Sequence record: OM870969.1 | DNA: 64,000 nt | Direction: 5' to 3' (one strand) | Source: Pseudomonas phage vB_Paer_PsCh | Part shown: one piece after another, positions 1 through 64,000 of the stretch | How the letters are laid out: the number at the start of each line of letters is the position of its first letter | Position numbering within the stretch: position 1 is the stretch's first letter | Notes under the pieces: model-generated | What the model was told of the DNA's origin: nothing | The model's input: the letters and a program-made list of their open reading frames with translations, nothing else | The model's database searches: none | Position numbers and translations under genes: made by a program

Positions 1-1521
1 ATGGAAAACACTAAGGTTCCTGATAAAAAACTCGGACCAATCGCGCTAGCGCTTAAAGAGGCCAGAGAGAATTTCGATCTCAGCCCTCATGTTATTGGTC
101 CAAAATCTTTCAAACAGAAAGAGTTCACAGACAGCGATGCAAAGATCACTGTATTCGGTGGTGCTGCTGGTGCTGGTAAGTCTTATCTCGGTGTAATGGA
201 CTTCATGAAATATATCCATGATCCTAACTTCCGAGGTGTAATGACTCGTCGTACTACTCCTCAGATTAAAGGCCCGGGCGGTCTGCTTGAAAAAGCAACA
301 GACCTATTCAAGCTCGTTGACCCTAAAGTCAAGTGGAAAGACAAAGACGGCAAGTTTGTGTTCTCTTCTGGTGCAGTTATTTTCCTTCGACACTTCGAAC
401 AAGAATCTGACAAAGACTCCTTCCAAGGTTGGGAGGTTAGTAAGTTCCTAGTCGACGAAGGTCAGCAGTTCACAGAAGGCATGGTGACATACCTTATCTC
501 TCGTATGCGTAACCCGAAATGCTCGGTTGTTCCGCACATGAAGATTACATGTAACCCTGATTACAATTCGTTCCTTCGTAAATGGATTGAATGGTGGCTA
601 GACCCTGACACAGGAATCCCGATCCCTGAGCGATCCGGCGTAACTCGCTGGTTTGTACGCAAAGGCGGTAAGATGTTCTGGGGAGACACCAAGGAAGAGT
701 GCATTGCCCTTCATGGTAATCCCAGTCTAGCGCCTGACGATGAAGATCAGGTGAAGCCTATCAGCTTCAAATTCATCGCGGCTAACTGTTTCGATAACCC
801 AATCTTGATGCTCAACGACCCTGAGTATGTAGCTAACCTTGAAGCCCTTCCTAGGGTAGAACGTGAAAAGCTCCTAGACGGTAGCTGGCACGCTAGAGAA
901 GAGGGAGCTGGATACTTCACAAGGGACTGGTGCCAAATCGTTCCCCATCCGCCTCTACGGGTGCTTAAAAGGGTACGTGCATGGGACATCAGCGGTAGCA
1001 TTGAATCTGAAACTAACAGAAACCCCGACTGGACAGCCGGCGTGCTAATGAGCCGTACAAAAGAAGGCTTGTTCACTGTCGAGGATGTTGTCAGAGAGCG
1101 TAGGTTGTTCGGAGGTGTTTTCGACCTCATCCTAGAAACAGCCAAGCAAGACGGTCAAGACGTTGAAATTCAAATCCCATGTGACCCGGGTGCTGCTGGT
1201 AAAGCTTATGCTGCCCAGCTAATTAGAGACCTAGCGGATCATGGATTCCACGCCAGACCGAAGACAACTAACAAATCGAAAGTTACTCGATTCGCCCCGT
1301 TCGTATCTGTAGCTGAAACTAAATCAGTGCAAGTCGTTGCGGGAGATTGGAACGAAGATTACTTCGATGAACTTGAGCGATTCGACGGAAGTAAGGCTAT
1401 CAAAGATGACCAAGTTGACGCTACATCAGATGCATTTAATGCTCTATCCCTTGGCAGCTTGATTATCCCTGATTTCCTACCGCCTGATATGACTCAATCC
1501 AACAAATTCAAACTAAATTAA
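1..1521 (+). CDS. terminase large subunit
   Basis: 506-aa ORF beginning at window base 1. Walker A-like GGAAGAGKS near the N-terminus and acidic nuclease-like C-terminal half. Lies immediately upstream of the portal gene. Confidence 0.8.
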   Translation: MENTKVPDKKLGPIALALKEARENFDLSPHVIGPKSFKQKEFTDSDAKITVFGGAAGAGKSYLGVMDFMKYIHDPNFRGVMTRRTTPQIKGPGGLLEKATDLFKLVDPKVKWKDKDGKFVFSSGAVIFLRHFEQESDKDSFQGWEVSKFLVDEGQQFTEGMVTYLISRMRNPKCSVVPHMKITCNPDYNSFLRKWIEWWLDPDTGIPIPERSGVTRWFVRKGGKMFWGDTKEECIALHGNPSLAPDDEDQVKPISFKFIAANCFDNPILMLNDPEYVANLEALPRVEREKLLDGSWHAREEGAGYFTRDWCQIVPHPPLRVLKRVRAWDISGSIESETNRNPDWTAGVLMSRTKEGLFTVEDVVRERRLFGGVFDLILETAKQDGQDVEIQIPCDPGAAGKAYAAQLIRDLADHGFHARPKTTNKSKVTRFAPFVSVAETKSVQVVAGDWNEDYFDELERFDGSKAIKDDQVDATSDAFNALSLGSLIIPDFLPPDMTQSNKFKLN

Positions 1522-1533
1522 TAGGAGGCGGCG

Positions 1534-2973
1534 ATGGCCGAGACTGAAAAAACAGCACCGGGTATCCCGCGACTTCGCCTAGGCGAGATTGGTAGTACAG
1601 GCCTTAAACAAGTCAATGGTACTATTCTGGAAGAACGCCGACCAGAACTTCGGTTCCCTAGGGCATGCAGAACATTCCAAATGATGGCGGAAGACCCTAC
1701 CATCAAATCAGCACTCGATCTCTTCGAAATGATGATGAGCAGGGTTGACTGGGAAGTTGATCTAGGAGTTGACCCCGACGAGGCTATGAAGGCCCGTGGT
1801 AAATTCCTGAAAGAGTGCATGCATGACATGGAACACAGTTGGTACTCCTTCATCAAAGAGGTCACTAGCTTCTACACCTACGGATTCTCCGTACATGAAA
1901 TGGTGTTTAAGCGACGTGAAGGATACCCTGTATCGAAGTACAATGACAACAAATTCGGTATTAAAAAGTTGCCAATCCGCTCTCAGTCTACTATCACCAA
2001 ATGGTTGTACTCTGAAGACGGTAGAAACTTCCTAGGGTGTGAGCAAAGTCTTGCCAATGTTGTCAATGGCGACCGTTACGTCAACCTAGGTAATAAGGAC
2101 GGAACTGTAGAGATTCCAGCTAAGAAGATGCTTCTTTTCCGGGTCGATGCTAAACGTGACAGTCCTGAAGGTAACAGCCCTCTCCGTGCGTGCTATAACG
2201 CTTGGAGATATCGAGTAGAGATTGAAGAGCAAGAGTCCGTTGGCGTAACACGCGATATGAACGGTATGCCTACGCTCTATCTGCCTCCTCGATATATGTC
2301 CGAAGATGCTACAGAAGCTGAGAGTGCAGTCTACGAATACTACAAGCGAGTAATTCGTAACATTCAAATGAATGAACAATCTGGACTTATCCTTCCTCAA
2401 GCGTTTGACCCAGAAAGCCGACAACCTCTGTTCAAATTCGAACTGACCTCTTCGCAGGGCAGTAAGATGTATGATACAGATGCCATCATCCGTCGCTGGG
2501 ACAACAAAATTCTGCAAGCCTTGTTTGCCGATATGCTGAAGATGGGTCAGGACCAAGTTGGCTCTTACTCTCTAGCTGGTGCCAAGACTAACATCATGGC
2601 TATGGCGATTGAATCGCGGCTCCGCGAAATCAAAGACGTACTAGATAACAAACTCATTCCTACGCTGTTCGCACTGAACGGTGATTATAGTCCAGACTTG
2701 CCGAAGCTGCAATACGGTGAGCTAGATGAAATCGATCTAGAAGAGTTCTCGAAAGGGATTCAGAGAATCGGTTCTGTCGGTGGTCTTGAACGTGACCGAG
2801 AGGTTTACAACAAGATTCGCAAAGCTCTTAAGATTAAGCCTCGACCAGATGACGAGCCTGTTGATGTGGATAATATCATGGGTGGTCAGTCTCAGGCAGG
2901 TAAAGCTGGAGTAGGTAATGGTGCATCAACATCCGCAGCCGGCAGAGACAACGCCGCTGCAAATAACGCATAA
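1534..2973 (+). CDS. portal protein
   Basis: 479-aa ORF with an RBS GGAGG upstream. Canonical position after the large terminase; size and acidic C-terminus are typical of portals. Confidence 0.65.
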   Translation: MAETEKTAPGIPRLRLGEIGSTGLKQVNGTILEERRPELRFPRACRTFQMMAEDPTIKSALDLFEMMMSRVDWEVDLGVDPDEAMKARGKFLKECMHDMEHSWYSFIKEVTSFYTYGFSVHEMVFKRREGYPVSKYNDNKFGIKKLPIRSQSTITKWLYSEDGRNFLGCEQSLANVVNGDRYVNLGNKDGTVEIPAKKMLLFRVDAKRDSPEGNSPLRACYNAWRYRVEIEEQESVGVTRDMNGMPTLYLPPRYMSEDATEAESAVYEYYKRVIRNIQMNEQSGLILPQAFDPESRQPLFKFELTSSQGSKMYDTDAIIRRWDNKILQALFADMLKMGQDQVGSYSLAGAKTNIMAMAIESRLREIKDVLDNKLIPTLFALNGDYSPDLPKLQYGELDEIDLEEFSKGIQRIGSVGGLERDREVYNKIRKALKIKPRPDDEPVDVDNIMGGQSQAGKAGVGNGASTSAAGRDNAAANNA

Positions 2974-2982
2974 GGAGACAGA

Positions 2983-3453
2983 ATGCTGACTCTTGAAAGT
3001 GTTATTGAAGCTCTCAGCAATGCTTTCGGGGCTCCCGCCAAGGCGGAAGAAGCCCCGGCTGTAGAGGTCACAAAGTCCCTAGACAATGAAAAGAGGATGG
3101 CTTTGTTTGTCGTTCTTGAGCCCCAAGAAGGCGACTCCACGACTGACCTACACGCAGACACCTACTCCGAAGAGGAAGTAGAGAAAGCTTGCATCAACTT
3201 CAATACTCATTGCAACGTAGCTAATATCTTCCACAAGATTGAAACACAGGAAGCTGAGATTGTCCAGTCCTTCATCGCTCCATCCGCATTCACAACTGAC
3301 GACGGAAGAGAGATCAAGAAAGGTACATGGCTCCAGTGGTGGCACTTCCCTGAAGGCTCTGAAGTAGCTGATACGCTATGGGAAGGCGTTAAATCTGGTG
3401 AATTCACAGGCGTCTCTATCGGTGCCAGAGCTACAGTCGAGGATATCGAATGA
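2983..3453 (+). CDS. head morphogenesis protein (possible prohead protease or minor capsid protein)
   Basis: 156-aa ORF between portal and scaffold, translationally coupled to the scaffold gene. His-rich segment and a C-terminal GVSIG motif; function not established. Confidence 0.3.
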   Translation: MLTLESVIEALSNAFGAPAKAEEAPAVEVTKSLDNEKRMALFVVLEPQEGDSTTDLHADTYSEEEVEKACINFNTHCNVANIFHKIETQEAEIVQSFIAPSAFTTDDGREIKKGTWLQWWHFPEGSEVADTLWEGVKSGEFTGVSIGARATVEDIE

Positions 3454-4367
3454 CCGTAAAAGCAAAACGTAAACTGACCGATATCAAGTTTGAACACGAA
3501 GGTGCTCACGTCGCTCTGGTCAGTAAGCTTCAAGGTGGTGCAGCCAACGGGCACACTACTCTTATCACAAAAGCTACCAATGGCGTAACTGAAGAGCTTA
3601 TCGATAAAGCTGCTGAAGTTACAGTCACAATGCAGTTCCCTGAGTTCCTTCGTAAGTTCTTCGGGATGTATTATGACGATGCCGAAGTTCTCTCTGTTGC
3701 CATGGGATATGGCAGAACGGAGTATCCAGAACTAGATCACAAAGACTGGATCGACCAGCGGGTCGAGTCTATGTCCATTCTTAAGTCGGTTTATAAATCT
3801 GCTGACCTGAATCAAGCTCTCTCCGAGCTTACCCCTGAGCAGACCCTTTCCCTTAAACAGGATCAGGAACTGCTTGAAAAGGCTCTGGAGGTAGTCTCCG
3901 AGCAATCCAATGAAAATCCATCCAAGGAGATTACCAACATGGAAACTATCCTGAAATCGGCCCACCTAGAAGCTCTAGCTGACGCTGTTGCAGTTGAAAA
4001 AGCTGCTGGTGTCGCTGCTGTTGCAGAAGTTCAGAAGCAACTAGACGCCGCTAATGTAGAGCTTACAGCTCTTCGTGAAATTGTCAAGGCTGCTGAGGCA
4101 GAGAAAACCGCTGCTATCACCAAAGCCCGTAAAGAGCAACTGGCTGAAGTCCTCCCGGCTGACCAAGTAGAAGATACTTTCAAGTCTCTGGAAGTTCTGG
4201 ACGATCAAGCTTTTGCACAAACAGTAGGAACGCTCCGCATTCTTAAAGCTGCTGCTGACCAAAATGACATGCTTGTCGAGAAAGGTGTATCGGGCGCTGG
4301 GGAAGAAGACGACTCTGTTGTCGCCGGTGTTGCCGCTATCCTGAAAGCTCGCCACGGCTCCAAGTAA
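3450..4367 (+). CDS. scaffolding protein
   Basis: 305 aa with an Ala/Glu/Lys/Leu-rich predicted coiled-coil C-terminal two thirds. Sits between portal and capsid genes. Confidence 0.55.
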   Translation: MTVKAKRKLTDIKFEHEGAHVALVSKLQGGAANGHTTLITKATNGVTEELIDKAAEVTVTMQFPEFLRKFFGMYYDDAEVLSVAMGYGRTEYPELDHKDWIDQRVESMSILKSVYKSADLNQALSELTPEQTLSLKQDQELLEKALEVVSEQSNENPSKEITNMETILKSAHLEALADAVAVEKAAGVAAVAEVQKQLDAANVELTALREIVKAAEAEKTAAITKARKEQLAEVLPADQVEDTFKSLEVLDDQAFAQTVGTLRILKAAADQNDMLVEKGVSGAGEEDDSVVAGVAAILKARHGSK

Positions 4368-4394
4368 TATCTAGCCAATCTAGAGGAATTCCAA

Positions 4395-4805
4395 ATGGCT
4401 CAAAACATTATCGCAAAAGATCATCAGCGTCTTAGCAACTGGCTGAAAGAAGAACAAATGGGCCACCGTGGCCTGTTCTACACTCGCGAAACTCTGCCTG
4501 TCGCTGACATTGATGTTAAAACAACTGGTTCTGTCCTAGACAGCACTGGCAAGCTGGTAACTAAGGCTACTATCGCCGACGCTACCTACATCCTAATGAC
4601 CGACCTGCACGACTATGCCAACGCTCAGATGAGCCACGCTGTCGTCCTTGCTCGCGGTTTTGCCAAGATCGGCTCCAAGGCTGTTATCTTCGGTGCTGAC
4701 GTTGACGACGCTGATAAAGCTACCGTCTTTGAAGCTTTCAAAGCCAAGAACATCTTCGCCGTTGACCAGATCGAAGGCGCATTCGAGAACGTTACCTTCG
4801 CGTAA
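4395..4805 (+). CDS. head decoration-like protein (lambda gpD position analog)
   Basis: 136-aa ORF immediately upstream of the gpE-like major capsid gene, the same order as lambda D then E. Strong RBS GAGG. Confidence 0.35.
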   Translation: MAQNIIAKDHQRLSNWLKEEQMGHRGLFYTRETLPVADIDVKTTGSVLDSTGKLVTKATIADATYILMTDLHDYANAQMSHAVVLARGFAKIGSKAVIFGADVDDADKATVFEAFKAKNIFAVDQIEGAFENVTFA

Positions 4806-4849
4806 GCGAGGGTCGTTCCAGTAAATAAATACTAGGAGTAACTTTAAAA

Positions 4850-5884
4850 ATGGCTAACACCCGTTCCTACCTAAACGATGGTCAGTTCTACATTGCCGAC
4901 CAGACTGAAAACCTGCTTATCATCCCGAACACTTGGACCCTCGTCGAGAACATGGGCGTCTTCACAAGTGAAGGTGTGACTCAGAACACTGTCCAGTTCG
5001 AAGAGATCGAAACTCGCTACGGTCTGGTTAAGGATGCCATCCGTGGAACTCGTCACCAAGTTGCTAGCGACCAACGTCGTCAACTGCGTGCCTTCGCGAT
5101 TCCGCACTTCAACCAAGACGACTACATCACTCCAGAAGATATTCAAGGTAAGCGCGCTTTCGGTGCTGACCGCGAAGAAACTCTGAACGAGGTTCGTGCT
5201 CGTAAGCTGGAAACCATCCGTCGCAACTGGGCTAACACCGCTGAAGTTGCTTCCGTTAGCGCTATCGTAACTGGTAAGAGCTACGCCCCAGCCGGAACCA
5301 TCGAGTACGACTGGTACGACCTGATGGGTAAAACTCGTAAGGTTGTCGGCTTCGACCTGACCAACCCTACCGCTGACGTTATGGGCAAGACCGAAGAAAT
5401 CTTCGTCCATATGCAAGACAACAGCCAAGACGGTCTGATCCGTGGTGACTTCGTTGCCCTGTGCTCTCCTGAGTTCTTCACTGCCCTGATTAACCATCCG
5501 AGCATCAAAGAGTTCTACAAAGCTTACCAAGCTAGTCCTCAATACTGGCGTGAACGTCTAACCGCTCGCGGTCTGGACCTTCGCTTCCGTGAGTTCTACT
5601 TCGGAAACATTCACTTCATCGAATACCGTGGCGTTGACCCGTACGGCAACCGTCTGATCCCGGCTGGCGATGCTTACTTCATCCCAACCGACAGCGGTGA
5701 CCTGTTCGCTCGTTACTTCGGCCCGGGCAGCACTTTCGATGACCTAGGAACTCTGGGTAAAGAACTGTACGCTACCGAGCGTATGGCTGAAGACCGTCGT
5801 TCGATCCTGATCGAAACCGAGTCCAACTTCATCCACGTTCTGCGTCGTCCACAGATGATCGTTCGCGGCACTGTGAATGCGTAA
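4850..5884 (+). CDS. major capsid protein (lambda gpE-like fold family)
   Basis: 344 aa; size, position and C-terminal segments resemble the Phage_cap_E family. RBS AGGAG upstream and a strong terminator immediately downstream, typical of a highly expressed capsid gene. Confidence 0.75.
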   Translation: MANTRSYLNDGQFYIADQTENLLIIPNTWTLVENMGVFTSEGVTQNTVQFEEIETRYGLVKDAIRGTRHQVASDQRRQLRAFAIPHFNQDDYITPEDIQGKRAFGADREETLNEVRARKLETIRRNWANTAEVASVSAIVTGKSYAPAGTIEYDWYDLMGKTRKVVGFDLTNPTADVMGKTEEIFVHMQDNSQDGLIRGDFVALCSPEFFTALINHPSIKEFYKAYQASPQYWRERLTARGLDLRFREFYFGNIHFIEYRGVDPYGNRLIPAGDAYFIPTDSGDLFARYFGPGSTFDDLGTLGKELYATERMAEDRRSILIETESNFIHVLRRPQMIVRGTVNA

Positions 5885-5892
5885 AGACTTCA

Positions 5893-5918
5893 GGGAGGCT
5901 TCGGCCTCCCTTTCGTCG
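5893..5918 (+). terminator. rho-independent terminator (GC stem with UUCG tetraloop)
   Basis: GGGAGGC-TTCG-GCCTCCC hairpin followed by TTTCGTCG, directly after the capsid gene. Confidence 0.7.
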
Positions 5919-5932
5919 TAGGAGGTACCAAA

Positions 5933-6409
5933 ATGGCTTACACTGGTGATCCAGCAAACAACCCTATCGACCGTCTACGAGAGATTGTAGGGGACGTGTG
6001 GGAGCCTCCGATGCTTTCCGACGAAACCTATCAATGGGTGTTGGACAAGAACGAAGGCAACGAAAGACGAGCCGCACTTGAACTTATGCGTATGATGCTC
6101 TTCCGCCTGACAAGGGGAATGAGAGAACGCACAGGTGATATCGAAGTATATGGTGCTGAGTATTTCAACAACTACTTGAAAGCTCTTCAGCTCATTCTCA
6201 AAGACCCGAATATTGCAATTTCTTTGGCCGTGCCATATGCTGGCGGTATCTCCAAATCGGATATGCTGGCTAATGACCTAGACCCCGACAACGTAACACG
6301 GGAATTCTACATCGGTTTTGCAAGACGGGAGAAGCTTTACAACCAGTGCAACCCCGGTCCTCAAGACCTTAGCATGGGGTGTGATTATCTTGGCAAGCTT
6401 CAGTTTTAA
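5933..6409 (+). CDS. head completion / head-tail connector protein
   Basis: 158-aa ORF, RBS AGGAGG, first of four small genes between capsid and sheath. Confidence 0.4.
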   Translation: MAYTGDPANNPIDRLREIVGDVWEPPMLSDETYQWVLDKNEGNERRAALELMRMMLFRLTRGMRERTGDIEVYGAEYFNNYLKALQLILKDPNIAISLAVPYAGGISKSDMLANDLDPDNVTREFYIGFARREKLYNQCNPGPQDLSMGCDYLGKLQF

Positions 6410-6860
6410 AACAGATCGCCGTCGCCTCACATCCTTGATTAAGAGGGTGGAGGCTCTAGACGGAACAACGGTAGAAGTTGGTTTCTTCCCCGAGGACCGA
6501 TATGGTTCTGAAAATGGAAACCTACCAGTTGCACAAGTTGCAGCTTACAACGAATTCGGTACTACTCGCAACCCAACCCGGCCATTCATGGCTCCAACCT
6601 TTGAAGAATTCACATCTCAATTCCACTACGCAAGACTAATGAAGTCCACGTTCGAGAACGTCCTACGCGATGGAAGGCAGACGAATACTCTTCTGAAGAA
6701 ATTGGGTAAAATGGTTGCAGAGCAGATGCAAGTTAACATTGACGACTATCCGGGCTCTAACAGTCCGGCATGGGCAGCTTACAAAGGATTTAACGATCCT
6801 TTATTCCATACTGGAAAGATGCTTGAGTCTGTCAAGTTCCAAATCCATCGGAGGCAATAA
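6318..6860 (+). CDS. head-tail joining (neck) protein, start uncertain
   Basis: Open frame with only one ATG (6318), which overlaps the previous gene by 92 nt. The true start may be a downstream non-ATG codon (GTG or TTG near 6380-6440). Confidence 0.35.
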   Translation: MQDGRSFTTSATPVLKTLAWGVIILASFSFKTDRRRLTSLIKRVEALDGTTVEVGFFPEDRYGSENGNLPVAQVAAYNEFGTTRNPTRPFMAPTFEEFTSQFHYARLMKSTFENVLRDGRQTNTLLKKLGKMVAEQMQVNIDDYPGSNSPAWAAYKGFNDPLFHTGKMLESVKFQIHRRQ

Positions 6861-7240
6861 TGCTCTATCCTACCTTCTCCATGACCAACTTTGTCAAGCT
6901 AGATTTGATTAGAAGAGGGCAGCCCGGAGACGACGGTTTTGGAAGACCTACCCCTCCAGTTGAGACAGTAGTAACAATCACAGCTAACGTTCAACCTATC
7001 GAAAAATCGACAGACACTCGTATCCTTCCAGAGGCCGACAGAAGCAAGGCTTGCTTCAAGGTGTACTCCAGAGGCGAAGAGATTCGCCAGTTAAAGGAAG
7101 GCCCGGGAGGGTGGAGTGCCGATAGATTCATGTGGGAAGGGGAGTTGTATGAAGTTATGAAAGTCATCAACTATTCGATGGGAATCCTAAACCATTACAA
7201 AGCAATTTGTATGAGAGTAGAGAGGAATAGCACAGCATGA
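6860..7240 (+). CDS. head-tail joining protein
   Basis: 126-aa ORF with an ATGA-type overlap with its upstream gene; neck module position. Confidence 0.4.
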   Translation: MLYPTFSMTNFVKLDLIRRGQPGDDGFGRPTPPVETVVTITANVQPIEKSTDTRILPEADRSKACFKVYSRGEEIRQLKEGPGGWSADRFMWEGELYEVMKVINYSMGILNHYKAICMRVERNSTA

Positions 7241-7800
7241 TCCACACAGAGCTAGAAAACTCCCTCTATCTTATGGTCAAAGAGTTGTTCCCCGACTGGC
7301 GTGTAATTCAAGCTTACACGAATAATCAGGAACCGCAAACCCCTTATCTGGCTATCGACATTAAGAGGCTGGATGAACTGGGAAGGGAAAATGTCTCCAA
7401 TATGAGCGATCCCATTAGTCCTTCGCATGGAACTATTCAAGTTCAACAGGACTTCGCAGCCAAAGTCGTATTCGAACTGATTGGCAAGTATGGAGAGACA
7501 GCAAGTGTCTCTGACATGGCAATGGCGATTACTCGGGCAATGCGTACTCCAGCAGGACACGCCGCCCAAAGAAAGTTTAATCTATCCCTTTTCAAACTCC
7601 CTAGCACAAGACGAGTTCCTATGCTAAGAGAAACAGATATGTACATGTTCTATCAAGTTACATGTGAATTTGGATTCTCTGTGATAGAAACCACAACTCA
7701 AGAGTTTGCTGCTGGGGCTGATATTCACGGCGTTTATTACGACGCTGGTCGCCCGGGTCACATTATTGAGTCCCACATCGACATAAACTTCGAACACTAA
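7237..7800 (+). CDS. tail completion / neck protein
   Basis: 187-aa ORF overlapping the stop of the upstream gene; immediately precedes the sheath gene. Confidence 0.4.
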   Translation: MIHTELENSLYLMVKELFPDWRVIQAYTNNQEPQTPYLAIDIKRLDELGRENVSNMSDPISPSHGTIQVQQDFAAKVVFELIGKYGETASVSDMAMAITRAMRTPAGHAAQRKFNLSLFKLPSTRRVPMLRETDMYMFYQVTCEFGFSVIETTTQEFAAGADIHGVYYDAGRPGHIIESHIDINFEH

Positions 7801-7812
7801 TAGGAGACAGGA

Positions 7813-9099
7813 ATGACTGTTCTTACTGATGTAATTGACATTCAGATCAGCCGTGAGACTGCTGCTGTCGCACAGACAAACTTCAACGTTCCTCTGTTCA
7901 TCGCTTCTCACACAAACTTCTCGGAACGTGCCAGAGTCTACAACAGCCTGAAAGGTGTCGCTGAAGACTTCGGAGAATCCGATCCGACATATCTTGCTGC
8001 TGTTCGTTACTTCGGTCAAGCACTGAAGCCACGCAGCCTAGTTATCGGTCGTAGACAAGTTCCTTCTGCTACCGTATCTGTCAGTGTTGTTCAGGAAGGC
8101 CAGAGCTACGTTCTGACCGTCAACGGACTACCAGTCAGCTACGTCAGCCAGCAAGACGACACTGCTACTCTGATTGCCACAGGCCTAAAGGCAGCTTATG
8201 ACGTAACTCCGGTAGCCGGCGTAACCGTCACAGACAACGAAGACGGAACTCTAACCGTCGCTTCTAACGAAGACTGGAGCCTGAAAGTTTCTTCTAACCT
8301 GACAATGGCCGCTGCTCCTTCTACTGAAGGCTGGCCGGCAACTATCACTGCTGTTCAGGGAGAAAACGACGAATGGTATGCACTGAGCATTGACAGCCAC
8401 GCTGACGATGATATCATGGCAGTAGCTACTCATATCGAAGGGACCAAGAAAGTGTTTGTCGGGGCTACTGCTCAGGCTAATACCAAAACTTCCGCAGACA
8501 ACGACATTGCTTCGCGTCTAGTCGCTGGTGGGTTCCAACGTACGGCACTGATGTATCATCCAAACGCTGACGCTCAATTCCCTGAGTGTGCTTGGGTAGG
8601 ATACCAACTGCAAGAGCAACCGGGTAGCAACACATGGACCCATAAAGCTCTAGCTGCCGTAGATGCTTACCGTCTAACCCCAACCGAGTCTACCAACCTG
8701 AAGAACAAGAACGTTACCACGTTCGAGCGCGTTGGTGGTGTCAACCGTACATTCGGTGGCGCTATGGCCGGTGGTGAATGGATCGACGTAATGATTTTCG
8801 TGGACTGGCTGGAAGCCCGCATGACCGAGCGTCTGTGGTTCCGTATGGCTAACTCCAAGAAAATCCCTTACGACGCCGTTGGTGCAACAATTCTGGAATC
8901 GGAAATCAGAGCCCAGCTTAACGAAGGAATTCGTGTTGGTGGTCTGGCTGAAGCTCCGGCTCCTAAAGTCTTCGTACCTGATGTTCTATCCATGTCTCCG
9001 AACATGAGAGCACAGCGTATCTTTGAAGGCATTGAATTTGAAGCCCGTCTGGCCGGTGCCATTCACTTCGTACACATTCGTGGAACTGTGACCGTCTAA
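7813..9099 (+). CDS. contractile tail sheath protein
   Basis: 428 aa, RBS AGGAGA. The C-terminal region (KIPYDAVGATILESEIRAQL...ARLAGAIHFVHIRGTV) matches the conserved sheath C-terminal pattern. Followed by tube genes and upstream of a Mu/P2-type baseplate. Confidence 0.65.
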   Translation: MTVLTDVIDIQISRETAAVAQTNFNVPLFIASHTNFSERARVYNSLKGVAEDFGESDPTYLAAVRYFGQALKPRSLVIGRRQVPSATVSVSVVQEGQSYVLTVNGLPVSYVSQQDDTATLIATGLKAAYDVTPVAGVTVTDNEDGTLTVASNEDWSLKVSSNLTMAAAPSTEGWPATITAVQGENDEWYALSIDSHADDDIMAVATHIEGTKKVFVGATAQANTKTSADNDIASRLVAGGFQRTALMYHPNADAQFPECAWVGYQLQEQPGSNTWTHKALAAVDAYRLTPTESTNLKNKNVTTFERVGGVNRTFGGAMAGGEWIDVMIFVDWLEARMTERLWFRMANSKKIPYDAVGATILESEIRAQLNEGIRVGGLAEAPAPKVFVPDVLSMSPNMRAQRIFEGIEFEARLAGAIHFVHIRGTVTV

Positions 9100-9129
9100 G
9101 GACGGTCCTTCCCATAAGGAGACTACTAA

Positions 9130-9654
9130 ATGGCTGTTCAACGTCTAGCTACATTCTCTCCAGCCGATGTTACCATTGTTATCACTCACCCTGCAACTGG
9201 TGAGAGCATGGTTCTCGGCGGATTCAGCGAAGACAGTATCGTTAACATTGAAAGAAACGCTGACACTTACGTGATGTATACCGGAGCCGACAACACATCG
9301 ACTCGCGTCTACAACGCCTCTAAGTCTGCTACCCTCACTGTTAGCCTTCAACAAACTTCGCCTTCGAACGACTTCCTGACTGCTCTTTACAACTACGACG
9401 ACGCCCGTCGTTCGTCTGAGGGATTGTTCACAATCCACGTTAAAGACAACTCTGGTCGTTCCGACTACTTCAGTGATGACGCCTATGTCGGTGTTGTTCC
9501 GGGTTCTAACTTCTCGAACAGCATGCAGACACGCGATTGGGTTATTCATGCACACAACCTGCAAACTCTAATCGGCGGTAACGCCAAGCTGAGCCCGGGT
9601 GATGCGGATACTCTTCGTAACCTAGGTGTCACACTAGATCAGCGCTGGCTGTAA
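9130..9654 (+). CDS. tail tube protein (paralog 1, likely the major tube protein)
   Basis: 174 aa, RBS AAGGAG. Shares SPxDVxIV and SPSNDFLTALYNYD-type blocks with the next two ORFs. A terminator follows it. Confidence 0.6.
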   Translation: MAVQRLATFSPADVTIVITHPATGESMVLGGFSEDSIVNIERNADTYVMYTGADNTSTRVYNASKSATLTVSLQQTSPSNDFLTALYNYDDARRSSEGLFTIHVKDNSGRSDYFSDDAYVGVVPGSNFSNSMQTRDWVIHAHNLQTLIGGNAKLSPGDADTLRNLGVTLDQRWL

Positions 9655-9675
9655 TATAGCGCTTATGCCACATCG

Positions 9676-9714
9676 ACGGGGAGCTGCCTTAACGGGTGGC
9701 TCCCTTTGTTGTTT
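9676..9714 (+). terminator. rho-independent terminator / attenuator after tube paralog 1
   Basis: GGGGAGC...GCTCCC hairpin followed by TTTGTTGTTT. Confidence 0.5.
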
Positions 9715-9728
9715 CTGGAGGATAGAAA

Positions 9729-10229
9729 TTGATTACCACCTACTCGCCGCGTGACGTGGTTGTAACTCTCGCTGGTATCCATTCCGTGACAGGGTACGCA
9801 GAGGGAGAGTTTATCAGAATTGTAAAAGATATTAAGCCTTTCATCAAGCACGGATCGATGGACGGAGAAATCGCCCGGGTCTACAACAAGGACCAAGGCT
9901 GGCGAGTAGAGTTGACAATCATGCAGTCCTCGCCGACTAACGACATTCTCTCCATGCTATACAACGTGGACATTGCAACCCGAATGGGAAAATTCCCACT
10001 GATGATTAAGGACACGAAGGGTTCTACAAGCTTCCTAGCTCTGACAGCATGGGTGGAAGACCTACCTAGGGTATCTTTCTCTGGACAACTGGAGACCCGC
10101 ACTTGGATTCTAGGGTGCTCTGAGGTCGCCATGAACATTGGCGGAAACGTCGATCAAAGTTTGGTCGAGCAAGCTATCCTGCTGGGAAGCTCTCTTCTGC
10201 CAGCCCTTACGCAATTCGGAGGCTTCTAA
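9729..10229 (+). CDS. tail tube-like protein (paralog 2), TTG start
   Basis: 166 aa with a TTG start preceded by GGAGG. Clearly homologous to 9130..9654 (TYSPRDVVV.., MQSSPTNDILSMLYNVD). Confidence 0.5.
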   Translation: MITTYSPRDVVVTLAGIHSVTGYAEGEFIRIVKDIKPFIKHGSMDGEIARVYNKDQGWRVELTIMQSSPTNDILSMLYNVDIATRMGKFPLMIKDTKGSTSFLALTAWVEDLPRVSFSGQLETRTWILGCSEVAMNIGGNVDQSLVEQAILLGSSLLPALTQFGGF

Positions 10230-10708
10230 TGGCTAACACGGTATTGACATATAGCCCATCTGATGTTAAAATTGTCCTTTGTGGGTATGCTCTCACTGGT
10301 GTAGTTTCTTTCGAAATGTCTTGGCTTTCGAGACCCTACACAATGGTTCGAGGAATCAGAGGGCACCACACCCGGGTCTTCAATAGAGACCTTTCTGCGC
10401 AGATTAGAATCGAGGTTCTTCAGACTTCGGTGTCTAATGATGCATTCTTCTCGCTAGTAGAGCAAGACCGAAGAACACAATCCGCCCGAATCACCTTGTC
10501 TGTCAAGGATACCCACGGTAGCACCATGATGAGCACAGACAACGCTTATGTCAATGGCTACCCTAGCATAACATTCACCGATGGAATCGAGAACAGGGTC
10601 TGGACTATTGATGTTCTGGACTGGACCGATGGCACGGTAGGCGGAAACCAGCAAGTCGGCTTCGACGTGTTTGGAACTGTTCAAGGCGCTCTTAGCTACC
10701 TCAGATAA
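10229..10708 (+). CDS. tail tube-like protein (paralog 3)
   Basis: 159 aa, ATGA overlap with paralog 2. Homologous blocks (TYSPSDVKIV, LQTSVSNDAFFSLVEQD). Confidence 0.5.
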   Translation: MANTVLTYSPSDVKIVLCGYALTGVVSFEMSWLSRPYTMVRGIRGHHTRVFNRDLSAQIRIEVLQTSVSNDAFFSLVEQDRRTQSARITLSVKDTHGSTMMSTDNAYVNGYPSITFTDGIENRVWTIDVLDWTDGTVGGNQQVGFDVFGTVQGALSYLR

Positions 10709-10721
10709 ATAAGGAGTATTT

Positions 10722-11093
10722 ATGTTCGGAAACCAACGTACTGTCATCCACAATGGGACAGAATACACTATCAACCTTCTGCCAGCAACTCGCGGTATCA
10801 GCGTACTGAAGCAGCTAACCAGCTTGCTGGGTCCATCCCTTGCCAAGTATCAAGCTGACCACGACTTCTCTGGAGCCATGAAAGAACTGTTCGATAACAT
10901 CGACAAGGTTCCTGTTGAGAATTTGATCCAGAATCTGATGCTGACAGTTTTCAAAGGTTCGATGGCAATCAATTTCGACACCGAATTCGCTGGCAAGTAT
11001 GACCTGCTGTACGCACTCACAAAAGACGTGATCGAGTTCAACTTCGGCTCGGTTTTTTCTCTAATCGGTTTCGCAGAGGCACCGACGGTATAA
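10722..11093 (+). CDS. tail assembly chaperone (gpG-like)
   Basis: 123-aa acidic ORF between tube and tape measure genes, RBS AAGGAG. Confidence 0.55.
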   Translation: MFGNQRTVIHNGTEYTINLLPATRGISVLKQLTSLLGPSLAKYQADHDFSGAMKELFDNIDKVPVENLIQNLMLTVFKGSMAINFDTEFAGKYDLLYALTKDVIEFNFGSVFSLIGFAEAPTV

Positions 11094-11353
11094 AGACCGG
11101 GGATGGGCAGTCCGAGACTTCAGTCACTACTGATCGAGTTCAGAGTGATCGGAGGGTTAGGGAGGCCCACCAGAAGTTCTCGCAGCATTGGGAGATTTAT
11201 GTGGCTATCACTCACCCTCTCAAGCTAACGACGTATGGGGAACTGAGTACAGTCCTCACTACAGAAGATTTGTACAACATCCTTGAGGTTATAGACGTTC
11301 ACGATACTATCACTCAAGTGGCAAAAGAACACGCAGAGGCTGATAAGAAATGA
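10722..11353 (+). CDS. tail assembly chaperone -1 frameshift fusion product (gpGT-like), predicted
   Basis: The -1 frame is open with no stop from about 11042 to a TGA at 11351-11353 that overlaps the tape measure ATG (AATGA). A T6 run, GGTTTTTTC at 11051-11059, lies in the 0 frame near the chaperone's 3' end. The 257-nt stretch otherwise has no annotated ORF. Confidence 0.4.
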
Positions 11354-13716
11354 TTACAGAAAGGATTGCCCAGCTAACTGGGGAACTTAAATTTACAGTC
11401 GATTCCCGGCCTCTCACTGCTTTTGACAAGAAGCTCGCTGGGGTCGAAGCCCGGCTAAGAGAATTCTCCAAGCTGACGAACAAGCGGTTTGGAGTTAAGC
11501 TAACTCTAGATACAAAAACTCTGAGAGAGGAGCTTGCCAAGGCAGCCACTCAAAGGGTAGTCTTGAAGAACATCGCGGTAGATGCTGCCGCTGTTCGTCT
11601 TATCTCTGAGAAGCTTCAAGAAAGACTGAATGCAACGCCGATCAGGTTGAAGTCTGTTAGGCTAGACCTTAGCGGTATCCGAGATCAGAAAAACTTCGTA
11701 AAGACGGCTCTCGGCCAGACCAAGGTCGATCTACCGGTTGAACTGGGCTTGGCTCAGGCTAGCCGTACGCTGTATGAATGGAAGAAGCGCACAGAGAGTC
11801 GTTTTAAAATTCATCTGAATGCAGACATTAGCCGCTCTAAATTGCTCCAGAATGCACGAAACACACTAAGGGATGTGCAGGGTAGGCTAAACGGTCTTGC
11901 TGTCGCTACGCCTCAAATTAGGCTGTCTGTAGACCGTGCCCATCTTCGTAGAGAGATTCAAGATGTTCTTGAGCAAATCAGACGCGAAGTGAGAATCCGC
12001 ATTGACCTAGAGTCTTCCATCCGAGGAGGTGGTGCAGGTGGATCGAGAGGTACTGCCGGCCATATCCGTCAAGGTATGGGAATGGGGATTGGTAGCGAGC
12101 TAGCCGGGTGGGGACGCGGGTTTATTCCCGGCCTTGGTGGTGCGTTCGCTATTATGCAGCTTAACCGTGCTAACCAAGAACTGCAAGGTCAACGTCTGGC
12201 CATGCAAGCTGTCGGTGGTGGAGTACAGGGTGGTCAAGAGCTACAAGCCACCCTCCGCGATATCTCTCAGCGTCTCGGTCTTGACGATAGAGCAATAGGT
12301 AGCTCCTATGTTAAGATGATGGCTGCCGGACAAGCATCCAACTTCGACAAAACACAGGTTGACGGCATCTTCCAATCCATGGCTGAATATGGACGAGTGA
12401 TGGGTCTGGATGGCGAGGCCATGAAAGGCTCCTTCCGTGCCGTAGAACAGATGATGGGTAAAGGACAAATCATGTCCGAAGAATTGAAAGGTCAGTTGGC
12501 CGAACGATTCCCTGCGGCTGTAGCCCTGATGGCTAAGTCTCAGGATATGTCTATCGCTGAGCTAATGAAAACCATGGAGAAAGGGGAGCTTAAGAGTGAT
12601 GCTCTGATCCCATTCGCCAGAACTCTAGCGGAAGAAGCTCGTAAAGGTGGCGCTCTGGACGCGGCTATGCAAGGTACAGCCGCTCAGCAGGGCCGATTCC
12701 AGTTCGGATGGAACCGCACTATCGAGGCCTTCGCGGCTGGAGGATTCGACCGAGGAATGAGCGACTTCTTCAAGATTGCTGCCCAAGGCATGCAAGACGC
12801 CCTACCACTTGTTACCGCTCTAGGTGGTGGATTCGAAGCGCTTATGCGTCCAGTCAACGCTCTCGTCGGAATTGGCGGGGAACTAGGTTCGCAATGGGAG
12901 AAAATTGCCAATCAGTTCAACTTGACTGGAACTGGACTGACGCTGACGACTGCTCAAACTCTAGCACTTCTAACCCCTATGGGCCGACTGGTTTCTGCCA
13001 TTAGCTGGGGTGCGTTGGCACTGGAAGACTTCATTGTCTTCTTGGAAGGCGGTGATTCGGTGTTCGGGGACTTCTTGAACAACAACGTACAAGCTGCCGA
13101 GACATTCGAAAAGCTAGCCAGTGAATCCAGTGAACTGAAGAACAATCTCGACGGTATCTTCTCTGTTGTCCCGGGGCTAGCTGAAGCGCTCAAAGGTCTA
13201 GAGTTCAATGAAATGCTGGTCAGCACGATGAGAGAACTTGCTGCCATCATGGAGTTCTTCAACAGTGTTGTAGAGAGATTCGCAATAGCCGGCAAGTACA
13301 GGGACGCTAAGATTGCTGAAGCCGGAGGAGACAGAAGTACTATAATGTCGAACATCGACACGATGTACGCTATGTTCAATCCGGAAGATGCAAAAGACAA
13401 GGCCACCTTCATCGGTGACAGGCTAGTAGCTCAGAACATTGACGCGATCCAGACAGAGACTCATACCCGTGCAACCCAGTCCTTGACTCCAGACCAGTTT
13501 GGGTATATGATGCAACGTGGTCAAGTTAGAAACGAAATGGAGGGTGCCCTCAAGAAGAGTGCCATTGACATTAGTTTCAACCTCAATGTTTCTGGTATCG
13601 ATGCTCAGGGTAACGTCATGACAACTGAAGCGCAAGAGCGAGTACGAGAGATCGTTAGTAACGTTCTTGAGGAAGAAATCTCCAGAGCTTCGGCAAGTTA
13701 TAAGGAATCCCAATGA
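11350..13716 (+). CDS. tail tape measure protein
   Basis: 788 aa with a long predicted coiled-coil/helical N-half and Gly/Ala-rich segments. Canonical position after the chaperone. Confidence 0.8.
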   Translation: MITERIAQLTGELKFTVDSRPLTAFDKKLAGVEARLREFSKLTNKRFGVKLTLDTKTLREELAKAATQRVVLKNIAVDAAAVRLISEKLQERLNATPIRLKSVRLDLSGIRDQKNFVKTALGQTKVDLPVELGLAQASRTLYEWKKRTESRFKIHLNADISRSKLLQNARNTLRDVQGRLNGLAVATPQIRLSVDRAHLRREIQDVLEQIRREVRIRIDLESSIRGGGAGGSRGTAGHIRQGMGMGIGSELAGWGRGFIPGLGGAFAIMQLNRANQELQGQRLAMQAVGGGVQGGQELQATLRDISQRLGLDDRAIGSSYVKMMAAGQASNFDKTQVDGIFQSMAEYGRVMGLDGEAMKGSFRAVEQMMGKGQIMSEELKGQLAERFPAAVALMAKSQDMSIAELMKTMEKGELKSDALIPFARTLAEEARKGGALDAAMQGTAAQQGRFQFGWNRTIEAFAAGGFDRGMSDFFKIAAQGMQDALPLVTALGGGFEALMRPVNALVGIGGELGSQWEKIANQFNLTGTGLTLTTAQTLALLTPMGRLVSAISWGALALEDFIVFLEGGDSVFGDFLNNNVQAAETFEKLASESSELKNNLDGIFSVVPGLAEALKGLEFNEMLVSTMRELAAIMEFFNSVVERFAIAGKYRDAKIAEAGGDRSTIMSNIDTMYAMFNPEDAKDKATFIGDRLVAQNIDAIQTETHTRATQSLTPDQFGYMMQRGQVRNEMEGALKKSAIDISFNLNVSGIDAQGNVMTTEAQERVREIVSNVLEEEISRASASYKESQ

Positions 13717-14474
13717 CAATTGCTATCAAAAGAGAGAACGGAGACCTAATCTGGTTCGACGCTGTTACAGAGTTCGGAAGACAGTACCGTGGCTCTGTGA
13801 GTTCCAACCCAATCGAAACGGGAGGAAAAATCACAGACCACATTACTACAGAAAACCCAGTCTTCACTCTTACAGCCGTCGTATCAGACGCAGACTTCAA
13901 CTTGAACAGGCCCGTTATCAACGACAACGAGGCCCAGACATACAAGATCAACAACAAAGAGTTCGTGAATACGCAGCCGGTAACCATCCCGGCTGTTATC
14001 TCAACCTCTAGACTAGACCCTAGCAGAATCTTTCCAGAAGTTATCACTCAGTTTATTCCTCCTGAGATTCCTTCTGCAACTGTCCTCCCTCAAAAGGGTG
14101 ATAAAGTCGCTTATGATATTGAGCGCCAACTGATCGACATGCAGCGTAATGCTGAGGTCTTCAGTTTGCTGGACTTCCGAGACGGTATCATCTGGGATCA
14201 AATCGAAAGATGCATCTTCACCGACTTGTCTTTCACTGAAAACGCCGAGACAGGTAGCAGCCTTCAACCCCGTATGACAATCGAGGCTGTGACATTCACA
14301 GACACTCGTTATATCGAGGTTAGGGTTAACAAGGGTAGAAAGACCGCTAAGAAAGAAAAGAGAGACACCAAAGAAGGTGATACCGGGGCTAGCAATGCAA
14401 CCGGGCAAGACTCTCCTACATTCAAGCGTAGTCAAATGAAAGAGGCTCAGATTAGAACTCAGGTTGCGAGGTAG
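13713..14474 (+). CDS. tail/baseplate-associated protein
   Basis: 253-aa ORF overlapping the tape measure stop; first gene of the baseplate module. Function unassigned. Confidence 0.35.
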   Translation: MTIAIKRENGDLIWFDAVTEFGRQYRGSVSSNPIETGGKITDHITTENPVFTLTAVVSDADFNLNRPVINDNEAQTYKINNKEFVNTQPVTIPAVISTSRLDPSRIFPEVITQFIPPEIPSATVLPQKGDKVAYDIERQLIDMQRNAEVFSLLDFRDGIIWDQIERCIFTDLSFTENAETGSSLQPRMTIEAVTFTDTRYIEVRVNKGRKTAKKEKRDTKEGDTGASNATGQDSPTFKRSQMKEAQIRTQVAR

Positions 14475-14479
14475 ACTAA

Positions 14480-14836
14480 ATGAGCACGACTTATATCGAC
14501 ACACTTCCTCTTTACCAAGATCGGAAGTACAGATACGCAGTAGCTATCGAGGGAATCTCAAGAGTCCTTCAATTCTACTGGAATAGCCGCTCTCGGCAGT
14601 GGCACATGGATATATTCGACGAGGAACTCAACCCTATCCTGACAGGACTGGCGGTTGTTCCTCAGTATCCGATTATGGCAGATTACGCCATGCAACATAT
14701 AGGTTTCAATGGCTACTTCCTGCTGATGCCTGTCAACCTAGAACAGGTGCAGTATAAGCACGATGCAAGTGACATTGTACCACAGTTTTTCGAACTGCTA
14801 TACGTAAACGTTGACTTGGAGGATGACGTAGAGTGA
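14480..14836 (+). CDS. baseplate module protein
   Basis: 118-aa ORF translationally coupled to the hub gene. Confidence 0.35.
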   Translation: MSTTYIDTLPLYQDRKYRYAVAIEGISRVLQFYWNSRSRQWHMDIFDEELNPILTGLAVVPQYPIMADYAMQHIGFNGYFLLMPVNLEQVQYKHDASDIVPQFFELLYVNVDLEDDVE

Positions 14837-15750
14837 AACAATATGACAGAGTGTATAAACTAACGCTCGGTAATACTGAGTCCGGGCAAGGTGTAGAGAT
14901 TACAAACCTCCACCCTGACGGAAGTTTGAACAGAGAGGGACTTCAGTTCCGGTTCGATATCTCTAAAAGTTCAGATAACAAGAAGAGCGGAAACTCGGCT
15001 ACTGTTGAGATATACAATCTGTCGATTGCAACTCTAAACCTTCTTGAAACCGAATACCTTACTTGCAGACTAGAAGTGGGGTATAAAGAAGCTGGAACTT
15101 CCGTTGTTCTAGATGGTAATGTTGTCGAAACATCCACAAGAAAGAGTGGAAACGACTACGTGACTCAGCTTATTCTTGGTGAGGGTTACACTGCTCTAAC
15201 TGAGACTAAGCTGAAGGGCACAGTATCTCCGGGCAAAACTGTAAAGGATGTTATCGAAGAGATTCGTCTTCAAATGCCGGGAGTGGACAGAGGAGCTTAT
15301 ACAGGCCTCAATTGCAATAACCCGATCATGTACGGCTATCAACTCCGTGGTCTGGCCAAAGACGCTCTAAACAGCGTGTGTGAAGCCAACAATATTGAAT
15401 GGAACATCAGTGGAAACGTTCTAAACGTCACAGACGTTAACGGACCAACAACGAAGAGTGTTCAAATGGCTCCTCTCGTAAACAGAGAGACCGGCCTGAT
15501 TGATATTCCATTCTACGCCAGTGCCAGCGGAACAGCACAGAAGAAAGACCAGCGGAGACGGCGAGGCGTTCAATTCAAATGCCTTCTCAATCCTGAGCTA
15601 ACTCCCGGGGTTCTTGTCCGGGTAGAATCGGACAGACTGTCGGGCACTTTTAGAATCAACAACGTCCGAATCTCGGGCGGATACAGAGACAACGAATGGT
15701 ACACTGAATGCTGGTGTTCCGATCTTAACCAAGAGGATATTGACCAATGA
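14833..15750 (+). CDS. baseplate hub protein (Mu gp44 / P2 gpD-like)
   Basis: 305 aa. The N-terminal pattern VYKLTLGN..GVEITNL..LQFRFDISKS..NSATVEIYNLS is typical of the hub/late-control-D family. Precedes the gpV-like spike. Confidence 0.5.
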   Translation: MKQYDRVYKLTLGNTESGQGVEITNLHPDGSLNREGLQFRFDISKSSDNKKSGNSATVEIYNLSIATLNLLETEYLTCRLEVGYKEAGTSVVLDGNVVETSTRKSGNDYVTQLILGEGYTALTETKLKGTVSPGKTVKDVIEEIRLQMPGVDRGAYTGLNCNNPIMYGYQLRGLAKDALNSVCEANNIEWNISGNVLNVTDVNGPTTKSVQMAPLVNRETGLIDIPFYASASGTAQKKDQRRRRGVQFKCLLNPELTPGVLVRVESDRLSGTFRINNVRISGGYRDNEWYTECWCSDLNQEDIDQ

Positions 15751-16487
15751 GGAGAACAGGCCTACAAGAGCTTCTGAACCTGCACTCGTCCACGGAAGGC
15801 TCGAAGCAGTACACTGCCATACCTTGTGTGGTATTGCGCGTTCTGGACGATTTTAGACGCCTCTCTGTCGATGTTAGACCAGTGGTCAACGACCTATACA
15901 AAGACGGCACATCGGAAGAGCAACCAGAGATTCTATCTGTCCCTGTCATTATGCCGGGAACAGCTAACACACTTATTAGTTTCCCATTGAATGTCGGGGA
16001 CACGGTGTTGTGTGTATTCTCTCAAAGAACTATGGACGTGTTTAAAGGCTCTGCCACTGGGCAGCCTCACACTCCAAACGATCTTCGTAAGTTCAACATG
16101 GCGGATGCCATTGCCATTCCCGGGCTGTTCACATTCCCTAGATCGATGAACGACCCTGCAAGACACAGTTGGCCGCACGATACCAAAGACCTCACTATTG
16201 CCCACAACCTGATGACTGGACAAGAGGCCGAGGTTAGGATCAAAGCCAATGGAGATATTCTAATCAACAGCCGTAAGACTATAAGCATTAATGCTCAAAA
16301 TGTCAACGTAAAGTGCGCTTCCCTCACTGTTGATGCAGCCCATACAACATGGAACGGGAACATTGCACATACAGGTAACTACGTGCAGACTGGTGGAACC
16401 TCTACATTCAACGGTATTCCATTCCACACTCACAAACACGGCGGTGTTATGCCGGGCGGTGGTGTTACTGCTGTCCCACAAGCTTAA
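15747..16487 (+). CDS. baseplate central spike (gpV / Mu gp45-like)
   Basis: 246 aa. OB-fold-like N-terminal region (VVLRVLDDFRRLSVDVRPVVND..) and C-terminal Gly-rich tip (HTGNYVQTGGTSTFNGIPFHTHKHGG), typical of Phage_base_V. Confidence 0.6.
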   Translation: MRRTGLQELLNLHSSTEGSKQYTAIPCVVLRVLDDFRRLSVDVRPVVNDLYKDGTSEEQPEILSVPVIMPGTANTLISFPLNVGDTVLCVFSQRTMDVFKGSATGQPHTPNDLRKFNMADAIAIPGLFTFPRSMNDPARHSWPHDTKDLTIAHNLMTGQEAEVRIKANGDILINSRKTISINAQNVNVKCASLTVDAAHTTWNGNIAHTGNYVQTGGTSTFNGIPFHTHKHGGVMPGGGVTAVPQA

Positions 16488-16497
16488 AGGAGATCAT

Positions 16498-16869
16498 ATG
16501 GACTTGTTTGTCAACCCCGACACACATGACTTGGTTTTTATAAATGGTGAAGCTCCAGTCACTCAACGAATGGTTGATATTGTTGCTCAGCGACTAAAGA
16601 TCAAACTGTACACATTCCTAGGTGAGTGGTTCTTGGATGATAGGATCGGCATCCCCTACTTCGAGAGGATTCTTGGTAAGTCTAGGAGCCTTCCCGCTGT
16701 TGACGCGATATTCCAATCTGAGATTATGAGAGACCCCGGCGTCCTTGAGATTACATCTTGGCAGTCGGGGATCGACCCTCACACACGTGAATACTCCATG
16801 GAGTTCACAGTCAGAACCACAGACAATACAGAATCCCTTCCCATCACTTTCAGAATGATAGGAGTTTAA
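16498..16869 (+). CDS. baseplate wedge protein (gp25 / gpW-like)
   Basis: 123 aa from the ATG at 16498 (RBS AAGGAGA); the upstream in-frame extension in the ORF track is unlikely. GPW_gp25-like: MDLFVNPDTHDLVFINGEAPV..YTFLGEWFLD..GIPYFE. Confidence 0.65.
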   Translation: MDLFVNPDTHDLVFINGEAPVTQRMVDIVAQRLKIKLYTFLGEWFLDDRIGIPYFERILGKSRSLPAVDAIFQSEIMRDPGVLEITSWQSGIDPHTREYSMEFTVRTTDNTESLPITFRMIGV

Positions 16870-16870
16870 T

Positions 16871-18334
16871 ATGGCTGGAATTACAGCAGAAGGTCTAACG
16901 ATTAAAGACTTGGACCAAATCCTGACAGACTACAGAAACGTAGCCTCTCAGGTCTTCGCCGACCTAGTTTCAACTGGAGACGAAGTTGACACGTCTGGTA
17001 ACTCTGCTCTAGGCCGTCTGATCGGCGTAGTTGCTCCATCGGACGAAGCTATCTGGGAAGTTATCCAGATGGTGTATAACTCCTTCAACCCGGCAGCCGC
17101 AACTGGCGTGGCTCTGGACAACCTAGTGTCCTTCTCGGCAATTAGCCGGCATGCTGCCCGTCCGACCCGGGCTCAGGTTGTTCTAGAGGGCAACATCGAC
17201 ACCGTTATTAACTCGCCTCCCGCTAAGATGATTTCCAGCAGTACAGGCCGAGTGTTCCACCTACTACAAGGCGTGATCCTCACTCCTAAAGCTTGCTCTG
17301 GTGTTGGAATCTTCCCTCAGACAGTAGGCAACGACCTGACGTACGAGCTTAAGATGTACGTTGATGACATTAACACAACGTCTATCAAGTACACAAGTCC
17401 TGCCACTGGCACAGTAACATCCGAGTCCATCCTAGCAGGACTGGCCGCCGACGTAGCTACAAATCACGGAAATACCTTGACAAGCTACGAACAGAATGGT
17501 ATACTTTTCATAGTACCTATTGACCCATTTAACACCAAGACTTTCGAAGAAGCCTCCAACCTGAGTATTCAGAAGGTTAGAAAGCTTGGTATCGCTGTTG
17601 ACGACGTTATTGGCCCTGTGCCTCAGCAAGCTCTAGCTATCGATACGATCTCCATTCCTATTGCCGGATGGGACAGCGTTATCAACCCTGTTCCAGCTAT
17701 CACTGGCCGTCTGCGTGAGACCGACGATGAGCTTCGCGAGAGATTCCGAAACTCTAAATTCGTACAAGCCACCAACATTCTGGAGTCCCTAATCGACGGG
17801 CTGATGAACGTAGAAGGAGTCGAGGATGTTAGGATTATCGAAAACGATACAGACAACCCAGACCCAGTTCATGGAGTCCCGGGTCACTCGTTCCTTCCAA
17901 TCGTTCTTGGCGGTATTCCTACAGAGGTTGCACAGTCCATCTGGCTGAACAAGCCATTCGGGATTGGTTCTGTCGGAGATACAGAGGTTCAGGTAGTAGA
18001 CAGTCTAGGCTACACTCACAGAGTCAACTACCAGCGACCTGTCGAGGTTCCAATCGAGATCAAGATCAGTGTAACAAACACAGGATCGATGCCAGAGAAC
18101 ATTGAAGATATCCTACGGCCAAGGATTGTAGCGTACGGGACCGAGAATTACAAGATCGGAGACGACGTAATTTATTCTCGATTCTATGCTCCAATCATGG
18201 AAATCCCGGGCTTCCAAGTTAACAGCCTGACGATTGCCAAGAAAGGACAGACTCAAGGCATGGCGAACATCGAGATCGGGTTCAAAGAAGTGGCTACATT
18301 CGCCGCAGCAGATATCACCGTAACTACGGTGTAA
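16871..18334 (+). CDS. baseplate wedge protein (gpJ / Mu gp47-like)
   Basis: 487-aa ORF directly after the gp25-like gene; Baseplate_J-like size and position. Confidence 0.65.
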   Translation: MAGITAEGLTIKDLDQILTDYRNVASQVFADLVSTGDEVDTSGNSALGRLIGVVAPSDEAIWEVIQMVYNSFNPAAATGVALDNLVSFSAISRHAARPTRAQVVLEGNIDTVINSPPAKMISSSTGRVFHLLQGVILTPKACSGVGIFPQTVGNDLTYELKMYVDDINTTSIKYTSPATGTVTSESILAGLAADVATNHGNTLTSYEQNGILFIVPIDPFNTKTFEEASNLSIQKVRKLGIAVDDVIGPVPQQALAIDTISIPIAGWDSVINPVPAITGRLRETDDELRERFRNSKFVQATNILESLIDGLMNVEGVEDVRIIENDTDNPDPVHGVPGHSFLPIVLGGIPTEVAQSIWLNKPFGIGSVGDTEVQVVDSLGYTHRVNYQRPVEVPIEIKISVTNTGSMPENIEDILRPRIVAYGTENYKIGDDVIYSRFYAPIMEIPGFQVNSLTIAKKGQTQGMANIEIGFKEVATFAAADITVTTV

Positions 18335-18352
18335 TAATAGAAGGAGAATTCC

Positions 18353-19084
18353 ATGGCTGTCAACCAATTTGACAGAGAAGACTATCTGGAGGTGGCCCGG
18401 GAACGGGTCACTGAACAGTTTAAAGAGAAGCCAATCTTTGATCGCTTCCTGCAAGTGCTGTTGTCTGGTAAGTTTGATATCCAGAATGCACTGGAAGACC
18501 TCCAGACTCTCCGGTCTCTGGACACAGCCACCGGGAAGCAACTGGACATTATCGGAGACATTGTAGGGCGACCACGTGGTCTAGTGTACCAAGATATTTT
18601 CAACTATTTTGGATTCGCTGGAACAGAGCGTGCAGGTTCTTTCGGAAGCCTGTCTGACCCTACGGTCGGTGCTCCATGGTACTCGGTCGGTGCTCCAACT
18701 GGTAACGCCAGAGAGCCGAGCGACGAAGAGTATCGGATGATCCTGAAAGCAAAGATCATCAAGAACAGAACAAACTCAACCCCAGAGCAAGTTATCGAAG
18801 CTTATAAATTTGTATTCGGGGTTCCTGAAGTATTCCTAGAGGAGTACGCTCCCGCTGCTGTCCGTATCGGCATCGGTAAGATTCTAACGAACGTAGAGCG
18901 TAGTCTTCTATTCGACCTAGGTGGTGCAGGTGCATTGCTTCCTAAGACTATCGGGGTTAACTACACATACACTGAGTTCCAAGCTGGCCGGGTATTTGCT
19001 ACAGAAGGCTTCCCCGGAGGACAAGGCGTTGGAGACCTAAACGATCCCACTGTTGGTGGAATTCTGACCAACCTAGTGACATAA
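18353..19084 (+). CDS. baseplate/tail protein (P2 gpI / Mu gp48-like)
   Basis: 243-aa ORF, RBS GAAGGAG, following the J-like gene. Confidence 0.5.
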   Translation: MAVNQFDREDYLEVARERVTEQFKEKPIFDRFLQVLLSGKFDIQNALEDLQTLRSLDTATGKQLDIIGDIVGRPRGLVYQDIFNYFGFAGTERAGSFGSLSDPTVGAPWYSVGAPTGNAREPSDEEYRMILKAKIIKNRTNSTPEQVIEAYKFVFGVPEVFLEEYAPAAVRIGIGKILTNVERSLLFDLGGAGALLPKTIGVNYTYTEFQAGRVFATEGFPGGQGVGDLNDPTVGGILTNLVT

Positions 19085-19094
19085 GGAGTTATAA

Positions 19095-21110
19095 ATGGCT
19101 GATTACAGTCAACTACCTATTGAAAATATTTGGTCCACAGGCGGGGATATGGTAGCCCCGACCCCTGCGCAGCAGCAAGGCGGATGGGGTATTCAGTCGG
19201 TTCCTCGCCAATGGTGGAACTGGAAATGGAACCTTCACGATACCAACCTAGCGTATCTGCTACAGAAGGGCATTCCAGAGTGGACCAGCACTCAAGAGTA
19301 TATTGCAAACAAATCGTTCTGCACAAGAGGCGGGTTCGTCTATAAGGCTGTTCGTACCCATACAGGTAGCGACCCGGCCACCGCTAACCCCAACTGGGCC
19401 CGAGCTTTCGCAGACTTTACCACATCTAGCTCTGCACTTGGAAGCCTGACACCAAGAGACGGTGGAATCCCGTTCTTCATTAGTGCCACAGGAGCTAGCG
19501 TGTTTGACTCTACGGCTTATGGTCGTGGAATGTTGAATGTAGCTAACGCCGCAGCAGCCAGAAACTATATTTCGGCTCAAGAAAGTTCTGTTGTACTGTC
19601 TAACCTGTCCACTGTGACTAGGGCTGCCAACACAGTTCCGTACTTCAATACGGATACCTCCATGGCTACCTTCAACATCACAGCGTTCGGAAGAGGACTT
19701 GTCAACGCGGCTAATGCTGAAAACGCAAGAGGTTTCCTAGGCCTAGCTAACTCTGCTATCATCACAGCCGATCCAGCTAACAGAGCCCACACTCTGGTCT
19801 ATAGAGATGCTGCTGGCAACTTCAACGCTGGCGTAATCACTGCTACCCTGTCTGGAAACGCAACTACAGCTAACAAGCTTAGAACCCCAGTTACAATCAA
19901 CGGTGTGGCGTTTGACGGAAGCCAAAACATTGTTCTTCCGGGCCTAGATACAAGTTATGCGGGAACGGTTGCACGTCTTCACATCAACGGAGCGAACCTT
20001 TCGAGTGCAGATAAGACTACTCAGCTAGCACTGAGGAACAAATCTGACAACGACTGGATTAGCCTTGCTGTAGTGGATGACAACATTCTCCAGTTTGTAT
20101 TCAGAAGCGCTACAAACCCAGTTGTCCAGATTGGCAACGAAGTTATCCTTCACACAGGAAACCAGTTCTCTCTGGGCCCGACTCTTACAGACGCTAGGTC
20201 TCGTCTGGGTCTCGACAGACTCACTCAAGGTAGCTCTGATACTCAAGTCTTCCCCAGCACCTTGAACAATGGCCCCTACTTGACCGTACAACCTACGGCT
20301 ATCGGAGGATTCAACGGTAGCACTAACGGATGGCTGTTCCGATTCGACGCTAATGGTAACATGACTCATGGTACAGTTCCTGCCGCTAGAATCACTGGTC
20401 TGTCCAACTCGGCTCAGATTCCAGCCACAACTACGGCGCAGGCTAACTCTCTTGTTCAGAGAGACGCAGACGGAGGATTCAGCGCTATTGCGATTAATGC
20501 GTATGGCACTATCGTCGGGTACGGCTCTAACATCTTCAGTAGAGCATCGGGCACTGGCAACGCCCACATCGGGTTCCAGAGAGCGAACGGAACAGAACTC
20601 GGTCTTATCTGGGGGGCCCAGTCTAACAACTCGATGAACTTCCGGGTAGCTGGTGGCTCCACCGCAGTGTCGATTACCGGTCTGGACATGACTGTTACTG
20701 GAAGAGTCAATGCTACCACACTAAACGCCTCTGGAAACGTGAATGCGACAGGTAACGTCAACGCCGGGAGTGCTACACTCAATACAGCAGGGAACATCAC
20801 AGGGGCCGCCTACGGAGCGTATGGTTCTCTTACCAACTGGGTAGATTCTGTATATGCGAAGAAGGGAGAGATTCCTAACGATATCGCTAGAGCAGGCGCA
20901 GCTTGGGACGCAGTTGGACAGTACATCCTAGCTGGCGATCAATCTGGAGGGTCTGGTGGACCGGGGACAACTAGAGCTGGAAGCCAGTTGAAGCCTTATT
21001 CGACTATTAGCTACACAGCAGGGGCACTACCAGCAGCAGGCACTTACAGATGTATGGGAGCGTTTGCAGGTGGTGGTAACCAGATTACCCTGTGGCAGAG
21101 AATTTCTTAA
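19095..21110 (+). CDS. tail fiber protein 1
   Basis: 671 aa. N-terminal about 100 aa are conserved with ORF 21536..23035 (GIPEW..TQEY..YKAVRTH). The Ser/Thr/Gly/Asn/Ala-rich C-terminal region is typical of fiber shafts. Confidence 0.65.
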   Translation: MADYSQLPIENIWSTGGDMVAPTPAQQQGGWGIQSVPRQWWNWKWNLHDTNLAYLLQKGIPEWTSTQEYIANKSFCTRGGFVYKAVRTHTGSDPATANPNWARAFADFTTSSSALGSLTPRDGGIPFFISATGASVFDSTAYGRGMLNVANAAAARNYISAQESSVVLSNLSTVTRAANTVPYFNTDTSMATFNITAFGRGLVNAANAENARGFLGLANSAIITADPANRAHTLVYRDAAGNFNAGVITATLSGNATTANKLRTPVTINGVAFDGSQNIVLPGLDTSYAGTVARLHINGANLSSADKTTQLALRNKSDNDWISLAVVDDNILQFVFRSATNPVVQIGNEVILHTGNQFSLGPTLTDARSRLGLDRLTQGSSDTQVFPSTLNNGPYLTVQPTAIGGFNGSTNGWLFRFDANGNMTHGTVPAARITGLSNSAQIPATTTAQANSLVQRDADGGFSAIAINAYGTIVGYGSNIFSRASGTGNAHIGFQRANGTELGLIWGAQSNNSMNFRVAGGSTAVSITGLDMTVTGRVNATTLNASGNVNATGNVNAGSATLNTAGNITGAAYGAYGSLTNWVDSVYAKKGEIPNDIARAGAAWDAVGQYILAGDQSGGSGGPGTTRAGSQLKPYSTISYTAGALPAAGTYRCMGAFAGGGNQITLWQRIS

Positions 21111-21111
21111 T

Positions 21112-21135
21112 AGAGGGCTTCGGCCCTCCTTTTAG
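21112..21135 (+). terminator. rho-independent terminator (UUCG tetraloop)
   Basis: AGGGC-TTCG-GCCCT hairpin followed by CCTTTTAG. Confidence 0.55.
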
Positions 21136-21146
21136 AGGAGATTATA

Positions 21147-21524
21147 GTGGAATTCAGAAATGTTGTAAAATACAAAATGGGGTTCGAATGCGAGGTAAAT
21201 CATCCTCAGTGGGGATGGATTCCGTTCTACGCTTGCGATTACGACGATAGAGCCAAACTGGTATATGACGCCATCTCCCGTGCTGTCGATAACGGAGAAA
21301 TCCCCGAACCAAAGGACGTTACAGATAGAGACCTCGTTGTAGATGCACGTCTGTGGAGAGATAATGAGCTAACCCGGGCTGATCGTCAAGTAGAAATTGC
21401 TATCGACGATGAAGACGAAGTAAAAGAGAAGGCTTGGCGTAAGTACCGCTCTGCACTACGTAAGTGGCCTGAGCATAAAAACTTCCCAGCCGAGAAGAGT
21501 AAACCAAAAGCTCCGAAGGAGTGA
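21147..21524 (+). CDS. tail fiber assembly chaperone (Tfa / Caudo_TAP-like), GTG start
   Basis: 125 aa with a GTG start and RBS AGAGGAG. C-terminal AWRKYRSALRKWPE resembles the conserved Tfa C-terminus (AWKKYRVLLNRVD..WP). Confidence 0.5.
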   Translation: MEFRNVVKYKMGFECEVNHPQWGWIPFYACDYDDRAKLVYDAISRAVDNGEIPEPKDVTDRDLVVDARLWRDNELTRADRQVEIAIDDEDEVKEKAWRKYRSALRKWPEHKNFPAEKSKPKAPKE

Positions 21525-21535
21525 GGTAAGATAAT

Positions 21536-23035
21536 ATGCCAAACATTATGAAGCCTACGGGAATCAACGCTATCTGGTCTGAAAACGGCCAGAAGGTTGA
21601 CCCGGGTGCTGTAAAAGTTGGGCTTGGATGGGTGACAGAACTACCTCCCTACCAAACTGCCAACTTCATTGAATACAAGCAAGACTTGTTCAACGCGCAC
21701 GTTAACCAGCACGGTATTCCCGAATGGGATAGCGTCACAGAGTATCAGGGTAACCTGAGCTACACTCAAGGCGCTAACGGGATCATTTATAAGTGCCTTA
21801 GAACCCATTCCGACAAGATTCCAACCGACCCTCTCAACATCACAGCAGGATACTGGCGGGTGGCGTTCGAGGATGCAGGGGAGGCGGCCAAGGTTCAAGC
21901 TAACCTTGATCGGCACGTGACAAATTACAACACCCTCTCTGGGATTGGTAACGTAGTTATTGCAAGACAGAACCTGAATGTGTATAGTAAGGCCGAAGGC
22001 GATGCACGTTATGCCATGCGGCACGGCAACGGGTCTAACGTCTTCAGCGTCGCTCCCGCAACACAGCCAACTCACGCGATCCCGCTGAGCCAGCTATCGA
22101 CTCTCGTTCCTCCTGCGACCGAGACTGTAGCCGGGGTTATGGCAGTTGCTACGACTATCGAGACAGAAGCTGGAGCCAATGATACCAAGGCTGTGAGTCC
22201 GCTCAAGGCCGCACAGGTGTATCTGAAGAAGAAAGACAACCTTTCCGGTCTGTCTAACGTCACTGCCGCAAGAGCTAATCTAGGACTGTCGGATACAGCG
22301 ACTATGCCTTCTTCTACATTCCTGAAGGCAGGTAGCAATCTGGCAGATGTGCCTAACAAGGCGCTGGCAAGATCGAATCTTGGAATTACAAGTAGTGCTA
22401 CCCAGCCGGAAACCTATTTCTTGAGGAGCGCTCAGAACCTAGCAGATGTACCTAACAAGGCACAAGCTAGAGTCAACCTAGGCCTCACTGGGATGGCTAC
22501 AACAGACCCTGCGGCGGTTATGATGAAGGCAGACAACCTTGCTGGATTGGCTAACACTGCTACCGCTCGGTCCAACCTAGGGCTAGGCACAGCTTCTACT
22601 AGAAATACAGGAGACTTCCTGTCGTCTGGGGCTAACCTGTCCGACCTCACGAACGTCCAAGCAGCTAGAAACAACCTAGGGTTGAAGGGAGCGGCTACGC
22701 TCGATGTATGGGGTCTTCCTGCGAATACAACTGCTATGGACTTCCAGTCCAGTCAGTCGGATATTTCCAGAGGATGGGCTCGACTACCAAACGGCCTTCT
22801 GCTACAATGGGGAACTGGTCCCGGTCTGTCTGATGACACAAGGACGAATATTCAACTCCCTGTTCCTGCCCGCATCTTGAACGTTCAAGTGACCGTAATG
22901 GGGACGTTTAACAACTCCATCGGCCCGGGCGCTTTCATGACGGATATGTGGAGCAACACCGGGTTTAGAGTTAGCTGCAACTGGGGCAACTGGTCTTACC
23001 CGTTCAACTGGTTTGCTATCACTTCCACCCTGTAA
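21536..23035 (+). CDS. tail fiber protein 2
   Basis: 499 aa. N-terminus homologous to fiber 1. Central region contains about 6 tandem repeats of the motif NL(A/S)DVPNKAxARxNLGL. Confidence 0.6.
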   Translation: MPNIMKPTGINAIWSENGQKVDPGAVKVGLGWVTELPPYQTANFIEYKQDLFNAHVNQHGIPEWDSVTEYQGNLSYTQGANGIIYKCLRTHSDKIPTDPLNITAGYWRVAFEDAGEAAKVQANLDRHVTNYNTLSGIGNVVIARQNLNVYSKAEGDARYAMRHGNGSNVFSVAPATQPTHAIPLSQLSTLVPPATETVAGVMAVATTIETEAGANDTKAVSPLKAAQVYLKKKDNLSGLSNVTAARANLGLSDTATMPSSTFLKAGSNLADVPNKALARSNLGITSSATQPETYFLRSAQNLADVPNKAQARVNLGLTGMATTDPAAVMMKADNLAGLANTATARSNLGLGTASTRNTGDFLSSGANLSDLTNVQAARNNLGLKGAATLDVWGLPANTTAMDFQSSQSDISRGWARLPNGLLLQWGTGPGLSDDTRTNIQLPVPARILNVQVTVMGTFNNSIGPGAFMTDMWSNTGFRVSCNWGNWSYPFNWFAITSTL

Positions 23036-23051
23036 TTCAGGAGTATCAAAA

Positions 23052-23612
23052 ATGGCTCTAACTGAGCAAGACTTCCAATCGGCTGCCGATGATCTCGGAG
23101 TCGATGTTGCCAGTGTAAAGGCCGTCACTAAAGTAGAGAGTCGTGGGAGCGGCTTTCTACTTTCTGGCGTCCCTAAGATTCTATTCGAAAGGCACTGGAT
23201 GTTCAAGCTTCTCAAAAGGAAGCTAGGTCGTGACCCTGAAATAAACGACGTTTGCAACCCTAAAGCTGGAGGATACCTCGGCGGACAAGCGGAGCACGAA
23301 CGTCTAGATAAAGCAGTCAAGATGGATAGAGACTGCGCACTTCAAAGTGCCTCTTGGGGCCTATTCCAGATTATGGGATTCCATTGGGAGGCACTAGGTT
23401 ATGCGAGTGTTCAGGCATTTGTCAATGCCCAGTACGCTAGCGAGGGATCGCAACTAAACACTTTTGTGCGCTTCATCAAGACCAATCCTGCAATCCACAA
23501 AGCTCTGAAATCCAAGAACTGGGCGGAATTTGCCCGGAGGTATAACGGGCCTGATTACAAGAAAAATAATTACGATGTTAAGCTAGCAGAAGCCTACAAA
23601 TCCTTCAAGTAA
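23052..23612 (+). CDS. endolysin, N-acetylmuramidase (DUF3380/PF11860-like)
   Basis: 186 aa from the ATG at 23052 (RBS AGGAG). Motifs VESRGSGF, ILFERHWMF, SWGLFQIMGFHW and YNGPDY are typical of this muramidase family. Confidence 0.7.
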   Translation: MALTEQDFQSAADDLGVDVASVKAVTKVESRGSGFLLSGVPKILFERHWMFKLLKRKLGRDPEINDVCNPKAGGYLGGQAEHERLDKAVKMDRDCALQSASWGLFQIMGFHWEALGYASVQAFVNAQYASEGSQLNTFVRFIKTNPAIHKALKSKNWAEFARRYNGPDYKKNNYDVKLAEAYKSFK

Positions 23613-23629
23613 ATCTAGGAAGGTTCCTA

Positions 23630-23869
23630 ATGAAGAAGCTATTGAAAAGCTGGAAGTTCTGGGCTGCTGTAGGCTCTGCAACTTTTATGGCTCTGGAGGC
23701 CATGGTTCATCTTTGGGAGCCTATCCTTCCTCCCGGCGTATTCGCCGCAGTGGCCACACTGGTAGCTGTCGGTGTAAGAATTTCGGCAGTGTTTGTAACT
23801 GCTGGTAAAGTGGAGGAAGCGATTTCGGAAACCATAGAAGATGGCTCAATAGAAAATGATACTAACTAA
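23630..23869 (+). CDS. holin
   Basis: 79 aa with two predicted transmembrane helices and a charged C-terminus, directly after the endolysin. RBS AGGTTCC is weak. Confidence 0.55.
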   Translation: MKKLLKSWKFWAAVGSATFMALEAMVHLWEPILPPGVFAAVATLVAVGVRISAVFVTAGKVEEAISETIEDGSIENDTN

Positions 23870-24299
23870 ACTCAAAAACTACGCCCTCGTAGTAGCTGCC
23901 GCAATGGCAGCAGGGTTTGGATATCTGTCGTTCTCTTTGTACGGCGACTTAGCTGTTGCGAAGAATGATATCCAATCTCTTCAAGCTGCGTCTCGACAGA
24001 TGGAAGAGCAGTTCCAGAAAGAGCGAGCAGGGTGTGAGATCACCACTGGGAGACTAGAGGCGCATATAGCCCAAATGAAGAACCGACAGGAGCTTCTGCA
24101 AGGCCACCTGTGTGAGCTTGAGTCTCTACCTAACCCAACCCCAAGGGAGACCCAAGAAAATGCCACAGAGACGATCTCTGAGCCTTCTACTGGGGATAGT
24201 CTGGACCCTGCTCTTACAAGCTTGCTCGACAGGGCCTTCTGTTCCGCAGTACCAAACGATCCTTATTGTGCCCCCGGCAAGCCTGACCGAGGAGGTTAA
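23856..24299 (+). CDS. i-spanin (Rz-like)
   Basis: 147 aa with an N-terminal TM helix and a coiled-coil periplasmic domain. Its 3' end overlaps an embedded +1-frame lipoprotein ORF. Confidence 0.5.
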   Translation: MILTKLKNYALVVAAAMAAGFGYLSFSLYGDLAVAKNDIQSLQAASRQMEEQFQKERAGCEITTGRLEAHIAQMKNRQELLQGHLCELESLPNPTPRETQENATETISEPSTGDSLDPALTSLLDRAFCSAVPNDPYCAPGKPDRGG

Positions 24300-24441
24300 G
24301 GTATACCGAGTGGAGCAAGATACAGTCAAGGGGCTCGCTAGAGCTTACATTCTAAATACTAACAGTGCTGCCATGTGCAATAGTCAACTACAGACAATAA
24401 AGCTATGGGCAGAAGAGCAGAGGGCTCTATATGGAAAGTAA
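24160..24441 (+). CDS. o-spanin (Rz1-like lipoprotein), overlapped architecture
   Basis: From ATG 24160 in the +1 frame of the i-spanin 3' end: MPQRRSLSLLLGIVWTLLLQAC|S. Signal peptide and lipobox-like LQAC, with a Pro-rich mature part; extends past the i-spanin stop. Confidence 0.4.
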   Translation: MPQRRSLSLLLGIVWTLLLQACSTGPSVPQYQTILIVPPASLTEEVKVYRVEQDTVKGLARAYILNTNSAAMCNSQLQTIKLWAEEQRALYGK

Positions 24442-24736
24442 AGACGGCAAAGAAGGCCTAATCAAGGTAGCTACACAGGGAGTTATCTCTCTGCTAATTG
24501 CTATCCTAATGGCTTGGTCTGGATTCCTAAGTTCCAGTCTTTCTAAGCAGGAAGAACGTATCTTTGCGATGCAAAGAGATATGGTATCCGAGGCAAAACT
24601 TAACGCACTAGAGTCGAGATTCAATAGCCGACTTGAAAGTGAAATTAGTAACGTAAGAAGAGAACAACAAGAAACCAACCGGTATTTGATTTTGATTATG
24701 AATGCCGTCAAGGGTCGGGATACAGAAACTCAATAA
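24431..24736 (+). CDS. single-pass membrane protein with coiled coil
   Basis: 101 aa with a TM helix (ISLLIAILMAWSGFL) followed by a charged coiled-coil region. Confidence 0.4.
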   Translation: MESKDGKEGLIKVATQGVISLLIAILMAWSGFLSSSLSKQEERIFAMQRDMVSEAKLNALESRFNSRLESEISNVRREQQETNRYLILIMNAVKGRDTETQ

Positions 24737-24771
24737 CTATAACCCGTTAACCCACACTGGGAGACAATATA

Positions 24772-25086
24772 ATGACAAGGAAACAAGACTGGCCGCTAGT
24801 TTCAGCAGTCGGGGCTTTGTTTATCTCCCTCCTTGTCTGTATGGCTATTCTGGCTTTCACAGCGATGACTCCCGAGGCTCGGTTTGACTCTGTACGCCAG
24901 ACCTACGAGATTCGAATTAGCGAATCTGAGCGGCGGTATGAACTCAAACTGAACAGACTACAGGATCAGATAAACTCGGCCTCGTACACACAGGATCGGC
25001 AATCCCGTTTGCAATATGAAGAACTCGACTCGCTTAAAAGGAAGATTAGCGAACTTGAGCGGAGAATAAAAGAAAAACAAGAATAA
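24772..25086 (+). CDS. single-pass membrane protein with coiled coil (paralog-like to 24431..24736)
   Basis: 104 aa with a TM helix (LVSAVGALFISLLVCMAILAF) and an Arg/Glu/Gln-rich coiled coil. Last gene before the bidirectional terminator. Confidence 0.4.
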   Translation: MTRKQDWPLVSAVGALFISLLVCMAILAFTAMTPEARFDSVRQTYEIRISESERRYELKLNRLQDQINSASYTQDRQSRLQYEELDSLKRKISELERRIKEKQE

Positions 25087-25089
25087 TTA

Positions 25090-25127
25090 AGCCCCGGAAG
25101 CGAAAGCTTGCCGGGGCTCTTTGTTAT
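25090..25127. terminator. bidirectional rho-independent terminator between convergent operons
   Basis: AGCCCCGG-AAGCGAAAGCTT-GCCGGGGCT hairpin followed by CTTTGTT on the plus strand. Convergent genes end on both sides. Confidence 0.65.
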
Positions 25128-25133
25128 GGGTTT

Positions 25134-25442
25134 TCAGCGGACAACTTGATAAACTTCGCCGAACAACTCCTCAAGTTTCTGCATAACTTTTTTAGCCATC
25201 TTCTTGCGGAGTTTATTAGACTCTGCGGAGGAATGGAGTAGCTTAATGTCTATGGCGTCGCCCCAGTCTATATTCCCGTCCCCGAACAAAACTTTAACAT
25301 TCAGACACGTCACGCCCGAGTCAATATCGACAACTACGCCGGGCATCCGAGCGTTGGTCTTTTCGAATGTCGCTCTCGGAGGGTCTATGTCCAGATTACC
25401 AACCACGACAACCTGCCCTTTCTTAACGTCAGATAGTTCCAT
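25134..25442 (-). CDS. hypothetical protein
   Basis: 102-aa ORF, last gene of the leftward island. Confidence 0.45.
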   Translation of the reverse strand: MELSDVKKGQVVVVGNLDIDPPRATFEKTNARMPGVVVDIDSGVTCLNVKVLFGDGNIDWGDAIDIKLLHSSAESNKLRKKMAKKVMQKLEELFGEVYQVVR

Positions 25443-25452
25443 TAAAACCTCC

Positions 25453-25773
25453 TTAATCTAACCTCATTAGTGTGTTGAACTGATGCCTCAGAGACTTAAA
25501 AGCCTGCGGTCCGTCGTCTTCCGCTCCTTCATGAATGTGGTGAGCGATAAGGTGTATCAGTCCTCTGTCTCCCAGCAAAATAGAGCTAGGAATCTCTTTT
25601 ATCCAAGCTACAAAACAGCAGAAGTGCAATACCTCTGGCATAGAAGCCTTGAAGCTGGAATCGTCCAGCTTCGACAGGCGGTTATACGTGGCTTTGAGAT
25701 CGGGATAACTCAACTCATACGTTGCATAGTCGTCGATGTGCTCATCACCACTCACCATATATTGCAAGCTCAT
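25453..25773 (-). CDS. hypothetical protein
   Basis: 106 aa from the internal ATG (MSLQYMVSGDEH..) with RBS AAGGTG, placed just after the MazG stop. The longer ORF-track version (to 25827) would overlap the MazG gene. Confidence 0.4.
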   Translation of the reverse strand: MSLQYMVSGDEHIDDYATYELSYPDLKATYNRLSKLDDSSFKASMPEVLHFCCFVAWIKEIPSSILLGDRGLIHLIAHHIHEGAEDDGPQAFKSLRHQFNTLMRLD

Positions 25774-25774
25774 T

Positions 25775-26584
25775 CTACACCTTCTTGCCGCCTTCTGCAA
25801 GGCGAGCTTCCCGCTTGTGGTCTGCACGGGTCATGTTGTACTCGATCTTCTCGATCATAGCCCCTGCAACATCCAGACCCCGTACATTCGCATAGTCCAT
25901 GATGCGAATGATAGCGTCGGCCAGTTCCACCTCTTCCATCTTCCGCTCTGGCAAGTGATCGTCCATCAAATCCTTACGGACGCCTTCAGCAGCTTCCGCA
26001 ATTTCAGTGGTAACGAGCATCAGCATATGCAGAGCATCACGTTTAATCGGCTCGCCTGTGACCAGATCGGTGTTCCACTTGCGGTTAACAACCTCAAGAC
26101 CAGTCATCATTTTGTTAAAACCGCTAACAAACTCGAAGACGGACTCTCGTTCGAATAGTTCACCGAACGTCGGCTCTTGATCTTCAACAATTGCAGTACT
26201 GAAAGGCCACTCCATCCAAGCATCGTAGCACTTTTTGATAAGCTCTTGTTCATCAATGTACGAGAAGACACCCTGTTCCTCAAGCTGACTAATAGCTTCA
26301 GCCCCCTCGACCCAGACGCACGTACCAATAAGCCTTGGATCGATTCTCAGAGAAGTCTTGTAGACTTCTTTCCACGACCTCCATCCTACCCTACCATTGC
26401 CAAAATACACAAGGAGTGGCACATAGCCTTCTCGCTTTTCCTGCTCTGGCGTTTCTATAACTACAACAAACGCCGGAACTTTCTCCCCATCTGGACGTTC
26501 AGTTAGTACGAAGTCTCCCAAGTTGATATTCTCCCGACTAGCTGGGCGAAGAGATTCCTCGATATGGTCTTTAACTTTGCTCAT
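25775..26584 (-). CDS. mazG: MazG-like nucleoside triphosphate pyrophosphohydrolase (with N-terminal extra domain)
   Basis: Start taken at the internal ATG (MSKVKDH..) preceded by GAGGAGGAAG. C-terminal half has MazG helices (ALHMLMLVTTEIAEAAEGVRKD ... EEVELADAIIRIMDYA). Confidence 0.6.
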   Translation of the reverse strand: MSKVKDHIEESLRPASRENINLGDFVLTERPDGEKVPAFVVVIETPEQEKREGYVPLLVYFGNGRVGWRSWKEVYKTSLRIDPRLIGTCVWVEGAEAISQLEEQGVFSYIDEQELIKKCYDAWMEWPFSTAIVEDQEPTFGELFERESVFEFVSGFNKMMTGLEVVNRKWNTDLVTGEPIKRDALHMLMLVTTEIAEAAEGVRKDLMDDHLPERKMEEVELADAIIRIMDYANVRGLDVAGAMIEKIEYNMTRADHKREARLAEGGKKV

Positions 26585-26747
26585 TAACTTCTTCCTCCTC
26601 ACAGAACATTTCAAAATAACAATCACAGCATACCAGCATGCCGGCATCGCTTATAATTTCTTCGACCGGGAGAATGCTTCCACAGCATTCACACCCAGCC
26701 CGTTCAACACCGTCTACACAGACCCAAGAGTTCATCTTAACCCTCCT

Positions 26748-27884
26748 TCACTCCTCCTTCAGAAGATACTCGTTGCTAATAGCCTTGAAACTAAAGTCTC
26801 GGCTCATGCTTTTGAATACCAAACCTTCCCGGTACTTACCGTTCAACGCAGACTCGCCGCTAGCCATTTTAATCACAGACTCCATTTCAGCAGGGACTCC
26901 CACATTCCACAGGTAGACAGGGACGTGTTTAATTTTCACTCCTCCCTTGCTATTTAGAGTATTCAAAGTTGCAAGTCGCTCTTCTGGAAGATAATAACGA
27001 CTCTCCGAAATGTTGTAGATATCGTACACAAAGTATTCCGGTTTGTCAACTCCCTCGAAGTTGCCTTGGATATTCGGTGCAACCAGTTCACCTTGAAGGG
27101 CGATATTCAGACCAAACTCCCGGAGACGCTTACCAAGATCAAGCTCTTCAGCCATAGCAGTGAAGTGATTGGAGTCCTTCTTAATCACACGCTTCCAGCC
27201 GTGACCCTTGAAAAAGTTCTTGACCGCAGTGAAGAAGCCGATCTTCTCGTCCTCAAGACGGAAACCTACGTTACGAGAGGCTACACCGGTATCGCCGTCT
27301 TTATGCCAGATGGTGAGAGACGATCCGTCCAGTTTGAAGGTCACTTCGAACTTCTCACCTTTCGTGTAGGCATTCTCGTAGGCCATTTTGATATTCTGTA
27401 CGCGGGCCTGATCCGTTTTCGGGATGAAGTTGGGGAACCCTAGCTTGGAAGTGCCAGTTCGGTCGCCCTTGTTGCCGCCATTGATAGCTGCCTGCTCGGA
27501 CGGCTTTACATACTTCAGGATGCCCATCCGGTCGGTAACGTCTTCGTCTACTTTCGGTTCTGGACTACCGGCTGCATGAACAGGCACGATCAATCCTTGG
27601 CTAAGCTCTTTACGAAGCTTCATGGTCTTGATTCGAGAATACTCTTTTCCACCTTGTTCGACCATATTACGGCCACGCAGGAATTCAAAAATAGGGTTGT
27701 CTACAGGGACCATGGAGTCCACTTCAATGTAGATTGCCAGATCACCGGCCTGATACTCCCCTCGTTTGATTACGCACTGCCAACCACCAACAAGCGCCAG
27801 ATCGAGGCTGTCAGCGTTAGGATGGGTCTTCACATCATCGATACGAACTACTCGGGCAAGTACGCGGTCTTGGGAATTACTCAT
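26748..27884 (-). CDS. ATP-dependent RNA ligase, DraRnl/Rnl5-like (N-terminal OB fold plus nucleotidyltransferase)
   Basis: 378 aa. Adenylyltransferase motif I KLDGSS (VTFKLDGSSLTIWHKD) and a motif V-like EGLVFK. OB-like N-terminus (VVRIDDVKTHPNADSLDLALVGGWQCVIKRGEY), i.e. the DRB0094-type domain order. Confidence 0.5.
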   Translation of the reverse strand: MSNSQDRVLARVVRIDDVKTHPNADSLDLALVGGWQCVIKRGEYQAGDLAIYIEVDSMVPVDNPIFEFLRGRNMVEQGGKEYSRIKTMKLRKELSQGLIVPVHAAGSPEPKVDEDVTDRMGILKYVKPSEQAAINGGNKGDRTGTSKLGFPNFIPKTDQARVQNIKMAYENAYTKGEKFEVTFKLDGSSLTIWHKDGDTGVASRNVGFRLEDEKIGFFTAVKNFFKGHGWKRVIKKDSNHFTAMAEELDLGKRLREFGLNIALQGELVAPNIQGNFEGVDKPEYFVYDIYNISESRYYLPEERLATLNTLNSKGGVKIKHVPVYLWNVGVPAEMESVIKMASGESALNGKYREGLVFKSMSRDFSFKAISNEYLLKEE

Positions 27885-27915
27885 ATGTTATCCTCCTTGT
27901 TTGAAAATTGGTATA

Positions 27916-28149
27916 TTACTTGTTAAACCAGCCGAGGTCAATAGCTCGCTCTAAGGCCAGTAGCAGATTTTCAGCATCTAGAAGGTCACGGATCGCGATC
28001 CAACTGCCGCTGTCTCCCGGTAGACCATCTGTGATATATACAGGTATGTCGCTGTACTCGCTCTTTTTAAGCCCGCAGGCACAGGCTACATTGTCTCCGA
28101 AGACAATCTCGCTGACTTCCCTTGCCTCGTCTCGAATATCAATCTTCAT
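27916..28149 (-). CDS. hypothetical protein
   Basis: 77 aa from the internal ATG (MKIDIRDEAREV..) with RBS AGGAGA. First gene downstream of the leftward promoter. Confidence 0.4.
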   Translation of the reverse strand: MKIDIRDEAREVSEIVFGDNVACACGLKKSEYSDIPVYITDGLPGDSGSWIAIRDLLDAENLLLALERAIDLGWFNK

Positions 28150-28183
28150 TATGTTTTTCTCCTGTTGTGTTGAAAGTCGTTGT

Positions 28184-28212
28184 ATTCTGCATGGATTCAT
28201 CTGCTGTGTCAA
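28184..28212 (-). promoter_or_regulatory. sigma70-like promoter (leftward) for the MazG/RNA-ligase island
   Basis: Minus strand: TTGACA, 17-nt spacer, CAGAAT; located just upstream of the 28149 start. Confidence 0.45.
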
Positions 28213-28528
28213 TAGCCTTGACAAGAAAATAATCCGTGGTAAAGTGTGAGGCCTGCTGGAGAGAAATGTCCACGTCACTCACCGGCCAGCAGTATAGCGT
28301 ATGAAGAGGAAAGCTGCAAGCGCATCCTGAGTCGAATCTGAGAACAGGGCAGCGACGACCCGAAAGGGGAAAGCTCAGAGCCTATAAGGAGCCCATGCTC
28401 CCCGCTCACCGACTCATCTGCATAATGAGAGCGAGAGGCAGACCAGAGGCATGTCTTAGGCGGAAAATCCGTATGGCAAGCCTAGGGACAGGTCTGCCTC
28501 CACTACCGATCTATCTGCATACAAGAGC

Positions 28529-28557
28529 TTGACAGTATCCTGTAAACCGTTTAGAGT
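28529..28557 (+). promoter_or_regulatory. sigma70-like early promoter
   Basis: TTGACA (28529-34), 17-nt spacer, TAGAGT (28552-57). Sits 30 nt upstream of the first rightward early gene. Confidence 0.5.
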
Positions 28558-28588
28558 AATCTCAAATCAACCGCAGAGGAGTGTATAA

Positions 28589-28786
28589 ATGAAGCATGTT
28601 ATTCACCGTGAAGACCTTATCGACCTACTACGTGATCGTATGAAGCTTGAAGCTCTAGAAGCTGGCGGGGTGGACAACTGGGACTGGTATGAGGCCTCGC
28701 TAATCGACTGCGGATACTTCGATGACGATGGCCGGGAGCTAGAGGTCGAAGCTCTTGCAGATTGCTTCCCAACCGTAGGTGCGTGA
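28589..28786 (+). CDS. highly acidic small early protein
   Basis: 65 aa with about 17 Asp/Glu against 6 basic residues. RBS GAGGAG. First gene of the rightward early operon. Confidence 0.5.
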   Translation: MKHVIHREDLIDLLRDRMKLEALEAGGVDNWDWYEASLIDCGYFDDDGRELEVEALADCFPTVGA

Positions 28787-29274
28787 CCGTGGAGGAGTCG
28801 AAAGCTACCTTCAAAGACCCTTACCCTAGGTTCTTCGACGCTTCTCGTAGGTATGGCGAAACCAACGACTGCATGGTGGTGAGCTTTGCAGTCGTATGGA
28901 ACACCACCTATGAAAAGGCACACCAGCACCTGAAAGTGAAGTGCAAGCGCGGTTACCGGCAAGGGGCTACTCAGAAGCGCTTCAGCTACGCAGACACTTG
29001 GTGCCCTAAGACCCGGATGCTCTACCGGGAGGATGCTAAGGATAAGACTCTTAGGCAGTTTGCTGAGGAAAACCCTGAAGGTCGGTTCTGGATCGCGGTA
29101 AAGGGGCATGCTGTTGCAATCGTCGACGGAGTGTTGTACGATCACACTAATGACAAGAGACGTACCATCTGGCACTGCTGGCAAGTGTGGCCGGGGGAGG
29201 CACCTGAGAAAATCGAGAGGAAGCCTGATCCAATCTCACCTCCTGTGAGAAAGGCCCCGGACTGGTATGTCTAA
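28762..29274 (+). CDS. hypothetical protein with Cys...His pair (possible papain-like hydrolase)
   Basis: 170-aa ORF; start uncertain (ATG 28762 overlaps the upstream gene; alternative GTG 28786). Contains NDCMVVSFAVVW and GHAVAIVDGVLYDH. Confidence 0.4.
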   Translation: MLPNRRCVTVEESKATFKDPYPRFFDASRRYGETNDCMVVSFAVVWNTTYEKAHQHLKVKCKRGYRQGATQKRFSYADTWCPKTRMLYREDAKDKTLRQFAEENPEGRFWIAVKGHAVAIVDGVLYDHTNDKRRTIWHCWQVWPGEAPEKIERKPDPISPPVRKAPDWYV

Positions 29275-29307
29275 ACACAAACATCTGAAGTACAAAGAGG
29301 AGGATTT

Positions 29308-29562
29308 ATGGAAATTATTTCGAGAGGGACGCTCCCTCAAGAGGCTTTGTTTACTGCTAAGTGTCACCATTGCCTAAGCATTCTCCGAGCTAAGAGATCG
29401 GAACTTGAGTATGTTTCGTTCTCATTCTGTCGGCCCGGGGAGACTGGGTATTATTTCGCAGAGTGCCCTGTCTGTCACGAAGAGGTGTCTGCTTGGGTTG
29501 CGGCTCCTGTCATTCCTGTGGCACCGGCCACCACGGAGTATATCACAAAGGAGCGTAAATAA
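29308..29562 (+). CDS. zinc-ribbon protein
   Basis: 84 aa, RBS GAGGAGGA. CHHC..(35)..CPVCHE cysteine pairs. Confidence 0.5.
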   Translation: MEIISRGTLPQEALFTAKCHHCLSILRAKRSELEYVSFSFCRPGETGYYFAECPVCHEEVSAWVAAPVIPVAPATTEYITKERK

Positions 29563-29563
29563 T

Positions 29564-29953
29564 ATGGACCAGTTAGCAGGATTCATGGGCGAACCTTTCG
29601 TAATTGCGTTCGACTACGACGAGACGATCAGTCTATACCCTTTGGCCTTCCAAGTCGTCATGGATACCTTCAGGGGCTTTGGAGGCGCTTTCAATGTGAT
29701 CGTAGTCACTGCACGCCACCCTGACAACAGCGGAGAGTTAGAGTGGCTACGGGACTACGGGTTCCCGATCTATTTCACGGCACAGAAGGCAAAGCGACCA
29801 TTCATGGAAAATCTTGGAATAAAAGTCTCTGTATGGGTTGACGACAACCCGTTCAGCGTGGATAATGACCTTCCTCCGTGGACAGTAGAGCAATACGATG
29901 CCTACATGGAGGCAAAGAAGCAACGAGCTATCAACAGAGGGAGTAAAGCATGA
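29564..29953 (+). CDS. HAD-superfamily phosphatase (minimal DxDxT type)
   Basis: 129 aa from ATG 29564. Motif I FDYDET (DxDxT), motif II VVTAR, motif IV VWVDDNP. Confidence 0.5.
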   Translation: MDQLAGFMGEPFVIAFDYDETISLYPLAFQVVMDTFRGFGGAFNVIVVTARHPDNSGELEWLRDYGFPIYFTAQKAKRPFMENLGIKVSVWVDDNPFSVDNDLPPWTVEQYDAYMEAKKQRAINRGSKA

Positions 29954-30615
29954 GCGAGATTATGAAGGTTGAAGTGGGAGATCGGGTGGTCCTTAAGGCC
30001 TATTGCGATACATACACTGGATGTGCAAAGCGATGGGCGAAGGCGCATGGTCGTTTGGATGAACTGCTAGCTACGGGGTTTGTAGAAGACAGTTGGGTCC
30101 ACACCGACGAACTGGCCGGAGGCTTGAAAGGCACCGTTGTGATGACTGAACTGGGACTGAAGGAAGAGTGCTGTGCAGTACGTCTAGACGCCTACACTGA
30201 CCACAGGGCTGTTGTAGTTGTTGACGCTTCTGATCTTTACATCGCATGTAAGGCAGAAAAAGCTCCCGTAAGCACCCTAGACGAGGCCTTCGGTTGTGAC
30301 CACGACTACCTTATGGACTCTCCGGCTAACGCTCAGCGACTGAATGAGTCTGTCGAGCAGCTACGGACTGGTCAAGTCGTAGAAGTGGACGTGCCTATGA
30401 GTGTAAAGCAAGACGAAACTCCACCTGTCGTAGTGCATGTAGTAGAGAAGATTTACGATAGGAAAGGTAACGTACACCTCATTCTACAGTATGAGGTAGC
30501 AGGGGCGCTAATCAGGACGGTGGTTGAACAGGGAGAACTCATTTACTTCTTGGATGAAATGCAAGGTATGTACTTGACCAAGATTCAATTGGAGGTGAAC
30601 AATGGAGTTGTATGA
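29950..30615 (+). CDS. hypothetical protein
   Basis: 221-aa ORF with an ATGA overlap with the upstream gene. Confidence 0.5.
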   Translation: MSEIMKVEVGDRVVLKAYCDTYTGCAKRWAKAHGRLDELLATGFVEDSWVHTDELAGGLKGTVVMTELGLKEECCAVRLDAYTDHRAVVVVDASDLYIACKAEKAPVSTLDEAFGCDHDYLMDSPANAQRLNESVEQLRTGQVVEVDVPMSVKQDETPPVVVHVVEKIYDRKGNVHLILQYEVAGALIRTVVEQGELIYFLDEMQGMYLTKIQLEVNNGVV

Positions 30616-30766
30616 CCAGTGGCGTAAGTATATGAGCGTCGTAATCTTAGAAGAAGAAGATAATGAGCGTCAGTGCATGCGGCTTATTGAGGCAGTTGGC
30701 GAACTCGATCCCTATATCCAAGATTTCCTAGATTCTTTCTCTATTAAAACTGAAGGAGGTGTGTAA
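30602..30766 (+). CDS. small hypothetical protein
   Basis: 54-aa ORF with strong RBS GGAGGTGAACA. Overlaps the previous gene's end; not in the ORF track because it is under 60 aa. Confidence 0.3.
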   Translation: MELYDQWRKYMSVVILEEEDNERQCMRLIEAVGELDPYIQDFLDSFSIKTEGGV

Positions 30767-30768
30767 GC

Positions 30769-31071
30769 ATGAGTCAGAGTAAGCGCGATGAGATTGTAGT
30801 TGAAGCACGTGGGCTAGAGAGCTACTTCATTTCCCACTGGAACGGCTGGGATGTGCTGGACACTGCTTGTCTCGGATTTTATATCAAACCTGAGTATGTT
30901 CTTGACCCGGATATTCGAGAGCTTGAGCCTAGCTTCTTGGAGCTTGATTTCGAGCGTTGCCGTTTCCGATTCTGGGGAAATGAAGACGAAGGCGTGGACG
31001 GCAAACTCATGGAGGGCAAGTTGCAGATTATGACCAACTCCTTCGAGTACGTCTTCTTCAAGGAGGTTTGA
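30769..31071 (+). CDS. hypothetical protein
   Basis: 100-aa ORF, RBS GAAGGAGGTG. Confidence 0.45.
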   Translation: MSQSKRDEIVVEARGLESYFISHWNGWDVLDTACLGFYIKPEYVLDPDIRELEPSFLELDFERCRFRFWGNEDEGVDGKLMEGKLQIMTNSFEYVFFKEV

Positions 31072-31494
31072 GTGGCTAGACAGACTTACGAGTCTGCATC
31101 AGATAGGGCGGTCGAGGAAGCCGTCCGTTCTGAGCTTGAAGGGCGGTGGAAGTGTTCTCTTCATAAGCTACCTAGAGCCCACTATATGGATTGGGCAGCC
31201 TGCCGGAATGGAAAGGTTGTTAGCTTTGTGGAGCTTAAGGCTCGGAATAATGAAATGCAGAAATATCCCGACTTCTTTGTGTCCCAGATGAAGTGGCTCC
31301 ATGGGATCGAAATGCAAAGGGTGTTTGACATTCCCGCATTCCTTGTGGTAAAGTGGACGGACTATACAGGATATGTCAAAATGACAGCCAATGGCGTCAA
31401 CTACATGAGCATGGGTGGCAGGATTGACCGTGGAGACTGGCAAGACCAAGAAGTTATGGTCCATATCCCGCTGAAAGACTTCACACGTTTATAG
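31072..31494 (+). CDS. putative PD-(D/E)xK-type nuclease (GTG start)
   Basis: 140 aa with a GTG start and RBS AAGGAGG. D..(15)..VELK arrangement and a YPDFFV segment reminiscent of T7 endonuclease I-like resolvases. Weak assignment. Confidence 0.3.
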   Translation: MARQTYESASDRAVEEAVRSELEGRWKCSLHKLPRAHYMDWAACRNGKVVSFVELKARNNEMQKYPDFFVSQMKWLHGIEMQRVFDIPAFLVVKWTDYTGYVKMTANGVNYMSMGGRIDRGDWQDQEVMVHIPLKDFTRL

Positions 31495-31501
31495 GAGGAC
31501 A

Positions 31502-31621
31502 AATGAAACGACTCTGCTACCGTTGTCTGCATCTTGGAGAGCCTGTCATGCTCCGTCATAAGACGGGCATCTGGTATAAGGGTTGTAGTAAATGCGGATC
31601 AGGAGTATTCTATGGCTAAGA
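31502..31621 (+). CDS. small zinc-ribbon peptide
   Basis: 39 aa, RBS TAGGAGGA. CYRC..(17)..CSKC. Confidence 0.3.
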
Positions 31622-31740
31622 AGAATCCTGTGTTCAAGTTTCTGAATACAGTAAACAAGCCCTCAGTAGAGAGGGATAAAACCAAATACAGGCGGAAGCC
31701 TAAGCACAAGAAGAAGGAGCGATTAAATGAAGAAGGGTGA
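31614..31740 (+). CDS. small basic protein
   Basis: 42 aa from the ATG overlapping the previous stop (ATGGCTAA). Lys/Arg-rich C-terminus. Confidence 0.3.
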
Positions 31741-31918
31741 TAAAGTGAGGATCAATGACGACGCTGATACCATCTTCCGGGGCCGTGTTGCCACTATCAT
31801 CGCAGTAGACGAAGAGGGTTGCGTTATTGATGTGGGCAGCTACGAAGACGAAAGCGGAGAGCTTATCGAGTACCTTCACCTGTTCTTCGAGCGCTCTGAG
31901 TTGTCCAAGCAGGCGTAG
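31727..31918 (+). CDS. hypothetical protein
   Basis: 63-aa ORF with an ATGA overlap. Confidence 0.4.
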   Translation: MKKGDKVRINDDADTIFRGRVATIIAVDEEGCVIDVGSYEDESGELIEYLHLFFERSELSKQA

Positions 31919-31927
31919 GAGGGTATA

Positions 31928-32173
31928 ATGAACGGACCCGAGTGCAGATGGTGCGGAGAGAAAACTGAAGCTGAGTTTGTAGACGTTGGGCTTGGATGGA
32001 TGCAGCAAGTCACTGGAGGCATGTGTCACCAGTGTGGAGGGTATGAGAACGGTCACTACCAGAACGACGGAAGGCTCTCCGAGGTCGAGTTTGCCACCTA
32101 CTGGAGTGGTCCGTTCGAAGATTATGCGGATTTCTCGCCATTCAATCATATGAGAGAAGGCGACTCGCCATGA
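31928..32173 (+). CDS. zinc-finger protein
   Basis: 81 aa, RBS AGGAGGG. CRWCGEK..(23)..CHQCGG. Confidence 0.4.
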   Translation: MNGPECRWCGEKTEAEFVDVGLGWMQQVTGGMCHQCGGYENGHYQNDGRLSEVEFATYWSGPFEDYADFSPFNHMREGDSP

Positions 32174-32355
32174 AGGCTACACTGAGAAACCACAATCTGC
32201 TATACATCTACTTCCACACGTTCTCGGAAATGAATGAGTGGTTGACAGAGAACGCTGTAGATCAATGGACAGTCACGACTCTGGGCTCCGGCTATCAGGT
32301 GGCTGTTCCTATGGACCGTGCAATGCGGGACCAATACGTCTCGGAGAGGGGTTGA
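32170..32355 (+). CDS. hypothetical protein
   Basis: 61-aa ORF with an ATGA overlap. Confidence 0.4.
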   Translation: MKATLRNHNLLYIYFHTFSEMNEWLTENAVDQWTVTTLGSGYQVAVPMDRAMRDQYVSERG

Positions 32356-32380
32356 CACGAACACAAGGTGATGCTAAACT
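32352..32380 (+). promoter_or_regulatory. sigma70-like promoter upstream of primase-helicase
   Basis: TTGACA (32352-57), 17-nt spacer, TAAACT. Confidence 0.45.
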
Positions 32381-32408
32381 CCGTGGTTGTCTGAAGTAAG
32401 GAGGTTTT

Positions 32409-34271
32409 ATGTCCAAAATGACCGTGGCCCAAATTGCGGCTATGCACGGTATCGATTTGTATTCTGACCACAAGACCGCTTGTCCCCAATGCCGGAAGAA
32501 AGGCGCGGACAACAGCGGAGACAACCTGAAGGTTTATGGGACGGATCGTAATACCGGGGAACACAAAGGTGCCTATTGTTGGGCGTGTGGGTACACCTTG
32601 CTCTCTGAAGAGCAGGAAAGAGACGCCCGGGGAGAAGACGAAGAGGAGTGGAATTTCGTGGGAACTGAATTTAACGCAGAGATCAACGCTCAAATTAAAG
32701 AGCAGTGCTCGTATGATCCGCGTGGTTATCGTGGCCTGTCCAAGGAAACTTGCCAGTATTTCGGAGTGCTACATGGTTTCGACCCGGAGACTGGCGAGAT
32801 TGCAACTCAGCTATATCCTACTACTACTAATTACGAACTCACTGGTTACAAACAGCGGATCATGCCGAAGAACTTCTCTGAGCCTATCGGAGAGACAGGT
32901 AAGGATTGCGAGCTTTTTGGTCAGTTCCGGTTCAAGAATAGCAACAGCAAGAAGGTGCTTATTGTAGGCGGTGAGGTTGACCAGCTATCAGCATTCCAGA
33001 TGCTCAAGGAGTATGACGACCGGCGAGCAGGCGGTAAGAGTGATTATGAACCGACTCCAGTGGTCAGCCCTACTATCGGTGAGAGTGGGGCATGGAAGCA
33101 GCTACAGGCTCAGTATGAGTGGCTAGACCGGTTCGAGCAAATCATTCTCTGTTTCGACAGCGATGACGCAGGACGAGAGGCAGCAGACAAGGCCGCCGAT
33201 AAGCTTCCGAAGGGCAAGGTGTTCATGATGGAAATGAACCGTAAAGACCCTAACGAGTATTTGAAAGCTGGGCGTCAATCGGAGTTTGTCAGTGCATTCT
33301 ATCGAGCCCGTACATGGACCCCTAGCGGTATTGTAGGGTCTGATGCACTCGACGCTCGAATGTATGAAGCTGTTCAGGTTGAGAAGATTCCTCTGCCACC
33401 GTTCGCTAAGAAGCTCCAGAAGGCTATGGCGGGAGGCATCCCTTTGGGCCGGATTGTGAATATCGGCGCTGCATCGGGAATGGGTAAATCTACTGTAGTG
33501 GACGAGTTCACTCTGTTCTGGATTTATAACTCGCCTCATATGCCGGGTACTGTGACTCTGGAATCGGACTGCGGGGAATACGCAATCAAGCTGCTGAGCC
33601 GGAAGGTAGGTGAGAAGGCAGATTTGTACGAGACTGTTGAAGAGAAAGTGGCGTTCCTTGATCGGCATCGTGATGCTCGCTACGACTTGTGGCACAAAGA
33701 AGATGGGAGTCCTCGCTTCTATCTGATCGATGACCGAGACGGAAGCCTAGCAGCCCTCAAGGCTCAAATCGAGCAACTGATTATTCAGTTTGAGTGCCGT
33801 GTTATTATTCTGGACCCGCTTCAGGATATTCTGGACGGATTGAGCAACGAAGAGCAGTCGGTATTCATGCGCTGGCAAAAGGGTATGACCAAGAGCCACC
33901 GAGTGACGTTCATCAACATCAACCACGTCCGTAAGAGTGGTGGTGGTCAGAAGGCTAACTCGGCAGGTGCTGAACTGTACGAAGAAGATTTCCAAGGGTC
34001 TTCGTCCATCTTCAAATCTGGTGCAGCTAACATCCTGATGTGGCGGAACAAGGACGCGGAGAACGAGTTCGAAAAGAACCTGATTAACGTGAAGCTCTCT
34101 AAGTGCCGATGGACTGGCCGCACTGGAATGATGGGCAATTGGTACTACGACGTTGAGACTCATACGATCTGGGACTTGGACGACTATCTGGACCGATATC
34201 CTGACAAGCGCCGTGAGTATGAGGCTTGGATGGCTCAGAAGGAAGAGGAAGGCCGAGACACGGAATACTAA
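32409..34271 (+). CDS. DNA primase-helicase (T7 gp4-like)
   Basis: 620 aa. N-terminal Cys4 zinc ribbon (CPQCRKKG..CWACGY) and TOPRIM-like acidic region. Walker A GAASGMGKST in the DnaB-family C-terminal helicase domain. Confidence 0.85.
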   Translation: MSKMTVAQIAAMHGIDLYSDHKTACPQCRKKGADNSGDNLKVYGTDRNTGEHKGAYCWACGYTLLSEEQERDARGEDEEEWNFVGTEFNAEINAQIKEQCSYDPRGYRGLSKETCQYFGVLHGFDPETGEIATQLYPTTTNYELTGYKQRIMPKNFSEPIGETGKDCELFGQFRFKNSNSKKVLIVGGEVDQLSAFQMLKEYDDRRAGGKSDYEPTPVVSPTIGESGAWKQLQAQYEWLDRFEQIILCFDSDDAGREAADKAADKLPKGKVFMMEMNRKDPNEYLKAGRQSEFVSAFYRARTWTPSGIVGSDALDARMYEAVQVEKIPLPPFAKKLQKAMAGGIPLGRIVNIGAASGMGKSTVVDEFTLFWIYNSPHMPGTVTLESDCGEYAIKLLSRKVGEKADLYETVEEKVAFLDRHRDARYDLWHKEDGSPRFYLIDDRDGSLAALKAQIEQLIIQFECRVIILDPLQDILDGLSNEEQSVFMRWQKGMTKSHRVTFININHVRKSGGGQKANSAGAELYEEDFQGSSSIFKSGAANILMWRNKDAENEFEKNLINVKLSKCRWTGRTGMMGNWYYDVETHTIWDLDDYLDRYPDKRREYEAWMAQKEEEGRDTEY

Positions 34272-34273
34272 GG

Positions 34274-34302
34274 TTGACAGAGGGGTGATGCTTATGTATC
34301 AT
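34274..34302 (+). promoter_or_regulatory. sigma70-like promoter upstream of DNA polymerase
   Basis: TTGACA (34274-79), 17-nt spacer, TATCAT. Confidence 0.5.
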
Positions 34303-34331
34303 CCCTTTCGTCGTTTACAGGAGGAAAGGAA

Positions 34332-37046
34332 ATGCAACAACGGTTTGAAACAATCGAGCAATACCTCGAATGGATGGGAAATAACAATTTCACTAATATG
34401 ACTTGGGATATCGAGTCTACGGGCCTGCTGGACGAATCGTCCATCGATTACACTGCAAGCCCCTACAAGATCAAGCCCAGCTACAGTCATCACTGTATCG
34501 TAGTAGAAGAGCACGGCGGTAACATTCTGGCGTTCTACGATGGCCCCACTTACATCTTCGACGGTCGAGAGTACACTGAGAAGCTGCCGAAAGCATCTTC
34601 CATGCTACACACTGAAGAAGTTGTGACTCTCAAGGACTACACTCCGGTAGAGTATATTCACCTGCCGCTGAAAGAGTTCAAGAACTATGTGCTCAAGCGC
34701 AAGATCAAGCGCGTAGTGGCTCACAACATGATTAACTTCGACCTTATGTCGATGAAGCTTGTGGAAGATATGGACTTTACTATCGGCGTCGAGCACAGGG
34801 ATGGCGGTCTGACTACGTGGTCTGCTGACACTTGGATGGGCAAGCAAGTGGTATTCGACGATACCCTCGTTATCTCCAAGACTTGTAACCCTGACCTGTT
34901 CGGCGGTCACAGTCTGGATAAGCTGTCTCGTCGTGCAGGTGGTGACACCAAGATTGACTTCCGTAAGCATTTGGCACCGGATGTTCGATTCCTCGACTTC
35001 GCAGCCGATATGCTCTACTACTGTATCTATGACGTAAAGGCGAACACCGCTGTATGGCATTGGTTGCAGGACCACGAAGATTACCAACTGTCCGACCGTG
35101 ACAACTACATCAAGAATTGGCTGTCCCCGATTCAGTTGGAGAAGAAGGTTGCAGAGATCATCACCTATCAGGAGCACCGAGGGTTTGTTCTGAATGTTGA
35201 TCTCTGTGAAAAAGCTGTGAAAGACTTGGACGCCAAGATGGAAGAGCGTCGGGCCCGGGTGGAACCTGTGCTTCCTCCTCGACCGGCAACCAAGAAATTC
35301 ATGGCAGACTACACTCCACCTGTTCGACAGTTCAAGAAGAACGGGGAGATCACCACTTACCTACAGAAGTTCATTGAAAAGATCGGCGCTCAATTGAAAG
35401 AGGGCGACGACAGAACCATGATCTTTGAGGGTAAGGAGTACAAGCTGCCTCTCCCGGCAGACGTACCGCTGAAGACGGAAATGCCTGCTAAGATCGGGGA
35501 CACAACTCACATCAAGCAATGGCTTATGGGTGAGTTTGGTTGGATTCCATCAGAGTGGAAAGAGACTGATCTGACTGTGGATCAGAAGAAGATCAAGCTT
35601 CCGATGGAAAACATCGTTGCTAAGATCGATCGCTGGCTGGATGTAACGTATAGCACAGCGTACAAGGAAGAGCGGCTGGACGGGTTCGGGGATTACATGA
35701 AGATCACCCCTCGTAGCACCCGCGCGTATGTACGTCAGAGGTTGATTGATCGTGCAAGCAAGGGGGGCTGTAAGGTTCTCACTAACCCTAGCTTCACAAA
35801 GGGCCAAGAGAAAGAAATGTGTCCAGACCTCGAACGCATTGCAGAACAGTTTCCGTTCGCGAAGGATGTGATTGAGTACCTGACCTTTAAGCACCGGCGA
35901 AGCGCAATCCTCGGTGGCGGCATGGACTGGGACGAAATGGAGGATGGAGAGGAGCCGGAAAAAGGTTACCTTGCAAGCATTCGTCAGGACGGCAGGATTC
36001 CCACGCCTGCTGACACTTGCGGGGCTGCTACTAGCCGGATGAAGCACCGGAAGGTTGCTAACGTTCCTCGGATCACCTCGTTGTACGGGGCTGAGCTTCG
36101 AGAGTTGTTTGGGGTTGGAGATGGGTTCTTCCAAATTGGATACGACTTCGATTCCTTGGAAGCACGTAAAGAGTCGGCCTACTGCGATCAGTACGATCCG
36201 ACAAAGGAATACTGTAAGTCACTCATGATGGAGAAGCCATTCGACGTTCACACGATGATGGCTAAGCGTATTTCCGAGATTATCGGTCGTCAATTTAACC
36301 GGTCTCCTGCGAAAAACGTAAAATACGGGTGTACGTACGGTGCTCAAGCTGGTAAAGTGGCAAAAACCATTGGTGCCGATTTGCAAACGGGTCAACTGGT
36401 ATTCGATGCGTTCTGGGATGCAGCATTCCCATTGAAAGCACTGAAGGATGACCTAACCAAGCAGTGGGAGGCCAACGGTAAGAAGTATATTGTTGGAGTG
36501 GACGGTCGCCGAGTTCCTACTCGTTCGGCTCACGCTATCCTGAACAGCTTGTTCCAGAGTGGCGGTGTTATCTGTGCTAAACGTGCTATGGTGATTCATG
36601 ACCAACTGCTGGAGAAAGAAGGTCTGAAGGTTGACTTTTTCAAAGAAGACTGGAAGAACAAGCCGGAATTCTGCCAACAAATGATCGCGTACCACGACGA
36701 AGCGCAGTTGGAAGTAACCGCCAAGTCGGTGAGCTTCAAGATGTTCCCTTGGTCCCTAGTAGGCGGCAAGCCGGAAGGGGAGAAGGAGCGAGAGGCAGCC
36801 GAGAAGGAGTTGAAAGCTCTAGCTCAGGCTTACAAGGACGAACAATTGGCTAGCACTGGCAAGGTGTGGAGTGATATCGCACACTACAGCAAAGGTGAAG
36901 GCGGGGTGTTTGTAGCTTACTGCCGCGCTGGAGAACTTGCCACGAAGGCCGTGAGAGCTGCGGGAGAGTTCTACTCTACTCCTCTGGTGCCTATCGAGCT
37001 GACCGCTGGCTACATCGTTGGTCGATCTTGGAAGGATTGCCACTAA
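34332..37046 (+). CDS. DNA polymerase, family A, with 3'-5' exonuclease domain
   Basis: 904 aa. Exo I WDIESTGL. Pol motif A GYDFDSLEAR, motif B SPAKNVKYGCTYGAQAGK, motif C YHDEAQLEV. Confidence 0.9.
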   Translation: MQQRFETIEQYLEWMGNNNFTNMTWDIESTGLLDESSIDYTASPYKIKPSYSHHCIVVEEHGGNILAFYDGPTYIFDGREYTEKLPKASSMLHTEEVVTLKDYTPVEYIHLPLKEFKNYVLKRKIKRVVAHNMINFDLMSMKLVEDMDFTIGVEHRDGGLTTWSADTWMGKQVVFDDTLVISKTCNPDLFGGHSLDKLSRRAGGDTKIDFRKHLAPDVRFLDFAADMLYYCIYDVKANTAVWHWLQDHEDYQLSDRDNYIKNWLSPIQLEKKVAEIITYQEHRGFVLNVDLCEKAVKDLDAKMEERRARVEPVLPPRPATKKFMADYTPPVRQFKKNGEITTYLQKFIEKIGAQLKEGDDRTMIFEGKEYKLPLPADVPLKTEMPAKIGDTTHIKQWLMGEFGWIPSEWKETDLTVDQKKIKLPMENIVAKIDRWLDVTYSTAYKEERLDGFGDYMKITPRSTRAYVRQRLIDRASKGGCKVLTNPSFTKGQEKEMCPDLERIAEQFPFAKDVIEYLTFKHRRSAILGGGMDWDEMEDGEEPEKGYLASIRQDGRIPTPADTCGAATSRMKHRKVANVPRITSLYGAELRELFGVGDGFFQIGYDFDSLEARKESAYCDQYDPTKEYCKSLMMEKPFDVHTMMAKRISEIIGRQFNRSPAKNVKYGCTYGAQAGKVAKTIGADLQTGQLVFDAFWDAAFPLKALKDDLTKQWEANGKKYIVGVDGRRVPTRSAHAILNSLFQSGGVICAKRAMVIHDQLLEKEGLKVDFFKEDWKNKPEFCQQMIAYHDEAQLEVTAKSVSFKMFPWSLVGGKPEGEKEREAAEKELKALAQAYKDEQLASTGKVWSDIAHYSKGEGGVFVAYCRAGELATKAVRAAGEFYSTPLVPIELTAGYIVGRSWKDCH

Positions 37047-37073
37047 AACTGGCATTAAGCGAGGAAAGGGGCT

Positions 37074-37101
37074 TGACAGGCCCCTCCGCCTCCTATACAA
37101 T
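37074..37101 (+). promoter_or_regulatory. sigma70-like promoter with -35 in a hairpin loop
   Basis: AGGGGC-TTGACA-GGCCCCT, 16-nt spacer, TACAAT. Confidence 0.45.
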
Positions 37102-37135
37102 GGCCACATATTCACAACATACAAGGAGAAACACA

Positions 37136-37531
37136 ATGACTCTGGCTTTCATTATCTATCTGGTAATGACCGTATTCCCAGCCTTGTCATCGGCTGGTAG
37201 CTTTGCCCTGATCGTCACCATCATCGCATGGGTTGCAGGAGGGTTCGTTTACTTGGCATCCATTGGTGGCCGAGAGAATTCGGCAGTTAAAGCCACACTC
37301 AAAAATCACCTACGGCCCTTGACGTTCAAGCTGTTTCTGCCTATCATTGTAATCGGCCATCTGGTCCCCTCGTCTGAAACGGCATGGTGGATGGTTGGCG
37401 GGTATGCTGCACAGAGCCTTTATCAGGCAGACGCTACTCAGCAGGTTCTCAGCGAATCTACTGAACTGCTCGAAGCTCTGGTTAAGCGTGCTAAGAAAGA
37501 AACTCTAAAGGCTGTCGAAGGCAGCGAGTAA
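37136..37531 (+). CDS. membrane protein
   Basis: 131 aa from ATG 37136 (RBS AAGGAGA). At least 3 predicted TM helices. Confidence 0.5.
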   Translation: MTLAFIIYLVMTVFPALSSAGSFALIVTIIAWVAGGFVYLASIGGRENSAVKATLKNHLRPLTFKLFLPIIVIGHLVPSSETAWWMVGGYAAQSLYQADATQQVLSESTELLEALVKRAKKETLKAVEGSE

Positions 37532-37551
37532 TCTAGAATAGGAGGTATGGT

Positions 37552-37719
37552 ATGAACACGGCTCGACTCTACGTCTACGGCAAATCGTCCATGGTAGGAA
37601 TCACTGTTGACAACAAGGCTAACCGAGAGTACTATACCTCTAAAGGCTTCGAGGTATCGGAGACACCGTTAGCACACAAGAGTGTTGCTAACAAATACAA
37701 ACAGAAAGGAGGTAAATAA
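37552..37719 (+). CDS. small hypothetical protein
   Basis: 55-aa ORF, RBS AGGAGGT. Under 60 aa, so absent from the ORF track. Confidence 0.35.
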   Translation: MNTARLYVYGKSSMVGITVDNKANREYYTSKGFEVSETPLAHKSVANKYKQKGGK

Positions 37720-37720
37720 T

Positions 37721-38431
37721 ATGTCTGGTATTATCCCCGGGACTATCGTCAAACTCACTCAAGTGGGATGTGACGTCACCTATGGCTGGCCAAATGAAGC
37801 CCGCTATGTAGGCGCATACGCAGTAGCAGTAGATGGACGTGATATCGGTCTCCCGGAAGGGGAAATCCGGTTCTGCTCCCTTCATTGGTCCATTGAGCGA
37901 GATGTTAATGATGGACTCGGAGACTACCAAATGCTGTTAGCGGATGCAGGCCGCTACGAGATTGTAGCAATCCCGGGTAAGAAGTACTACGTTAAGAACG
38001 TTGCCAAGCACAGCGCACAGATCGGCCATTACTTGGTTCCTTCGGAGCCAGCCTTGTACGTAGGTTTCGAGCCGTGCTGGCTGAAGAGCATGCACGAAGG
38101 AGAGAGCCCATTCTGCATGCTCTTTAAAGGACGAGTTAACATCGGCGGTGATATTTCTGACGATCCGAAGCTCCAGACTCTCTACCCTGAATTGGTACTT
38201 GAGGAGTTCAAAGAAGAGGCAGAGGAGGCTATTGAAGCTCCGGTCAACGAAGAGAAGAAAGAAAAGGTTGCAAAGCACGCTGTAATGGGTTATGCTGTTC
38301 TCGATGAAGACGGAAGCTCTTTTAAATTCTGCCTCACTCGCGAAGAGGCACGATCCACCAAGCGCTGGTGGGGCGGCAAGGCCGAGGGAATCTCGATTGT
38401 GAAACTGATTAAAGGAGAGGAGGTGCGCTAA
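37721..38431 (+). CDS. hypothetical protein
   Basis: 236 aa from ATG 37721 (RBS AAGGAGGT). Acidic Glu-rich C-terminal region. Confidence 0.5.
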   Translation: MSGIIPGTIVKLTQVGCDVTYGWPNEARYVGAYAVAVDGRDIGLPEGEIRFCSLHWSIERDVNDGLGDYQMLLADAGRYEIVAIPGKKYYVKNVAKHSAQIGHYLVPSEPALYVGFEPCWLKSMHEGESPFCMLFKGRVNIGGDISDDPKLQTLYPELVLEEFKEEAEEAIEAPVNEEKKEKVAKHAVMGYAVLDEDGSSFKFCLTREEARSTKRWWGGKAEGISIVKLIKGEEVR

Positions 38432-38533
38432 TTGCGCTAATCCTCTTGCAGAATCCGGGAATGTCCGGTATGATCGTCGGTCAAGTGGCTGACACACTCG
38501 CCCAGTCTAGGGTACTTAAATAGGAGAAATAAA

Positions 38534-39538
38534 ATGGCTTTTAAACTGAACGTAACTACCAACACTCAATCCGGCAACGGCGGCATCCGCAAGGAAGTCG
38601 ATTGGGATGCTCTGAACAACCACGTCGTGGAAGCTGCTGGCACTGCCGCTAAAGCACGTTCGATCCCGGGTTATATCTCCGGCATCATCGACCTCGGCGA
38701 GCAAGAGCAGAACGATGCAGAGGTTGTGTTCACTGGCACTGCCGAAGATGAAATCCAAATCATCAAGGAATATCCGAACACTTACTTCAAGGATGGACTG
38801 GACAAGCAGACTCGCAAGCCTGTACGTCTGAAGTGCTGGCCGCAGCGCGATATGCAACAAATCGCGATCACTGTGGACTTCCCTCAGATCGAGGTAGACA
38901 AGAGCCTGTACCTGACCGGTAACAGCAACAAGTCTCCGCTTCGTGTCCTGTACAACGGCGACTTTACTCTGCCGGGTCAGAAGACTAAGATTGTTGGCCG
39001 TCCGTTCACCATCAAGGAAGTGAAGCACCCGAACGGCAAATGGGCATTCGCTAAGAACTCCATGCTGCACAAACTGGCTGTAGCTACTGGCGTCATCAAC
39101 GAAGACGAACTCTTCACCAAGGACCGCGTAGGCGAGCTTCTGGGTAAAGTGGCTCAGTTCCAAGTTCGAGTGTGGATGAAGCCGGGCAAAAACGACATGA
39201 AATTCCTCACCGAGGATATCAGTCTGGTCGGTATGGTGCCTGAAGGTGTTCCGGTTCCTGAACTGGATGAGAAGTACATCTACGGCGTGAACCTGTATGG
39301 TGAGAACGACGAAGAGGCAGTTAAGCAACTGCGTGCCAACGTCATTAACACCATCAAGCGAGCCAAGAACTACGAAGGTTCGGATATCAAGGCGATGATC
39401 GAAGCTGTTGAAGCTGCACGCGGCGGTAACCGCTCCAGCGGTGACAGCGAGGAACAAGCTGAAGCTAAAGAGCAGACTAAAGCTGCTCCTAAAGTTGAGC
39501 CGGTTCAGACCAACGTCGATGACGACATTCCGTTCTAA
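38534..39538 (+). CDS. ssb: single-stranded DNA-binding protein (phage-type, with host-SSB-like C-terminal tail)
   Basis: 334 aa, RBS AGGAGA, within the replication module. Acidic C-terminal region ending in DDDIPF, identical to the E. coli SSB C-terminal tip. Strong terminator downstream. Confidence 0.5.
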   Translation: MAFKLNVTTNTQSGNGGIRKEVDWDALNNHVVEAAGTAAKARSIPGYISGIIDLGEQEQNDAEVVFTGTAEDEIQIIKEYPNTYFKDGLDKQTRKPVRLKCWPQRDMQQIAITVDFPQIEVDKSLYLTGNSNKSPLRVLYNGDFTLPGQKTKIVGRPFTIKEVKHPNGKWAFAKNSMLHKLAVATGVINEDELFTKDRVGELLGKVAQFQVRVWMKPGKNDMKFLTEDISLVGMVPEGVPVPELDEKYIYGVNLYGENDEEAVKQLRANVINTIKRAKNYEGSDIKAMIEAVEAARGGNRSSGDSEEQAEAKEQTKAAPKVEPVQTNVDDDIPF

Positions 39539-39562
39539 GGTTACGCGGAAGTAGAGGCAATA

Positions 39563-39590
39563 GAGGGGCTTCGGCCCCCCCTTTCAAATT
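39563..39590 (+). terminator. rho-independent terminator (UUCG tetraloop)
   Basis: GGGGC-TTCG-GCCCC hairpin followed by CCCTTTCAAATTTC. Confidence 0.55.
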
Positions 39591-39606
39591 TCAAAGGAGG
39601 TAACAC

Positions 39607-39840
39607 ATGCAAATCAATCTCGGTCCTATTTTTCTTCTGGCTGCCATCATTCTGTGCGTACTGAAGTCTGCCGGCGTACTCGCTATCTCTTGGACTCTGG
39701 CGCTCATGCCCATCTGGATTCCTTTCGTAATCATGCTGGTTGTTCTTGTAGGTTTTGGCGTGGTAGCTGGTGTGCTTTATGCCATTGGGAGCCGCAGTAA
39801 GGTTAAGTACAGTTTTAAAAACAACCTCCGAAAGAAGTGA
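39607..39840 (+). CDS. small membrane protein
   Basis: 77 aa with two predicted TM helices, RBS AAGGAGG. Confidence 0.5.
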   Translation: MQINLGPIFLLAAIILCVLKSAGVLAISWTLALMPIWIPFVIMLVVLVGFGVVAGVLYAIGSRSKVKYSFKNNLRKK

Positions 39841-39849
39841 GAACCGATT

Positions 39850-40071
39850 ATGAGCACCCTAGTTATTGTTCGAGTACCTGCGTACATTCTAAAAGGCCCT
39901 ACAGTAAACAACTCCTTCTGCGGGGAGGTCTGGGAACGAGAGCTTTTCAGAGACTTGAAGAGTGCTGCGGGGAGTATCCTCAAAGGAGAGCCGGCTTATG
40001 TTACTCTTCCTAACAATGTAAACCCTGACACTCGACAGACAGAGTGGGACATTCAGGTTGTACAGTTCTAA
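39850..40071 (+). CDS. hypothetical protein
   Basis: 73-aa ORF followed by a terminator. Confidence 0.45.
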   Translation: MSTLVIVRVPAYILKGPTVNNSFCGEVWERELFRDLKSAAGSILKGEPAYVTLPNNVNPDTRQTEWDIQVVQF

Positions 40072-40074
40072 CCC

Positions 40075-40100
40075 AAGGGGAGCTTCGGCTCCCTTTTTCA
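40075..40100 (+). terminator. rho-independent terminator (UUCG tetraloop)
   Basis: GGGGAGC-TTCG-GCTCCC hairpin followed by TTTTTCA. Confidence 0.7.
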
Positions 40101-40112
40101 TTGGAGATAAAA

Positions 40113-41165
40113 ATGAGTGAAAAGGAAGAGGATATTGTCCTCATTGACGGCGACCTGATCGCCTTTAAGTGTGCAAGTGTCAACGAGACTCGCTCAATCA
40201 TCGTTAAAAACAAATTGACCGGAGAAGAAGAGACTTGGAAGAATCGGACGACTTGGCGAGAGAATAACAAGGACAGCGAAGGGTTCAACGAAGACAACTT
40301 CGAAATAGAAGACCATCAAGACCCCAAGCACGTATCCTATGGTATCTCTGTTGTTAAGACCATGATCGACCGAATTTGCCGACAAGCCGGGTGCAAGCAG
40401 TTCAAGATTCTCCTATCTGGTCCCGACAACTTCAGGGACTCTATCCCTCTGCCACAAGAGTACGAGTTGACCAAAGGGAAGAAGACATTCACACGCGGTG
40501 GTCGATACAAAGGTAAGAGAACTGGACAAATCAAACCTCTACAGCTAGGTCAGCTACGGCAGTACATGATCGAAGCCTATGACACCATCATTCACCCCGG
40601 TGAAGCGGATGATCTCATGGCGGAAATGATGTACAAAAATGGAGTGAGTTATTCCCGGGGAGAAACCAAGCAGCGTGTTATCGGAGCTACCATCGATAAA
40701 GACGCAGACGGCACTCTAGGATGGCTTTGCAACTATGAGAGGGAGCCTGTTCAGGTCAAGTTCATTTCGGGCCTAGGATCGCTCTATAGGGACTCTAAGG
40801 GCAAGGTGAGAGGCGAGGGACGTAAGTTCTTCTACTTCCAGTTGCTATTCGGAGACCCTGTTGACTGCTACCGACCAGCGGACCTGTGCATCGGAAAGGA
40901 CTTCGGAGAAGTGGCTGCTTACAACATTATCAACCCTTGTGCGTCTGACAAAGAGTGCTGGCAAGCCATCTACGACACCTACAAATCTTGGTATCCTGAA
41001 CCTGTCACCTATACAGCTTGGGATGGCACCGAGCACACGAAAGACGCCGTAGAGATCATGCAAATGTACTGCGACTGCGCCCACATGCAACGCTGGGCGG
41101 GAGACAGAGTTGACTGTAGAGCCGTTCTGGCTAAAATGGGCGTAGAGCTAGGAGGTGTTGAATGA
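40113..41165 (+). CDS. 5'-3' exonuclease (T7 gp6 / FEN-like)
   Basis: 350 aa from ATG 40113 (RBS GGAGATAAAA). N-terminal VLIDGDLIAFKCA and later GEADDLMAE, IGATIDKDADG segments parallel the T7 gene 6 exonuclease acidic motifs. Confidence 0.65.
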   Translation: MSEKEEDIVLIDGDLIAFKCASVNETRSIIVKNKLTGEEETWKNRTTWRENNKDSEGFNEDNFEIEDHQDPKHVSYGISVVKTMIDRICRQAGCKQFKILLSGPDNFRDSIPLPQEYELTKGKKTFTRGGRYKGKRTGQIKPLQLGQLRQYMIEAYDTIIHPGEADDLMAEMMYKNGVSYSRGETKQRVIGATIDKDADGTLGWLCNYEREPVQVKFISGLGSLYRDSKGKVRGEGRKFFYFQLLFGDPVDCYRPADLCIGKDFGEVAAYNIINPCASDKECWQAIYDTYKSWYPEPVTYTAWDGTEHTKDAVEIMQMYCDCAHMQRWAGDRVDCRAVLAKMGVELGGVE

Positions 41166-41725
41166 GTGTAAGGCCGCGTCCTTGGGAGGACTTCCCGGGC
41201 ATCTGGAAAACTGAGGCGGCGTTCTTGAGTTGGGTCAGAGGCGGCATTCGCCGCTATCTCTGGTCCAAGAACCCCGTCAAACTGGAGTTCGCAAAGTCTA
41301 GAAGGGTCAAAATAGTCAACACCAATGAAAAGAGCAAGCTCCGCAATCCCACTGTATGGGGCTATGTATGCGAGCAGTGTGGCAAGGAGACCCCTCAAGC
41401 TGACGTCGAGATTGACCACAAGACTGGAGAATTCTCACTGAAACGTGTGGAGGACATCCAAACCTTCGTAGAGGGCGTGGTGTTCGTGAGAATGGAGGAC
41501 TTAGCTGTACTGTGCAAACCGTGCCATGAGATCAAGACCTATGCAGAGCGTTATGGGCTGACCCTAGAGGAAGCAGATATCGTAAAGCAGGCTATTGTAA
41601 TCCAGAAGCAAAAGGGATATGATAAGGTCTTCTTGCAGGAAGTGGGAATCAAACCCGCATCCAACGCAGAGCTTAGAAAAGAGCAGATCATTGGATACCT
41701 TAGGTCTAAGAAGGAGGGTGGATGA
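41162..41725 (+). CDS. HNH endonuclease domain protein
   Basis: 187 aa. CEQCGK..EIDHKTG..N..CKPCHEIKT is an HNH-type C-x2-C...H...C-x2-C-H arrangement. Confidence 0.45.
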   Translation: MSVRPRPWEDFPGIWKTEAAFLSWVRGGIRRYLWSKNPVKLEFAKSRRVKIVNTNEKSKLRNPTVWGYVCEQCGKETPQADVEIDHKTGEFSLKRVEDIQTFVEGVVFVRMEDLAVLCKPCHEIKTYAERYGLTLEEADIVKQAIVIQKQKGYDKVFLQEVGIKPASNAELRKEQIIGYLRSKKEGG

Positions 41726-42120
41726 ACGAGGATCGGGTTTACATTGTAGTAAGAGACGAGGCACCAGAATACATGGTGCCTACTCTGGTTGCACATAGCA
41801 TCCTAGGGGCAGACATGGCAATGGTTCTCCTCGGACAGGACCGGGCCGTTCCATCGACGGACCTTCCGTCCCGTCCGTATATGCATGCAGCGGCAAAAAC
41901 CGCCATTAAGTGGGTGGAGTGGAAACAGTGGAGCTTCCGTAAGATCGTTGTACGAGTTTCTGACAAAGAGTACAATAAGATCAAGCAAATCCCTTTCGTA
42001 TATGAGGGGTATGAGAGAACCATCTGCAACGGAGAGGGCTCTTGTCTAGTGGTGCCTCCTCTTAGCAAGGAGGAAACCCCGAATGTTCTTAAATTTGCAA
42101 AACTGTGGAGGCCTATGTGA
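41722..42120 (+). CDS. hypothetical protein
   Basis: 132-aa ORF with an ATGA overlap. Confidence 0.45.
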   Translation: MNEDRVYIVVRDEAPEYMVPTLVAHSILGADMAMVLLGQDRAVPSTDLPSRPYMHAAAKTAIKWVEWKQWSFRKIVVRVSDKEYNKIKQIPFVYEGYERTICNGEGSCLVVPPLSKEETPNVLKFAKLWRPM

Positions 42121-42347
42121 GAGAGAAGCTTATTAAAATCATGCGAAAGCTGCCGATCAGAGTACGAGCATCTATTGTTCTGATTTGGATATCCGTGTTC
42201 TTCTGGCTCCCGGCTGTAGCGGCATTAATTGCCGGAGTTATAGACTTCTTCTATACCGCAAAGGATCAGTTGGAAGAGGGATACTCGGTACTCATTTCCG
42301 CTGCTAAAGGAGCCGTTAAATGTCTTCGTACAGGAGAGGAGCTATGA
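42105..42347 (+). CDS. small membrane protein
   Basis: 80 aa with one clear TM helix (ASIVLIWISVFFWLPAVAALIAGVI). Confidence 0.4.
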   Translation: MEAYVREKLIKIMRKLPIRVRASIVLIWISVFFWLPAVAALIAGVIDFFYTAKDQLEEGYSVLISAAKGAVKCLRTGEEL

Positions 42348-42781
42348 CGAGTCTTGCTACTTATGTTATCCGCCATAAGAAAACTAAGGAGATTTGGACT
42401 ACTCCTAAAGGGAAGCGGCAATGGGCAACAAAAGGGGCTGCGGCTCTAGCTTGGAGAAACGCCTATGAGGGAACTACACTGGGCGTATGGGCTGCTAAAA
42501 GGGACATGGAGCGATGGTCCGACTTGAACATTCCTATGATAGTGGAGAATGGGTGCTACCGTTTGGCTAGCCGAGAGGCCGCAGCTTTCAAGAGTCAATC
42601 TGCTTTCGAGATTATCGATATAGCTGAATCTCTGAAGAATGAGAATCAATTGGTACTCGACTTGCTGAAAGACGTTATCGGATTTGAAGTGCCAGACTCC
42701 GTTGGAGACGGATACGTTCGTCTAACTATTAAAACATCCACATATGATGATATCATCAAACTACTGAAGGAGACGAAATGA
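42344..42781 (+). CDS. hypothetical protein
   Basis: 145 aa from ATG 42344 (RBS GGAGAGGAG). Confidence 0.45.
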   Translation: MTSLATYVIRHKKTKEIWTTPKGKRQWATKGAAALAWRNAYEGTTLGVWAAKRDMERWSDLNIPMIVENGCYRLASREAAAFKSQSAFEIIDIAESLKNENQLVLDLLKDVIGFEVPDSVGDGYVRLTIKTSTYDDIIKLLKETK

Positions 42782-42783
42782 GC

Positions 42784-42948
42784 ATGATGGACCCTAAAGC
42801 ATACTTCATCAAACAAGACCTAGAGGAAGCCACAAAGCTCCTCGAAAGGGCCTACAATCTACTCGACAACGTTCATTGCTATGACACGGCTGTGTACGAG
42901 GACATTGCAGCGTTCCTTTACGGTCGAGACTGCGAGGAGGCAGAGTAA
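42784..42948 (+). CDS. small hypothetical protein
   Basis: 54 aa, ATGA-coupled to the upstream gene. Under 60 aa, so not in the ORF track. Confidence 0.3.
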   Translation: MMDPKAYFIKQDLEEATKLLERAYNLLDNVHCYDTAVYEDIAAFLYGRDCEEAE

Positions 42949-42949
42949 G

Positions 42950-43132
42950 GTGCAGAAAGACATTAGGAAAACTACATCGGAGCTTCGAGATTTGTGTGAA
43001 GCTGTCTCTATGCTAGACGAGGCCTTGGTTATGATGCAGAAAAACGGGCTTTATGATACAGACTTGTACAAGCGCATAGACGCATTTTTGTACTACCAGC
43101 CGGGAGAAGGTGAATGGGAGGTTCTTGAATGA
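42950..43132 (+). CDS. small hypothetical protein (GTG start)
   Basis: 60 aa from GTG 42950 preceded by GAGGAGGCAGAG. The ORF-track version from 42881 would overlap the previous small gene. Confidence 0.35.
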   Translation: MQKDIRKTTSELRDLCEAVSMLDEALVMMQKNGLYDTDLYKRIDAFLYYQPGEGEWEVLE

Positions 43133-43908
43133 GTAGCAAGAAACACTTTGTAATTTCTGACACTCAGTGCAAACCGGGTATCAGCTTGGACTACATGGAA
43201 GCCATCGGTAAATATATCGTAGCCAAACGTCCAGATGTTGTGATCCACATTGGAGATCACTTTGACCTAGCCAGCCTGTCGTCCTACGATAAGGGTAAAC
43301 GCTCCTCTGAGGGCCGTAGGTACTCTGAAGACGTGCAAGTCGGACGTGAGGGTCTGGACCGACTGTTCAAGCCTCTGTGGGAGCTACAGGAACGTCAACG
43401 GGCTAATCGGAAGAAAGTGTACCAACCTCGGTTGATCTTTACACTGGGTAACCACGAAGAGCGAGCAGACCGGGCTGCTAATGACAACCCTGAGTTGTAT
43501 GGCACCGTAGGCAGCGATGAGCTTGGTATTCAGGACTACGGTTTTGAGGTTGTCCCGTTCCTCAAGCCTATCGAGGTAGACGGAATCTACTACGTCCACT
43601 ACCTTCAAAACCACTTCACTGGTAAGCCTCTGGGTGGTACAGCGAACAACATGCTCAAGGCTGCTGGTCATTCGTTTGTCATGGGCCACCGTCAGCTTCT
43701 GGACTGGGCGATCCATCCTACAATCGACGGAAAACAAAGACTTGGCATTGTGACTGGAGCGTGCTATCCTCACGATGAAGCCTACAAAGGCTATCAGGGC
43801 AACAACCACTTCCGTGGCTGTGTTATGATTCACGAAGTGAAGGATGGTTTTGGTCTACCTATGCCAGTAAGTCTGGACTTCATGATGGAGAAAGGAGGTT
43901 TCAAATGA
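43129..43908 (+). CDS. calcineurin-like metallophosphatase (Ser/Thr phosphatase family)
   Basis: 259 aa. Motifs IHIGDHFD, LGNHE and GH, characteristic of the MPP/PPP phosphoesterase superfamily. Confidence 0.65.
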   Translation: MSSKKHFVISDTQCKPGISLDYMEAIGKYIVAKRPDVVIHIGDHFDLASLSSYDKGKRSSEGRRYSEDVQVGREGLDRLFKPLWELQERQRANRKKVYQPRLIFTLGNHEERADRAANDNPELYGTVGSDELGIQDYGFEVVPFLKPIEVDGIYYVHYLQNHFTGKPLGGTANNMLKAAGHSFVMGHRQLLDWAIHPTIDGKQRLGIVTGACYPHDEAYKGYQGNNHFRGCVMIHEVKDGFGLPMPVSLDFMMEKGGFK

Positions 43909-44087
43909 CGGTTTATAAATTCTGGTGCGAATGGGATATCGGTATTAATGAATGCCTGTGGCGAGACTACTACCAGATGGAAGAGGATGTAGCTAAAGCC
44001 TTGTCAGACTGCGGGATTGAGGATACTATTGAGGAACTAGAGGGTGCAGGCCTGCTTGGCTTCGACTCTGTTAAAGTGATTGGTTAA
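43905..44087 (+). CDS. hypothetical protein
   Basis: 60-aa ORF with an ATGA overlap. Confidence 0.4.
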   Translation: MTVYKFWCEWDIGINECLWRDYYQMEEDVAKALSDCGIEDTIEELEGAGLLGFDSVKVIG

Positions 44088-44098
44088 TAGGAGGGCAT

Positions 44099-44308
44099 AT
44101 GGCTGAGTTTTTCCTTGGGGCGGCCCTTGCAGGCTTGTTCTTTATGTTTAGTATCACTGCGAGCTTTACCGCCGAAGATATTGAGAAAGTGACTTCAACA
44201 TGCGAGAATAACGAAGGCGTCAAGTATTTCGGAGTTGACTTCTTCGGAGACGGTGCTGTACACTGCAACAGCGGCGCTATTTTCAAAATCGACCGCAAAT
44301 CTAAATAA
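44099..44308 (+). CDS. small membrane protein
   Basis: 69 aa with an N-terminal TM helix, RBS AGGAGGG. Confidence 0.45.
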   Translation: MAEFFLGAALAGLFFMFSITASFTAEDIEKVTSTCENNEGVKYFGVDFFGDGAVHCNSGAIFKIDRKSK

Positions 44309-44326
44309 TCGAAAAGGAGATATAAA

Positions 44327-44662
44327 ATGACTGATTTCAACATCACCCCTGAGCAAATGGAAGAAGCAATGGCAGGTATGAACCCGGAGCAGCGGGCTCT
44401 GGTAGAGAAAGCTCTGACCGACCGTAAATCTCTGGAAGACTCCATCGTAACCGAAGATGGCGAACTGGACTACGGCATGCTTGCACAGCATATCCGCACC
44501 AGCTTGGGTGATCTCCCGATTGTAATGGGTGGTCCTGATTTCCTGAAGCTGATGATTCTGGTTGCGGCTATGCCTCAGACCAAGGACGATCTCCTGACTC
44601 TGCACATGAACCTGTCCTTCATTCTGGACTGCATTCGTGAATCGATTAGCGACGAGGAGTAA
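44327..44662 (+). CDS. hypothetical protein
   Basis: 111 aa, RBS AAGGAGA. Confidence 0.45.
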   Translation: MTDFNITPEQMEEAMAGMNPEQRALVEKALTDRKSLEDSIVTEDGELDYGMLAQHIRTSLGDLPIVMGGPDFLKLMILVAAMPQTKDDLLTLHMNLSFILDCIRESISDEE

Positions 44663-44665
44663 CAA

Positions 44666-44881
44666 GTGGAAGAGATTGTAAAAGACGAGGCTGCCCTCTC
44701 TGGAGACGATCTCATGGTTGACTCGGCAGGGCTTGATGCCCTGCTGGCGTTCCTAGAGAGTCAGTTTAAAGGTCCGAAGGGTGTACTGAAGGGATATGTC
44801 ACTATGAGAGTGATGTGCGCTAAGATCGAGAGTCTTGACGGGTTTCAAGAGTTGAAAGATATGGAGGTGAACTTTGAGTAA
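44666..44881 (+). CDS. hypothetical protein (GTG start)
   Basis: 71 aa from GTG 44666 after GAGGAG. Confidence 0.4.
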   Translation: MEEIVKDEAALSGDDLMVDSAGLDALLAFLESQFKGPKGVLKGYVTMRVMCAKIESLDGFQELKDMEVNFE

Positions 44882-45824
44882 CGATATCATCGACGTTCAT
44901 GCTGGGCAACCGATTTCTCTGGTGCAACGGTCAAAGAATCCTATCAATATTCAATATTGGGACGCCGATACCATCCCTTACGGCACAGTCTTGGTTGTTA
45001 CCGAGGAAAGGGGTGATATACGAAAGGGAGAATTGGTCGTAAGGCTGGCTAGTAGTGCAGATGATGAGCACTCTGTTAGGGTATGTAGATTCTCTGATTT
45101 CTTCCTCCTAATTGAGAGGGGTTATGACGCAGCCAGTCTCGGCGACGTTAAACAAGCGTATGATGTTCTGTTCGAAGATAACCCAGTGACTACCTTTGTT
45201 AACTGGGATCGGGCTCAGCCTTTGACAAACAGTGAGCGCTACTACGGAGACTTTCTGATTGGCGGCGACCCTAAAGGGATGCCACTATTCAACATGGCTG
45301 TTCTTAAAAATGTTCTGTCGCCTTACACTGCCGACGATGAGGAACTTTCAGCTATGACCGGGAATCCCGAGACAGTAGAGCACAAAGAAGTTGACGAACT
45401 AAGTGAGAGGGACGAGGCTTTAGCCGAGGTCGACAGACTCAATGAAGAGCTTGTTGCACTGGGTAAGAAGGTTGTGTTCGCCAACCTAGAGGACTACCTA
45501 GGCAAAGAAAACTATGCCACATTGGAAGCTATGGCTAACCACAAGGACGCTGTAGGCAGCGGAGGCTCCTCCAGTTACTACACTGTCAAGGTGAATAACC
45601 CCACTACGAAGGCTAACATGCCGTATTTTGCAGAGTGCAACGATATCATCGAAGCGCTGGATATGCGATTCGGTCAAGGCAACATGTTCAAAGCGTTGTG
45701 GCGGGCTGCGGCAGCACAGAACCTAGGCAAGCTGAAGGCCGGTAACGATGTTATCCGGGACTACGAGAAAGTCATCTTCTTCGCTCAGTTGGAGATCGAT
45801 AAGATTCTCAGAGAAAGGGGTTGA
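44874..45824 (+). CDS. hypothetical protein
   Basis: 316-aa ORF with an acidic middle region. Confidence 0.5.
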   Translation: MSNDIIDVHAGQPISLVQRSKNPINIQYWDADTIPYGTVLVVTEERGDIRKGELVVRLASSADDEHSVRVCRFSDFFLLIERGYDAASLGDVKQAYDVLFEDNPVTTFVNWDRAQPLTNSERYYGDFLIGGDPKGMPLFNMAVLKNVLSPYTADDEELSAMTGNPETVEHKEVDELSERDEALAEVDRLNEELVALGKKVVFANLEDYLGKENYATLEAMANHKDAVGSGGSSSYYTVKVNNPTTKANMPYFAECNDIIEALDMRFGQGNMFKALWRAAAAQNLGKLKAGNDVIRDYEKVIFFAQLEIDKILRERG

Positions 45825-45849
45825 CATTCTCCCCGAGGCTTGCGATAAT
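45821..45849 (+). promoter_or_regulatory. sigma70-like promoter with -35 inside a GGGG/CCCC hairpin
   Basis: AGGGG-TTGACA-TTCTCCCC, 17-nt spacer, GATAAT. Confidence 0.45.
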
Positions 45850-45883
45850 AGGCTCCAAGTTGAAACGAAGGAGGTATGTAGAT

Positions 45884-45976
45884 ATGATCCAGAAAGTAAA
45901 ACAGAAGCTTATGATGGTGCATCCTATCCTCGCTAGCGAGATCGTCTGGTGCCTCACCTTCGCAATGCTTCAATAA
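45884..45976 (+). CDS. small hydrophobic peptide (30 aa)
   Basis: ATG with strong RBS GAAGGAGGT. Encodes MIQKVKQKLMMVHPILASEIVWCLTFAMLQ. Lies between promoter 45821-45849 and terminator 45980-46005. Confidence 0.35.
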   Translation: MIQKVKQKLMMVHPILASEIVWCLTFAMLQ

Positions 45977-45979
45977 GAT

Positions 45980-46005
45980 AAGGGAGCTTCGGCTCCCTTT
46001 ATTGT
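45980..46005 (+). terminator. rho-independent terminator (UUCG tetraloop)
   Basis: GGGAGC-TTCG-GCTCCC hairpin followed by TTTATTGT. Confidence 0.65.
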
Positions 46006-46030
46006 ATCAAAGATTTAATAAGGAGAGTTT

Positions 46031-46978
46031 ATGCAAATTTCTGCAAAAGTGATTCAACACAGTTCCCGGATCGGCCTAGGTACGAAGAATCACAGATTCA
46101 TCACTACATTCGAACTGGAGTATCCTCGGTTTATTCACAGTGAACTTATGACTCACCGACTTTTTAGTCGAAATGCTGCAAGTAGTCGTGCCATTCCCGT
46201 TGCCCATATGATCCGACAGGTGGAAGAGAATCCTGCGATGCCTGTTCACTGGGGAATGAATCAACCGGGTATGCAAGCTGAGTTCGAACTGAGTGAGTGT
46301 TTGCAGCGTAGCTCTCAGTACCTGTGGAAGAAGGCTGCAAAGAGTGCGGCTCGGATCGCTAGCGCACTAAATAAAATGGGACTCCACAAGCAGGTGGTTA
46401 ACCGTCTCCTTGAGCCATTCCAGATGATGAAGACCGTTGTTACAGCCACGGAACTAGATAACTTCTTCTACCTGCGTTGCCATAAAGACGCACAACCGGA
46501 GATCAAGGTTCTCGCTGAGAAAATGTATGAGGCTCTTATTAAAGCGGGCCCGGCAGAGGCTCTATATGACGGAGAGTGGCATGTTCCTTATGTGACTCGG
46601 TTCCGCATAGGGGATGGTAAGCTGCGTTACGCAGATTGTAACGGGCAAGAACTGAGCGTAGAGGATGCTATTAAGGTATCTGCTAGCTGCTGTGCTCAGG
46701 TTAGCTATAGGAAGAACGACGAGACTCTGGAGAAAGCTCTTGTAATCTACAACCGATTGGTAGATACTAAGCCCGTTCACGCTAGCCCGTTCGAACACCA
46801 AGCAACACCGATGCTCCGCATCTCGGACAATCAAACTGGATGGGAAGACGGTGTGACGCACTTGGACCAATATGGTGACCTCTGGTCTGGTAACTTCCGA
46901 GGTTTCATCCAACATCGTCAACTAATTAAAGGGCACGTATGTAATGAGTACTACGGCCAAGAAGAGGAAGGAGTTTAA
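46031..46978 (+). CDS. thyX: FAD-dependent thymidylate synthase ThyX-like (variant signature)
   Basis: 315 aa, RBS AAGGAGAG. ThyX signature region ELMTHRLFSRNAASSRA, i.e. RHRx7S with Thr replacing the first Arg. Confidence 0.6.
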   Translation: MQISAKVIQHSSRIGLGTKNHRFITTFELEYPRFIHSELMTHRLFSRNAASSRAIPVAHMIRQVEENPAMPVHWGMNQPGMQAEFELSECLQRSSQYLWKKAAKSAARIASALNKMGLHKQVVNRLLEPFQMMKTVVTATELDNFFYLRCHKDAQPEIKVLAEKMYEALIKAGPAEALYDGEWHVPYVTRFRIGDGKLRYADCNGQELSVEDAIKVSASCCAQVSYRKNDETLEKALVIYNRLVDTKPVHASPFEHQATPMLRISDNQTGWEDGVTHLDQYGDLWSGNFRGFIQHRQLIKGHVCNEYYGQEEEGV

Positions 46979-46980
46979 AA

Positions 46981-47325
46981 ATGGCAGAATATAACCTGAG
47001 TCTGGAAGACCTCATGCTGGTCGATGGCTTCAAAGAGGCGTTCCAGAGTAATAATGAAAAAGTAGTGCGGGAGCATCTGTGGACTAACGGCATGGATGTT
47101 AAAAACTACTCGTATGAAATGGTTTTCTGTCAGCATCGCACCCTGATTGGCCGAGTCGTAGAGGGTCTACGGTTCTCTGGCTTTGAGCGTACCGACAAGG
47201 AGTGGTTGAGCCTCGGCTGTGCCTCGCTGGAAGCTCATATCGCAGCGTGTGATGATAGCAATCTACGGTTCACTCTTCGTAAGATGCGACCAGAGGGATC
47301 GACAGAGGCAACGTTCCACAATTAA
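46981..47325 (+). CDS. hypothetical protein
   Basis: 114-aa ORF. Confidence 0.45.
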   Translation: MAEYNLSLEDLMLVDGFKEAFQSNNEKVVREHLWTNGMDVKNYSYEMVFCQHRTLIGRVVEGLRFSGFERTDKEWLSLGCASLEAHIAACDDSNLRFTLRKMRPEGSTEATFHN

Positions 47326-47341
47326 TGCAGTAGGAGTATAT

Positions 47342-48388
47342 ATGGAAGTTACAAAGGCTCTCGTAGATGAGGCCGATATTTTCAATAAGATCACACAAAT
47401 CAGGACTCCAACGGAGTCCTATGCCCGGAAATATCCGGTCATTGTCGAACTAGCAAACCAGCAACTAGAAGAGAAGTTGTGGTTCTCTAGCGAAATGAAG
47501 GTAGAGCTGGATAAGTTGAACCTGAAGTTTAAGTTGGAACCTCATCAGCTTCACGCTGTAAAGACTGTCCTTCAACTGTTCCTCAAATACGAACTGATCG
47601 TAGGTGAGGAGTTTTGGATGGGTAAAGTAGTCCGAACGTTCCCTCGCCCAGAGGTTAAACTAGCGGCTTCGATCCTGTGCATGATGGAATTGGCAGTCCA
47701 CGCTGAATTCTACAACCAGATCAACGTAGTGCTGGGGATGGATACAGATGCGGACTATGTAGCTTACAAGGACGACCCCGAGCTTATGGGTCGGATGGAC
47801 TGGCTTGAGTCTGTTCTAGGCGATGAAGACGATGTTCTTTCGGTAATTATCTTCAGCCTAACAGAGACTGCCCTTCTGTTCAGTTCCTTCGCTATCCTGA
47901 AGAGCTTCCAGTGCAATGGGTACAACGATATCCCTGTAATCGCACGCGGAGCTAACCAGAGCGCTGTGGACGAGGACTTGCACGGTGTAGTTTCGGCTGA
48001 GATCATCAACCAATACTACGCTGAGATTGGGCGGCCACTATCTGAAGACACCCGTCGTGTCGAGAAGATTCGACAGGCAATTGACCATGTGTATGCCCAC
48101 GAATGCCGTATCGTAGACATGGCCATCCCGGGCGGAGAGCTTAATGGAGAGTCTGCGGAGAACTACAAAGCGTTTGTTCGTTATCGTCTGAACGTCTGGT
48201 GCCGTCGTCTTGGTCTAGAAGATCACTTCGAGAACGATGACACTCCGATCAAAGATTGGTTCGAAATGAACACGTACGCTTACAAAATGATTGACTTCTT
48301 TACTCCGGGAATGGGCATGGAGTACGAACTGGGGTGGGATGAAGAGGAACTAGCAAAGGCTTGGGAAGAGGAGCTGAAATATGAGTAA
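47342..48388 (+). CDS. nrdB: ribonucleotide reductase small (beta) subunit
   Basis: 348 aa from ATG 47342 (RBS AGGAGTATAT). Di-iron ligand motifs ELAVHAEFY and DEDLHGV; LFSSFAILKSF segment. Confidence 0.75.
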   Translation: MEVTKALVDEADIFNKITQIRTPTESYARKYPVIVELANQQLEEKLWFSSEMKVELDKLNLKFKLEPHQLHAVKTVLQLFLKYELIVGEEFWMGKVVRTFPRPEVKLAASILCMMELAVHAEFYNQINVVLGMDTDADYVAYKDDPELMGRMDWLESVLGDEDDVLSVIIFSLTETALLFSSFAILKSFQCNGYNDIPVIARGANQSAVDEDLHGVVSAEIINQYYAEIGRPLSEDTRRVEKIRQAIDHVYAHECRIVDMAIPGGELNGESAENYKAFVRYRLNVWCRRLGLEDHFENDDTPIKDWFEMNTYAYKMIDFFTPGMGMEYELGWDEEELAKAWEEELKYE

Positions 48389-50126
48389 GAGAGACACATT
48401 CAACTATTCCGAAGCTAGGAAAAACAGTCAAGCAGCAGGAGAGACTCCTCTGTGGTATACGACGGCTGGCTACCAGTTGTTCATGAAGAAATATTCAAAT
48501 GAGGGAGAGTCTGTTCGCTCTCGTTTTGAGACTGTAGCCAGAGCTATGGCTCAGCACGCCCCTATGGTGTATCCTGAGTGGTGGGAGGAGGACGAATACA
48601 CTAGAGGCAAGGACTGGGAACAGGTATTCTTCGACGTTATGTGGGACGGTTTTGTAAGCCCATCCACTCCGCTTCTGTCGAACGGTGGGCTCCGCAAGAA
48701 GGGCACTACGGTATCCTGTGCAGGCGGGTTGATGGACAACAACCTCTATGACCGTTACAATGTAATGACGGAGATTGCAGTGCTAACGAAGCATAGTCAC
48801 GGCACAAGCTTCAGCCTGACCAACTGGCCATCCGAAGGCGATGCCATTCGTGGCGGAGAGTCACAGGGTGTTATGCCTGTCATTCGTGACGTTATCAACG
48901 TCATGGAAGAGGTCGCACAGGGTTCTCGTCGTGGTAGCTGTGCCTACAGCATTAACCCCCGCCACGGGGACTTCTGGAACGTTATCGATCACCTGTACAA
49001 GCGTACAGAATCGAACAACGTCGGATGGTTGCTGGACGACAATTGGTGCAAGGCTATGGCCGAGAAAGACCCTGAAACGCTGAAACGATGGAAGCGGATG
49101 ATGTTCGTTAAGCTGGCAAGAGGCAAGGGCTACTTCACGTTCATTGACAAGATGAACCGGCACCTCGCAGAGCCGTTCAAGCGAGCAGGTCTGAAGGTAG
49201 AGGCATCTAATCTTTGCCAAGAAACTGTGCTTCCAGCTAATGACTTCTACACATTCAGTTGCGTTATCCTGAACTACAACCTCGAACTTTACCGTTCTTG
49301 GCCTAAGCACCTTGTGTTCATTGGGCAGGTTATGTCTGATTGCAACATCAGTGAATACCTAGCAACCATGGATGAGGTCAGCGTTCAGGACCGCCGAGCA
49401 CTGGAGAAGATTTACCGATTCACCAAGGACTTCAGGGCGCTTGGTAGCGGTGTTCTAGGGTTCCACACCCTGCTACAGCGGGAGCGATTCCCGGTCGGCA
49501 GTATGGATGCTATGTTCCTGAACAACGCCATCTTCAAGGGTATGAAGGAGCAAGCGGAGGCTTGCAATAGTTGGCTAGCCGAGGTTCTAGGAGAGCCAAC
49601 CGGGTGCCGTGGACTAGGGAAGCGTAACGCCACTACGATGATGATGCCGCCAACTAAATCGACGGCTGAACTCATGGCGGGGGCCTCTGAGGGTATCGGG
49701 CTGGACGTGGCTATGTGCTTCACAAAGCAGAGCGCTGGAGGTGAATTCTTCCGTGTCAACAAGGTGCTTCTGGAGATCATCCAAGAGCGCGGACTGGATT
49801 GGGAAGAGTGCGCTAGACAGATCAACGAACGTAAGGGGAGTGTTCAGCACGTAGACTGGTTGACTGACCACGAAAAGGCTGTGTTCCGTACTGCCTTTGA
49901 GGTGAGAATGGAAGACTACCTGCGTCTGTGCTCTCAGCGGCAGAAGTACATCGACCAAGGTCAGAGCATCAACCTGTACTTCACGTCGAACGACTCGCCG
50001 GCTTACATTTCGTACATCCATCGTCTCGCCATGGAAGACCCGAACATCCTATCTCTGTACTACATCTACAGTATGAGAGGAGCGGGAGATATCTCCAGAA
50101 CAGAAGAATGTGAAATGTGCATGTAA
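48381..50126 (+). CDS. nrdA: ribonucleotide reductase large (alpha) subunit
   Basis: 581 aa. Active-site loop ASNLCQETVLP (N-x-C-x-E) and C-terminal Cys pair CEMCM. Translationally coupled to the beta subunit. Confidence 0.7.
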   Translation: MSKRDTFNYSEARKNSQAAGETPLWYTTAGYQLFMKKYSNEGESVRSRFETVARAMAQHAPMVYPEWWEEDEYTRGKDWEQVFFDVMWDGFVSPSTPLLSNGGLRKKGTTVSCAGGLMDNNLYDRYNVMTEIAVLTKHSHGTSFSLTNWPSEGDAIRGGESQGVMPVIRDVINVMEEVAQGSRRGSCAYSINPRHGDFWNVIDHLYKRTESNNVGWLLDDNWCKAMAEKDPETLKRWKRMMFVKLARGKGYFTFIDKMNRHLAEPFKRAGLKVEASNLCQETVLPANDFYTFSCVILNYNLELYRSWPKHLVFIGQVMSDCNISEYLATMDEVSVQDRRALEKIYRFTKDFRALGSGVLGFHTLLQRERFPVGSMDAMFLNNAIFKGMKEQAEACNSWLAEVLGEPTGCRGLGKRNATTMMMPPTKSTAELMAGASEGIGLDVAMCFTKQSAGGEFFRVNKVLLEIIQERGLDWEECARQINERKGSVQHVDWLTDHEKAVFRTAFEVRMEDYLRLCSQRQKYIDQGQSINLYFTSNDSPAYISYIHRLAMEDPNILSLYYIYSMRGAGDISRTEECEMCM

Positions 50127-50143
50127 AATCATTGGCCCGGGGC

Positions 50144-50172
50144 TTGACAGCTTCCGGGCCTTTGTGTATTCT
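50144..50172 (+). promoter_or_regulatory. sigma70-like promoter with -35 in a hairpin loop
   Basis: GCCCGG-GGCTTGACAGCTT-CCGGGC, 17-nt spacer, TATTCT. Confidence 0.45.
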
Positions 50173-50200
50173 GAGCACATCAAAACAAGGAGGGACTAAA

Positions 50201-50347
50201 ATGAACAAATTCTCTGAAGTGTACTACACTTGGAGCGCAGCGTGCTCTCGTACAAATATCTTGATAGATATGGGATGGACTGCTACAATCCGTCGAGACT
50301 TCACTGGCGGGATCAACCCTGTATGGGTTGTGGAGTTCACGCGATGA
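50201..50347 (+). CDS. small hypothetical protein
   Basis: 48 aa from ATG 50201 with RBS AAGGAGGG. Confidence 0.35.
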   Translation: MNKFSEVYYTWSAACSRTNILIDMGWTATIRRDFTGGINPVWVVEFTR

Positions 50348-50571
50348 ACAGCAAACTCCGCAAAGAGTTCGATAAATGGTGGGGACAGGACGAGCAAGAA
50401 GAACTTCGTAAATCCTGTGCCAAAGGATGGGCGGAATATATCTGGATGGCTAGTCGAAGAAAAGTGAGTGTTGAGCTTCCCGCGCCAGAAGGCGGATTTA
50501 TCGACATCCAAAAGTACACAATCAATCGCTGCAAAGAAGCTATCCGCGAAACAGGACTGGAGGTGTTTTAA
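50344..50571 (+). CDS. hypothetical protein
   Basis: 75 aa from ATG 50344 with an ATGA overlap. Confidence 0.4.
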   Translation: MNSKLRKEFDKWWGQDEQEELRKSCAKGWAEYIWMASRRKVSVELPAPEGGFIDIQKYTINRCKEAIRETGLEVF

Positions 50572-50804
50572 TGAAAGAATATTTTAAAAAGCGACTAATG
50601 CAGACCAGTGAACCGTTCGATTCAGCGACGCAAGCTATGGACGTAGCGATTGCGTGGGGAGGGGCTAAGTACTGCGAATTCACTTGCGTAACTGCGGATA
50701 ATCGCGTCATCAGCATCTGGGAGTACAATGACGTAGAGCCTGATAAACCGGTATTCAATGGACAGCAACGAATCTTAGTTCCAACTTTTGAGGAGGTAGT
50801 ATAA
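50571..50804 (+). CDS. hypothetical protein
   Basis: 77 aa, RBS GGAGGTG. Confidence 0.45.
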   Translation: MKEYFKKRLMQTSEPFDSATQAMDVAIAWGGAKYCEFTCVTADNRVISIWEYNDVEPDKPVFNGQQRILVPTFEEVV

Positions 50805-51040
50805 TGGAACAAACTATTGATAAATCTCGGTATATTGTGCTTGATAACGAAGGCCGGCACGTTCTGACCTTGTGCGAGGTGGCCGTCTATAACCTACTTA
50901 AAGGCATTCAGTGGACAAAGGACAAGGATGGTCAAATCCATGTAAATGGTGTCACAGGCGTTGAACTCGGAGTTCGTCAAGGGATTATCGCTGAAGTATT
51001 CCTGTATCCGGGCTACATCATCCTAGAAGAGGTAGACTAA
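50804..51040 (+). CDS. hypothetical protein
   Basis: 78 aa, RBS GAGGAGGT. Confidence 0.45.
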   Translation: MEQTIDKSRYIVLDNEGRHVLTLCEVAVYNLLKGIQWTKDKDGQIHVNGVTGVELGVRQGIIAEVFLYPGYIILEEVD

Positions 51041-51354
51041 TGGATATGTTCGATAAATACATGCAAGTTATGTATGACCGGGACGCTTTCTCAAGGCGAG
51101 TCGGTGAGTTAGAAAAAGAGGTAGCCGAACTCAAGGCTAAGGTGGCTATCGCCAAGTGTGATATGCGTGTCGTGAAAACCCTACTGGAAGATATCCAATG
51201 GGTGTATCAAGACGAAGCTGTCTATACTCTACCGGGCTACGTTTGCCCTTGTTGCGGGGAATCTGCAAACTATGGGCATTTCCAAGGCAGCTTCGATAAG
51301 AGCCCCTGCCTACTAGCTTGTGTACTGAGCCGGAGTGAAGCATATGAAGCCTAA
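51040..51354 (+). CDS. hypothetical protein (coiled coil plus CxxC pair)
   Basis: 104 aa, RBS GAAGAGGT. CPCCGESANYGH motif. Confidence 0.45.
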   Translation: MDMFDKYMQVMYDRDAFSRRVGELEKEVAELKAKVAIAKCDMRVVKTLLEDIQWVYQDEAVYTLPGYVCPCCGESANYGHFQGSFDKSPCLLACVLSRSEAYEA

Positions 51355-51529
51355 TGTTGTAGACTCGCTAGGCATTAACATGTGCTACGCCTGCGGAGGT
51401 AAACTGTACGTCCGAGGAGTATGCACTATCTACTGCCCTGATTGCGAGAAGGCAACGAAAGATAAACCGTTCGTCAGGATGCAGCTTCTACAGGATATCG
51501 AAGACAGCAAGAGGGTTGACAACGAATAG
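51335..51529 (+). CDS. zinc-ribbon protein
   Basis: 64 aa. CYACGG..(11)..CPDCEK. Confidence 0.4.
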   Translation: MKHMKPNVVDSLGINMCYACGGKLYVRGVCTIYCPDCEKATKDKPFVRMQLLQDIEDSKRVDNE

Positions 51530-51569
51530 AAGTGCTAGTAAGATGGCCACATCAGACAGAGGAGGAGCC

Positions 51570-51818
51570 ATGGCTACAACAGAGAAGATCATCGAGTATG
51601 TCTCGGCCTGTATCGAACGCTTGCAAGAGGACGTAACTGGGTACTCGGAGAACTTCCGTGACAGGGCGTTATCTAATCGCACAGGGTATATTCACGGGCT
51701 TATCACTATGGCTGAAATGAATGAGCAGGTGAGTATCGAGGACTGTGACAAGCTCCGTGCAAAGCTTCGTGAAGCTGCTGAGGCTGTGTTGAACGTACTG
51801 GATTCCAAAATTAAATAG
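51570..51818 (+). CDS. hypothetical protein
   Basis: 82 aa from ATG 51570 after GAGGAGGAG. The ORF-track start at 51516 is a TTG inside a promoter-like TTGACA-17-TAAGAT sequence. Confidence 0.4.
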   Translation: MATTEKIIEYVSACIERLQEDVTGYSENFRDRALSNRTGYIHGLITMAEMNEQVSIEDCDKLRAKLREAAEAVLNVLDSKIK

Positions 51819-51829
51819 GAGGTGTTCTG

Positions 51830-52315
51830 ATGAATATGAAAGAGATTGTGCAGGCTTTGATTGTCGTTGTCACTCTGACTCTCGCAGCAGTAGGTTTTGT
51901 AGTCGGGATTACTAAATTGGCCAACAAGAGCGTGCCTGCCGAGGATATCGTCGTATCTACTGAAGACGGCACTATCAATCTCGGTCGCTCCGTGAAGAGC
52001 GAGAAGTTGCTGTATAGCATGTGTATCAAGGTAGAAGACCGCAAACCTGCTTGCGAGTTCACCACCAAGGATCGTGTCCTCAGCGAAGTGAAACAGGTTA
52101 TGCGACCGGGCGAGGCTACTGCCCGAGATATTAAGATTGCAGTAAACGCGGCTGTGACGTATACTGGTGAGAACGGGCAGGAAGCAACTTCTCTGATTAC
52201 CCCGAAAGGTAAGTATCTCCCGGCTGGCACCCCGTCTGAAGTACATATTCAGGCTATTGCGAATCTGTTCGACAGCGTGTACAATGACTACAAACAAAAC
52301 TTCAGCAAGATGTGA
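51830..52315 (+). CDS. membrane protein
   Basis: 161 aa, RBS TAGGAGGTG. N-terminal TM helix (IVQALIVVVTLTLAAVGFVVGI). Confidence 0.5.
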   Translation: MNMKEIVQALIVVVTLTLAAVGFVVGITKLANKSVPAEDIVVSTEDGTINLGRSVKSEKLLYSMCIKVEDRKPACEFTTKDRVLSEVKQVMRPGEATARDIKIAVNAAVTYTGENGQEATSLITPKGKYLPAGTPSEVHIQAIANLFDSVYNDYKQNFSKM

Positions 52316-52324
52316 GGAGGACTC

Positions 52325-52519
52325 ATGAAAGCACAGCCTAAAGAAGTAGAAACCCTGTCCCTCGACAAGCGCCCCAAGGCAGGTGATGTTGTTCGACTGC
52401 GGTCTGACGGTAAAACCTACGAGGTAAATGCTGTATATCCCACGGCAGTAGGCTGGGAAGCGATTCTCCGCAACATGTACGACAAGACTAAGACCGTCAC
52501 TGTCGGCATGGAGTGGTGA
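52325..52519 (+). CDS. hypothetical protein
   Basis: 64 aa, RBS GAGGAGGA. Confidence 0.45.
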   Translation: MKAQPKEVETLSLDKRPKAGDVVRLRSDGKTYEVNAVYPTAVGWEAILRNMYDKTKTVTVGMEW

Positions 52520-52520
52520 A

Positions 52521-52760
52521 ATGGCAAGAACCGGCAAGTGCGTAAACTTCCTACCTGTCACGCCGGACGGGCGAGTAATCGTCCGATTCGGCAAGAAAAG
52601 GCTAGGCTGGCTTGGTAAACAGGGTAAGAAGTGGCACTACTACCCTTATGGATGCGAAGGCAAGATTAAATCAGAGGGGTTTAAAACACTCGCTGAAATC
52701 AAGGCTTGGATTCGAGACCCCGATGCTGTCTGGCCCGGTCCAAAGCCTGAGATTGACTAA
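52521..52760 (+). CDS. hypothetical protein
   Basis: 79 aa coupled to the upstream gene; basic. Confidence 0.45.
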   Translation: MARTGKCVNFLPVTPDGRVIVRFGKKRLGWLGKQGKKWHYYPYGCEGKIKSEGFKTLAEIKAWIRDPDAVWPGPKPEID

Positions 52761-52822
52761 TTAGCCGACGAATGCTACAATGGTATGTAGGAAATTCCCT
52801 ACTCAATATAAGGAAACTAGCA

Positions 52823-53023
52823 ATGACTAGCCGCTGGAAAGAGGCCGTGTATCGTAAGTACTCGGTGCGTCGTCTGCGGCAGGAACTCGAAGAGTTCAAA
52901 GAAGCTAGACGCTTTGCACCAAACCAACGCATCCGTGCATGGTTTGATGCTCATATCGAATTTCTAGAACGCCACTTGGCTATTCGAGAGTCCGGCCAAG
53001 CCTACCCAGACGACCTTTGGTAA
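52823..53023 (+). CDS. hypothetical protein
   Basis: 66 aa from ATG 52823 (RBS AAGGAAAC). Confidence 0.4.
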   Translation: MTSRWKEAVYRKYSVRRLRQELEEFKEARRFAPNQRIRAWFDAHIEFLERHLAIRESGQAYPDDLW

Positions 53024-53087
53024 TTAGGTAATTAGGTGTGTTGTAGGTAGAGATTCAAATCATGGTTAGTGGCAAGGACGCCACACT

Positions 53088-53118
53088 TCAGCCCGCCCAC
53101 AAGGCGGGCTTCTTTTTG
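53088..53118 (+). terminator. rho-independent terminator
   Basis: AGCCCGCC-CACAA-GGCGGGCT hairpin followed by TCTTTTTG. Confidence 0.7.
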
Positions 53119-53132
53119 CCTGAAATTTGCGG

Positions 53133-53161
53133 TTGACAAGGTTGGCCGGAATATGTAAACT
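53133..53161 (+). promoter_or_regulatory. sigma70-like promoter
   Basis: TTGACA (53133-38), 17-nt spacer, TAAACT. Confidence 0.45.
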
Positions 53162-53190
53162 TACGGCATCCAACAGAGGAGGGAAGAAAA

Positions 53191-54177
53191 ATGCAATTCA
53201 ATATATCGAAGCAACTATGGGTAGCTAAAAGCGAGCGGAAGGGCGACTATAAAGGGACGCTTTTGGCATACATGTCTCAAGTGGACTTCAATAAAGATGG
53301 TAGCTTGGCTGCCAGCTTCAAGAAAAAGCAGCAGACTGGTATGAGCTGGGCAGGTAAGAATGCCGAGACTTGCTTCATAGACAACATCCCTGTCTCGGGG
53401 CATTTCATCGGGGACAGTGTTGAACGCTGGGTCACTGAGAACAAATATTTCCGTGTGACGGACCCTAGGGGCTTTGTTCTAGAGGTTCCTACCGGGAATA
53501 TCTCGACCTTGCTCTACAACTGCACAGTAATCAAGGGAGTTATTCAAGAGCCTTGCGTGTGGGTTCGGATGGGCTCTCAGCACGTTCTACTGCCGGAAGG
53601 CTCCTCTCTCTACAAAGAAGCTGTAAGCTTCGTGGAGCGAAAAGAGTCGGCCAAAACTGTTAAAGATATGGTTGCAGGGGATCGATGCACTCTTCTTAGC
53701 TACGGGACAGAGGAGAAACTAGAGGCTATCTACCTCGGACAGGTGAAGATCACTTGGCACCTCCTAGCTAAAAAGGGCCGGTACTCTAGCCGAGGGTGGG
53801 GTGGAGGTCGGTGGGGTTACCACCATCTAGAGAGGGAACTAGATAGAAAAGAATTCACTGAGAAAGATTCGAAGTGGGTTAGTGTGTTCGCTAAGCCGGT
53901 AGGAAAGCGGTGGAGTATCCATTTTATCCTGTCTCCAAAGGCAACCGACATTCAATCTGGAAATGTACCGGATGAACTTCAAAACCTCGACCTAGTGAAT
54001 GGTGTAAAATGGGAGTACAACGAGAAAGACGACCGCCCATCTTCCTATTACTCTGTACCGGATAGGGTAGTCAAGTGCATCAGTGTAGACGACCCTTCAT
54101 GGGACGATCTGCACAGCTACAAGGAGGTGAGGTGGACCCGGGAATGGACCGTGGTTGGTGCGGAGTGGAGAAAATAA
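53191..54177 (+). CDS. hypothetical protein (stand-alone transcription unit)
   Basis: 328 aa, RBS GGAGGGAAG. Flanked by its own promoter and terminators; Trp/Gly-rich segment RGWGGGRWGYHH. Confidence 0.55.
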   Translation: MQFNISKQLWVAKSERKGDYKGTLLAYMSQVDFNKDGSLAASFKKKQQTGMSWAGKNAETCFIDNIPVSGHFIGDSVERWVTENKYFRVTDPRGFVLEVPTGNISTLLYNCTVIKGVIQEPCVWVRMGSQHVLLPEGSSLYKEAVSFVERKESAKTVKDMVAGDRCTLLSYGTEEKLEAIYLGQVKITWHLLAKKGRYSSRGWGGGRWGYHHLERELDRKEFTEKDSKWVSVFAKPVGKRWSIHFILSPKATDIQSGNVPDELQNLDLVNGVKWEYNEKDDRPSSYYSVPDRVVKCISVDDPSWDDLHSYKEVRWTREWTVVGAEWRK

Positions 54178-54197
54178 AACCCCTATTATTTTTAGAA

Positions 54198-54225
54198 TTG
54201 CCCGGCTCTTGCCGGGCTTTTTATG
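54198..54225 (+). terminator. rho-independent terminator
   Basis: GCCCGGC-TCTT-GCCGGGC hairpin followed by TTTTTAT. A second small GCCCGGGGC palindrome follows. Confidence 0.7.
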
Positions 54226-54400
54226 CCCGGGGCTTATTTTCAAATTATTTTTAGATTTCTGGGAGTTTCGGCCAATATGGGCAATATGAAATTTCTCAGG
54301 AAAAGGCTCAGAATGCTCGTATAAGAGCCGTTCGAGTGTAGGTATGGTGAGCTACTACTTAGCCGTAGAAGGACAGTGTAACGCTTAATAGGAGGGTTAG

Positions 54401-54550
54401 AATGAAGATTGACAACGGTGGCGAATATGCGTATTGGCTGGCGGATATCAAAGAGTTTGTTTCTCAGATGGATGCCACAGAGATCGAGAAGAGGGCTTGT
54501 ATAGCATACTTAATTAGCTGGTATCAGCGAAGAGTACTGCACAGAATTAA
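54401..54550 (+). CDS. small hypothetical protein (49 aa)
   Basis: ATG 54401 with strong RBS TAGGAGGGT. Sits within the non-coding hub; under 60 aa, so not in the ORF track. Confidence 0.3.
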
Positions 54551-54578
54551 ACGGGAGGAATACGAGGCGATCTAAGCT

Positions 54579-54735
54579 AGGGACCGGATGGATTTTTAGG
54601 GACTGGATAGATTTTCACAGACTGCAAAATTGAGAACTGGGCAGATTTTTAGGAACTGGACAGTTTTTCACAGAAGGGGATTTTTCTACAGAGGAATTTC
54701 CCCTGAAATTTAGCCGGATTTCTCAGAAGGGCGGA
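54579..54735. repeat. iteron-like direct repeat cluster
   Basis: Two about 36-bp units, GGATGGATTTTTAGGGACTGGATAGATTTTCACAGA (54586-54621) and GGGCAGATTTTTAGGAACTGGACAGTTTTTCACAGA (54638-54674), plus further degenerate ATTTTTmrG copies. Confidence 0.6.
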
Positions 54736-54737
54736 TC

Positions 54738-54785
54738 GTTAGCAGGCTATCTAATTGGTTAGCAAGCTACCTTTAATCGTTAGCA
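54738..54785. repeat. three phased GTTAGCA direct repeats
   Basis: GTTAGCA at 54738, 54758 and 54779, a 20-21 bp periodicity. Confidence 0.5.
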
Positions 54786-54931
54786 CACTAACTAAAAATT
54801 CCTAGGACGGACCTCAGTTGGCACGAACGTTGCAAGCCCGCACCAGTTTCCCGGGCAGGCGTAGGCCTCGACTATCCGTCGTGAAGGCGATATGTAGTTG
54901 GGGACTCGCACCCCGCGTTTAAGATGCGCCC

Positions 54932-54959
54932 ATTCTACTATGACAGTTCACTTTGTCAA
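54932..54959 (-). promoter_or_regulatory. consensus sigma70-like promoter directed leftward into the repeat hub
   Basis: Minus strand: TTGACA (complement of 54954-59), 16-nt spacer, TAGAAT (complement of 54932-37). Confidence 0.45.
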
Positions 54960-55139
54960 CATTCTTTTTATGGCACAGGTTTTGCAATTGCAATTAGAGT
55001 GCCAACATAAATTTCAGGCTCCTCCGGTGTTTATCTCCGGTGCTCGGCTTCCAGCCTGCGTTGCCCGCATGCCTATGATTATACACAAGCCAGAAAAGAA
55101 GACAAGCAAAAATATAGAGAAAAATCTACATAAAGCCGG

Positions 55140-55169
55140 TTGACACGTTCTTTTTATATAGGCACAATG
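55140..55169 (+). promoter_or_regulatory. possible sigma70-like promoter
   Basis: TTGACA (55140-45) with a weak -10 (CACAAT at 18-nt spacing). Confidence 0.3.
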
Positions 55170-55203
55170 AGCCCACATTCAACGGAACGGCAGGTAAACA
55201 GCC

Positions 55204-55677
55204 ATGCTACATAGTGAAGCCCGGGAGATCGCACTACAGGAAATGGACAAGTGGAGCCTCCTTGAGCAAGGTTGGAAATTCTCGTTCAACCTGCGGTTGA
55301 AGAGGGCTCTAGGGCGGTGCAATTACGCTAAGAGGCTCATAGAACTCAGCTACGATTACGTAGCTAATAACGGGCTTCCCGCAGTACTGGACACCATCCG
55401 CCACGAAATAGCACATGCTAAGGCAGGTCCGCACCATGGGCATGATTCTGTATGGAAAGAGTGGTGCGGATTGATTGGCGCTAAACCTAATCAGTACGCC
55501 AGTACAAAGGACAAAGTAGTCGACTTTCCTTGGCGGCTGGCGATCCGGCACGAAGATGGCACATTAGAGCCGCTGAATCATTTCGGTTTCAGGCGGACCA
55601 ACATGGCGAGAAAACAGGTACGCGGGCGTCCTGAGACGCTGGGCCGTCTAGTTTGGGTGAAGAACGAAAATAATTGA
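55204..55677 (+). CDS. SprT-like zinc metalloprotease domain protein
   Basis: 157 aa. HExxH motif IRHEIAHA within a SprT-like arrangement (GRC..IELS..HEIAH..). Confidence 0.5.
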   Translation: MLHSEAREIALQEMDKWSLLEQGWKFSFNLRLKRALGRCNYAKRLIELSYDYVANNGLPAVLDTIRHEIAHAKAGPHHGHDSVWKEWCGLIGAKPNQYASTKDKVVDFPWRLAIRHEDGTLEPLNHFGFRRTNMARKQVRGRPETLGRLVWVKNENN

Positions 55678-55686
55678 GAAAAAGAT

Positions 55687-55714
55687 GTTGACAGCTTAGG
55701 CCATTCCTGTAGAA
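55687..55714 (+). promoter_or_regulatory. repeated early promoter element copy 1 (TTGACA-16-TAGAAT with GGCCATTC/GAATGGCC palindrome)
   Basis: TTGACAGCTTAGGCCATTCCTGTAGAATGGCCCTCAAGC. Confidence 0.6.
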
Positions 55715-55766
55715 TGGCCCTCAAGCAAAGGGAAACACCCTGAGCAGTCACAAAGGATACATAGAT

Positions 55767-56033
55767 ATGAAAGCGCTTTGTAATCATCGGGCACTCTATG
55801 CGGCTTACAACCGCAGCGAGATTGATCGAGTTGCATTAGACCTGAACCGTTATTTTCCTATCGAGAAAGATGACGAATGGGAAGACGGACCATACATGTA
55901 TCGTCGCCGCACCTATCTGGTGAAGCATTCGAAGGGCACAGCCCGGTGGCACAGTCTTTACTGTAATGGGACTGTCCAAGGCGTAGGCGTCGTCTTCGAC
56001 GTAAAGTCGGGCGAACCTTTCCGCACAGCATAA
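55767..56033 (+). CDS. hypothetical protein
   Basis: 88 aa, RBS AAAGGA. Confidence 0.45.
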   Translation: MKALCNHRALYAAYNRSEIDRVALDLNRYFPIEKDDEWEDGPYMYRRRTYLVKHSKGTARWHSLYCNGTVQGVGVVFDVKSGEPFRTA

Positions 56034-56047
56034 AGGAGATTCAGAAA

Positions 56048-56191
56048 ATGCAAGCTTGGGATGTGTATCAGAACGGCCAATTGATCGATACTGTTTTCTT
56101 CGATATCATGTGTGATGCCGAAGAGGTGCGGAAATCGCTGGTCAACCATGACGGGTATCCGTCTGATATCACTGTGGAGGAGGCCGAGTAA
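56048..56191 (+). CDS. small hypothetical protein
   Basis: 47 aa with strong RBS AAGGAGA. Under 60 aa, so not in the ORF track. Confidence 0.3.
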   Translation: MQAWDVYQNGQLIDTVFFDIMCDAEEVRKSLVNHDGYPSDITVEEAE

Positions 56192-56478
56192 TGGATAACC
56201 TGTCCGTTAAAATCGTTCTGTCGGAACTCAGCTACAAAGCCTTGATTCAAGCCTTCGCCTTGCTTGGCCGAACGCTCGACCTAGACGAGGGGTTGGACGA
56301 TATACTTAATCTTATTGCGGATGAGATCGCTTTCCGCGACGGCCTGCCGCCTTTCGCAGACGACTGCGATAAAACAGAATGGATGCTCCGTCGATGGGAA
56401 TCGCTCCCGGTGGTATCGTACAATATCGGGCAGGACGGACCGATTGTCGCTCGGTCTATCGAAGTAAAAACGGCATGA
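56191..56478 (+). CDS. hypothetical protein
   Basis: 95-aa acidic ORF with a TAATG overlap with the upstream gene. Confidence 0.45.
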   Translation: MDNLSVKIVLSELSYKALIQAFALLGRTLDLDEGLDDILNLIADEIAFRDGLPPFADDCDKTEWMLRRWESLPVVSYNIGQDGPIVARSIEVKTA

Positions 56479-56489
56479 GGGGAGAACTG

Positions 56490-56723
56490 ATGACCGTCAG
56501 AGTAGGAGATATCGTGGCTATCCGGGGCGACATTCGGAAAAAGCTCGACGGAACGTGCCAATACACGCCCGAACAATTGGTAGGTGGTAAGTTCCTCAAG
56601 CATGCCGGCACGGGAGAAATATGGACTGGCCGAGTGAGTAAGATACAAGGTGATATGGCCAAGGTGGGAGGGGCTTGGCGCGGGATCGAATTCTATGTGC
56701 TGGTTGACGAAATAAACGCTTGA
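56490..56723 (+). CDS. hypothetical protein
   Basis: 77 aa from ATG 56490 (RBS GAGGGGAGA). Confidence 0.4.
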   Translation: MTVRVGDIVAIRGDIRKKLDGTCQYTPEQLVGGKFLKHAGTGEIWTGRVSKIQGDMAKVGGAWRGIEFYVLVDEINA

Positions 56724-56747
56724 CAACCTGACCCACTAGCTGCAAAA
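56719..56747 (+). promoter_or_regulatory. sigma70-like promoter
   Basis: TTGACA (56719-24), 17-nt spacer, CAAAAT. Confidence 0.4.
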
Positions 56748-56793
56748 TAGCACTCACAGACAACGAAGACGCCGATAGGCGAGGAGAAAGCAG

Positions 56794-56921
56794 ATGCAAA
56801 TGTTTTTCAAAACCCGCACCCAAGCCCGTGCAATGGCCACCAACGGTCGCAAAGTGGTAGACAACGGGGCTCAAGCTGAAAAGCGCTGGGCTGTCAAGCT
56901 GAACAAAAAGGAGGCGAAATA
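56794..56921 (+). CDS. small basic protein
   Basis: 42 aa, RBS GAGGAGAAAG. Under 60 aa. Confidence 0.3.
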
Positions 56922-57230
56922 ATGGCTAAGTCTGTCAGTGTAGATCGCAAGCGTTCCATCCTCGACGAGGCGAAAGACGGTAGCTTTTTCAGTGTGGAAT
57001 TCGTCAAGGCAGACGGCACCGTTCGAAAGATGACGTGCAAGCGCCAGATTAAATCGGCGTATGCTAACGGACAGTATGCCACTCGCAAACCGACCAGCGC
57101 TGGCAAGCCGCACCTGTATACCGCTGCTGAGGTGCTGAACATGGAAGAGGGTAAATCCGCTTTCCGTACGATCAATCTCGAAACCCTTATCCGTGCGAAG
57201 GTGAACGGAATCGAGTATAAATTCGATTAA
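56922..57230 (+). CDS. hypothetical protein
   Basis: 102 aa with a TAATG overlap and RBS AAGGAGG. Confidence 0.45.
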   Translation: MAKSVSVDRKRSILDEAKDGSFFSVEFVKADGTVRKMTCKRQIKSAYANGQYATRKPTSAGKPHLYTAAEVLNMEEGKSAFRTINLETLIRAKVNGIEYKFD

Positions 57231-57234
57231 AAGC

Positions 57235-57262
57235 TTGACAGCCTAGGCCATTCCTGTAGAAT
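57235..57262 (+). promoter_or_regulatory. repeated early promoter element copy 2
   Basis: TTGACAGCCTAGGCCATTCCTGTAGAATGGCCCTCAAGC. Confidence 0.6.
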
Positions 57263-57299
57263 GGCCCTCAAGCGAGACAACAACCTAAGAGGCTATACA

Positions 57300-57512
57300 G
57301 TGAAACAAGGTACTGATTTGATCGCTAAAGCAAATTTCACCGCCCGACTCCCGGGAGCTAAGCGGGGGATTTCGGTCAAGCCGGGAGATAAATTCTGGGT
57401 AACTACTCCGTCCTACAGTAACACCGATTTCGTAGGCGTAGCGAGGAAAGGCAAAACAACCTCCTACCTTTTCACTGCTAAGGATGTACAAACTCTTTTC
57501 GAAGCAGTATAA
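57300..57512 (+). CDS. hypothetical protein (GTG start)
   Basis: 70 aa from GTG 57300 with RBS AAGAGG 7 nt upstream. The ORF-track ATG at 57261 lies inside the promoter -10/palindrome and is unlikely. Confidence 0.4.
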   Translation: MKQGTDLIAKANFTARLPGAKRGISVKPGDKFWVTTPSYSNTDFVGVARKGKTTSYLFTAKDVQTLFEAV

Positions 57513-57559
57513 CCTTCAGACCCACTCAACCAACGCTTGACAATACAGGAGATTTAAAA

Positions 57560-57706
57560 TGGCACGTTCTATCAAGGCTTCCGACTTCGATTCCGCTTAC
57601 CAGTTCGAGGCCGCCAAACGTTCCGAACGTAAAGAGTCCCGCAAATCGCGTGACAATCGCAAAGCGAGCCGAGGCCGAGCTTTCGACTTCAGTAGCGATA
57701 TGTAAG
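57560..57706 (+). CDS. small basic protein
   Basis: 48 aa, RBS CAGGAGA. Lys/Arg/Ser-rich; under 60 aa. Confidence 0.3.
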
Positions 57707-57941
57707 GTTTGTGCCCTGCCGGCAGGCTTAAATGCCGGCAATCCTAAGCCCATTCGTCGAGTGGTTTTAGGATTCTCAACCCCAGCGGAGATACCAAAAA
57801 TGGTTCGTCAATGCGTACCGTGTCCCGATGCTCGCCATGCTTTTTGCCTTGCATGGTTGTTCGCCATGCCGGAGTTCGCCGGTCTGCCTGCTCAAAAGGA
57901 CATAAAACTCTTTAAGACTTCGGGACAGTGGGCGGTATGTT

Positions 57942-58325
57942 ATGGCTAGACGGCAGCGGCTCCCGTCGTGGGTTCAAGACCAGACCGAGGATGAAACGCC
58001 GCTGAGGGATAGGATAGACCCCTACCTTAGCAAGCTTGGCGAAGTCGATAAGCTAGAGGGACAATTGCGACGGGTCAGGGATGCAACGGACCCGGACGAA
58101 TACAACGAAATGGCTAAGGTACTAAAAGCCCGACGCCGGAAGATAATGAAGCAACGTGCCCGGGCCTACGGTCTGCCAGAGGATGAGCCTACCAATGTCC
58201 AAGGGTACAGCGTACCGGAAGAGGTTCACCGTAGAGCCATCCTGTTAAGCAGTGTAAAACCTTGGATGTTCTGGACCATCCTGTCTTTCTCGATTTTTGT
58301 GTGGTTTGTTTTGAAAAACAGTTGA
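57942..58325 (+). CDS. membrane-anchored protein
   Basis: 127 aa. Basic N-terminal part and a C-terminal TM helix (WMFWTILSFSIFVWFVL). Confidence 0.45.
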   Translation: MARRQRLPSWVQDQTEDETPLRDRIDPYLSKLGEVDKLEGQLRRVRDATDPDEYNEMAKVLKARRRKIMKQRARAYGLPEDEPTNVQGYSVPEEVHRRAILLSSVKPWMFWTILSFSIFVWFVLKNS

Positions 58326-58349
58326 CAAGGTTCCCGCCTCCTGTAGAAT
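58322..58349 (+). promoter_or_regulatory. early promoter (degenerate copy of the repeated element)
   Basis: TTGACAAGGTTCCCGCCTCCTGTAGAATGG. Confidence 0.5.
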
Positions 58350-58400
58350 GGTCAGCAAGAAAGGCGGACAGGCCGCCTAGCTAGACAAAGGACAACCGTC

Positions 58401-59072
58401 ATGAACTTCACTCTCAATCTCGTTTCCAAAAACAGCAAAACTGGTCCCATGCCTGTCAGCACGTCTCATAACGGCACCTGCCCGGATGCCTGCCCTCTCA
58501 AGGCTAAAGGCTGCTATGCCGCTTATGGGCCTACTGCTATTCACTGGAAAAAGCTAAGCAAGGGTGAACGTGGCGTAGAGTGGAAAGAGTTCCTTAAGCA
58601 AGTGCGGTCTATCTCCCGTGGGGATTTGTGGCGTCATAATCAAGCTGGCGATCTCGTGGGTCAGGATGACGTTATCGATGGGATCGCCCTGATGGAACTG
58701 GTGAAAGCTAACAAAGGGCGTCGAGGCTTCACCTATACGCACTACCCGATGAACAATTTCATGAACCGCCAGCACGTATTGTCGGCCAATCGTAGCGGCT
58801 TCACTATCAACCTGTCGGGCAACAATGTAGCGCACGCCGATGAACTGGCCGACCTGAACATCGCCCCTGTAGTGACTATTCTCCCGATGGACGCGGAGAA
58901 TGTAAGCTTTACGCCGAAAGGACGTAAAGTGGTAGCTTGTCCGGCTGAGAAAAGCGACAAGGTGAATTGTAAGTCGTGCGGCTTGTGCCAAGTGGCCGAC
59001 CGGGAGTATATTATCGGCTTCCGTGCCCACGGCACAGCAAAGAAAACTGTCGATCTCATTGCTAAGGGTTAA
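58401..59072 (+). CDS. Cys-rich protein, possibly phage Gp37/Gp68 (DUF5131)-like
   Basis: 223 aa. N-terminal GTCPDACPLKAKGCYAAYGP and C-terminal CKSCGLC cysteine clusters. Confidence 0.4.
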   Translation: MNFTLNLVSKNSKTGPMPVSTSHNGTCPDACPLKAKGCYAAYGPTAIHWKKLSKGERGVEWKEFLKQVRSISRGDLWRHNQAGDLVGQDDVIDGIALMELVKANKGRRGFTYTHYPMNNFMNRQHVLSANRSGFTINLSGNNVAHADELADLNIAPVVTILPMDAENVSFTPKGRKVVACPAEKSDKVNCKSCGLCQVADREYIIGFRAHGTAKKTVDLIAKG

Positions 59073-59076
59073 CACA

Positions 59077-59415
59077 ATGGACGAATCTGTTTACGCACCA
59101 TTCAATCAGTGTAAGATGATGGGCCTAGAACGAACCGTGCGGAGCCTAGCGGCTCCAAACGGATGCAAGGTAGTCTTGTATCAGGATCACAAGAACAAGC
59201 ACAGAATTGTCGTATATGACGCTCTAGGGCAGGGTATGTCCGGGGTCATGGTGCAAGCAGATGGGGAGATTCATTACAAGGAAACTCGCAAGGCTAGCCA
59301 AGGGCAAAACCTGACAAGGCAACTACAAGCCCAACTGACCGCATGGGGAGTGAAGTGGTTTCCCTCTCAGTATCAGACAACGGCAGGTGCGGCTTGCTAC
59401 AAAGGAGACCGGTAA
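59077..59415 (+). CDS. hypothetical protein
   Basis: 112 aa from ATG 59077. Confidence 0.4.
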   Translation: MDESVYAPFNQCKMMGLERTVRSLAAPNGCKVVLYQDHKNKHRIVVYDALGQGMSGVMVQADGEIHYKETRKASQGQNLTRQLQAQLTAWGVKWFPSQYQTTAGAACYKGDR

Positions 59416-59783
59416 TGCGACAGCTTAATAAATCCCAGCTAAAGGCCTTGGGGCCTAAGATCGATCTAGCTCTAGAGTTAGCCGCGACTGGTCGAGGTGA
59501 ACTAATGAATGGCTACGGCTCTACCTGCTACATTTCAAACAAGGCTGGCCATAATATCCTTCGAGTGAGCTACCATAACTCCCGATTCGTTGTGTACGGT
59601 AACGAGAGCGTCCGGGTTACCGGGACCGCCTTGCAGGCTTGGATGGAGTGGAAAGGCATTAATCTGGCAGCCATCGCGTCTGTTAGTGAGTATGGGTATC
59701 ATCCTAACCTGAGCATCGGTCACAATGACGCTCTTAAGACTCTCAAGGCTATTGAGAGCTACCAACGGGAGCCCGTCCAGTGA
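59415..59783 (+). CDS. hypothetical protein
   Basis: 122 aa from ATG 59415 (RBS AAAGGAGA). Confidence 0.45.
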   Translation: MRQLNKSQLKALGPKIDLALELAATGRGELMNGYGSTCYISNKAGHNILRVSYHNSRFVVYGNESVRVTGTALQAWMEWKGINLAAIASVSEYGYHPNLSIGHNDALKTLKAIESYQREPVQ

Positions 59784-60052
59784 CGGCCTCCTACTCCGTA
59801 GACAAGCGGGGACAGCGCTGGGCTGTTATCCGAACGGAACTCAGCTTTCGAGGTGAAAGAGTCACCGTGATGGGGTTTTGTGTAGACCGGGCCCATGCTC
59901 TGAAAACGGTAGCCAAATTCAAAGCTTGGCAAGCGCAAGGCTGGCCCTACACTCTGAAAGACGACAGAAAAATAAAGCTTGACAGCTTAGGCCATTCCTG
60001 TAGAATGGCCCTCAAGCAAGACAAACCAGCCATCAGGAGGCTAGAAAAATGA
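59780..60052 (+). CDS. hypothetical protein (3' end carries an embedded promoter copy)
   Basis: 90-aa ORF with an ATGA overlap. Codons for LDSLGHSCRMALKQ coincide with promoter element copy 3. Confidence 0.4.
   Translation: MTASYSVDKRGQRWAVIRTELSFRGERVTVMGFCVDRAHALKTVAKFKAWQAQGWPYTLKDDRKIKLDSLGHSCRMALKQDKPAIRRLEK
59979..60006 (+). promoter_or_regulatory. repeated early promoter element copy 3
   Basis: TTGACAGCTTAGGCCATTCCTGTAGAATGGCCCTCAAGCAAGACAAACC. Confidence 0.55.
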
Positions 60053-60243
60053 AAGCTGTAGCTCAGTTCAAAAGTGAAGATTACGCAAGCGGTGATAGCC
60101 GCACTGCCACCGTTTACGAAGACGTTTATGGCTGCTACATCGTGAGCGTTTTCGGAACTAGCTTGAGCGAACCCATTGCCTTCCATTGGGGCCCGTTCGA
60201 GGATAAAGAATCCGCAATCGATGGCGCTAAGTCTGCTATCTAA
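60049..60243 (+). CDS. hypothetical protein
   Basis: 64 aa, RBS AGGAGG. Confidence 0.45.
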   Translation: MKAVAQFKSEDYASGDSRTATVYEDVYGCYIVSVFGTSLSEPIAFHWGPFEDKESAIDGAKSAI

Positions 60244-60260
60244 TCAAAAGGGACTACAGA

Positions 60261-60575
60261 ATGAAAATCTCCGCTATCCTGAAAAACAACCTGAAGTTTT
60301 ACAAGAACAATTCGTTCATGTGCGGTCTGGTGACCGACTACGGCGGTATTTCGTGCTGCGAGTCAATGAAAGCCAAGGAGTTTATTCAGGGTTTGTTAGG
60401 GCGCTATGCCACCTTGCACGCTAAGCTTATGAAAGAGGTGCCGGGTTACGAAAGAGCCGTATATGATGATGAGCTAGAGAGTGAATACTCCTTCTTTGTA
60501 TCGGATAGGGCCTATCAGATGCGTTGCTTGTGGTGGGAAACCGTCATTGCACAGCTAGAGGAACAAGGGAAATGA
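60261..60575 (+). CDS. hypothetical protein
   Basis: 104-aa ORF. Confidence 0.45.
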
Positions 60576-60796
60576 CTCAAGCTAACTGGAGCAAAGGCGT
60601 CCGGGTTGTCGGCGGAAAGCGGGACGGTGAGATTACCCTGTTCACAAGCGCTCACTTCAGCGAGGCGCTGGGAATGTCAGGCGGCGACCCTGAACTGGTG
60701 GAAGCTCTGCCCATGCCTGCGGCGCTTCGTTTGCTGGTCAAATGGAACAAACTATGCCGACAAATGAAGCTTGACTACCGCTACGAACTGCTGTAG
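60572..60796 (+). CDS. hypothetical protein
   Basis: 74 aa from ATG 60572 with an ATGA overlap. Confidence 0.4.
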
Positions 60797-60828
60797 GCTA
60801 CAGTCTCAATCAGAACAGGAATGAACCA

Positions 60829-61095
60829 ATGTCGATTCTAGCTCTAACCCTAACCCTTTGCTCTGCTGTCCAGTGTGACGACTACATTATCGATCACGCG
60901 CTCCCGGGACAAGCCGCAGAGTGCAATGCTCGGCTAGTGGAAGAGGCCGATGAGTTCGGTGATGCTTGGGTGGCGACTAATGCCGATACCCGCCTGACCC
61001 GATACCTTAGCCGATTCAATATTCAGGTTGACCCGCGCTTTGTTTTCGATTACGATTTCACCTGTCAACTGATCGCAGAGGATGAACTGCCATGA
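60829..61095 (+). CDS. hypothetical protein
   Basis: 88-aa ORF. Confidence 0.4.
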   Translation: MSILALTLTLCSAVQCDDYIIDHALPGQAAECNARLVEEADEFGDAWVATNADTRLTRYLSRFNIQVDPRFVFDYDFTCQLIAEDELP

Positions 61096-61484
61096 TCGCT
61101 CCACATATCACCAATAAACAATCGCAGCAACGCGCCGCCATCATCATTCGCCGAGTGAAATACTACGAAAGCCGCTGGCTGCGCACGGTGACTTTCTTCG
61201 TAGGAGAGTGCAGCGAGAATATAACCGAACGTTTCGCCTATCTGCGGCACGCCGAGGAGCAAATGACCAAGCTGAAGGCTGAGTTTGCAGCCTTCCCGGT
61301 AGAGCATCGGTTGAAGGCTCTCGGTTGGATCAACTGGAATACCTACAATGATGGCCTACTAGAGGAGTGGATTCACCCGGACAGTGACCGAGCCATCATG
61401 CTAGAGTATGACAGCACAACTTGGCGGCCAGAGGCTTGCTGGGAAACCAAGGTTGACTCACTCTCGAAACTAGCAATGCTGTAA
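61092..61484 (+). CDS. hypothetical protein
   Basis: 130-aa ORF with an ATGA overlap. Confidence 0.45.
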   Translation: MIAPHITNKQSQQRAAIIIRRVKYYESRWLRTVTFFVGECSENITERFAYLRHAEEQMTKLKAEFAAFPVEHRLKALGWINWNTYNDGLLEEWIHPDSDRAIMLEYDSTTWRPEACWETKVDSLSKLAML

Positions 61485-61487
61485 AAT

Positions 61488-61545
61488 AATGCCCGTCAGG
61501 CTGAAATAATGCTTGACGGGCGTTTTTGTACCTGTAGAATAGGCC
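61488..61545 (+). promoter_or_regulatory. composite terminator-promoter element
   Basis: Hairpin GCCCGTCAG-GCTGAAATAATGC-TTGACGGGC followed by GTTTTTGT. The descending arm contains the -35 TTGACG of a 16-nt-spaced TAGAAT promoter. Confidence 0.5.
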
Positions 61546-61598
61546 TCAAGAAAGGAAAACAGCCGAAAGGCTCAATCTGAAACCCGGAGATCGATAAA

Positions 61599-62183
61599 AT
61601 GCTGCTAGTTCATGGGACCACTGCAAAAGGCCTGAAAGCTATCATGAACCGTCAAGGCAAGGAAGGATTGGCCGCACCTTGGGACGTTTCGGATCATGAT
61701 GGAATGTCATACTTTTACAACGTGAACAAGGCTATGGAATGGCACGATGAAGAAGAGTATGCTAAAGCGGAATGCATTATCCGTTGCCTAGAACAGGCTC
61801 AATTACAGCAAGCTATGATGGCCGAAGGCGGTAAAATCTACGCTCTGGTTGTCGATATCCCCGAAGAGTTTCAGGACCGCGTAGAAGATGATTATTCGTG
61901 CCCTAACGCCAGTAATGAAGCTAGCTGTTTTCCAGAGGATAACTTTGATCCATCATGGATTGTAGAAGTGTATGAGGCAGAGGTGAGTGTATGGGCCATC
62001 CCTTTCATCGTAGCTGGAATCTCAGGTAATTCTATGTTCCAATCCCACCAACTACCTGACAAACTGGTGGCGATAGCGGAGTCGGTGGCACGGTCCAGTG
62101 ACATAGACACATACGAAGCTTTCGAGATAGACCATTCACAGGTGGAGCTGTCAATTCTCGAACATTTCAAAGATAACGCTTGA
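61599..62183 (+). CDS. hypothetical protein
   Basis: 194-aa acidic ORF, RBS GGAGA. Confidence 0.5.
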   Translation: MLLVHGTTAKGLKAIMNRQGKEGLAAPWDVSDHDGMSYFYNVNKAMEWHDEEEYAKAECIIRCLEQAQLQQAMMAEGGKIYALVVDIPEEFQDRVEDDYSCPNASNEASCFPEDNFDPSWIVEVYEAEVSVWAIPFIVAGISGNSMFQSHQLPDKLVAIAESVARSSDIDTYEAFEIDHSQVELSILEHFKDNA

Positions 62184-62207
62184 CAGTCTAGCCACCTAGC
62201 GTAGAAT
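62180..62207 (+). promoter_or_regulatory. early promoter (degenerate copy)
   Basis: TTGACAGTCTAGCCACCTAGCGTAGAATGCCTAGCC. Confidence 0.5.
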
Positions 62208-62254
62208 GCCTAGCCAAGGGGTGCATAAGCGCCCCACTCAAAAGGATACAGAAA

Positions 62255-62500
62255 ATGGCCATCGTTGATCGAACCGCAGGTAATGAAAGCCCGAATCACT
62301 GCTACATCGTCACTGGTAGCATTGGACCAGAGTTTGAGCCGACTCTGTTCACTACCCATGCGCTGGCAAAGAAGTATGCTGAGCAGATAGTGAAATACGG
62401 CAAGGCAAATGATGTTTTCCCGCCTTTTACGCCTGTTATCGAGACTCGCCACAAGGCGGATATGCATCGGTTCACCATTCACAACAAAATCCCCGAATAG
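62255..62500 (+). CDS. hypothetical protein
   Basis: 81-aa ORF. Confidence 0.45.
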   Translation: MAIVDRTAGNESPNHCYIVTGSIGPEFEPTLFTTHALAKKYAEQIVKYGKANDVFPPFTPVIETRHKADMHRFTIHNKIPE

Positions 62501-62511
62501 GAGACGTATCT

Positions 62512-62841
62512 ATGAAACTTTCTGAAATTTTCCAAAAAGGCCTGAACTATGCAATTGAGTACGGAATGCCGTGGTATATGTGCATCCGTCTCCGGGAGAT
62601 TCATTTGTTCCCCTCGCCCGTTGAAATGGCAGTTAACTCGGTCATGATGTCTGCCGGTATCTCATCAACCCCAGAGGGATGCGAATTCGCCGGCGTTGAT
62701 GACTATTTCGAGGAAAGCGGCCTAGCAGCCGCATACAAAATGAACAATCAGGAAATGTCCGAATACGGGCGCTCATCCTACGCAATGTGGGTGCAATTTT
62801 GGTTCTTCGTAATCTTTGACTTAGCCCGAAAAGGGCAGTAG
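62512..62841 (+). CDS. hypothetical protein
   Basis: 109 aa, RBS AGGAGA. Confidence 0.45.
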   Translation: MKLSEIFQKGLNYAIEYGMPWYMCIRLREIHLFPSPVEMAVNSVMMSAGISSTPEGCEFAGVDDYFEESGLAAAYKMNNQEMSEYGRSSYAMWVQFWFFVIFDLARKGQ

Positions 62842-62876
62842 AATAGCCGGCAGATAATGTGATCTAAGGGACGATC

Positions 62877-63338
62877 ATGAAAGACAAGACTGTAGTTTAT
62901 CGAATCGAGTGCAAGAACGGCGAGGGCCCTTATGTTAACGGGTGCATGACGAATTCGTCTTCCACTCCAGAGCGGCCTGTCCCTGAGCATGACGGGATAC
63001 CAGATGTTCGCTATTTTGAGTTCTTCGCCTTCACGTCCCCTAGGCAGCTAGACGATTGGTTTGGCGATGAATACGATGTGCTGTCCTTCTATTCTACCGC
63101 ACGGATCAGAGTCTATGAGGTAGACAAGCAACATGTAAGAGTCGGCATCCGGCAATGTGTATTCCGCAAGGCGGAAGCTGATTGCGTCCAAGAGGTGAGC
63201 ATAGACCAATGGGTTAGCATGGTACGCGCCGGACTATTGTCCGCCTCGGTCACACAAACTGTAGCTCCACGTCCTACCGAGCAATTGTCCCTAGACCTAG
63301 GGATGACTCGGCCTGCGAAGCTTCGAAAGAAATTTTGA
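62877..63338 (+). CDS. hypothetical protein
   Basis: 153-aa ORF. Confidence 0.45.
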   Translation: MKDKTVVYRIECKNGEGPYVNGCMTNSSSTPERPVPEHDGIPDVRYFEFFAFTSPRQLDDWFGDEYDVLSFYSTARIRVYEVDKQHVRVGIRQCVFRKAEADCVQEVSIDQWVSMVRAGLLSASVTQTVAPRPTEQLSLDLGMTRPAKLRKKF

Positions 63339-63357
63339 AAATGTTCGGTCTGTAGGG

Positions 63358-63385
63358 TTGACAGCTTGGGCCATTCGCGTAGAAT
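63358..63385 (+). promoter_or_regulatory. repeated early promoter element copy 4
   Basis: TTGACAGCTTGGGCCATTCGCGTAGAATGGCCCTCAAGCAAGACAAACC. Confidence 0.55.
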
Positions 63386-63441
63386 GGCCCTCAAGCAAGA
63401 CAAACCGCCGGCAGGCAAAACCACAAACCCGGAGACTCACC

Positions 63442-63969
63442 ATGAACAAGCCAATGAACACTTTCGCATACGCCCACTACGTCGCCCGCATGGACAAGGC
63501 CTCTGGCACTAGCCTGCCCTACGCCACCCTGTTCCGCATCGCCCTGCGTAACGCCTACCGCAAGCCGGGTGTCCGCCAGTACGATTGTGCAGCACTCGTC
63601 GAGGATATCAAAGCGCGTGAACTGGTCCAAAAGCGCATTCGGGCTGAAAAAGCAGTAGTGATGGCGGCAGTAATGCGTGCAATCCGTACCGGCTTCACCG
63701 TGAGCGTGAAGGATGGCAGCGACGGTGAATGGGTAGTGAAGAAGTCTACCGATATCAAGGAAATCTCTGACAGCCTACAATCGACCGATGAGGATATCAT
63801 CCGCTTCCGCAAGGGTGACGGCCCGGACAACATCGTCGGCTCTATGTGGGCAATCTACGGTAACAGCGCTGGCGAAGTGATCGCCGACTGGACCGAAAAC
63901 GCCACCATGGCCATGATTATGGCTCCCGCAGAACGCAAGATGGAAAAATACGCTGAATTAGGTATCTAA
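63442..63969 (+). CDS. hypothetical protein
   Basis: 175 aa from ATG 63442 (RBS GGAGA). Followed by a GGGGCCC..GGGCCCC hairpin containing another TTGACG at the window end. Confidence 0.45.
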   Translation: MNKPMNTFAYAHYVARMDKASGTSLPYATLFRIALRNAYRKPGVRQYDCAALVEDIKARELVQKRIRAEKAVVMAAVMRAIRTGFTVSVKDGSDGEWVVKKSTDIKEISDSLQSTDEDIIRFRKGDGPDNIVGSMWAIYGNSAGEVIADWTENATMAMIMAPAERKMEKYAELGI

Positions 63970-64000
63970 TGCTTGACGGGGCCCGAAAAGGGCCCCATAA

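Follow-up and report, generated by a model that had tools for sequence, protein, structure and literature searches.

In the tail of phage T4, two proteins of the tube fold, gp48 and gp54, form rings between the baseplate hub and the gp19 tube, and they are thought to template tube polymerisation. The genes of gp19, gp48 and gp54 are not in tandem, and recognisable sequence similarity among their products has been lost. The tube fold is also found in the tube terminators of some contractile systems.

The closest described system is that of the Pakpunavirus P7-1, whose tail was solved by cryo-EM (Li et al., Commun Biol 2026, PMC13338283). Its main tube consists of gp77 (residues 1-174), with 204 copies in 34 stacked hexamers, whereas gp78 ("tail tube-B") and gp79 ("tail tube-C") contribute 6 + 6 copies, i.e., one hexameric ring each in the baseplate cap, coaxial with the tube. 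The tube-B ring adjoins the main tube and the tube-C ring is located between tube-B and the Dit-like gp83, with which it is in contact, giving the axial order tube-A, tube-B, tube-C, Dit-like ring gp83, hub gp85 and spike gp86. The neck is composed of gp72, gp74 and gp75, the last of which is named sheath terminator, and every modelled gene product was detected by LC-MS of the virions. The paper is silent on an intergenic terminator, a TTG start, a stop/start overlap and the age of the duplication (PMC13338283).

A terminator is known from the respective region of the Nankokuvirus PAK_P3, in which a G+C-rich hairpin followed by a T-run is placed between tube-A and tube-B (Chevallereau et al. 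2016, PMC4933390). In phi92, Sf13/Sf14 and phiEt88, a DUF3383-type sheath gene is followed by a PF11681-type tube gene. In phi92, Sf13 and phiEt88 this is the single tube gene between the sheath and the chaperone, and in phi92 and Sf13 a terminator hairpin lies directly 3′ of it.

The window, i.e., the whole stretch of 64,000 nucleotides analysed from Pseudomonas phage vB_Paer_PsCh (OM870969.1), is a Pakpunavirus sequence with 99.9% identity to Pseudomonas phage vB_Paer_Ps25 and 98.3% to PaP1. It shares the sheath-tube gene succession with the phages above and the position of the post-tube hairpin with PAK_P3, phi92 and Sf13. It has three tube genes (tube-A, tube-B and tube-C, or paralogs 1 to 3), where phi92, Sf13 and phiEt88 have one. 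We are highly confident that this is the Pakpunavirus tail-tube module, in which an old tandem triplication produced one structural subunit and two proteins of tube-to-baseplate rings (table 1). The initial annotation, which noted three homologous tube genes downstream of the sheath gene and an attenuator after the first of them, was correct, and what it noted is ordinary: the roles and the terminator are already known from the literature.

Table 1. Features of the tail-tube region, in positions of the window, with the evidence for each assignment
Feature	Coordinates	Strand	Evidence
Tail completion / sheath terminator protein (P7-1 gp75)	7237..7800	+	PF23961 Phage_tail_terminator_9, E 4.9e-15; PDB 9zbs_e 'Tail completion protein' full length, E 1.8e-125
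Tail sheath (P7-1 gp76)	7813..9099	+	PF11863 DUF3383 E 1e-34; PHROG 205 E 6e-127; PDB 9zdk_S full length E 6e-283
Tail tube-A, paralog 1, major tube (P7-1 gp77), 174 aa	9130..9654	+	ATG; Shine-Dalgarno AAGGAGA 9116-9122; PF11681 57.2 bits; PHROG 280 E 1.4e-45
Intrinsic-terminator-like element, putative attenuator	9678..9715	+	Stem-loop 9678-9705, then interrupted T-tract TTGTTGTTTC
Tail tube-B, paralog 2 (P7-1 gp78), 166 aa	9729..10229	+	TTG; Shine-Dalgarno GGAGGA 9717-9722; PDB 9zd7_H/9zd8 identity; PHROG 280 E 1.7e-44
Tail tube-C, paralog 3 (P7-1 gp79), 159 aa	10229..10708	+	ATG; Shine-Dalgarno GGAGG 10218-10222; PDB 9zd7_G/9zd8 identity; PHROG 280 E 5.4e-40
Tail assembly chaperone	10722..11093	+	PF21822 Phage_TAC_15 E 1.7e-23; PHROG 1613 E 3e-40
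Tape measure	11350..13716		Gene order 3′ of chaperone
Dit-like ring (P7-1 gp83, 'sheath initiator')	13713..14474	+	PF21821 Dit_like E 5.8e-22; PDB 9zd7_A full length E 2e-165

The three ORFs are present where the initial annotation had placed them, including the TTG start of the second, and the sheath gene lies directly 5′ of them as it had stated. The ATG of tube-C overlaps the stop codon of tube-B by one base (TAATG). The chaperone gene is the first low-copy non-tube gene 3′ of the paralogs, and it would be on a shared readthrough transcript. The order sheath, three paralogs, chaperone, tape measure was also found in seven related phages, and the axial order of the rings in P7-1 agrees with the order of the genes. 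P7-1 (PDB 9ZD7, 9ZD8) carries the same three genes, with identical paralogs 2 and 3 and a gp77 equal in length to paralog 1. The sheath, Dit-like and terminator proteins of the window match gp76, gp83 and the 9ZBS chain in full length, and there is no structural difference between P7-1 and the window.

Pairwise BLASTP showed that the three proteins are full-length paralogs with 29-31% identity (E 5e-26 to 2e-18). In detail, tube-A and tube-B share 30% identity over 149 columns (E 5e-26), tube-A and tube-C 31% over 152 columns (E 2e-18), and tube-B and tube-C 29% over 140 columns (E 1e-19). The similarity extends over the whole length and is not restricted to short low-complexity stretches, a case which the initial annotation had considered. 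Both of the shared blocks that it had described were found in the alignment of the three paralogs, with a correction in the first one, where paralog 1 has F and not Y. This block has invariant T8, S10, P11, D13 and V14 and reads T(F/Y)SPxDV, and the central block has invariant Q75, S77, N80, D81, L86 and D90 (QxSxxNDxxxxLxxxD).

All three paralogs match PHROG 280 (E 1e-40 to 1e-45) and cover nearly the whole profile. The match to PF11681 (KPP10_Orf10, formerly DUF3277) is graded: at 57.2 bits, paralog 1 exceeds the curated cut-off of 25 bits, paralog 2 falls short of it with 17.7 bits, and the search with this profile gave no match for paralog 3. By the Pfam threshold, paralog 1 is therefore the sole member of this family.

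The triplication is conserved in related myoviruses, with orthologs of tube-A, tube-B and tube-C in Pakpunavirus, Nankokuvirus, Otagovirus and other Pseudomonas phages. In the tree from the protein alignment (50 bootstraps), each of the A, B and C clades among the Pseudomonas phages was supported by 50/50 replicates. As judged from these clades, the triplication is older than the split of Pakpunavirus, Nankokuvirus and Otagovirus. The T4 tube and its gp48/gp54 rings follow the same logic as the tube with tube-B and tube-C in the window, but the genes of the window are adjacent and their products still 29-31% identical, so that the sequence itself shows that they arose by duplication. As a case of tandem duplication of a tube gene leading to the tube-initiator rings of the baseplate, the locus is unusually clear. 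In the related PhiTE, a second tube-like chain of 156 aa is found in the baseplate entry (PDB 9cuy) besides the main tube of 160 aa.

Tube-B (residues 1-166) is 100% identical to gp78 (PDB 9zd7_H / 9zd8, E 1.6e-108) and tube-C (residues 1-159) is 100% identical to gp79 (PDB 9zd7_G / 9zd8, E 7e-105), with six chains of each per entry. Through the identity to these solved chains and the published description of the baseplate cap, each of the two proteins can be placed in a single ring. This agrees with the proposal that the minor copies act as tube initiator or baseplate adaptor, since both rings are at the baseplate end. The rings would assemble from the hub upward, with tube-C and then tube-B templating the polymerisation of tube-A, by analogy with contractile tails in general and with gp48/gp54 of T4 in particular. 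From their position and the example of T4, we infer that tube-B and tube-C would be needed to nucleate the polymerisation of the tube.

That one of the minor paralogs is a tube terminator or cap at the neck end, as had been offered alternatively, has a practically negligible probability, although such a role would fit the tube fold of some terminators and the weak matches of the AlphaFold2 (AF2) model of paralog 1 to the AFP and PVC cap entries. Both gp78 and gp79 are placed by cryo-EM in the baseplate cap, between the tube and gp83, and the neck of P7-1 has its own proteins (PMC13338283), with the gene of gp75 being a separate ORF of a different family (PF23961). None of the terminator-family profiles searched in Pfam and PHROG was matched by any of the three paralogs. 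The neck-end terminator role belongs to this separate gene.

The defined single-ring positions in P7-1 also contradict the suggestion that paralogs 2 and 3 are tube variants. Their similar length and shared fold, and their scores below the Pfam recognition cut-off, might be expected from interchangeable variants mixed into the main tube or from decaying duplicates without function, but this explanation is extremely improbable. The two form distinct and well-supported ortholog clades that are kept in all the groups of phages named above, their proteins are identical among the Pakpunaviruses, and they hold fixed places in the solved structure. Both also occur in the virions of PhiPsa374, where they are roughly 50 to 170 times less abundant than tube-A: the LC-MS AUC values of gp068, gp069 and gp070, the orthologs of A, B and C, are 7.57e8, 4.56e6 and 1.56e7, respectively (PMC9796965 Table 1).

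Paralog 1 is assigned as the major tube subunit, as the initial annotation had assumed. It is of the same length (174 residues) as gp77, which is present in 204 copies (PMC13338283), and the Pakpunavirus records agree in its whole amino acid sequence (100% identity). In Otagovirus, the ortholog of tube-A is the third most abundant protein of the virion (PMC9796965). The equivalence of paralog 1 and gp77 is supported by the text of the P7-1 paper, the length, the gene order and a moderate AF2 model. This model, built with an alignment of the three sequences as the only input and used for confirmation at the level of the fold only, is mediocre (pLDDT 65, pTM 0.62). Its best Foldseek matches are the tube proteins of Pam3 (E 2e-7), Bas63, Sf14 and PhiTE, and the tube fold of relatives such as Sf14 and PhiTE is consistent with it. 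gp77 is absent from all deposited PDB entries, and a sequence search with paralog 1 gave no identical chain in them. A main tube built from gp78 and gp79, which the missing chain could suggest, was rejected, because the tube model was left out of the deposited entries and the text assigns the tube to gp77 (PMC13338283 Table 1).

The hairpin and T-run that had been reported after the first copy (at 9676-9714) are real. The stem has 12 pairs, seven of which are G-C, and a loop of 4, and it is followed by the T-rich tail TTGTTGTTTC; this is the top-ranked terminator-like site within 4000..20000. The segment 9670..9716 folds at -23.4 kcal/mol (z = -4.75), and none of the 200 shuffled sequences (0/200) was equally stable. 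As the tract is interrupted by two G and several pairs of the stem are G-U, the strength of the terminator cannot be judged from the sequence.

The hairpin sequence is identical to a 'terminator' feature of PAK_P4 (NC_022986.1, 10496..10521) and is also annotated as a terminator in EPA1. In PaP1 the site was predicted as terminator T4 in 2013 (PMC3652863 Table 3). The 74-nt spacer between tube-A and tube-B is ≥99% identical in 110 of the 122 Pakpunavirus records, and the surrounding 3.3 kb reach this level in only 13/122. By this comparison, spacer and hairpin are conserved beyond the neutral expectation.

Hairpins of unrelated sequence are located at the same position in eight of the nine related lineages examined. 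A diverged hairpin with a T-run is found in PAK_P3, phiPsa381, KoPa-4, Boevelstad, Acinetobacter phage R2096, phi92 and Sf13, and each of these seven is more stable than its shuffles (z -2.0 to -5.5). Conservation of the hairpin refers here to its position and to the shuffle z-score of each sequence, the arms being too diverged across genera for reliable alignment. In Acinetobacter phage Ab7, the A-B gap is only 8 nt and has no hairpin. The hairpins of PAK_P3 and the window are unrelated in sequence (GGCCGCCC...GGGCGGCC against GGGGAGCTGCC...GGGTGGCTCCC), the T-tract of PAK_P3 is a clean T6 whereas that of the window is interrupted, and tube-B of PAK_P3 starts with ATG whereas that of the window starts with TTG. 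The terminator after the tube gene is not specific to the arrangement of paralogs, as the single-tube phages phi92 and Sf13 have one ahead of the chaperone gene.

Transcription data exist for PAK_P3, in whose record the equivalent site is annotated as 'Rho-Independent Terminator (RNA-Seq)' (NC_022970.1, 9515..9535). On the + strand of the structural module, this record has only three terminator features in total and, up to 24.8 kb, no promoter feature. The late RNA-seq densities of tube-A and tube-B in three replicates are 358 vs 49, 28 vs 3.4 and 415 vs 51 reads/nt (PMC4933390 S5 Table), i.e., a 7.3- to 8.3-fold drop, with the downstream genes still expressed. The claim of a higher expression of the first copy through an attenuator is in agreement with this drop, with the annotation in PAK_P4 and with the diverged hairpins of the relatives; its second part, the readthrough, would hold for the window phage by analogy. 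In this model, transcription of the sheath and tube-A genes would be strong, and most RNA polymerases would be halted by the hairpin and its T-tract (9678..9715). The minority that pass this site would transcribe tube-B and tube-C, followed by the genes of the chaperone, the tape measure and the baseplate. As the 74-nt spacer leaves no room for a promoter 3′ of the hairpin, tube-B would be translated from readthrough transcripts. Partial termination as the reason for the scarcity of tube-B and tube-C is thus partly shown in the relatives and partly inferred for the window phage.

Alternatively, the hairpin could terminate the sheath/tube-A unit almost completely, and one or more separate promoters would then drive most of the expression of tube-B, tube-C and the genes 3′ of them. 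In PAK_P3, tube-B and tube-C have 8-12 times as many sense reads as tube-A at 3.5 min, and late in infection the densities of tube-C and the chaperone are about twice that of tube-B (PMC4933390). Readthrough is therefore not the sole input, at least in the genus of PAK_P3. Shortly after the start codons of tube-B and tube-C in PAK_P3, and after that of tube-C in the window (10244..10272; TTGACA-17-TAAAAT and a TG upstream), there are sigma-70-like sites, and ONT-cappable-seq recovered 58 sigma-70-like promoters in PAK_P3 (PMC10914365). These sites are 3′ of the start codons, and therefore could not give full-length mRNA of tube-B or tube-C, and they may merely reflect the coding sequence, as their hexamers are codons of the conserved (V)LTYSPxDVxI motif. 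A promoter 3′ of the hairpin would not fit into the spacer, and the PAK_P3 record has no + strand promoter feature between 9.5 and 24.8 kb. In PAK_P4, which belongs to the same genus as the window phage, tube-B (gp014) follows the rest of the operon in its strong late up-regulation (PMC5563952), unlike in PAK_P3, and the early transcription of tube-B and tube-C seen in PAK_P3 is absent. Own promoters as the main source are thus unlikely.

The site at 10244..10272 is a poor candidate for an independent promoter, given its location 3′ of the start codon, the coincidence of its hexamers with the LTYSP.DV.I codons and the late regulation of tube-B in PAK_P4. For the early transcription in PAK_P3 a more speculative explanation is that promoters within the codons of the conserved N-terminal motif might allow the initiator rings to be made before the late operon.

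With partial readthrough as the preferred reading, two further elements may act on translation. The TTG start of tube-B probably fine-tunes the ratio, and the TAATG overlap probably ties tube-C to tube-B, so that the two are made 1:1. The RNA ratio of about 8:1 falls well below the protein ratio of 34:1, so that control at the level of translation or overproduction of tube-B and tube-C must supply the remainder. It can be proposed tentatively, with more doubt than confidence, that a ratio of about 34:1:1 is hard-wired by three stacked cis elements, namely the leaky terminator, the weak TTG and the TAATG coupling, and that the terminator is an ancient and conserved stoichiometry device of the myovirus lineage with DUF3383 sheaths and PF11681 tubes. 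If this is true, removal of the terminator would disturb tail assembly. The conserved terminator, the TTG start and the stop/start overlap are also simple handles for engineering in these therapeutic phages.

The value of these results as a discovery is small, because the structure of 2026 covers a phage with gp78 and gp79 identical to paralogs 2 and 3 and gives the roles of the three proteins, and predictions or annotations of the terminator date back to 2013-2017. In many GenBank records the tube genes are still described as "hypothetical" or "virion structural protein", and one record labels tube-A "rI antiholin". The names tail tube, tube-B and tube-C can now replace these labels.

The three ORFs that the initial annotation had read as tandem paralogs of the tail tube protein are present downstream of the sheath gene as described (tube-A, tube-B and tube-C in the table). 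Their homology over the full length was borne out by pairwise BLASTP (identity 30%, 31% and 29%; E 5e-26, 2e-18 and 1e-19, respectively), and the two shared motif blocks noted earlier correspond to invariant columns of the three-way alignment. Each of the three proteins matches PHROG 280 (E <=1e-40), and tube-A alone passes the Pfam cut-off of PF11681 (KPP10_Orf10, formerly DUF3277). The region shares 99.9% identity with Pseudomonas phage vB_Paer_Ps25 and 98-99% with PaP1, C11 and ~120 further Pakpunavirus genomes.

Features of the tube gene region and its surroundings (window coordinates unless stated)
Feature	Coordinates	Strand	Details
Second hairpin	5892..5911		after major capsid gene 4850..5884; GGGAGGC-TTCG-GCCTCCC then TTTCGTCGT
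Tail sheath, DUF3383-type	7813..9099		upstream of tube-A
Tube-A (paralog 1)	9130..9654		174 aa; ATG start
Putative attenuator stem-loop	9678..9705		12 pairs, 7 G-C; tail TTGTTGTTTC
Tube-B (paralog 2)	9729..10229		166 aa; TTG start
Tube-C (paralog 3)	10229..10708		159 aa; ATG start
Tail assembly chaperone	10722..11093		six-T run at 11053-11058
Antisense RNA as08	~9333..9733 (PAK_P4 locus extract 6151..6551)	minus	3' part of tube-A and terminator
Antisense RNA as09	~10083..10703 (PAK_P4 locus extract 6901..7521)	minus	tube-B end and most of tube-C

The annotation of these genes varies among records. In phage JHP, tube-A is misnamed 'rI antiholin' in GenBank. In the PAK_P3 RefSeq record the N-termini of tube-B and tube-C are cut off (locus extract 3198..3569 and 3668..4072); the starts are placed at 9689 and 10159, versus 9557 and 10060 in the authors' RNA-seq table, and the conserved TYSPxDV motif is missing because the annotated starts lie too far downstream. 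The spacer between sheath and tube-A is only 30 nt in the window. At this position, a 777-nt gene annotated 'putative endonuclease', probably a homing endonuclease, is present in some Pakpunaviruses, among them PAK_P4 (locus extract 5159..5935) and vB_PaM_EPA3.

The roles of the three proteins follow from the structural atlas of Pakpunavirus P7-1, the source of PDB entries 9ZD7, 9ZD8, 9ZDK and 9ZBS (PMC13338283; Commun Biol 2026, preprint November 2025). The gp78 and gp79 chains of 9ZD7/9ZD8, six of each per entry, show 100% full-length identity with paralogs 2 and 3, respectively. The P7-1 tube is built of gp77 (residues 1-174) in 204 copies, that is, 34 hexamers, and the baseplate continues beyond gp78/gp79 with gp83, then hub gp85 and then spike gp86 (PMC13338283). 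Full-length matches were also obtained for the window sheath, to gp76 of 9ZDK (E 6e-283), and for the Dit-like protein encoded at 13713..14474, to gp83 (E 2e-165). The PDB sequence search with paralog 1 returned no identical chain, because the deposited P7-1 models all omit the tube (PMC13338283 Table 1); the best Foldseek matches of its AF2 model (pLDDT 65) are the tube proteins of Pam3, Bas63, Sf14 and PhiTE. The main tube is thus made of paralog 1, and paralogs 2 and 3 each form a single ring that joins the tube to the baseplate. The initial interpretation was essentially right about the major tube, the baseplate adaptor and, probably, the attenuator. A role as tube terminator, also suggested there, was rejected for both minor copies; at the neck end this role is filled by a separate gene (7237..7800, PF23961), whose product matches the chain named 'Tail completion protein' in 9ZBS over the full length (E 1.8e-125). 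These roles are already known, having been published with the near-atomic structures of P7-1. The gene order in 9130..16487 (tube-A, tube-B, tube-C, chaperone, tape measure, Dit-like ring gp83, adaptor gp84, hub gp85, spike gp86) is the order along the P7-1 tail axis.

LC-MS of P7-1 virions likewise detected the structural proteins that cryo-EM had annotated (PMC13338283). Otagovirus PhiPsa374 has an orthologous triplet, gp068/gp069/gp070, with virion LC-MS AUC values of 7.57e8, 4.56e6 and 1.56e7 for tube-A, tube-B and tube-C, respectively (PMC9796965 Table 1). All three copies are therefore virion proteins in PhiPsa374, with tube-A ~50- to 170-fold above the other two.

The putative attenuator, a terminator-like hairpin with a T-tract between tube-A and tube-B, ranked first among the terminator-like sites within the 16 kb scanned (-23.4 kcal/mol; z = -4.75 against shuffles). 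The same sequence is an annotated terminator in PAK_P4 (10496..10521) and in EPA1, and terminator T4 of PaP1 was predicted at this site in 2013 (PMC3652863 Table 3); the equivalent site of PAK_P3 is annotated 'Rho-Independent Terminator (RNA-Seq)'. The terminator itself is not new, having been predicted or annotated before, with RNA-seq support in a sister genus. The 74-nt spacer holding it shows >=99% identity in 110 out of 122 Pakpunavirus records, and the surrounding 3.3 kb in only 13. The PAK_P4 record also places two RNA-seq-based antisense RNAs, as08 and as09, over the tube genes; its authors proposed that such RNAs keep structural genes repressed during the early phase of infection.

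In PAK_P3, late (13 min) reads per nt dropped from 358 in tube-A to 49 in tube-B in one replicate, from 28 to 3.4 in another and from 415 to 51 in the third (PMC4933390 S5 Table), a fall of 7.3- to 8.3-fold. Late read density in PAK_P3 also falls 4- to 6-fold past the major capsid gene, at the site of a second hairpin. The window equivalent of this hairpin, 5892..5911, folds at -16.3 kcal/mol (z = -4.2) and is annotated in PAK_P4 as a 'putative terminator'. Expression of the late operon thus seems to be lowered stepwise, past the capsid gene and again past the tube gene.

On the + strand of the structural module, the PAK_P3 record has three terminator features only and no promoter feature before 24.8 kb. 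In the window, the tube-B Shine-Dalgarno (9717-9722) abuts the T-tract and a promoter would not fit. Readthrough is therefore the likeliest source of tube-B mRNA, presumably also in the present phage. The TTG start is shared by the P7-1 tube-B model, and tube-B orthologs of other genera start with ATG. The stop codon of tube-B and the ATG of tube-C overlap in the sequence TAATG, and the gap between the two genes never exceeds ~14 nt in relatives. From general knowledge of bacterial translation, TTG would lower tube-B translation and the overlap would couple tube-B and tube-C 1:1.

Early in PAK_P3 infection (3.5 min), strand-specific sense reads of tube-B and tube-C are 8-12x those of tube-A (PMC4933390), and early sense transcription is confined to these two genes (record coordinates 9557..10563). 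Sigma-70-like sites are found just within the 5' ends of both (in the window, 10244..10272 within tube-C), and their hexamers fall on codons for the conserved motif LTYSPxDVxI at the N-terminus. Unlike PAK_P3, tube-B of PAK_P4 is strongly late-regulated (PMC5563952); the early transcription was treated as a peculiarity of PAK_P3.

PAK_P3, phiPsa381, KoPa-4, Boevelstad and Acinetobacter phage R2096 have a hairpin of unrelated sequence, with a T-run behind it, at this position; in phi92 and Sf13, which have one tube gene only, such a hairpin follows that gene. Each of these hairpins exceeds its own shuffles in stability. The sole exception among the relatives examined is Acinetobacter phage Ab7, with no hairpin in its 8-nt spacer (locus extract 3526..3533). 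The terminator therefore marks the border between high-copy (sheath, tube) and low-copy genes, and is a trait of the whole tail lineage, not tied to the paralog arrangement. Ab7 also has two tandem 'tail sheath' CDSs (1146 and 1044 nt; locus extract 769..2970) before its tube triplet.

By tblastn, three tube copies per genome are found in Pakpunavirus, Nankokuvirus, Otagovirus, KoPa-4, Y1-MI and Boevelstad. One to two were detected in R2096 and Ab7, which have three ORFs at the corresponding position. A single tube gene directly followed by the chaperone is found in phi92, phiEt88 and Sf13. A neighbour-joining tree built from 24 proteins separates the Pseudomonas phage copies into an A, a B and a C clade (each in 50/50 bootstraps), so the triplication is older than the split of these genera. 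The tree gives the Acinetobacter B and C copies no firm position; in Ab7 and R2096 the tube-C homologs are extended at the N-terminus.

Downstream of the triplet, the six-T run of the chaperone gene resembles, by its sequence, the usual programmed -1 frameshift site of tail chaperones. The -1 frame is open from this run to 11353 (stretch 11049..11353), ending just at the tape measure start (11350), and is annotated in PaP1 as a separate small ORF, gp161.

Follow-up and report, generated by a model that had tools for sequence, protein, structure and literature searches.

Does Pseudomonas phage vB_Paer_PsCh carry, within 5 kb, a set of enzymes that work together against RNA-targeting abortive infection, or do neighbouring genes here serve separate ends? 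The question arose from an original prediction on 64,000 nucleotides of its genome (OM870969.1; the whole stretch is called the window below), which described a leftward accessory island inserted between a rightward lysis cassette and a rightward early region. The island was said to encode an RNA ligase and a MazG-like pyrophosphatase and to face a small HAD phosphatase across a divergent promoter gap. The genome is that of a Pakpunavirus, a P. aeruginosa myophage of the PaP1/PAK_P2/PAK_P4-like group, and the region is a conserved, already annotated six-gene operon of P. aeruginosa Pakpunavirus phages. We lean toward a reading in which this operon belongs to the Pakpunavirus core genome, is expressed leftward from its own promoter to its own terminator, and provides two functions in nucleic-acid metabolism that are separate and do not form one pathway. 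The coordinates of the features are summarized in Table 1.

Table 1. Features of the leftward operon and its surroundings (positions in the window)
Feature	Position	Strand	Basis
Bidirectional intrinsic-terminator-like hairpin, U-rich tails on both strands	25090..25128 (stem 25090-25118)	.	Fold energy, PAK_P4 annotation
102-aa protein, last operon gene	25134..25442	-	phrog_2827 (PHROG label: function unknown)
106-aa protein without assigned function	25453..25773	-	phrog_7083
MazG-like all-alpha NTP pyrophosphohydrolase, 269 aa	25775..26584	-	PHROG, AF2 + Foldseek, conserved acidic residues
54-aa Cys-rich (CxCC...CCxC), zinc-ribbon-like protein	26571..26735	-	phrog_7461, E 8e-31
Rnl5-type RNA ligase, 378 aa	26748..27884	-	NgrRnl profile, TIGR02306, Pfam, catalytic residues
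77-aa protein without assigned function, first operon gene	27916..28149	-	phrog_4794
Conserved 440-bp divergent intergenic region	28150..28588	.	88-99% nucleotide identity, 7 relatives
Sigma-70-like promoter match TTGACA-17-CAGAAT, leftward operon	28184..28212	-	10/12 consensus positions; consensus match only
Minimal cap-less HAD-like phosphatase, 129 aa	29564..29953	+	Four HAD motifs; separate rightward unit

The leftward genes are tightly packed between 25134 and 28149, and each is preceded by an AGGAG-type ribosome-binding site 5-10 nt upstream of its ATG. They number six, not five as first counted; the overlooked 54-aa Cys-rich ORF lies between the ligase and MazG genes, shares 14 nt with the start of the MazG gene, has a GGAGG ribosome-binding site upstream, is 61-88% conserved in relatives and is annotated in Moonstruck and PAK_P4. 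The other small proteins differ in their conservation. The first gene product is near-invariant (97-100% identity in 7 relatives) and the 106-aa protein, whose ATG start has a ribosome-binding site and is favoured over an upstream GTG, is 90-100% identical among relatives. The 102-aa protein is unusually variable, with 52-100% amino-acid identity in relatives whose adjacent genes exceed 90%, and has no match in Pfam, NCBIfam or PADLOC.

The terminator was found where it had been placed. Its 12-bp GC-rich stem has a free energy of -23.0 and -23.7 kcal/mol (z = -3.5 and -4.7), equal folding occurred in 0 of 200 shuffles, and a terminator is annotated at the corresponding site in PAK_P4; the hairpin is predicted to terminate both the leftward operon and the rightward lysis genes. 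The promoter hexamers are likewise present, reading from 28212 to 28184, and as a promoter they constitute a consensus match only, in a 5.4-kb stretch with 10 promoter-like sites against 5.0 +/- 2.3 in shuffles. Such phages rely on host RNA polymerase (PMC5563952). The divergent intergenic region contains additional promoter-like sites (28218-28245 and 28529-28557) for the rightward unit; an Rfam search of this region returned no family and its RNA fold gave z = -1.2.

The distribution of the operon speaks against an accessory insert. Matches to the 5.1-kb region, 80-95% identical, occur in 122 phage records, 119 of which cover more than 80% of it, and the more distant P. syringae phage Kremar also has an Rnl5 unit at this location, flanked by the lysis genes on one side and the divergent unit on the other. 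The GC content of the leftward unit (0.482) is not distinct from that of its flanks (0.497 and 0.501). Because about 120 related genomes have the unit and a compositional signature is absent, we regard it as core. The muramidase, holin and spanin genes of the lysis cassette do lie to its left. The region on the other side is not the early region: published RNA-seq of PAK_P4 places early genes at gp080-gp124 and late genes at gp001-gp034 (PMC5563952), and the genes around the operon correspond to gp035-gp044, between the two and inside a nucleic-acid-metabolism block. Thus the genes, motifs, terminator and promoter-like hexamers described at the outset stand, and the gene count, accessory status and early-region placement do not.

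The assignment of the 378-aa protein as a DraRnl/Rnl5-type ligase is strongly borne out. It comprises an N-terminal OB domain (residues 9-102) and a nucleotidyltransferase domain (~156-376), aligns full length with NgrRnl (5COT, E 1.2e-59), exceeds the cut-off of TIGR02306 RNA_lig_DRB0094 (164 bits against 151.15), and matches PF21189 (1.9e-29) and PF09414 (1.9e-17). Motif I, KLDGSS, occupies residues 184-189, and motif IV/V comprises EGLVFK (353-358) and FSFKAIS (364-370). Residues R7, D56, K124, T157, D158 and R161 correspond to Arg4, Asp53, Lys121, Thr145, Asp146 and Arg149 of NgrRnl; K184, D186, R204 and E266 to Lys170, Asp172, Arg190 and Glu227; and Y288, E353 and K367 to Phe248, Glu312 and Lys326, the roles of the NgrRnl residues being taken from PMC7261155. 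Together these data show what is, judged by its sequence, an intact Rnl5-family ligase.

Phage homologs of Rnl5 had already been remarked by the Shuman laboratory. Rnl5 enzymes seal nicked duplexes with a 3'-OH RNA strand, as does T4 Rnl2 (PMC4408790, PMC5397189); they are feeble on single-stranded RNA, and loop repair is credited to the Rnl1 and Rnl4 families (PMC4408790). The only genetic evidence on any Rnl5 enzyme, that for DraRnl, points to ribo-patch DNA repair (PMC5397189). From this family biochemistry, the phage enzyme would adenylylate itself on Lys184 with ATP/Mn2+ and close 3'-OH/5'-PO4 duplex nicks in which the 3'-OH strand ends in ribonucleotides. By analogy it would be the functional counterpart of T4 Rnl2 and the second RNA ligase of the phage, besides an Rnl1-type ligase encoded elsewhere. 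The nicks might, with about equal likelihood, be ribonucleotide-terminated ones in phage DNA undergoing replication or repair, or breaks within base-paired RNA.

Gene neighbourhood and expression bear on this choice. In three of five neighbourhoods outside the genus, Rnl5 sits beside replication genes: CHA_P1 has primase/helicase and DNA polymerase there, phiPMW a helicase, and Aeromonas phage 25, with rnlA 2.3 kb from its Rnl5, has rnh-gp59-gp32 and frd-td. The PAK_P3 homolog, gp044, is 33% identical, comes from a different genus and is represented by a single RNA-seq profile. Its log2 late/early value of +1.71 is not that of the early class and falls between those of the DNA ligase (+1.70) and the primase/helicase (+1.79) (PMC4933390 supplementary table S5). 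As pointers to the role of Rnl5, these neighbours and this profile are guilt-by-association and weak.

The alternative in which Rnl5 seals RNA has been published for the sister phage Adele, where a 2025 paper proposed that a kinase and two RNA ligases restore cleaved tRNA (PMC12846349). Rnl5 would then be one of two sealers in a genome-wide heal-and-seal system: ends would be healed by a stand-alone Pnkp-like kinase together with a metallophosphoesterase or another phosphatase, breaks in loops would be sealed by Rnl1 and those in base-paired RNA by Rnl5, and MazG would stay outside the pathway. The kinase, Rnl1 and metallophosphoesterase were verified in close relatives. A P-loop protein of the AAA_33 family, which aligns with residues 1-151 of the T4 Pnkp kinase domain (E 5e-6), adjoins an Rnl1-type ligase (PF09511, 38 bits; BLASTP against T4 Rnl1, E 3e-9), with a metallophosphoesterase (Metallophos_2) two genes on; Macro and an ATP-dependent DNA ligase are also present in this cluster, which occurs in 119 records. 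The kinase described as missing is thus encoded by these relatives, outside the window, in which the cluster is absent; in this phage the cluster would lie in the remaining ~28-30 kb of the genome, as judged from relatives that are 92-95% identical in nucleotides over the 5.1-kb region, with a ligase protein up to 98.9% identical (PaP1). These relatives have about 17 tRNA genes. The pairing of Rnl1 with a nick-sealing ligase recurs in T4 (Rnl1 and Rnl2) and in Aeromonas phage 25, and comparative genomics of jumbo phages argues against redundancy among multiple RNA ligases (PMC7824862). Against this, Rnl5 lies about 50 kb from the kinase/Rnl1 cluster in another operon, the DraRnl genetics point to DNA repair, the PAK_P3 homolog is expressed in step with replication genes, these phages are not known to counter any tRNA-nuclease defence, and deletion of host rtcB left PAK_P3 plating unchanged (PMC4933390). 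We consider a role for Rnl5 in such a system possible but rather unlikely; tRNA repair, if performed at all, is better assigned to the Rnl1-like ligase, Pnkp-like kinase and metallophosphoesterase cluster than to the operon.

The second enzyme of the operon, as predicted, has a MazG fold with an additional N-terminal region. The 269-aa protein matches PHROG pyrophosphatase families (E 7e-49 and 5e-13), and no Pfam or NCBIfam model. Its MazG-like C-terminal domain (~140-269) is modelled by AF2 with pLDDT 80-97 for residues 150-269, and the top Foldseek match is MazG 1VMG (probability 1.0, TM 0.76), with DCTPP1 and E. coli MazG next. In profile comparison with the PDB, MazZ 7ODY was matched at E 0.0013 and DCTPP1/RS21-C6 more weakly. 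E194, E197, E200, E220 and D223 do not vary across 60 homologs, and the data show a MazG fold with an intact acidic metal site. The N-terminal region of ~135 aa has pLDDT below 50, which gives no structural information there; full-length homologs are confined to Pakpunavirus and phage EM. The protein would hydrolyse a (d)NTP or nucleotide analogue to monophosphate and PPi, an activity that would shape or clean the precursor pool.

The same protein could instead be an anti-defence enzyme that destroys a host immune nucleotide (viperin-made ddhNTPs, alarmones or signalling nucleotides), with the N-terminal region giving targeting and Rnl5 an operon bystander. The intact catalytic motifs, the genus-specific fusion, a suggestion to this effect for the Adele ortholog (PMC12846349) and the spread of the domain among unrelated phages, including temperate ones (269 records), are consistent with this proposal. 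It nevertheless appears improbable: PADLOC/anti-defence families are unmatched, the nearest solved relatives, MazZ and DCTPP1, are dNTP-type enzymes, (p)ppGpp is not a substrate of cyanophage MazG (cited in PMC12846349), and the N-terminal region is structurally uninformative.

The 129-aa protein qualifies as a minimal HAD phosphatase at the motif level only. Motifs I (D17-x-D19-x-T21), II (T49), III (K77) and IV (D93-D94), plus R51, vary little or not at all among 84 family members, and neither the protein nor these members matched a Pfam/NCBIfam family, HAD or otherwise. The best PDB profile match is 2OBB (E 8e-5), with weak matches to class-B acid phosphatase chains, AphA (E 0.12-0.47). Pnkp-phosphatase, SAK-HAD and nucleotidase models gave no match, hhalign against T4 Pnkp returned a probability of only 9%, and the AF2 model (pLDDT 49) is unusable. 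The family, of 447 clusters at 50% identity, would appear to be a separate, uncharacterised one in the adjoining rightward operon, with no evidence of coupling to the ligase.

The originally proposed toolkit joins Rnl5, this protein as an RNA 3'-phosphatase, and MazG as an alarmone hydrolase, with the 5'-phosphate supplied by a cryptic or host kinase. The three active-site signatures are intact and the genes are close. In jumbo phages, HAD phosphatases commonly heal RNA ends in partnership with ATP-dependent RNA ligases (PMC7824862), and the stand-alone phage kinase has no phosphatase domain (PMC12846349), which would allow a phosphatase acting in trans, for instance the HAD protein. HAD and Rnl5 also occur together across the divergent gap in Pakpunavirus and Kremar-like phages; these lineages are related, and the co-occurrence may be inherited synteny. 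Comparative genomics reveals no conserved linkage of the three enzymes. MazG and Rnl5 are unlinked outside Pakpunavirus: in Kremar and phiPMW, ~23-26 kb separate a MazG homolog from Rnl5, and no MazG or HAD homolog was found in the Rnl5 neighbourhoods of CHA_P1 and phiPMW (tblastn) or of Aeromonas phage 25, phiN3 and PhiPA3 (annotation). Distant HAD homologs adjoin gp32, PhoH or structural genes, not ligases, kinases or RNA-repair genes. With the HAD gene in another transcription unit and outside curated HAD families, the MazG relatives dNTPases, the ligase not of the loop-repair class, the unit core and the Rnl1 cluster a better fit, the toolkit is improbable, and nothing joins Rnl5, MazG and the HAD phosphatase into one. 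The three protein assignments hold, that of the HAD protein at motif level, and the accessory and toolkit framing falls away. On the favoured reading of two separate functions, a functional tie peculiar to the genus could nevertheless underlie the co-transcription of Rnl5 and MazG in ~120 genomes.

Among known systems, the mini-HAD resembles the BT0820-like small HAD 2OBB, itself without assigned function, and other cap-less HADs in its four motifs and ~90-140 aa size; unlike them, its family has no Pfam model or detectable Pfam HAD membership. It bears no specific similarity to the phosphatase domain of T4 Pnkp. The T4 Pnkp and Rnl1 pathway, directed against PrrC/RloC, is paralleled by the Rnl1-type ligase, adjoining kinase and many tRNA genes of the relatives, but their kinase has no fused HAD phosphatase domain, and the window itself encodes a ligase of the Rnl5 and not the Rnl1 type. 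The MazG-like protein shares the four-helix fold and acidic metal-binding motifs of Sulfolobus MazG 1VMG, phage MazZ 7ODY and DCTPP1/RS21-C6, and differs in its N-terminal region, found in Pakpunavirus-like phages only, and in being too divergent for Pfam/NCBIfam models. Like NgrRnl and other Rnl5 enzymes, the phage ligase has an OB domain followed by a nucleotidyltransferase domain, the C-terminal appendage being absent, and retains all mapped ATP- and metal-contacting residues of NgrRnl. It is ~38 residues longer, with insertions around 130-145 and 210-253, and has Tyr in place of Phe248. Its phage setting and its co-transcription with a MazG-like gene, in Pakpunavirus only, set it apart from known Rnl5 enzymes, and its activity is a predicted one. 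T4 Rnl2 (rnlB) belongs to a different family, in which a C-terminal domain takes the place of the OB domain at the N-terminus, and is related in sequence only via the shared nucleotidyltransferase core (PF09414). The phage Rnl5 would share with it the part of a 'second ligase' next to an Rnl1-type enzyme and the expected substrate class, 3'-OH/5'-PO4 nicks in RNA or RNA:DNA duplexes whose 3'-OH strand is RNA.

The leftward operon consists of six co-oriented and tightly packed genes with gaps of -14 to +31 nt, and inspection of the ribosome-binding sites along the ORF listing reveals an AGGAG-type site ahead of the ATG in all six. The original prediction had counted five genes and overlooked the 54-aa gene. 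A bidirectional terminator had also been assigned to the operon, and this is borne out by a strong hairpin that is situated at the position equivalent to an annotated terminator of PAK_P4. The proposed promoter is found at its claimed position; it is promoter-like by its match to the consensus, and a 5.4-kb scan returned 10 such sites vs 5.0 +/- 2.3 in shuffled sequences. A PADLOC scan of all operon proteins gave zero matches.

Features of the leftward operon and of the RNA-repair genes found in the relative Moonstruck
Feature	Position	Strand	Remarks
77-aa gene	27916-28149	-	
378-aa ligase gene (Rnl5)	26748-27884	-	
54-aa Cys-rich gene	26571-26735	-	Annotated in relatives, 61-88% conserved
269-aa MazG-like gene	25775-26584	-	
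106-aa gene	25453-25773	-	
102-aa gene	25134-25442	-	Last of the operon
Hairpin	25090-25118	both	-23 and -23.7 kcal/mol; z = -3.5 and -4.7; U-rich tails on both strands
TTGACA-17-CAGAAT promoter-like site	28212->28184	-	Consensus match only
Rnl1-type ligase	Moonstruck, outside window		PF09511, 38 bits; BLASTP vs T4 Rnl1, E 3e-9
138-aa P-loop protein (AAA_33)	Moonstruck, outside window, abuts Rnl1-type ligase		Aligns to T4 Pnkp residues 1-151 (kinase domain), E 5e-6

In seven relatives, the divergent intergenic region of 440 bp (28150-28588) retains a nucleotide identity of 88-99%, which exceeds the conservation of several flanking coding genes. It contains back-to-back promoter-like hexamers, namely that of the operon and two on the opposite strand (28218->28245 and 28529-28557, both +), and small ORFs of non-conserved length are annotated within it in some records. 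A noncoding RNA was rejected for this region, as searches for tRNA and Rfam families were empty and the stability of the RNA fold is ordinary (z = -1.2). At the other end of the operon, the 102-aa protein is 52-87% identical in several relatives in which the neighbouring genes exceed 90%; this suggests rapid change or allele exchange at the operon 3' end.

The operon was originally taken for an accessory island. Its layout is that of such an insert, since its orientation is opposite to both flanks, the left one being the muramidase/holin/spanin cassette, and it is equipped with its own promoter-like site and bidirectional hairpin. Distribution and composition contradict the assignment. Megablast of 25000-30100 retrieved 122 Pseudomonas phage records, all infecting P. 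aeruginosa, and in 119 of these the alignment spans >80% of the query, with an identity of 80-95%. Moonstruck, PAK_P2, PAK_P4, C11, and PaP1 rank highest, and all five belong to the genus Pakpunavirus. The GC content of the operon (0.482) is undistinguished from that of its flanks (0.497 and 0.501). In Kremar, a more distant P. syringae phage whose ligase is 48% identical, the same slot between the lysis genes and the divergent unit is occupied by an Rnl5 unit of three genes only, without MazG, and both the HAD and the 170-aa protein have homologs in the divergent unit. The operon is thus core to the genus. The region is annotated in the records with RNA ligase, (putative) pyrophosphatase, and HAD-like domain protein, so that its content was already known from dozens of GenBank Pakpunavirus entries.

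Rnl5, the 378-aa ligase of the operon, aligns with the Naegleria gruberi ligase NgrRnl (5COT) over residues 9 to 376 of 378 (E 1.2e-59) and passes the NCBIfam equivalog TIGR02306 (RNA_lig_DRB0094) with 164 bits against a cut-off of 151.15 (E 4e-48). PF21189 (PHA02142 OB) at residues 9-102 precedes the PF09414 nucleotidyltransferase at 178-369, which agrees with the signature of the Rnl5 family (DraRnl/NgrRnl), an N-terminal OB-like domain and a C-terminal nucleotidyltransferase without C-terminal appendage. The residues of NgrRnl that contact ATP and two metals were taken from structural work (PMC7261155), and in the alignment every mapped contact has a counterpart in the phage protein. K184, which occupies the nucleophile position (motif I lysine), D186 (both in KLDGSS), E266, E353, and K367 correspond to Lys170, Asp172, Glu227, Glu312, and Lys326, respectively. 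R7, D56, K124, and R161 align to Arg4, Asp53, Lys121, and Arg149, which hold the second metal and the gamma-phosphate of ATP; the first three are located in the N-terminal domain, and R7 is placed by register, two residues ahead of the HMMER alignment start. Further counterparts are T157, D158, R204, and Y288, the last replacing Phe248. The match to 5COT, the equivalog score, the domain order, and the residue mapping together confirm the Rnl5/DraRnl assignment of the original prediction. A DNA ligase or a capping enzyme is excluded, since no such family scores in the family scans, the Rnl5 threshold is exceeded, and a separate ATP-dependent DNA ligase is present in relatives.

The breaks sealed by Rnl5 enzymes are 3'-OH/5'-PO4 nicks of duplexes in which RNA provides the 3'-OH strand; single-stranded RNA is a poor substrate, the repair of loops falls to Rnl1 and Rnl4, and phage homologs of Rnl5 were already pointed out in 2015 (PMC4408790). 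The only Rnl5 genetics are those of DraRnl, the knockout of which is sensitive to ionising radiation, a phenotype interpreted as ribo-patch DNA repair, and the same study left the DNA versus RNA repair role of T4 Rnl2 and NgrRnl undetermined (PMC5397189). The phage enzyme would accordingly work like T4 Rnl2, closing duplex nicks whose 3' ends are ribonucleotides; dependence of the sealing on Mn2+ and ATP is predicted for it as a trait of the family. For gp044, the homolog of Rnl5 in PAK_P3, the log2 late/early ratio is +1.71 and falls between the values of primase/helicase (+1.79) and DNA ligase (+1.70), which sets it apart from the early genes that adjoin it (PMC4933390, supplementary table S5). 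The ranges in the text on PAK_P4 place the early region at gp080-gp124 and the late region at gp001-gp034, with gp035-gp044 in neither (PMC5563952). A literature search for data on the essentiality of Pakpunavirus genes was empty.

The genomic context of Rnl5 was followed in annotated phages, among which tblastn detects it in 345 records. Five neighbourhoods beyond Pakpunavirus and Kremar were examined (CHA_P1, phiPMW, Aeromonas phage 25, phiN3, and PhiPA3). Rnl5 is located immediately upstream of primase/helicase and DNA polymerase in CHA_P1, 2 kb from a helicase in phiPMW, and between rnh-gp59-gp32 and frd-td in Aeromonas phage 25, and the annotated neighbours in phiN3 and PhiPA3 include no replication genes. 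Replication and nucleotide-metabolism genes are hence the sole recurrent association (3/5), and a weak one. Because of this gene context and the expression in PAK_P3, we lean slightly toward ribo-nicks in phage DNA, rather than breaks in base-paired RNA, as the targets of Rnl5.

The 269-aa protein was claimed to be a MazG-fold pyrophosphatase with an extra N-terminal region, and both parts of the description hold. PHROG pyrophosphatase families match its C-terminal 100 residues (E 7e-49), and no Pfam or NCBIfam family, curated MazG models included, is matched even at E <= 1. The AF2 model built from 60 homologs reaches pLDDT 80-97 over residues 150-269 and adopts an all-alpha four-helix MazG fold as predicted, for which Foldseek returns MazG 1VMG as the best match (probability 1.0, TM 0.76, rmsd 2.8), ahead of DCTPP1 and E. 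coli MazG; YpjD is also among the matches. In the acidic ExxE...ExxD motifs, E194, E197, E200, E220, and D223 are invariant and E218 is nearly so among the 60 homologs. The nearest proteins in the PDB profile search are phage MazZ (7ODY, a weak match at E 0.0013) and then DCTPP1/RS21-C6, all (d)NTP enzymes, and we infer that the phage protein likewise acts on the (d)NTP pool. The N-terminal ~135 residues are found only in Pakpunavirus-like phages and have pLDDT <50 in the model; Foldseek matches of this region to Tudor domains (E about 2) were dismissed as meaningless. The 102-aa protein and the N-terminal region (26165-26584, -) share the motif V-(L/Y)-FG-(D/N)-G-x-(I/V)-x-W with a pairwise E of 0.02, a motif of 10 residues that is too short to count, and both may be small beta-barrel modules.

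The mini-HAD, encoded in the divergent rightward unit, is annotated in conflicting ways in GenBank, either as a 180-aa version from TTG (29405-29953), which overlaps the upstream 84-aa gene, or as a 129-aa version from ATG (29564-29953). The ATG at 29564 is preferred, as it is the sole start with a ribosome-binding site (AAGGAG). Single-sequence searches of Pfam, NCBIfam, and PDB were empty. Exhaustive phmmer gathered 447 clusters at 50% identity, mostly of 90-130 aa, along with a few relatives of 200-350 aa whose extra regions are unrecognised and gave nothing informative in a Pfam scan. An alignment of 84 members, none of which matches any Pfam family, displays the full set of HAD motifs I (D17, D19, T21), II (T49), III (K77), and IV (D93, D94); D17, D19, R51, K77, and D94 are invariant and T21, T49, and D93 are nearly so (>=90%). 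The family profile best matches 2OBB in the PDB (E 8e-5), a small protein of unknown function that we take to be HAD-like, and weakly the class-B acid phosphatase AphA (E 0.12-0.47). A Rossmannoid HAD fold is consistent with the alternation of strands and helices and with the 2OBB match; the AF2 model is unusable, having a mean pLDDT of 49 from only 4 sequences.

The mini-HAD, described as a DxDxT phosphatase, was proposed as a 3'-phosphatase of RNA repair. The motif stands, and a likeness to Pnkp was not found: no Pnkp chain occurs among the PDB profile matches, hhalign to T4 Pnkp gives 9% probability with motifs I-II alone aligned, and similarity to the Pnkp-type models (T4 Pnkp C-terminal domain, PNK3P, HAD_SAK) is lacking. 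The opposing possibility, a place among NT5C-type dNMP/NMP nucleotidases, finds no match in Pfam or NCBIfam either, and the only weak PDB profile matches are those to AphA. By its motifs the protein is a putative HAD-type phosphatase of an uncharacterised family that belongs to neither group. The uncurated family constitutes a small annotation gap worth closing.

The downstream 221-aa gene (29950-30615, +) overlaps the HAD stop codon. Its product matches no Pfam family, carries database labels that vary between YoeB-like and Phd/YefM antitoxin-like, and is 96-97% identical in most relatives and 38% identical in a MAG1-like genome (locus L008, 3339-3923), which looks like allele replacement. 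The product of the first rightward gene (28589-28786, +), 65 aa long, is homologous to the RecBCD inhibitor gp5.9 of T7 (PF25708, E 1.2e-13), and on this match the gene is a recognisable candidate anti-defence gene directly beside the operon. Further rightward, a 140-aa protein (31072-31494, +) that is annotated as hypothetical in relatives aligns from end to end with the phage endonuclease family PDDEXK_14 (E 2.7e-69).

Ligase, pyrophosphatase, and phosphatase were originally regarded as one toolkit, and this coupling falls away, as the three enzymes have no conserved linkage. The MazG homologs of Kremar and phiPMW are ~23-26 kb from their Rnl5 genes, and neither a MazG nor a HAD gene adjoins Rnl5 in any of the five further neighbourhoods. 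The transcription unit of the mini-HAD is not that of Rnl5, and neither fusion nor operonic linkage to a kinase or RNA ligase was found for it. Its distant homologs in PA5oct, pf16, and DSS3P8 adjoin structural genes, gp32, PhoH, or a PD-(D/E)XK nuclease, with no ligase or kinase neighbours, and outside Pakpunavirus the Kremar lineage, a related one, is the only place where the mini-HAD co-occurs with Rnl5.

Of the ~92-kb genome, 64 kb lie in the window, and the remainder was judged from the 95%-identical Moonstruck. There, a separate cluster that, judged by homology, encodes an Rnl1-type ligase and a Pnkp-like kinase without phosphatase domain is part of a large leftward block (locus L003, PV464116, 74-84 kb). 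Also in the block are a calcineurin-like metallophosphoesterase, an annotated HD phosphohydrolase, a macro-domain protein, an ATP-dependent DNA ligase, and a dCMP deaminase, as well as NAMPT and PRPP-synthetase-like genes, which have been described as NAD+ reconstitution pathway 1. A cluster of 17 tRNA genes comes after the block. The Rnl1-kinase pair occurs in 119 records, essentially those carrying the Rnl5 operon. The absence of a kinase was noted correctly, as neither a kinase nor the Rnl1 pair exists within the window; the suggestion that a cryptic neighbour or the host supplies it gives way to the kinase encoded by relatives, which lies beyond the window and could not be seen.

What the genes encode, that their active-site signatures are intact, and how the operon is built are established. 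The original observation was largely accurate; its interpretation was right in part, for the protein identities, and wrong for island status and functional coupling. For the sister Pakpunavirus Adele, described in 2025, a 5'-kinase without 3'-phosphatase domain and two distinct RNA ligases were proposed to restore cleaved tRNA, and the MazG-like enzyme was suggested to target alarmones, dNTPs, or viperin products (PMC12846349). The RNA-repair reading of the two ligases and the kinase is therefore already in print, which leaves little discovery value. We consider it unlikely that the toolkit survives even in a weakened, dispersed form, with the HAD acting in trans as phosphatase for the phosphatase-less kinase. 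The joint reading of a split, genome-dispersed heal-and-seal pathway, in which the mini-HAD would be the missing 3'-phosphatase of the kinase and Rnl5 would seal the base-paired breaks that Rnl1 cannot, is equally improbable. If true, the operon and its neighbour would serve as counter-defence against RNA-nicking immune nucleases, and the mini-HAD family of 447 clusters would gain its first function.

The residual value of the system is that of a test bed, since the role of nick-sealing ligases (T4 Rnl2, Rnl5) in infection is a long-standing question. Pakpunaviruses are therapeutic phages in which Rnl5 and Rnl1 share a genome with a stand-alone kinase and an ATP-dependent DNA ligase. With these four enzymes combined and transcriptomes published, RNA-repair and DNA-repair roles should be separable by deletions, single or double.

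In the T4-like Aeromonas phage 25, Rnl5 (locus L012, 3501-4586) fills the gp32-frd slot, which holds frd.1-frd.3 in T4, and rnlA is 2.3 kb away. With respect to the Pnkp/Rnl1 system of T4, the Rnl1/kinase cluster of the relatives is a much closer analogue than the trio of ligase, pyrophosphatase, and phosphatase originally proposed.
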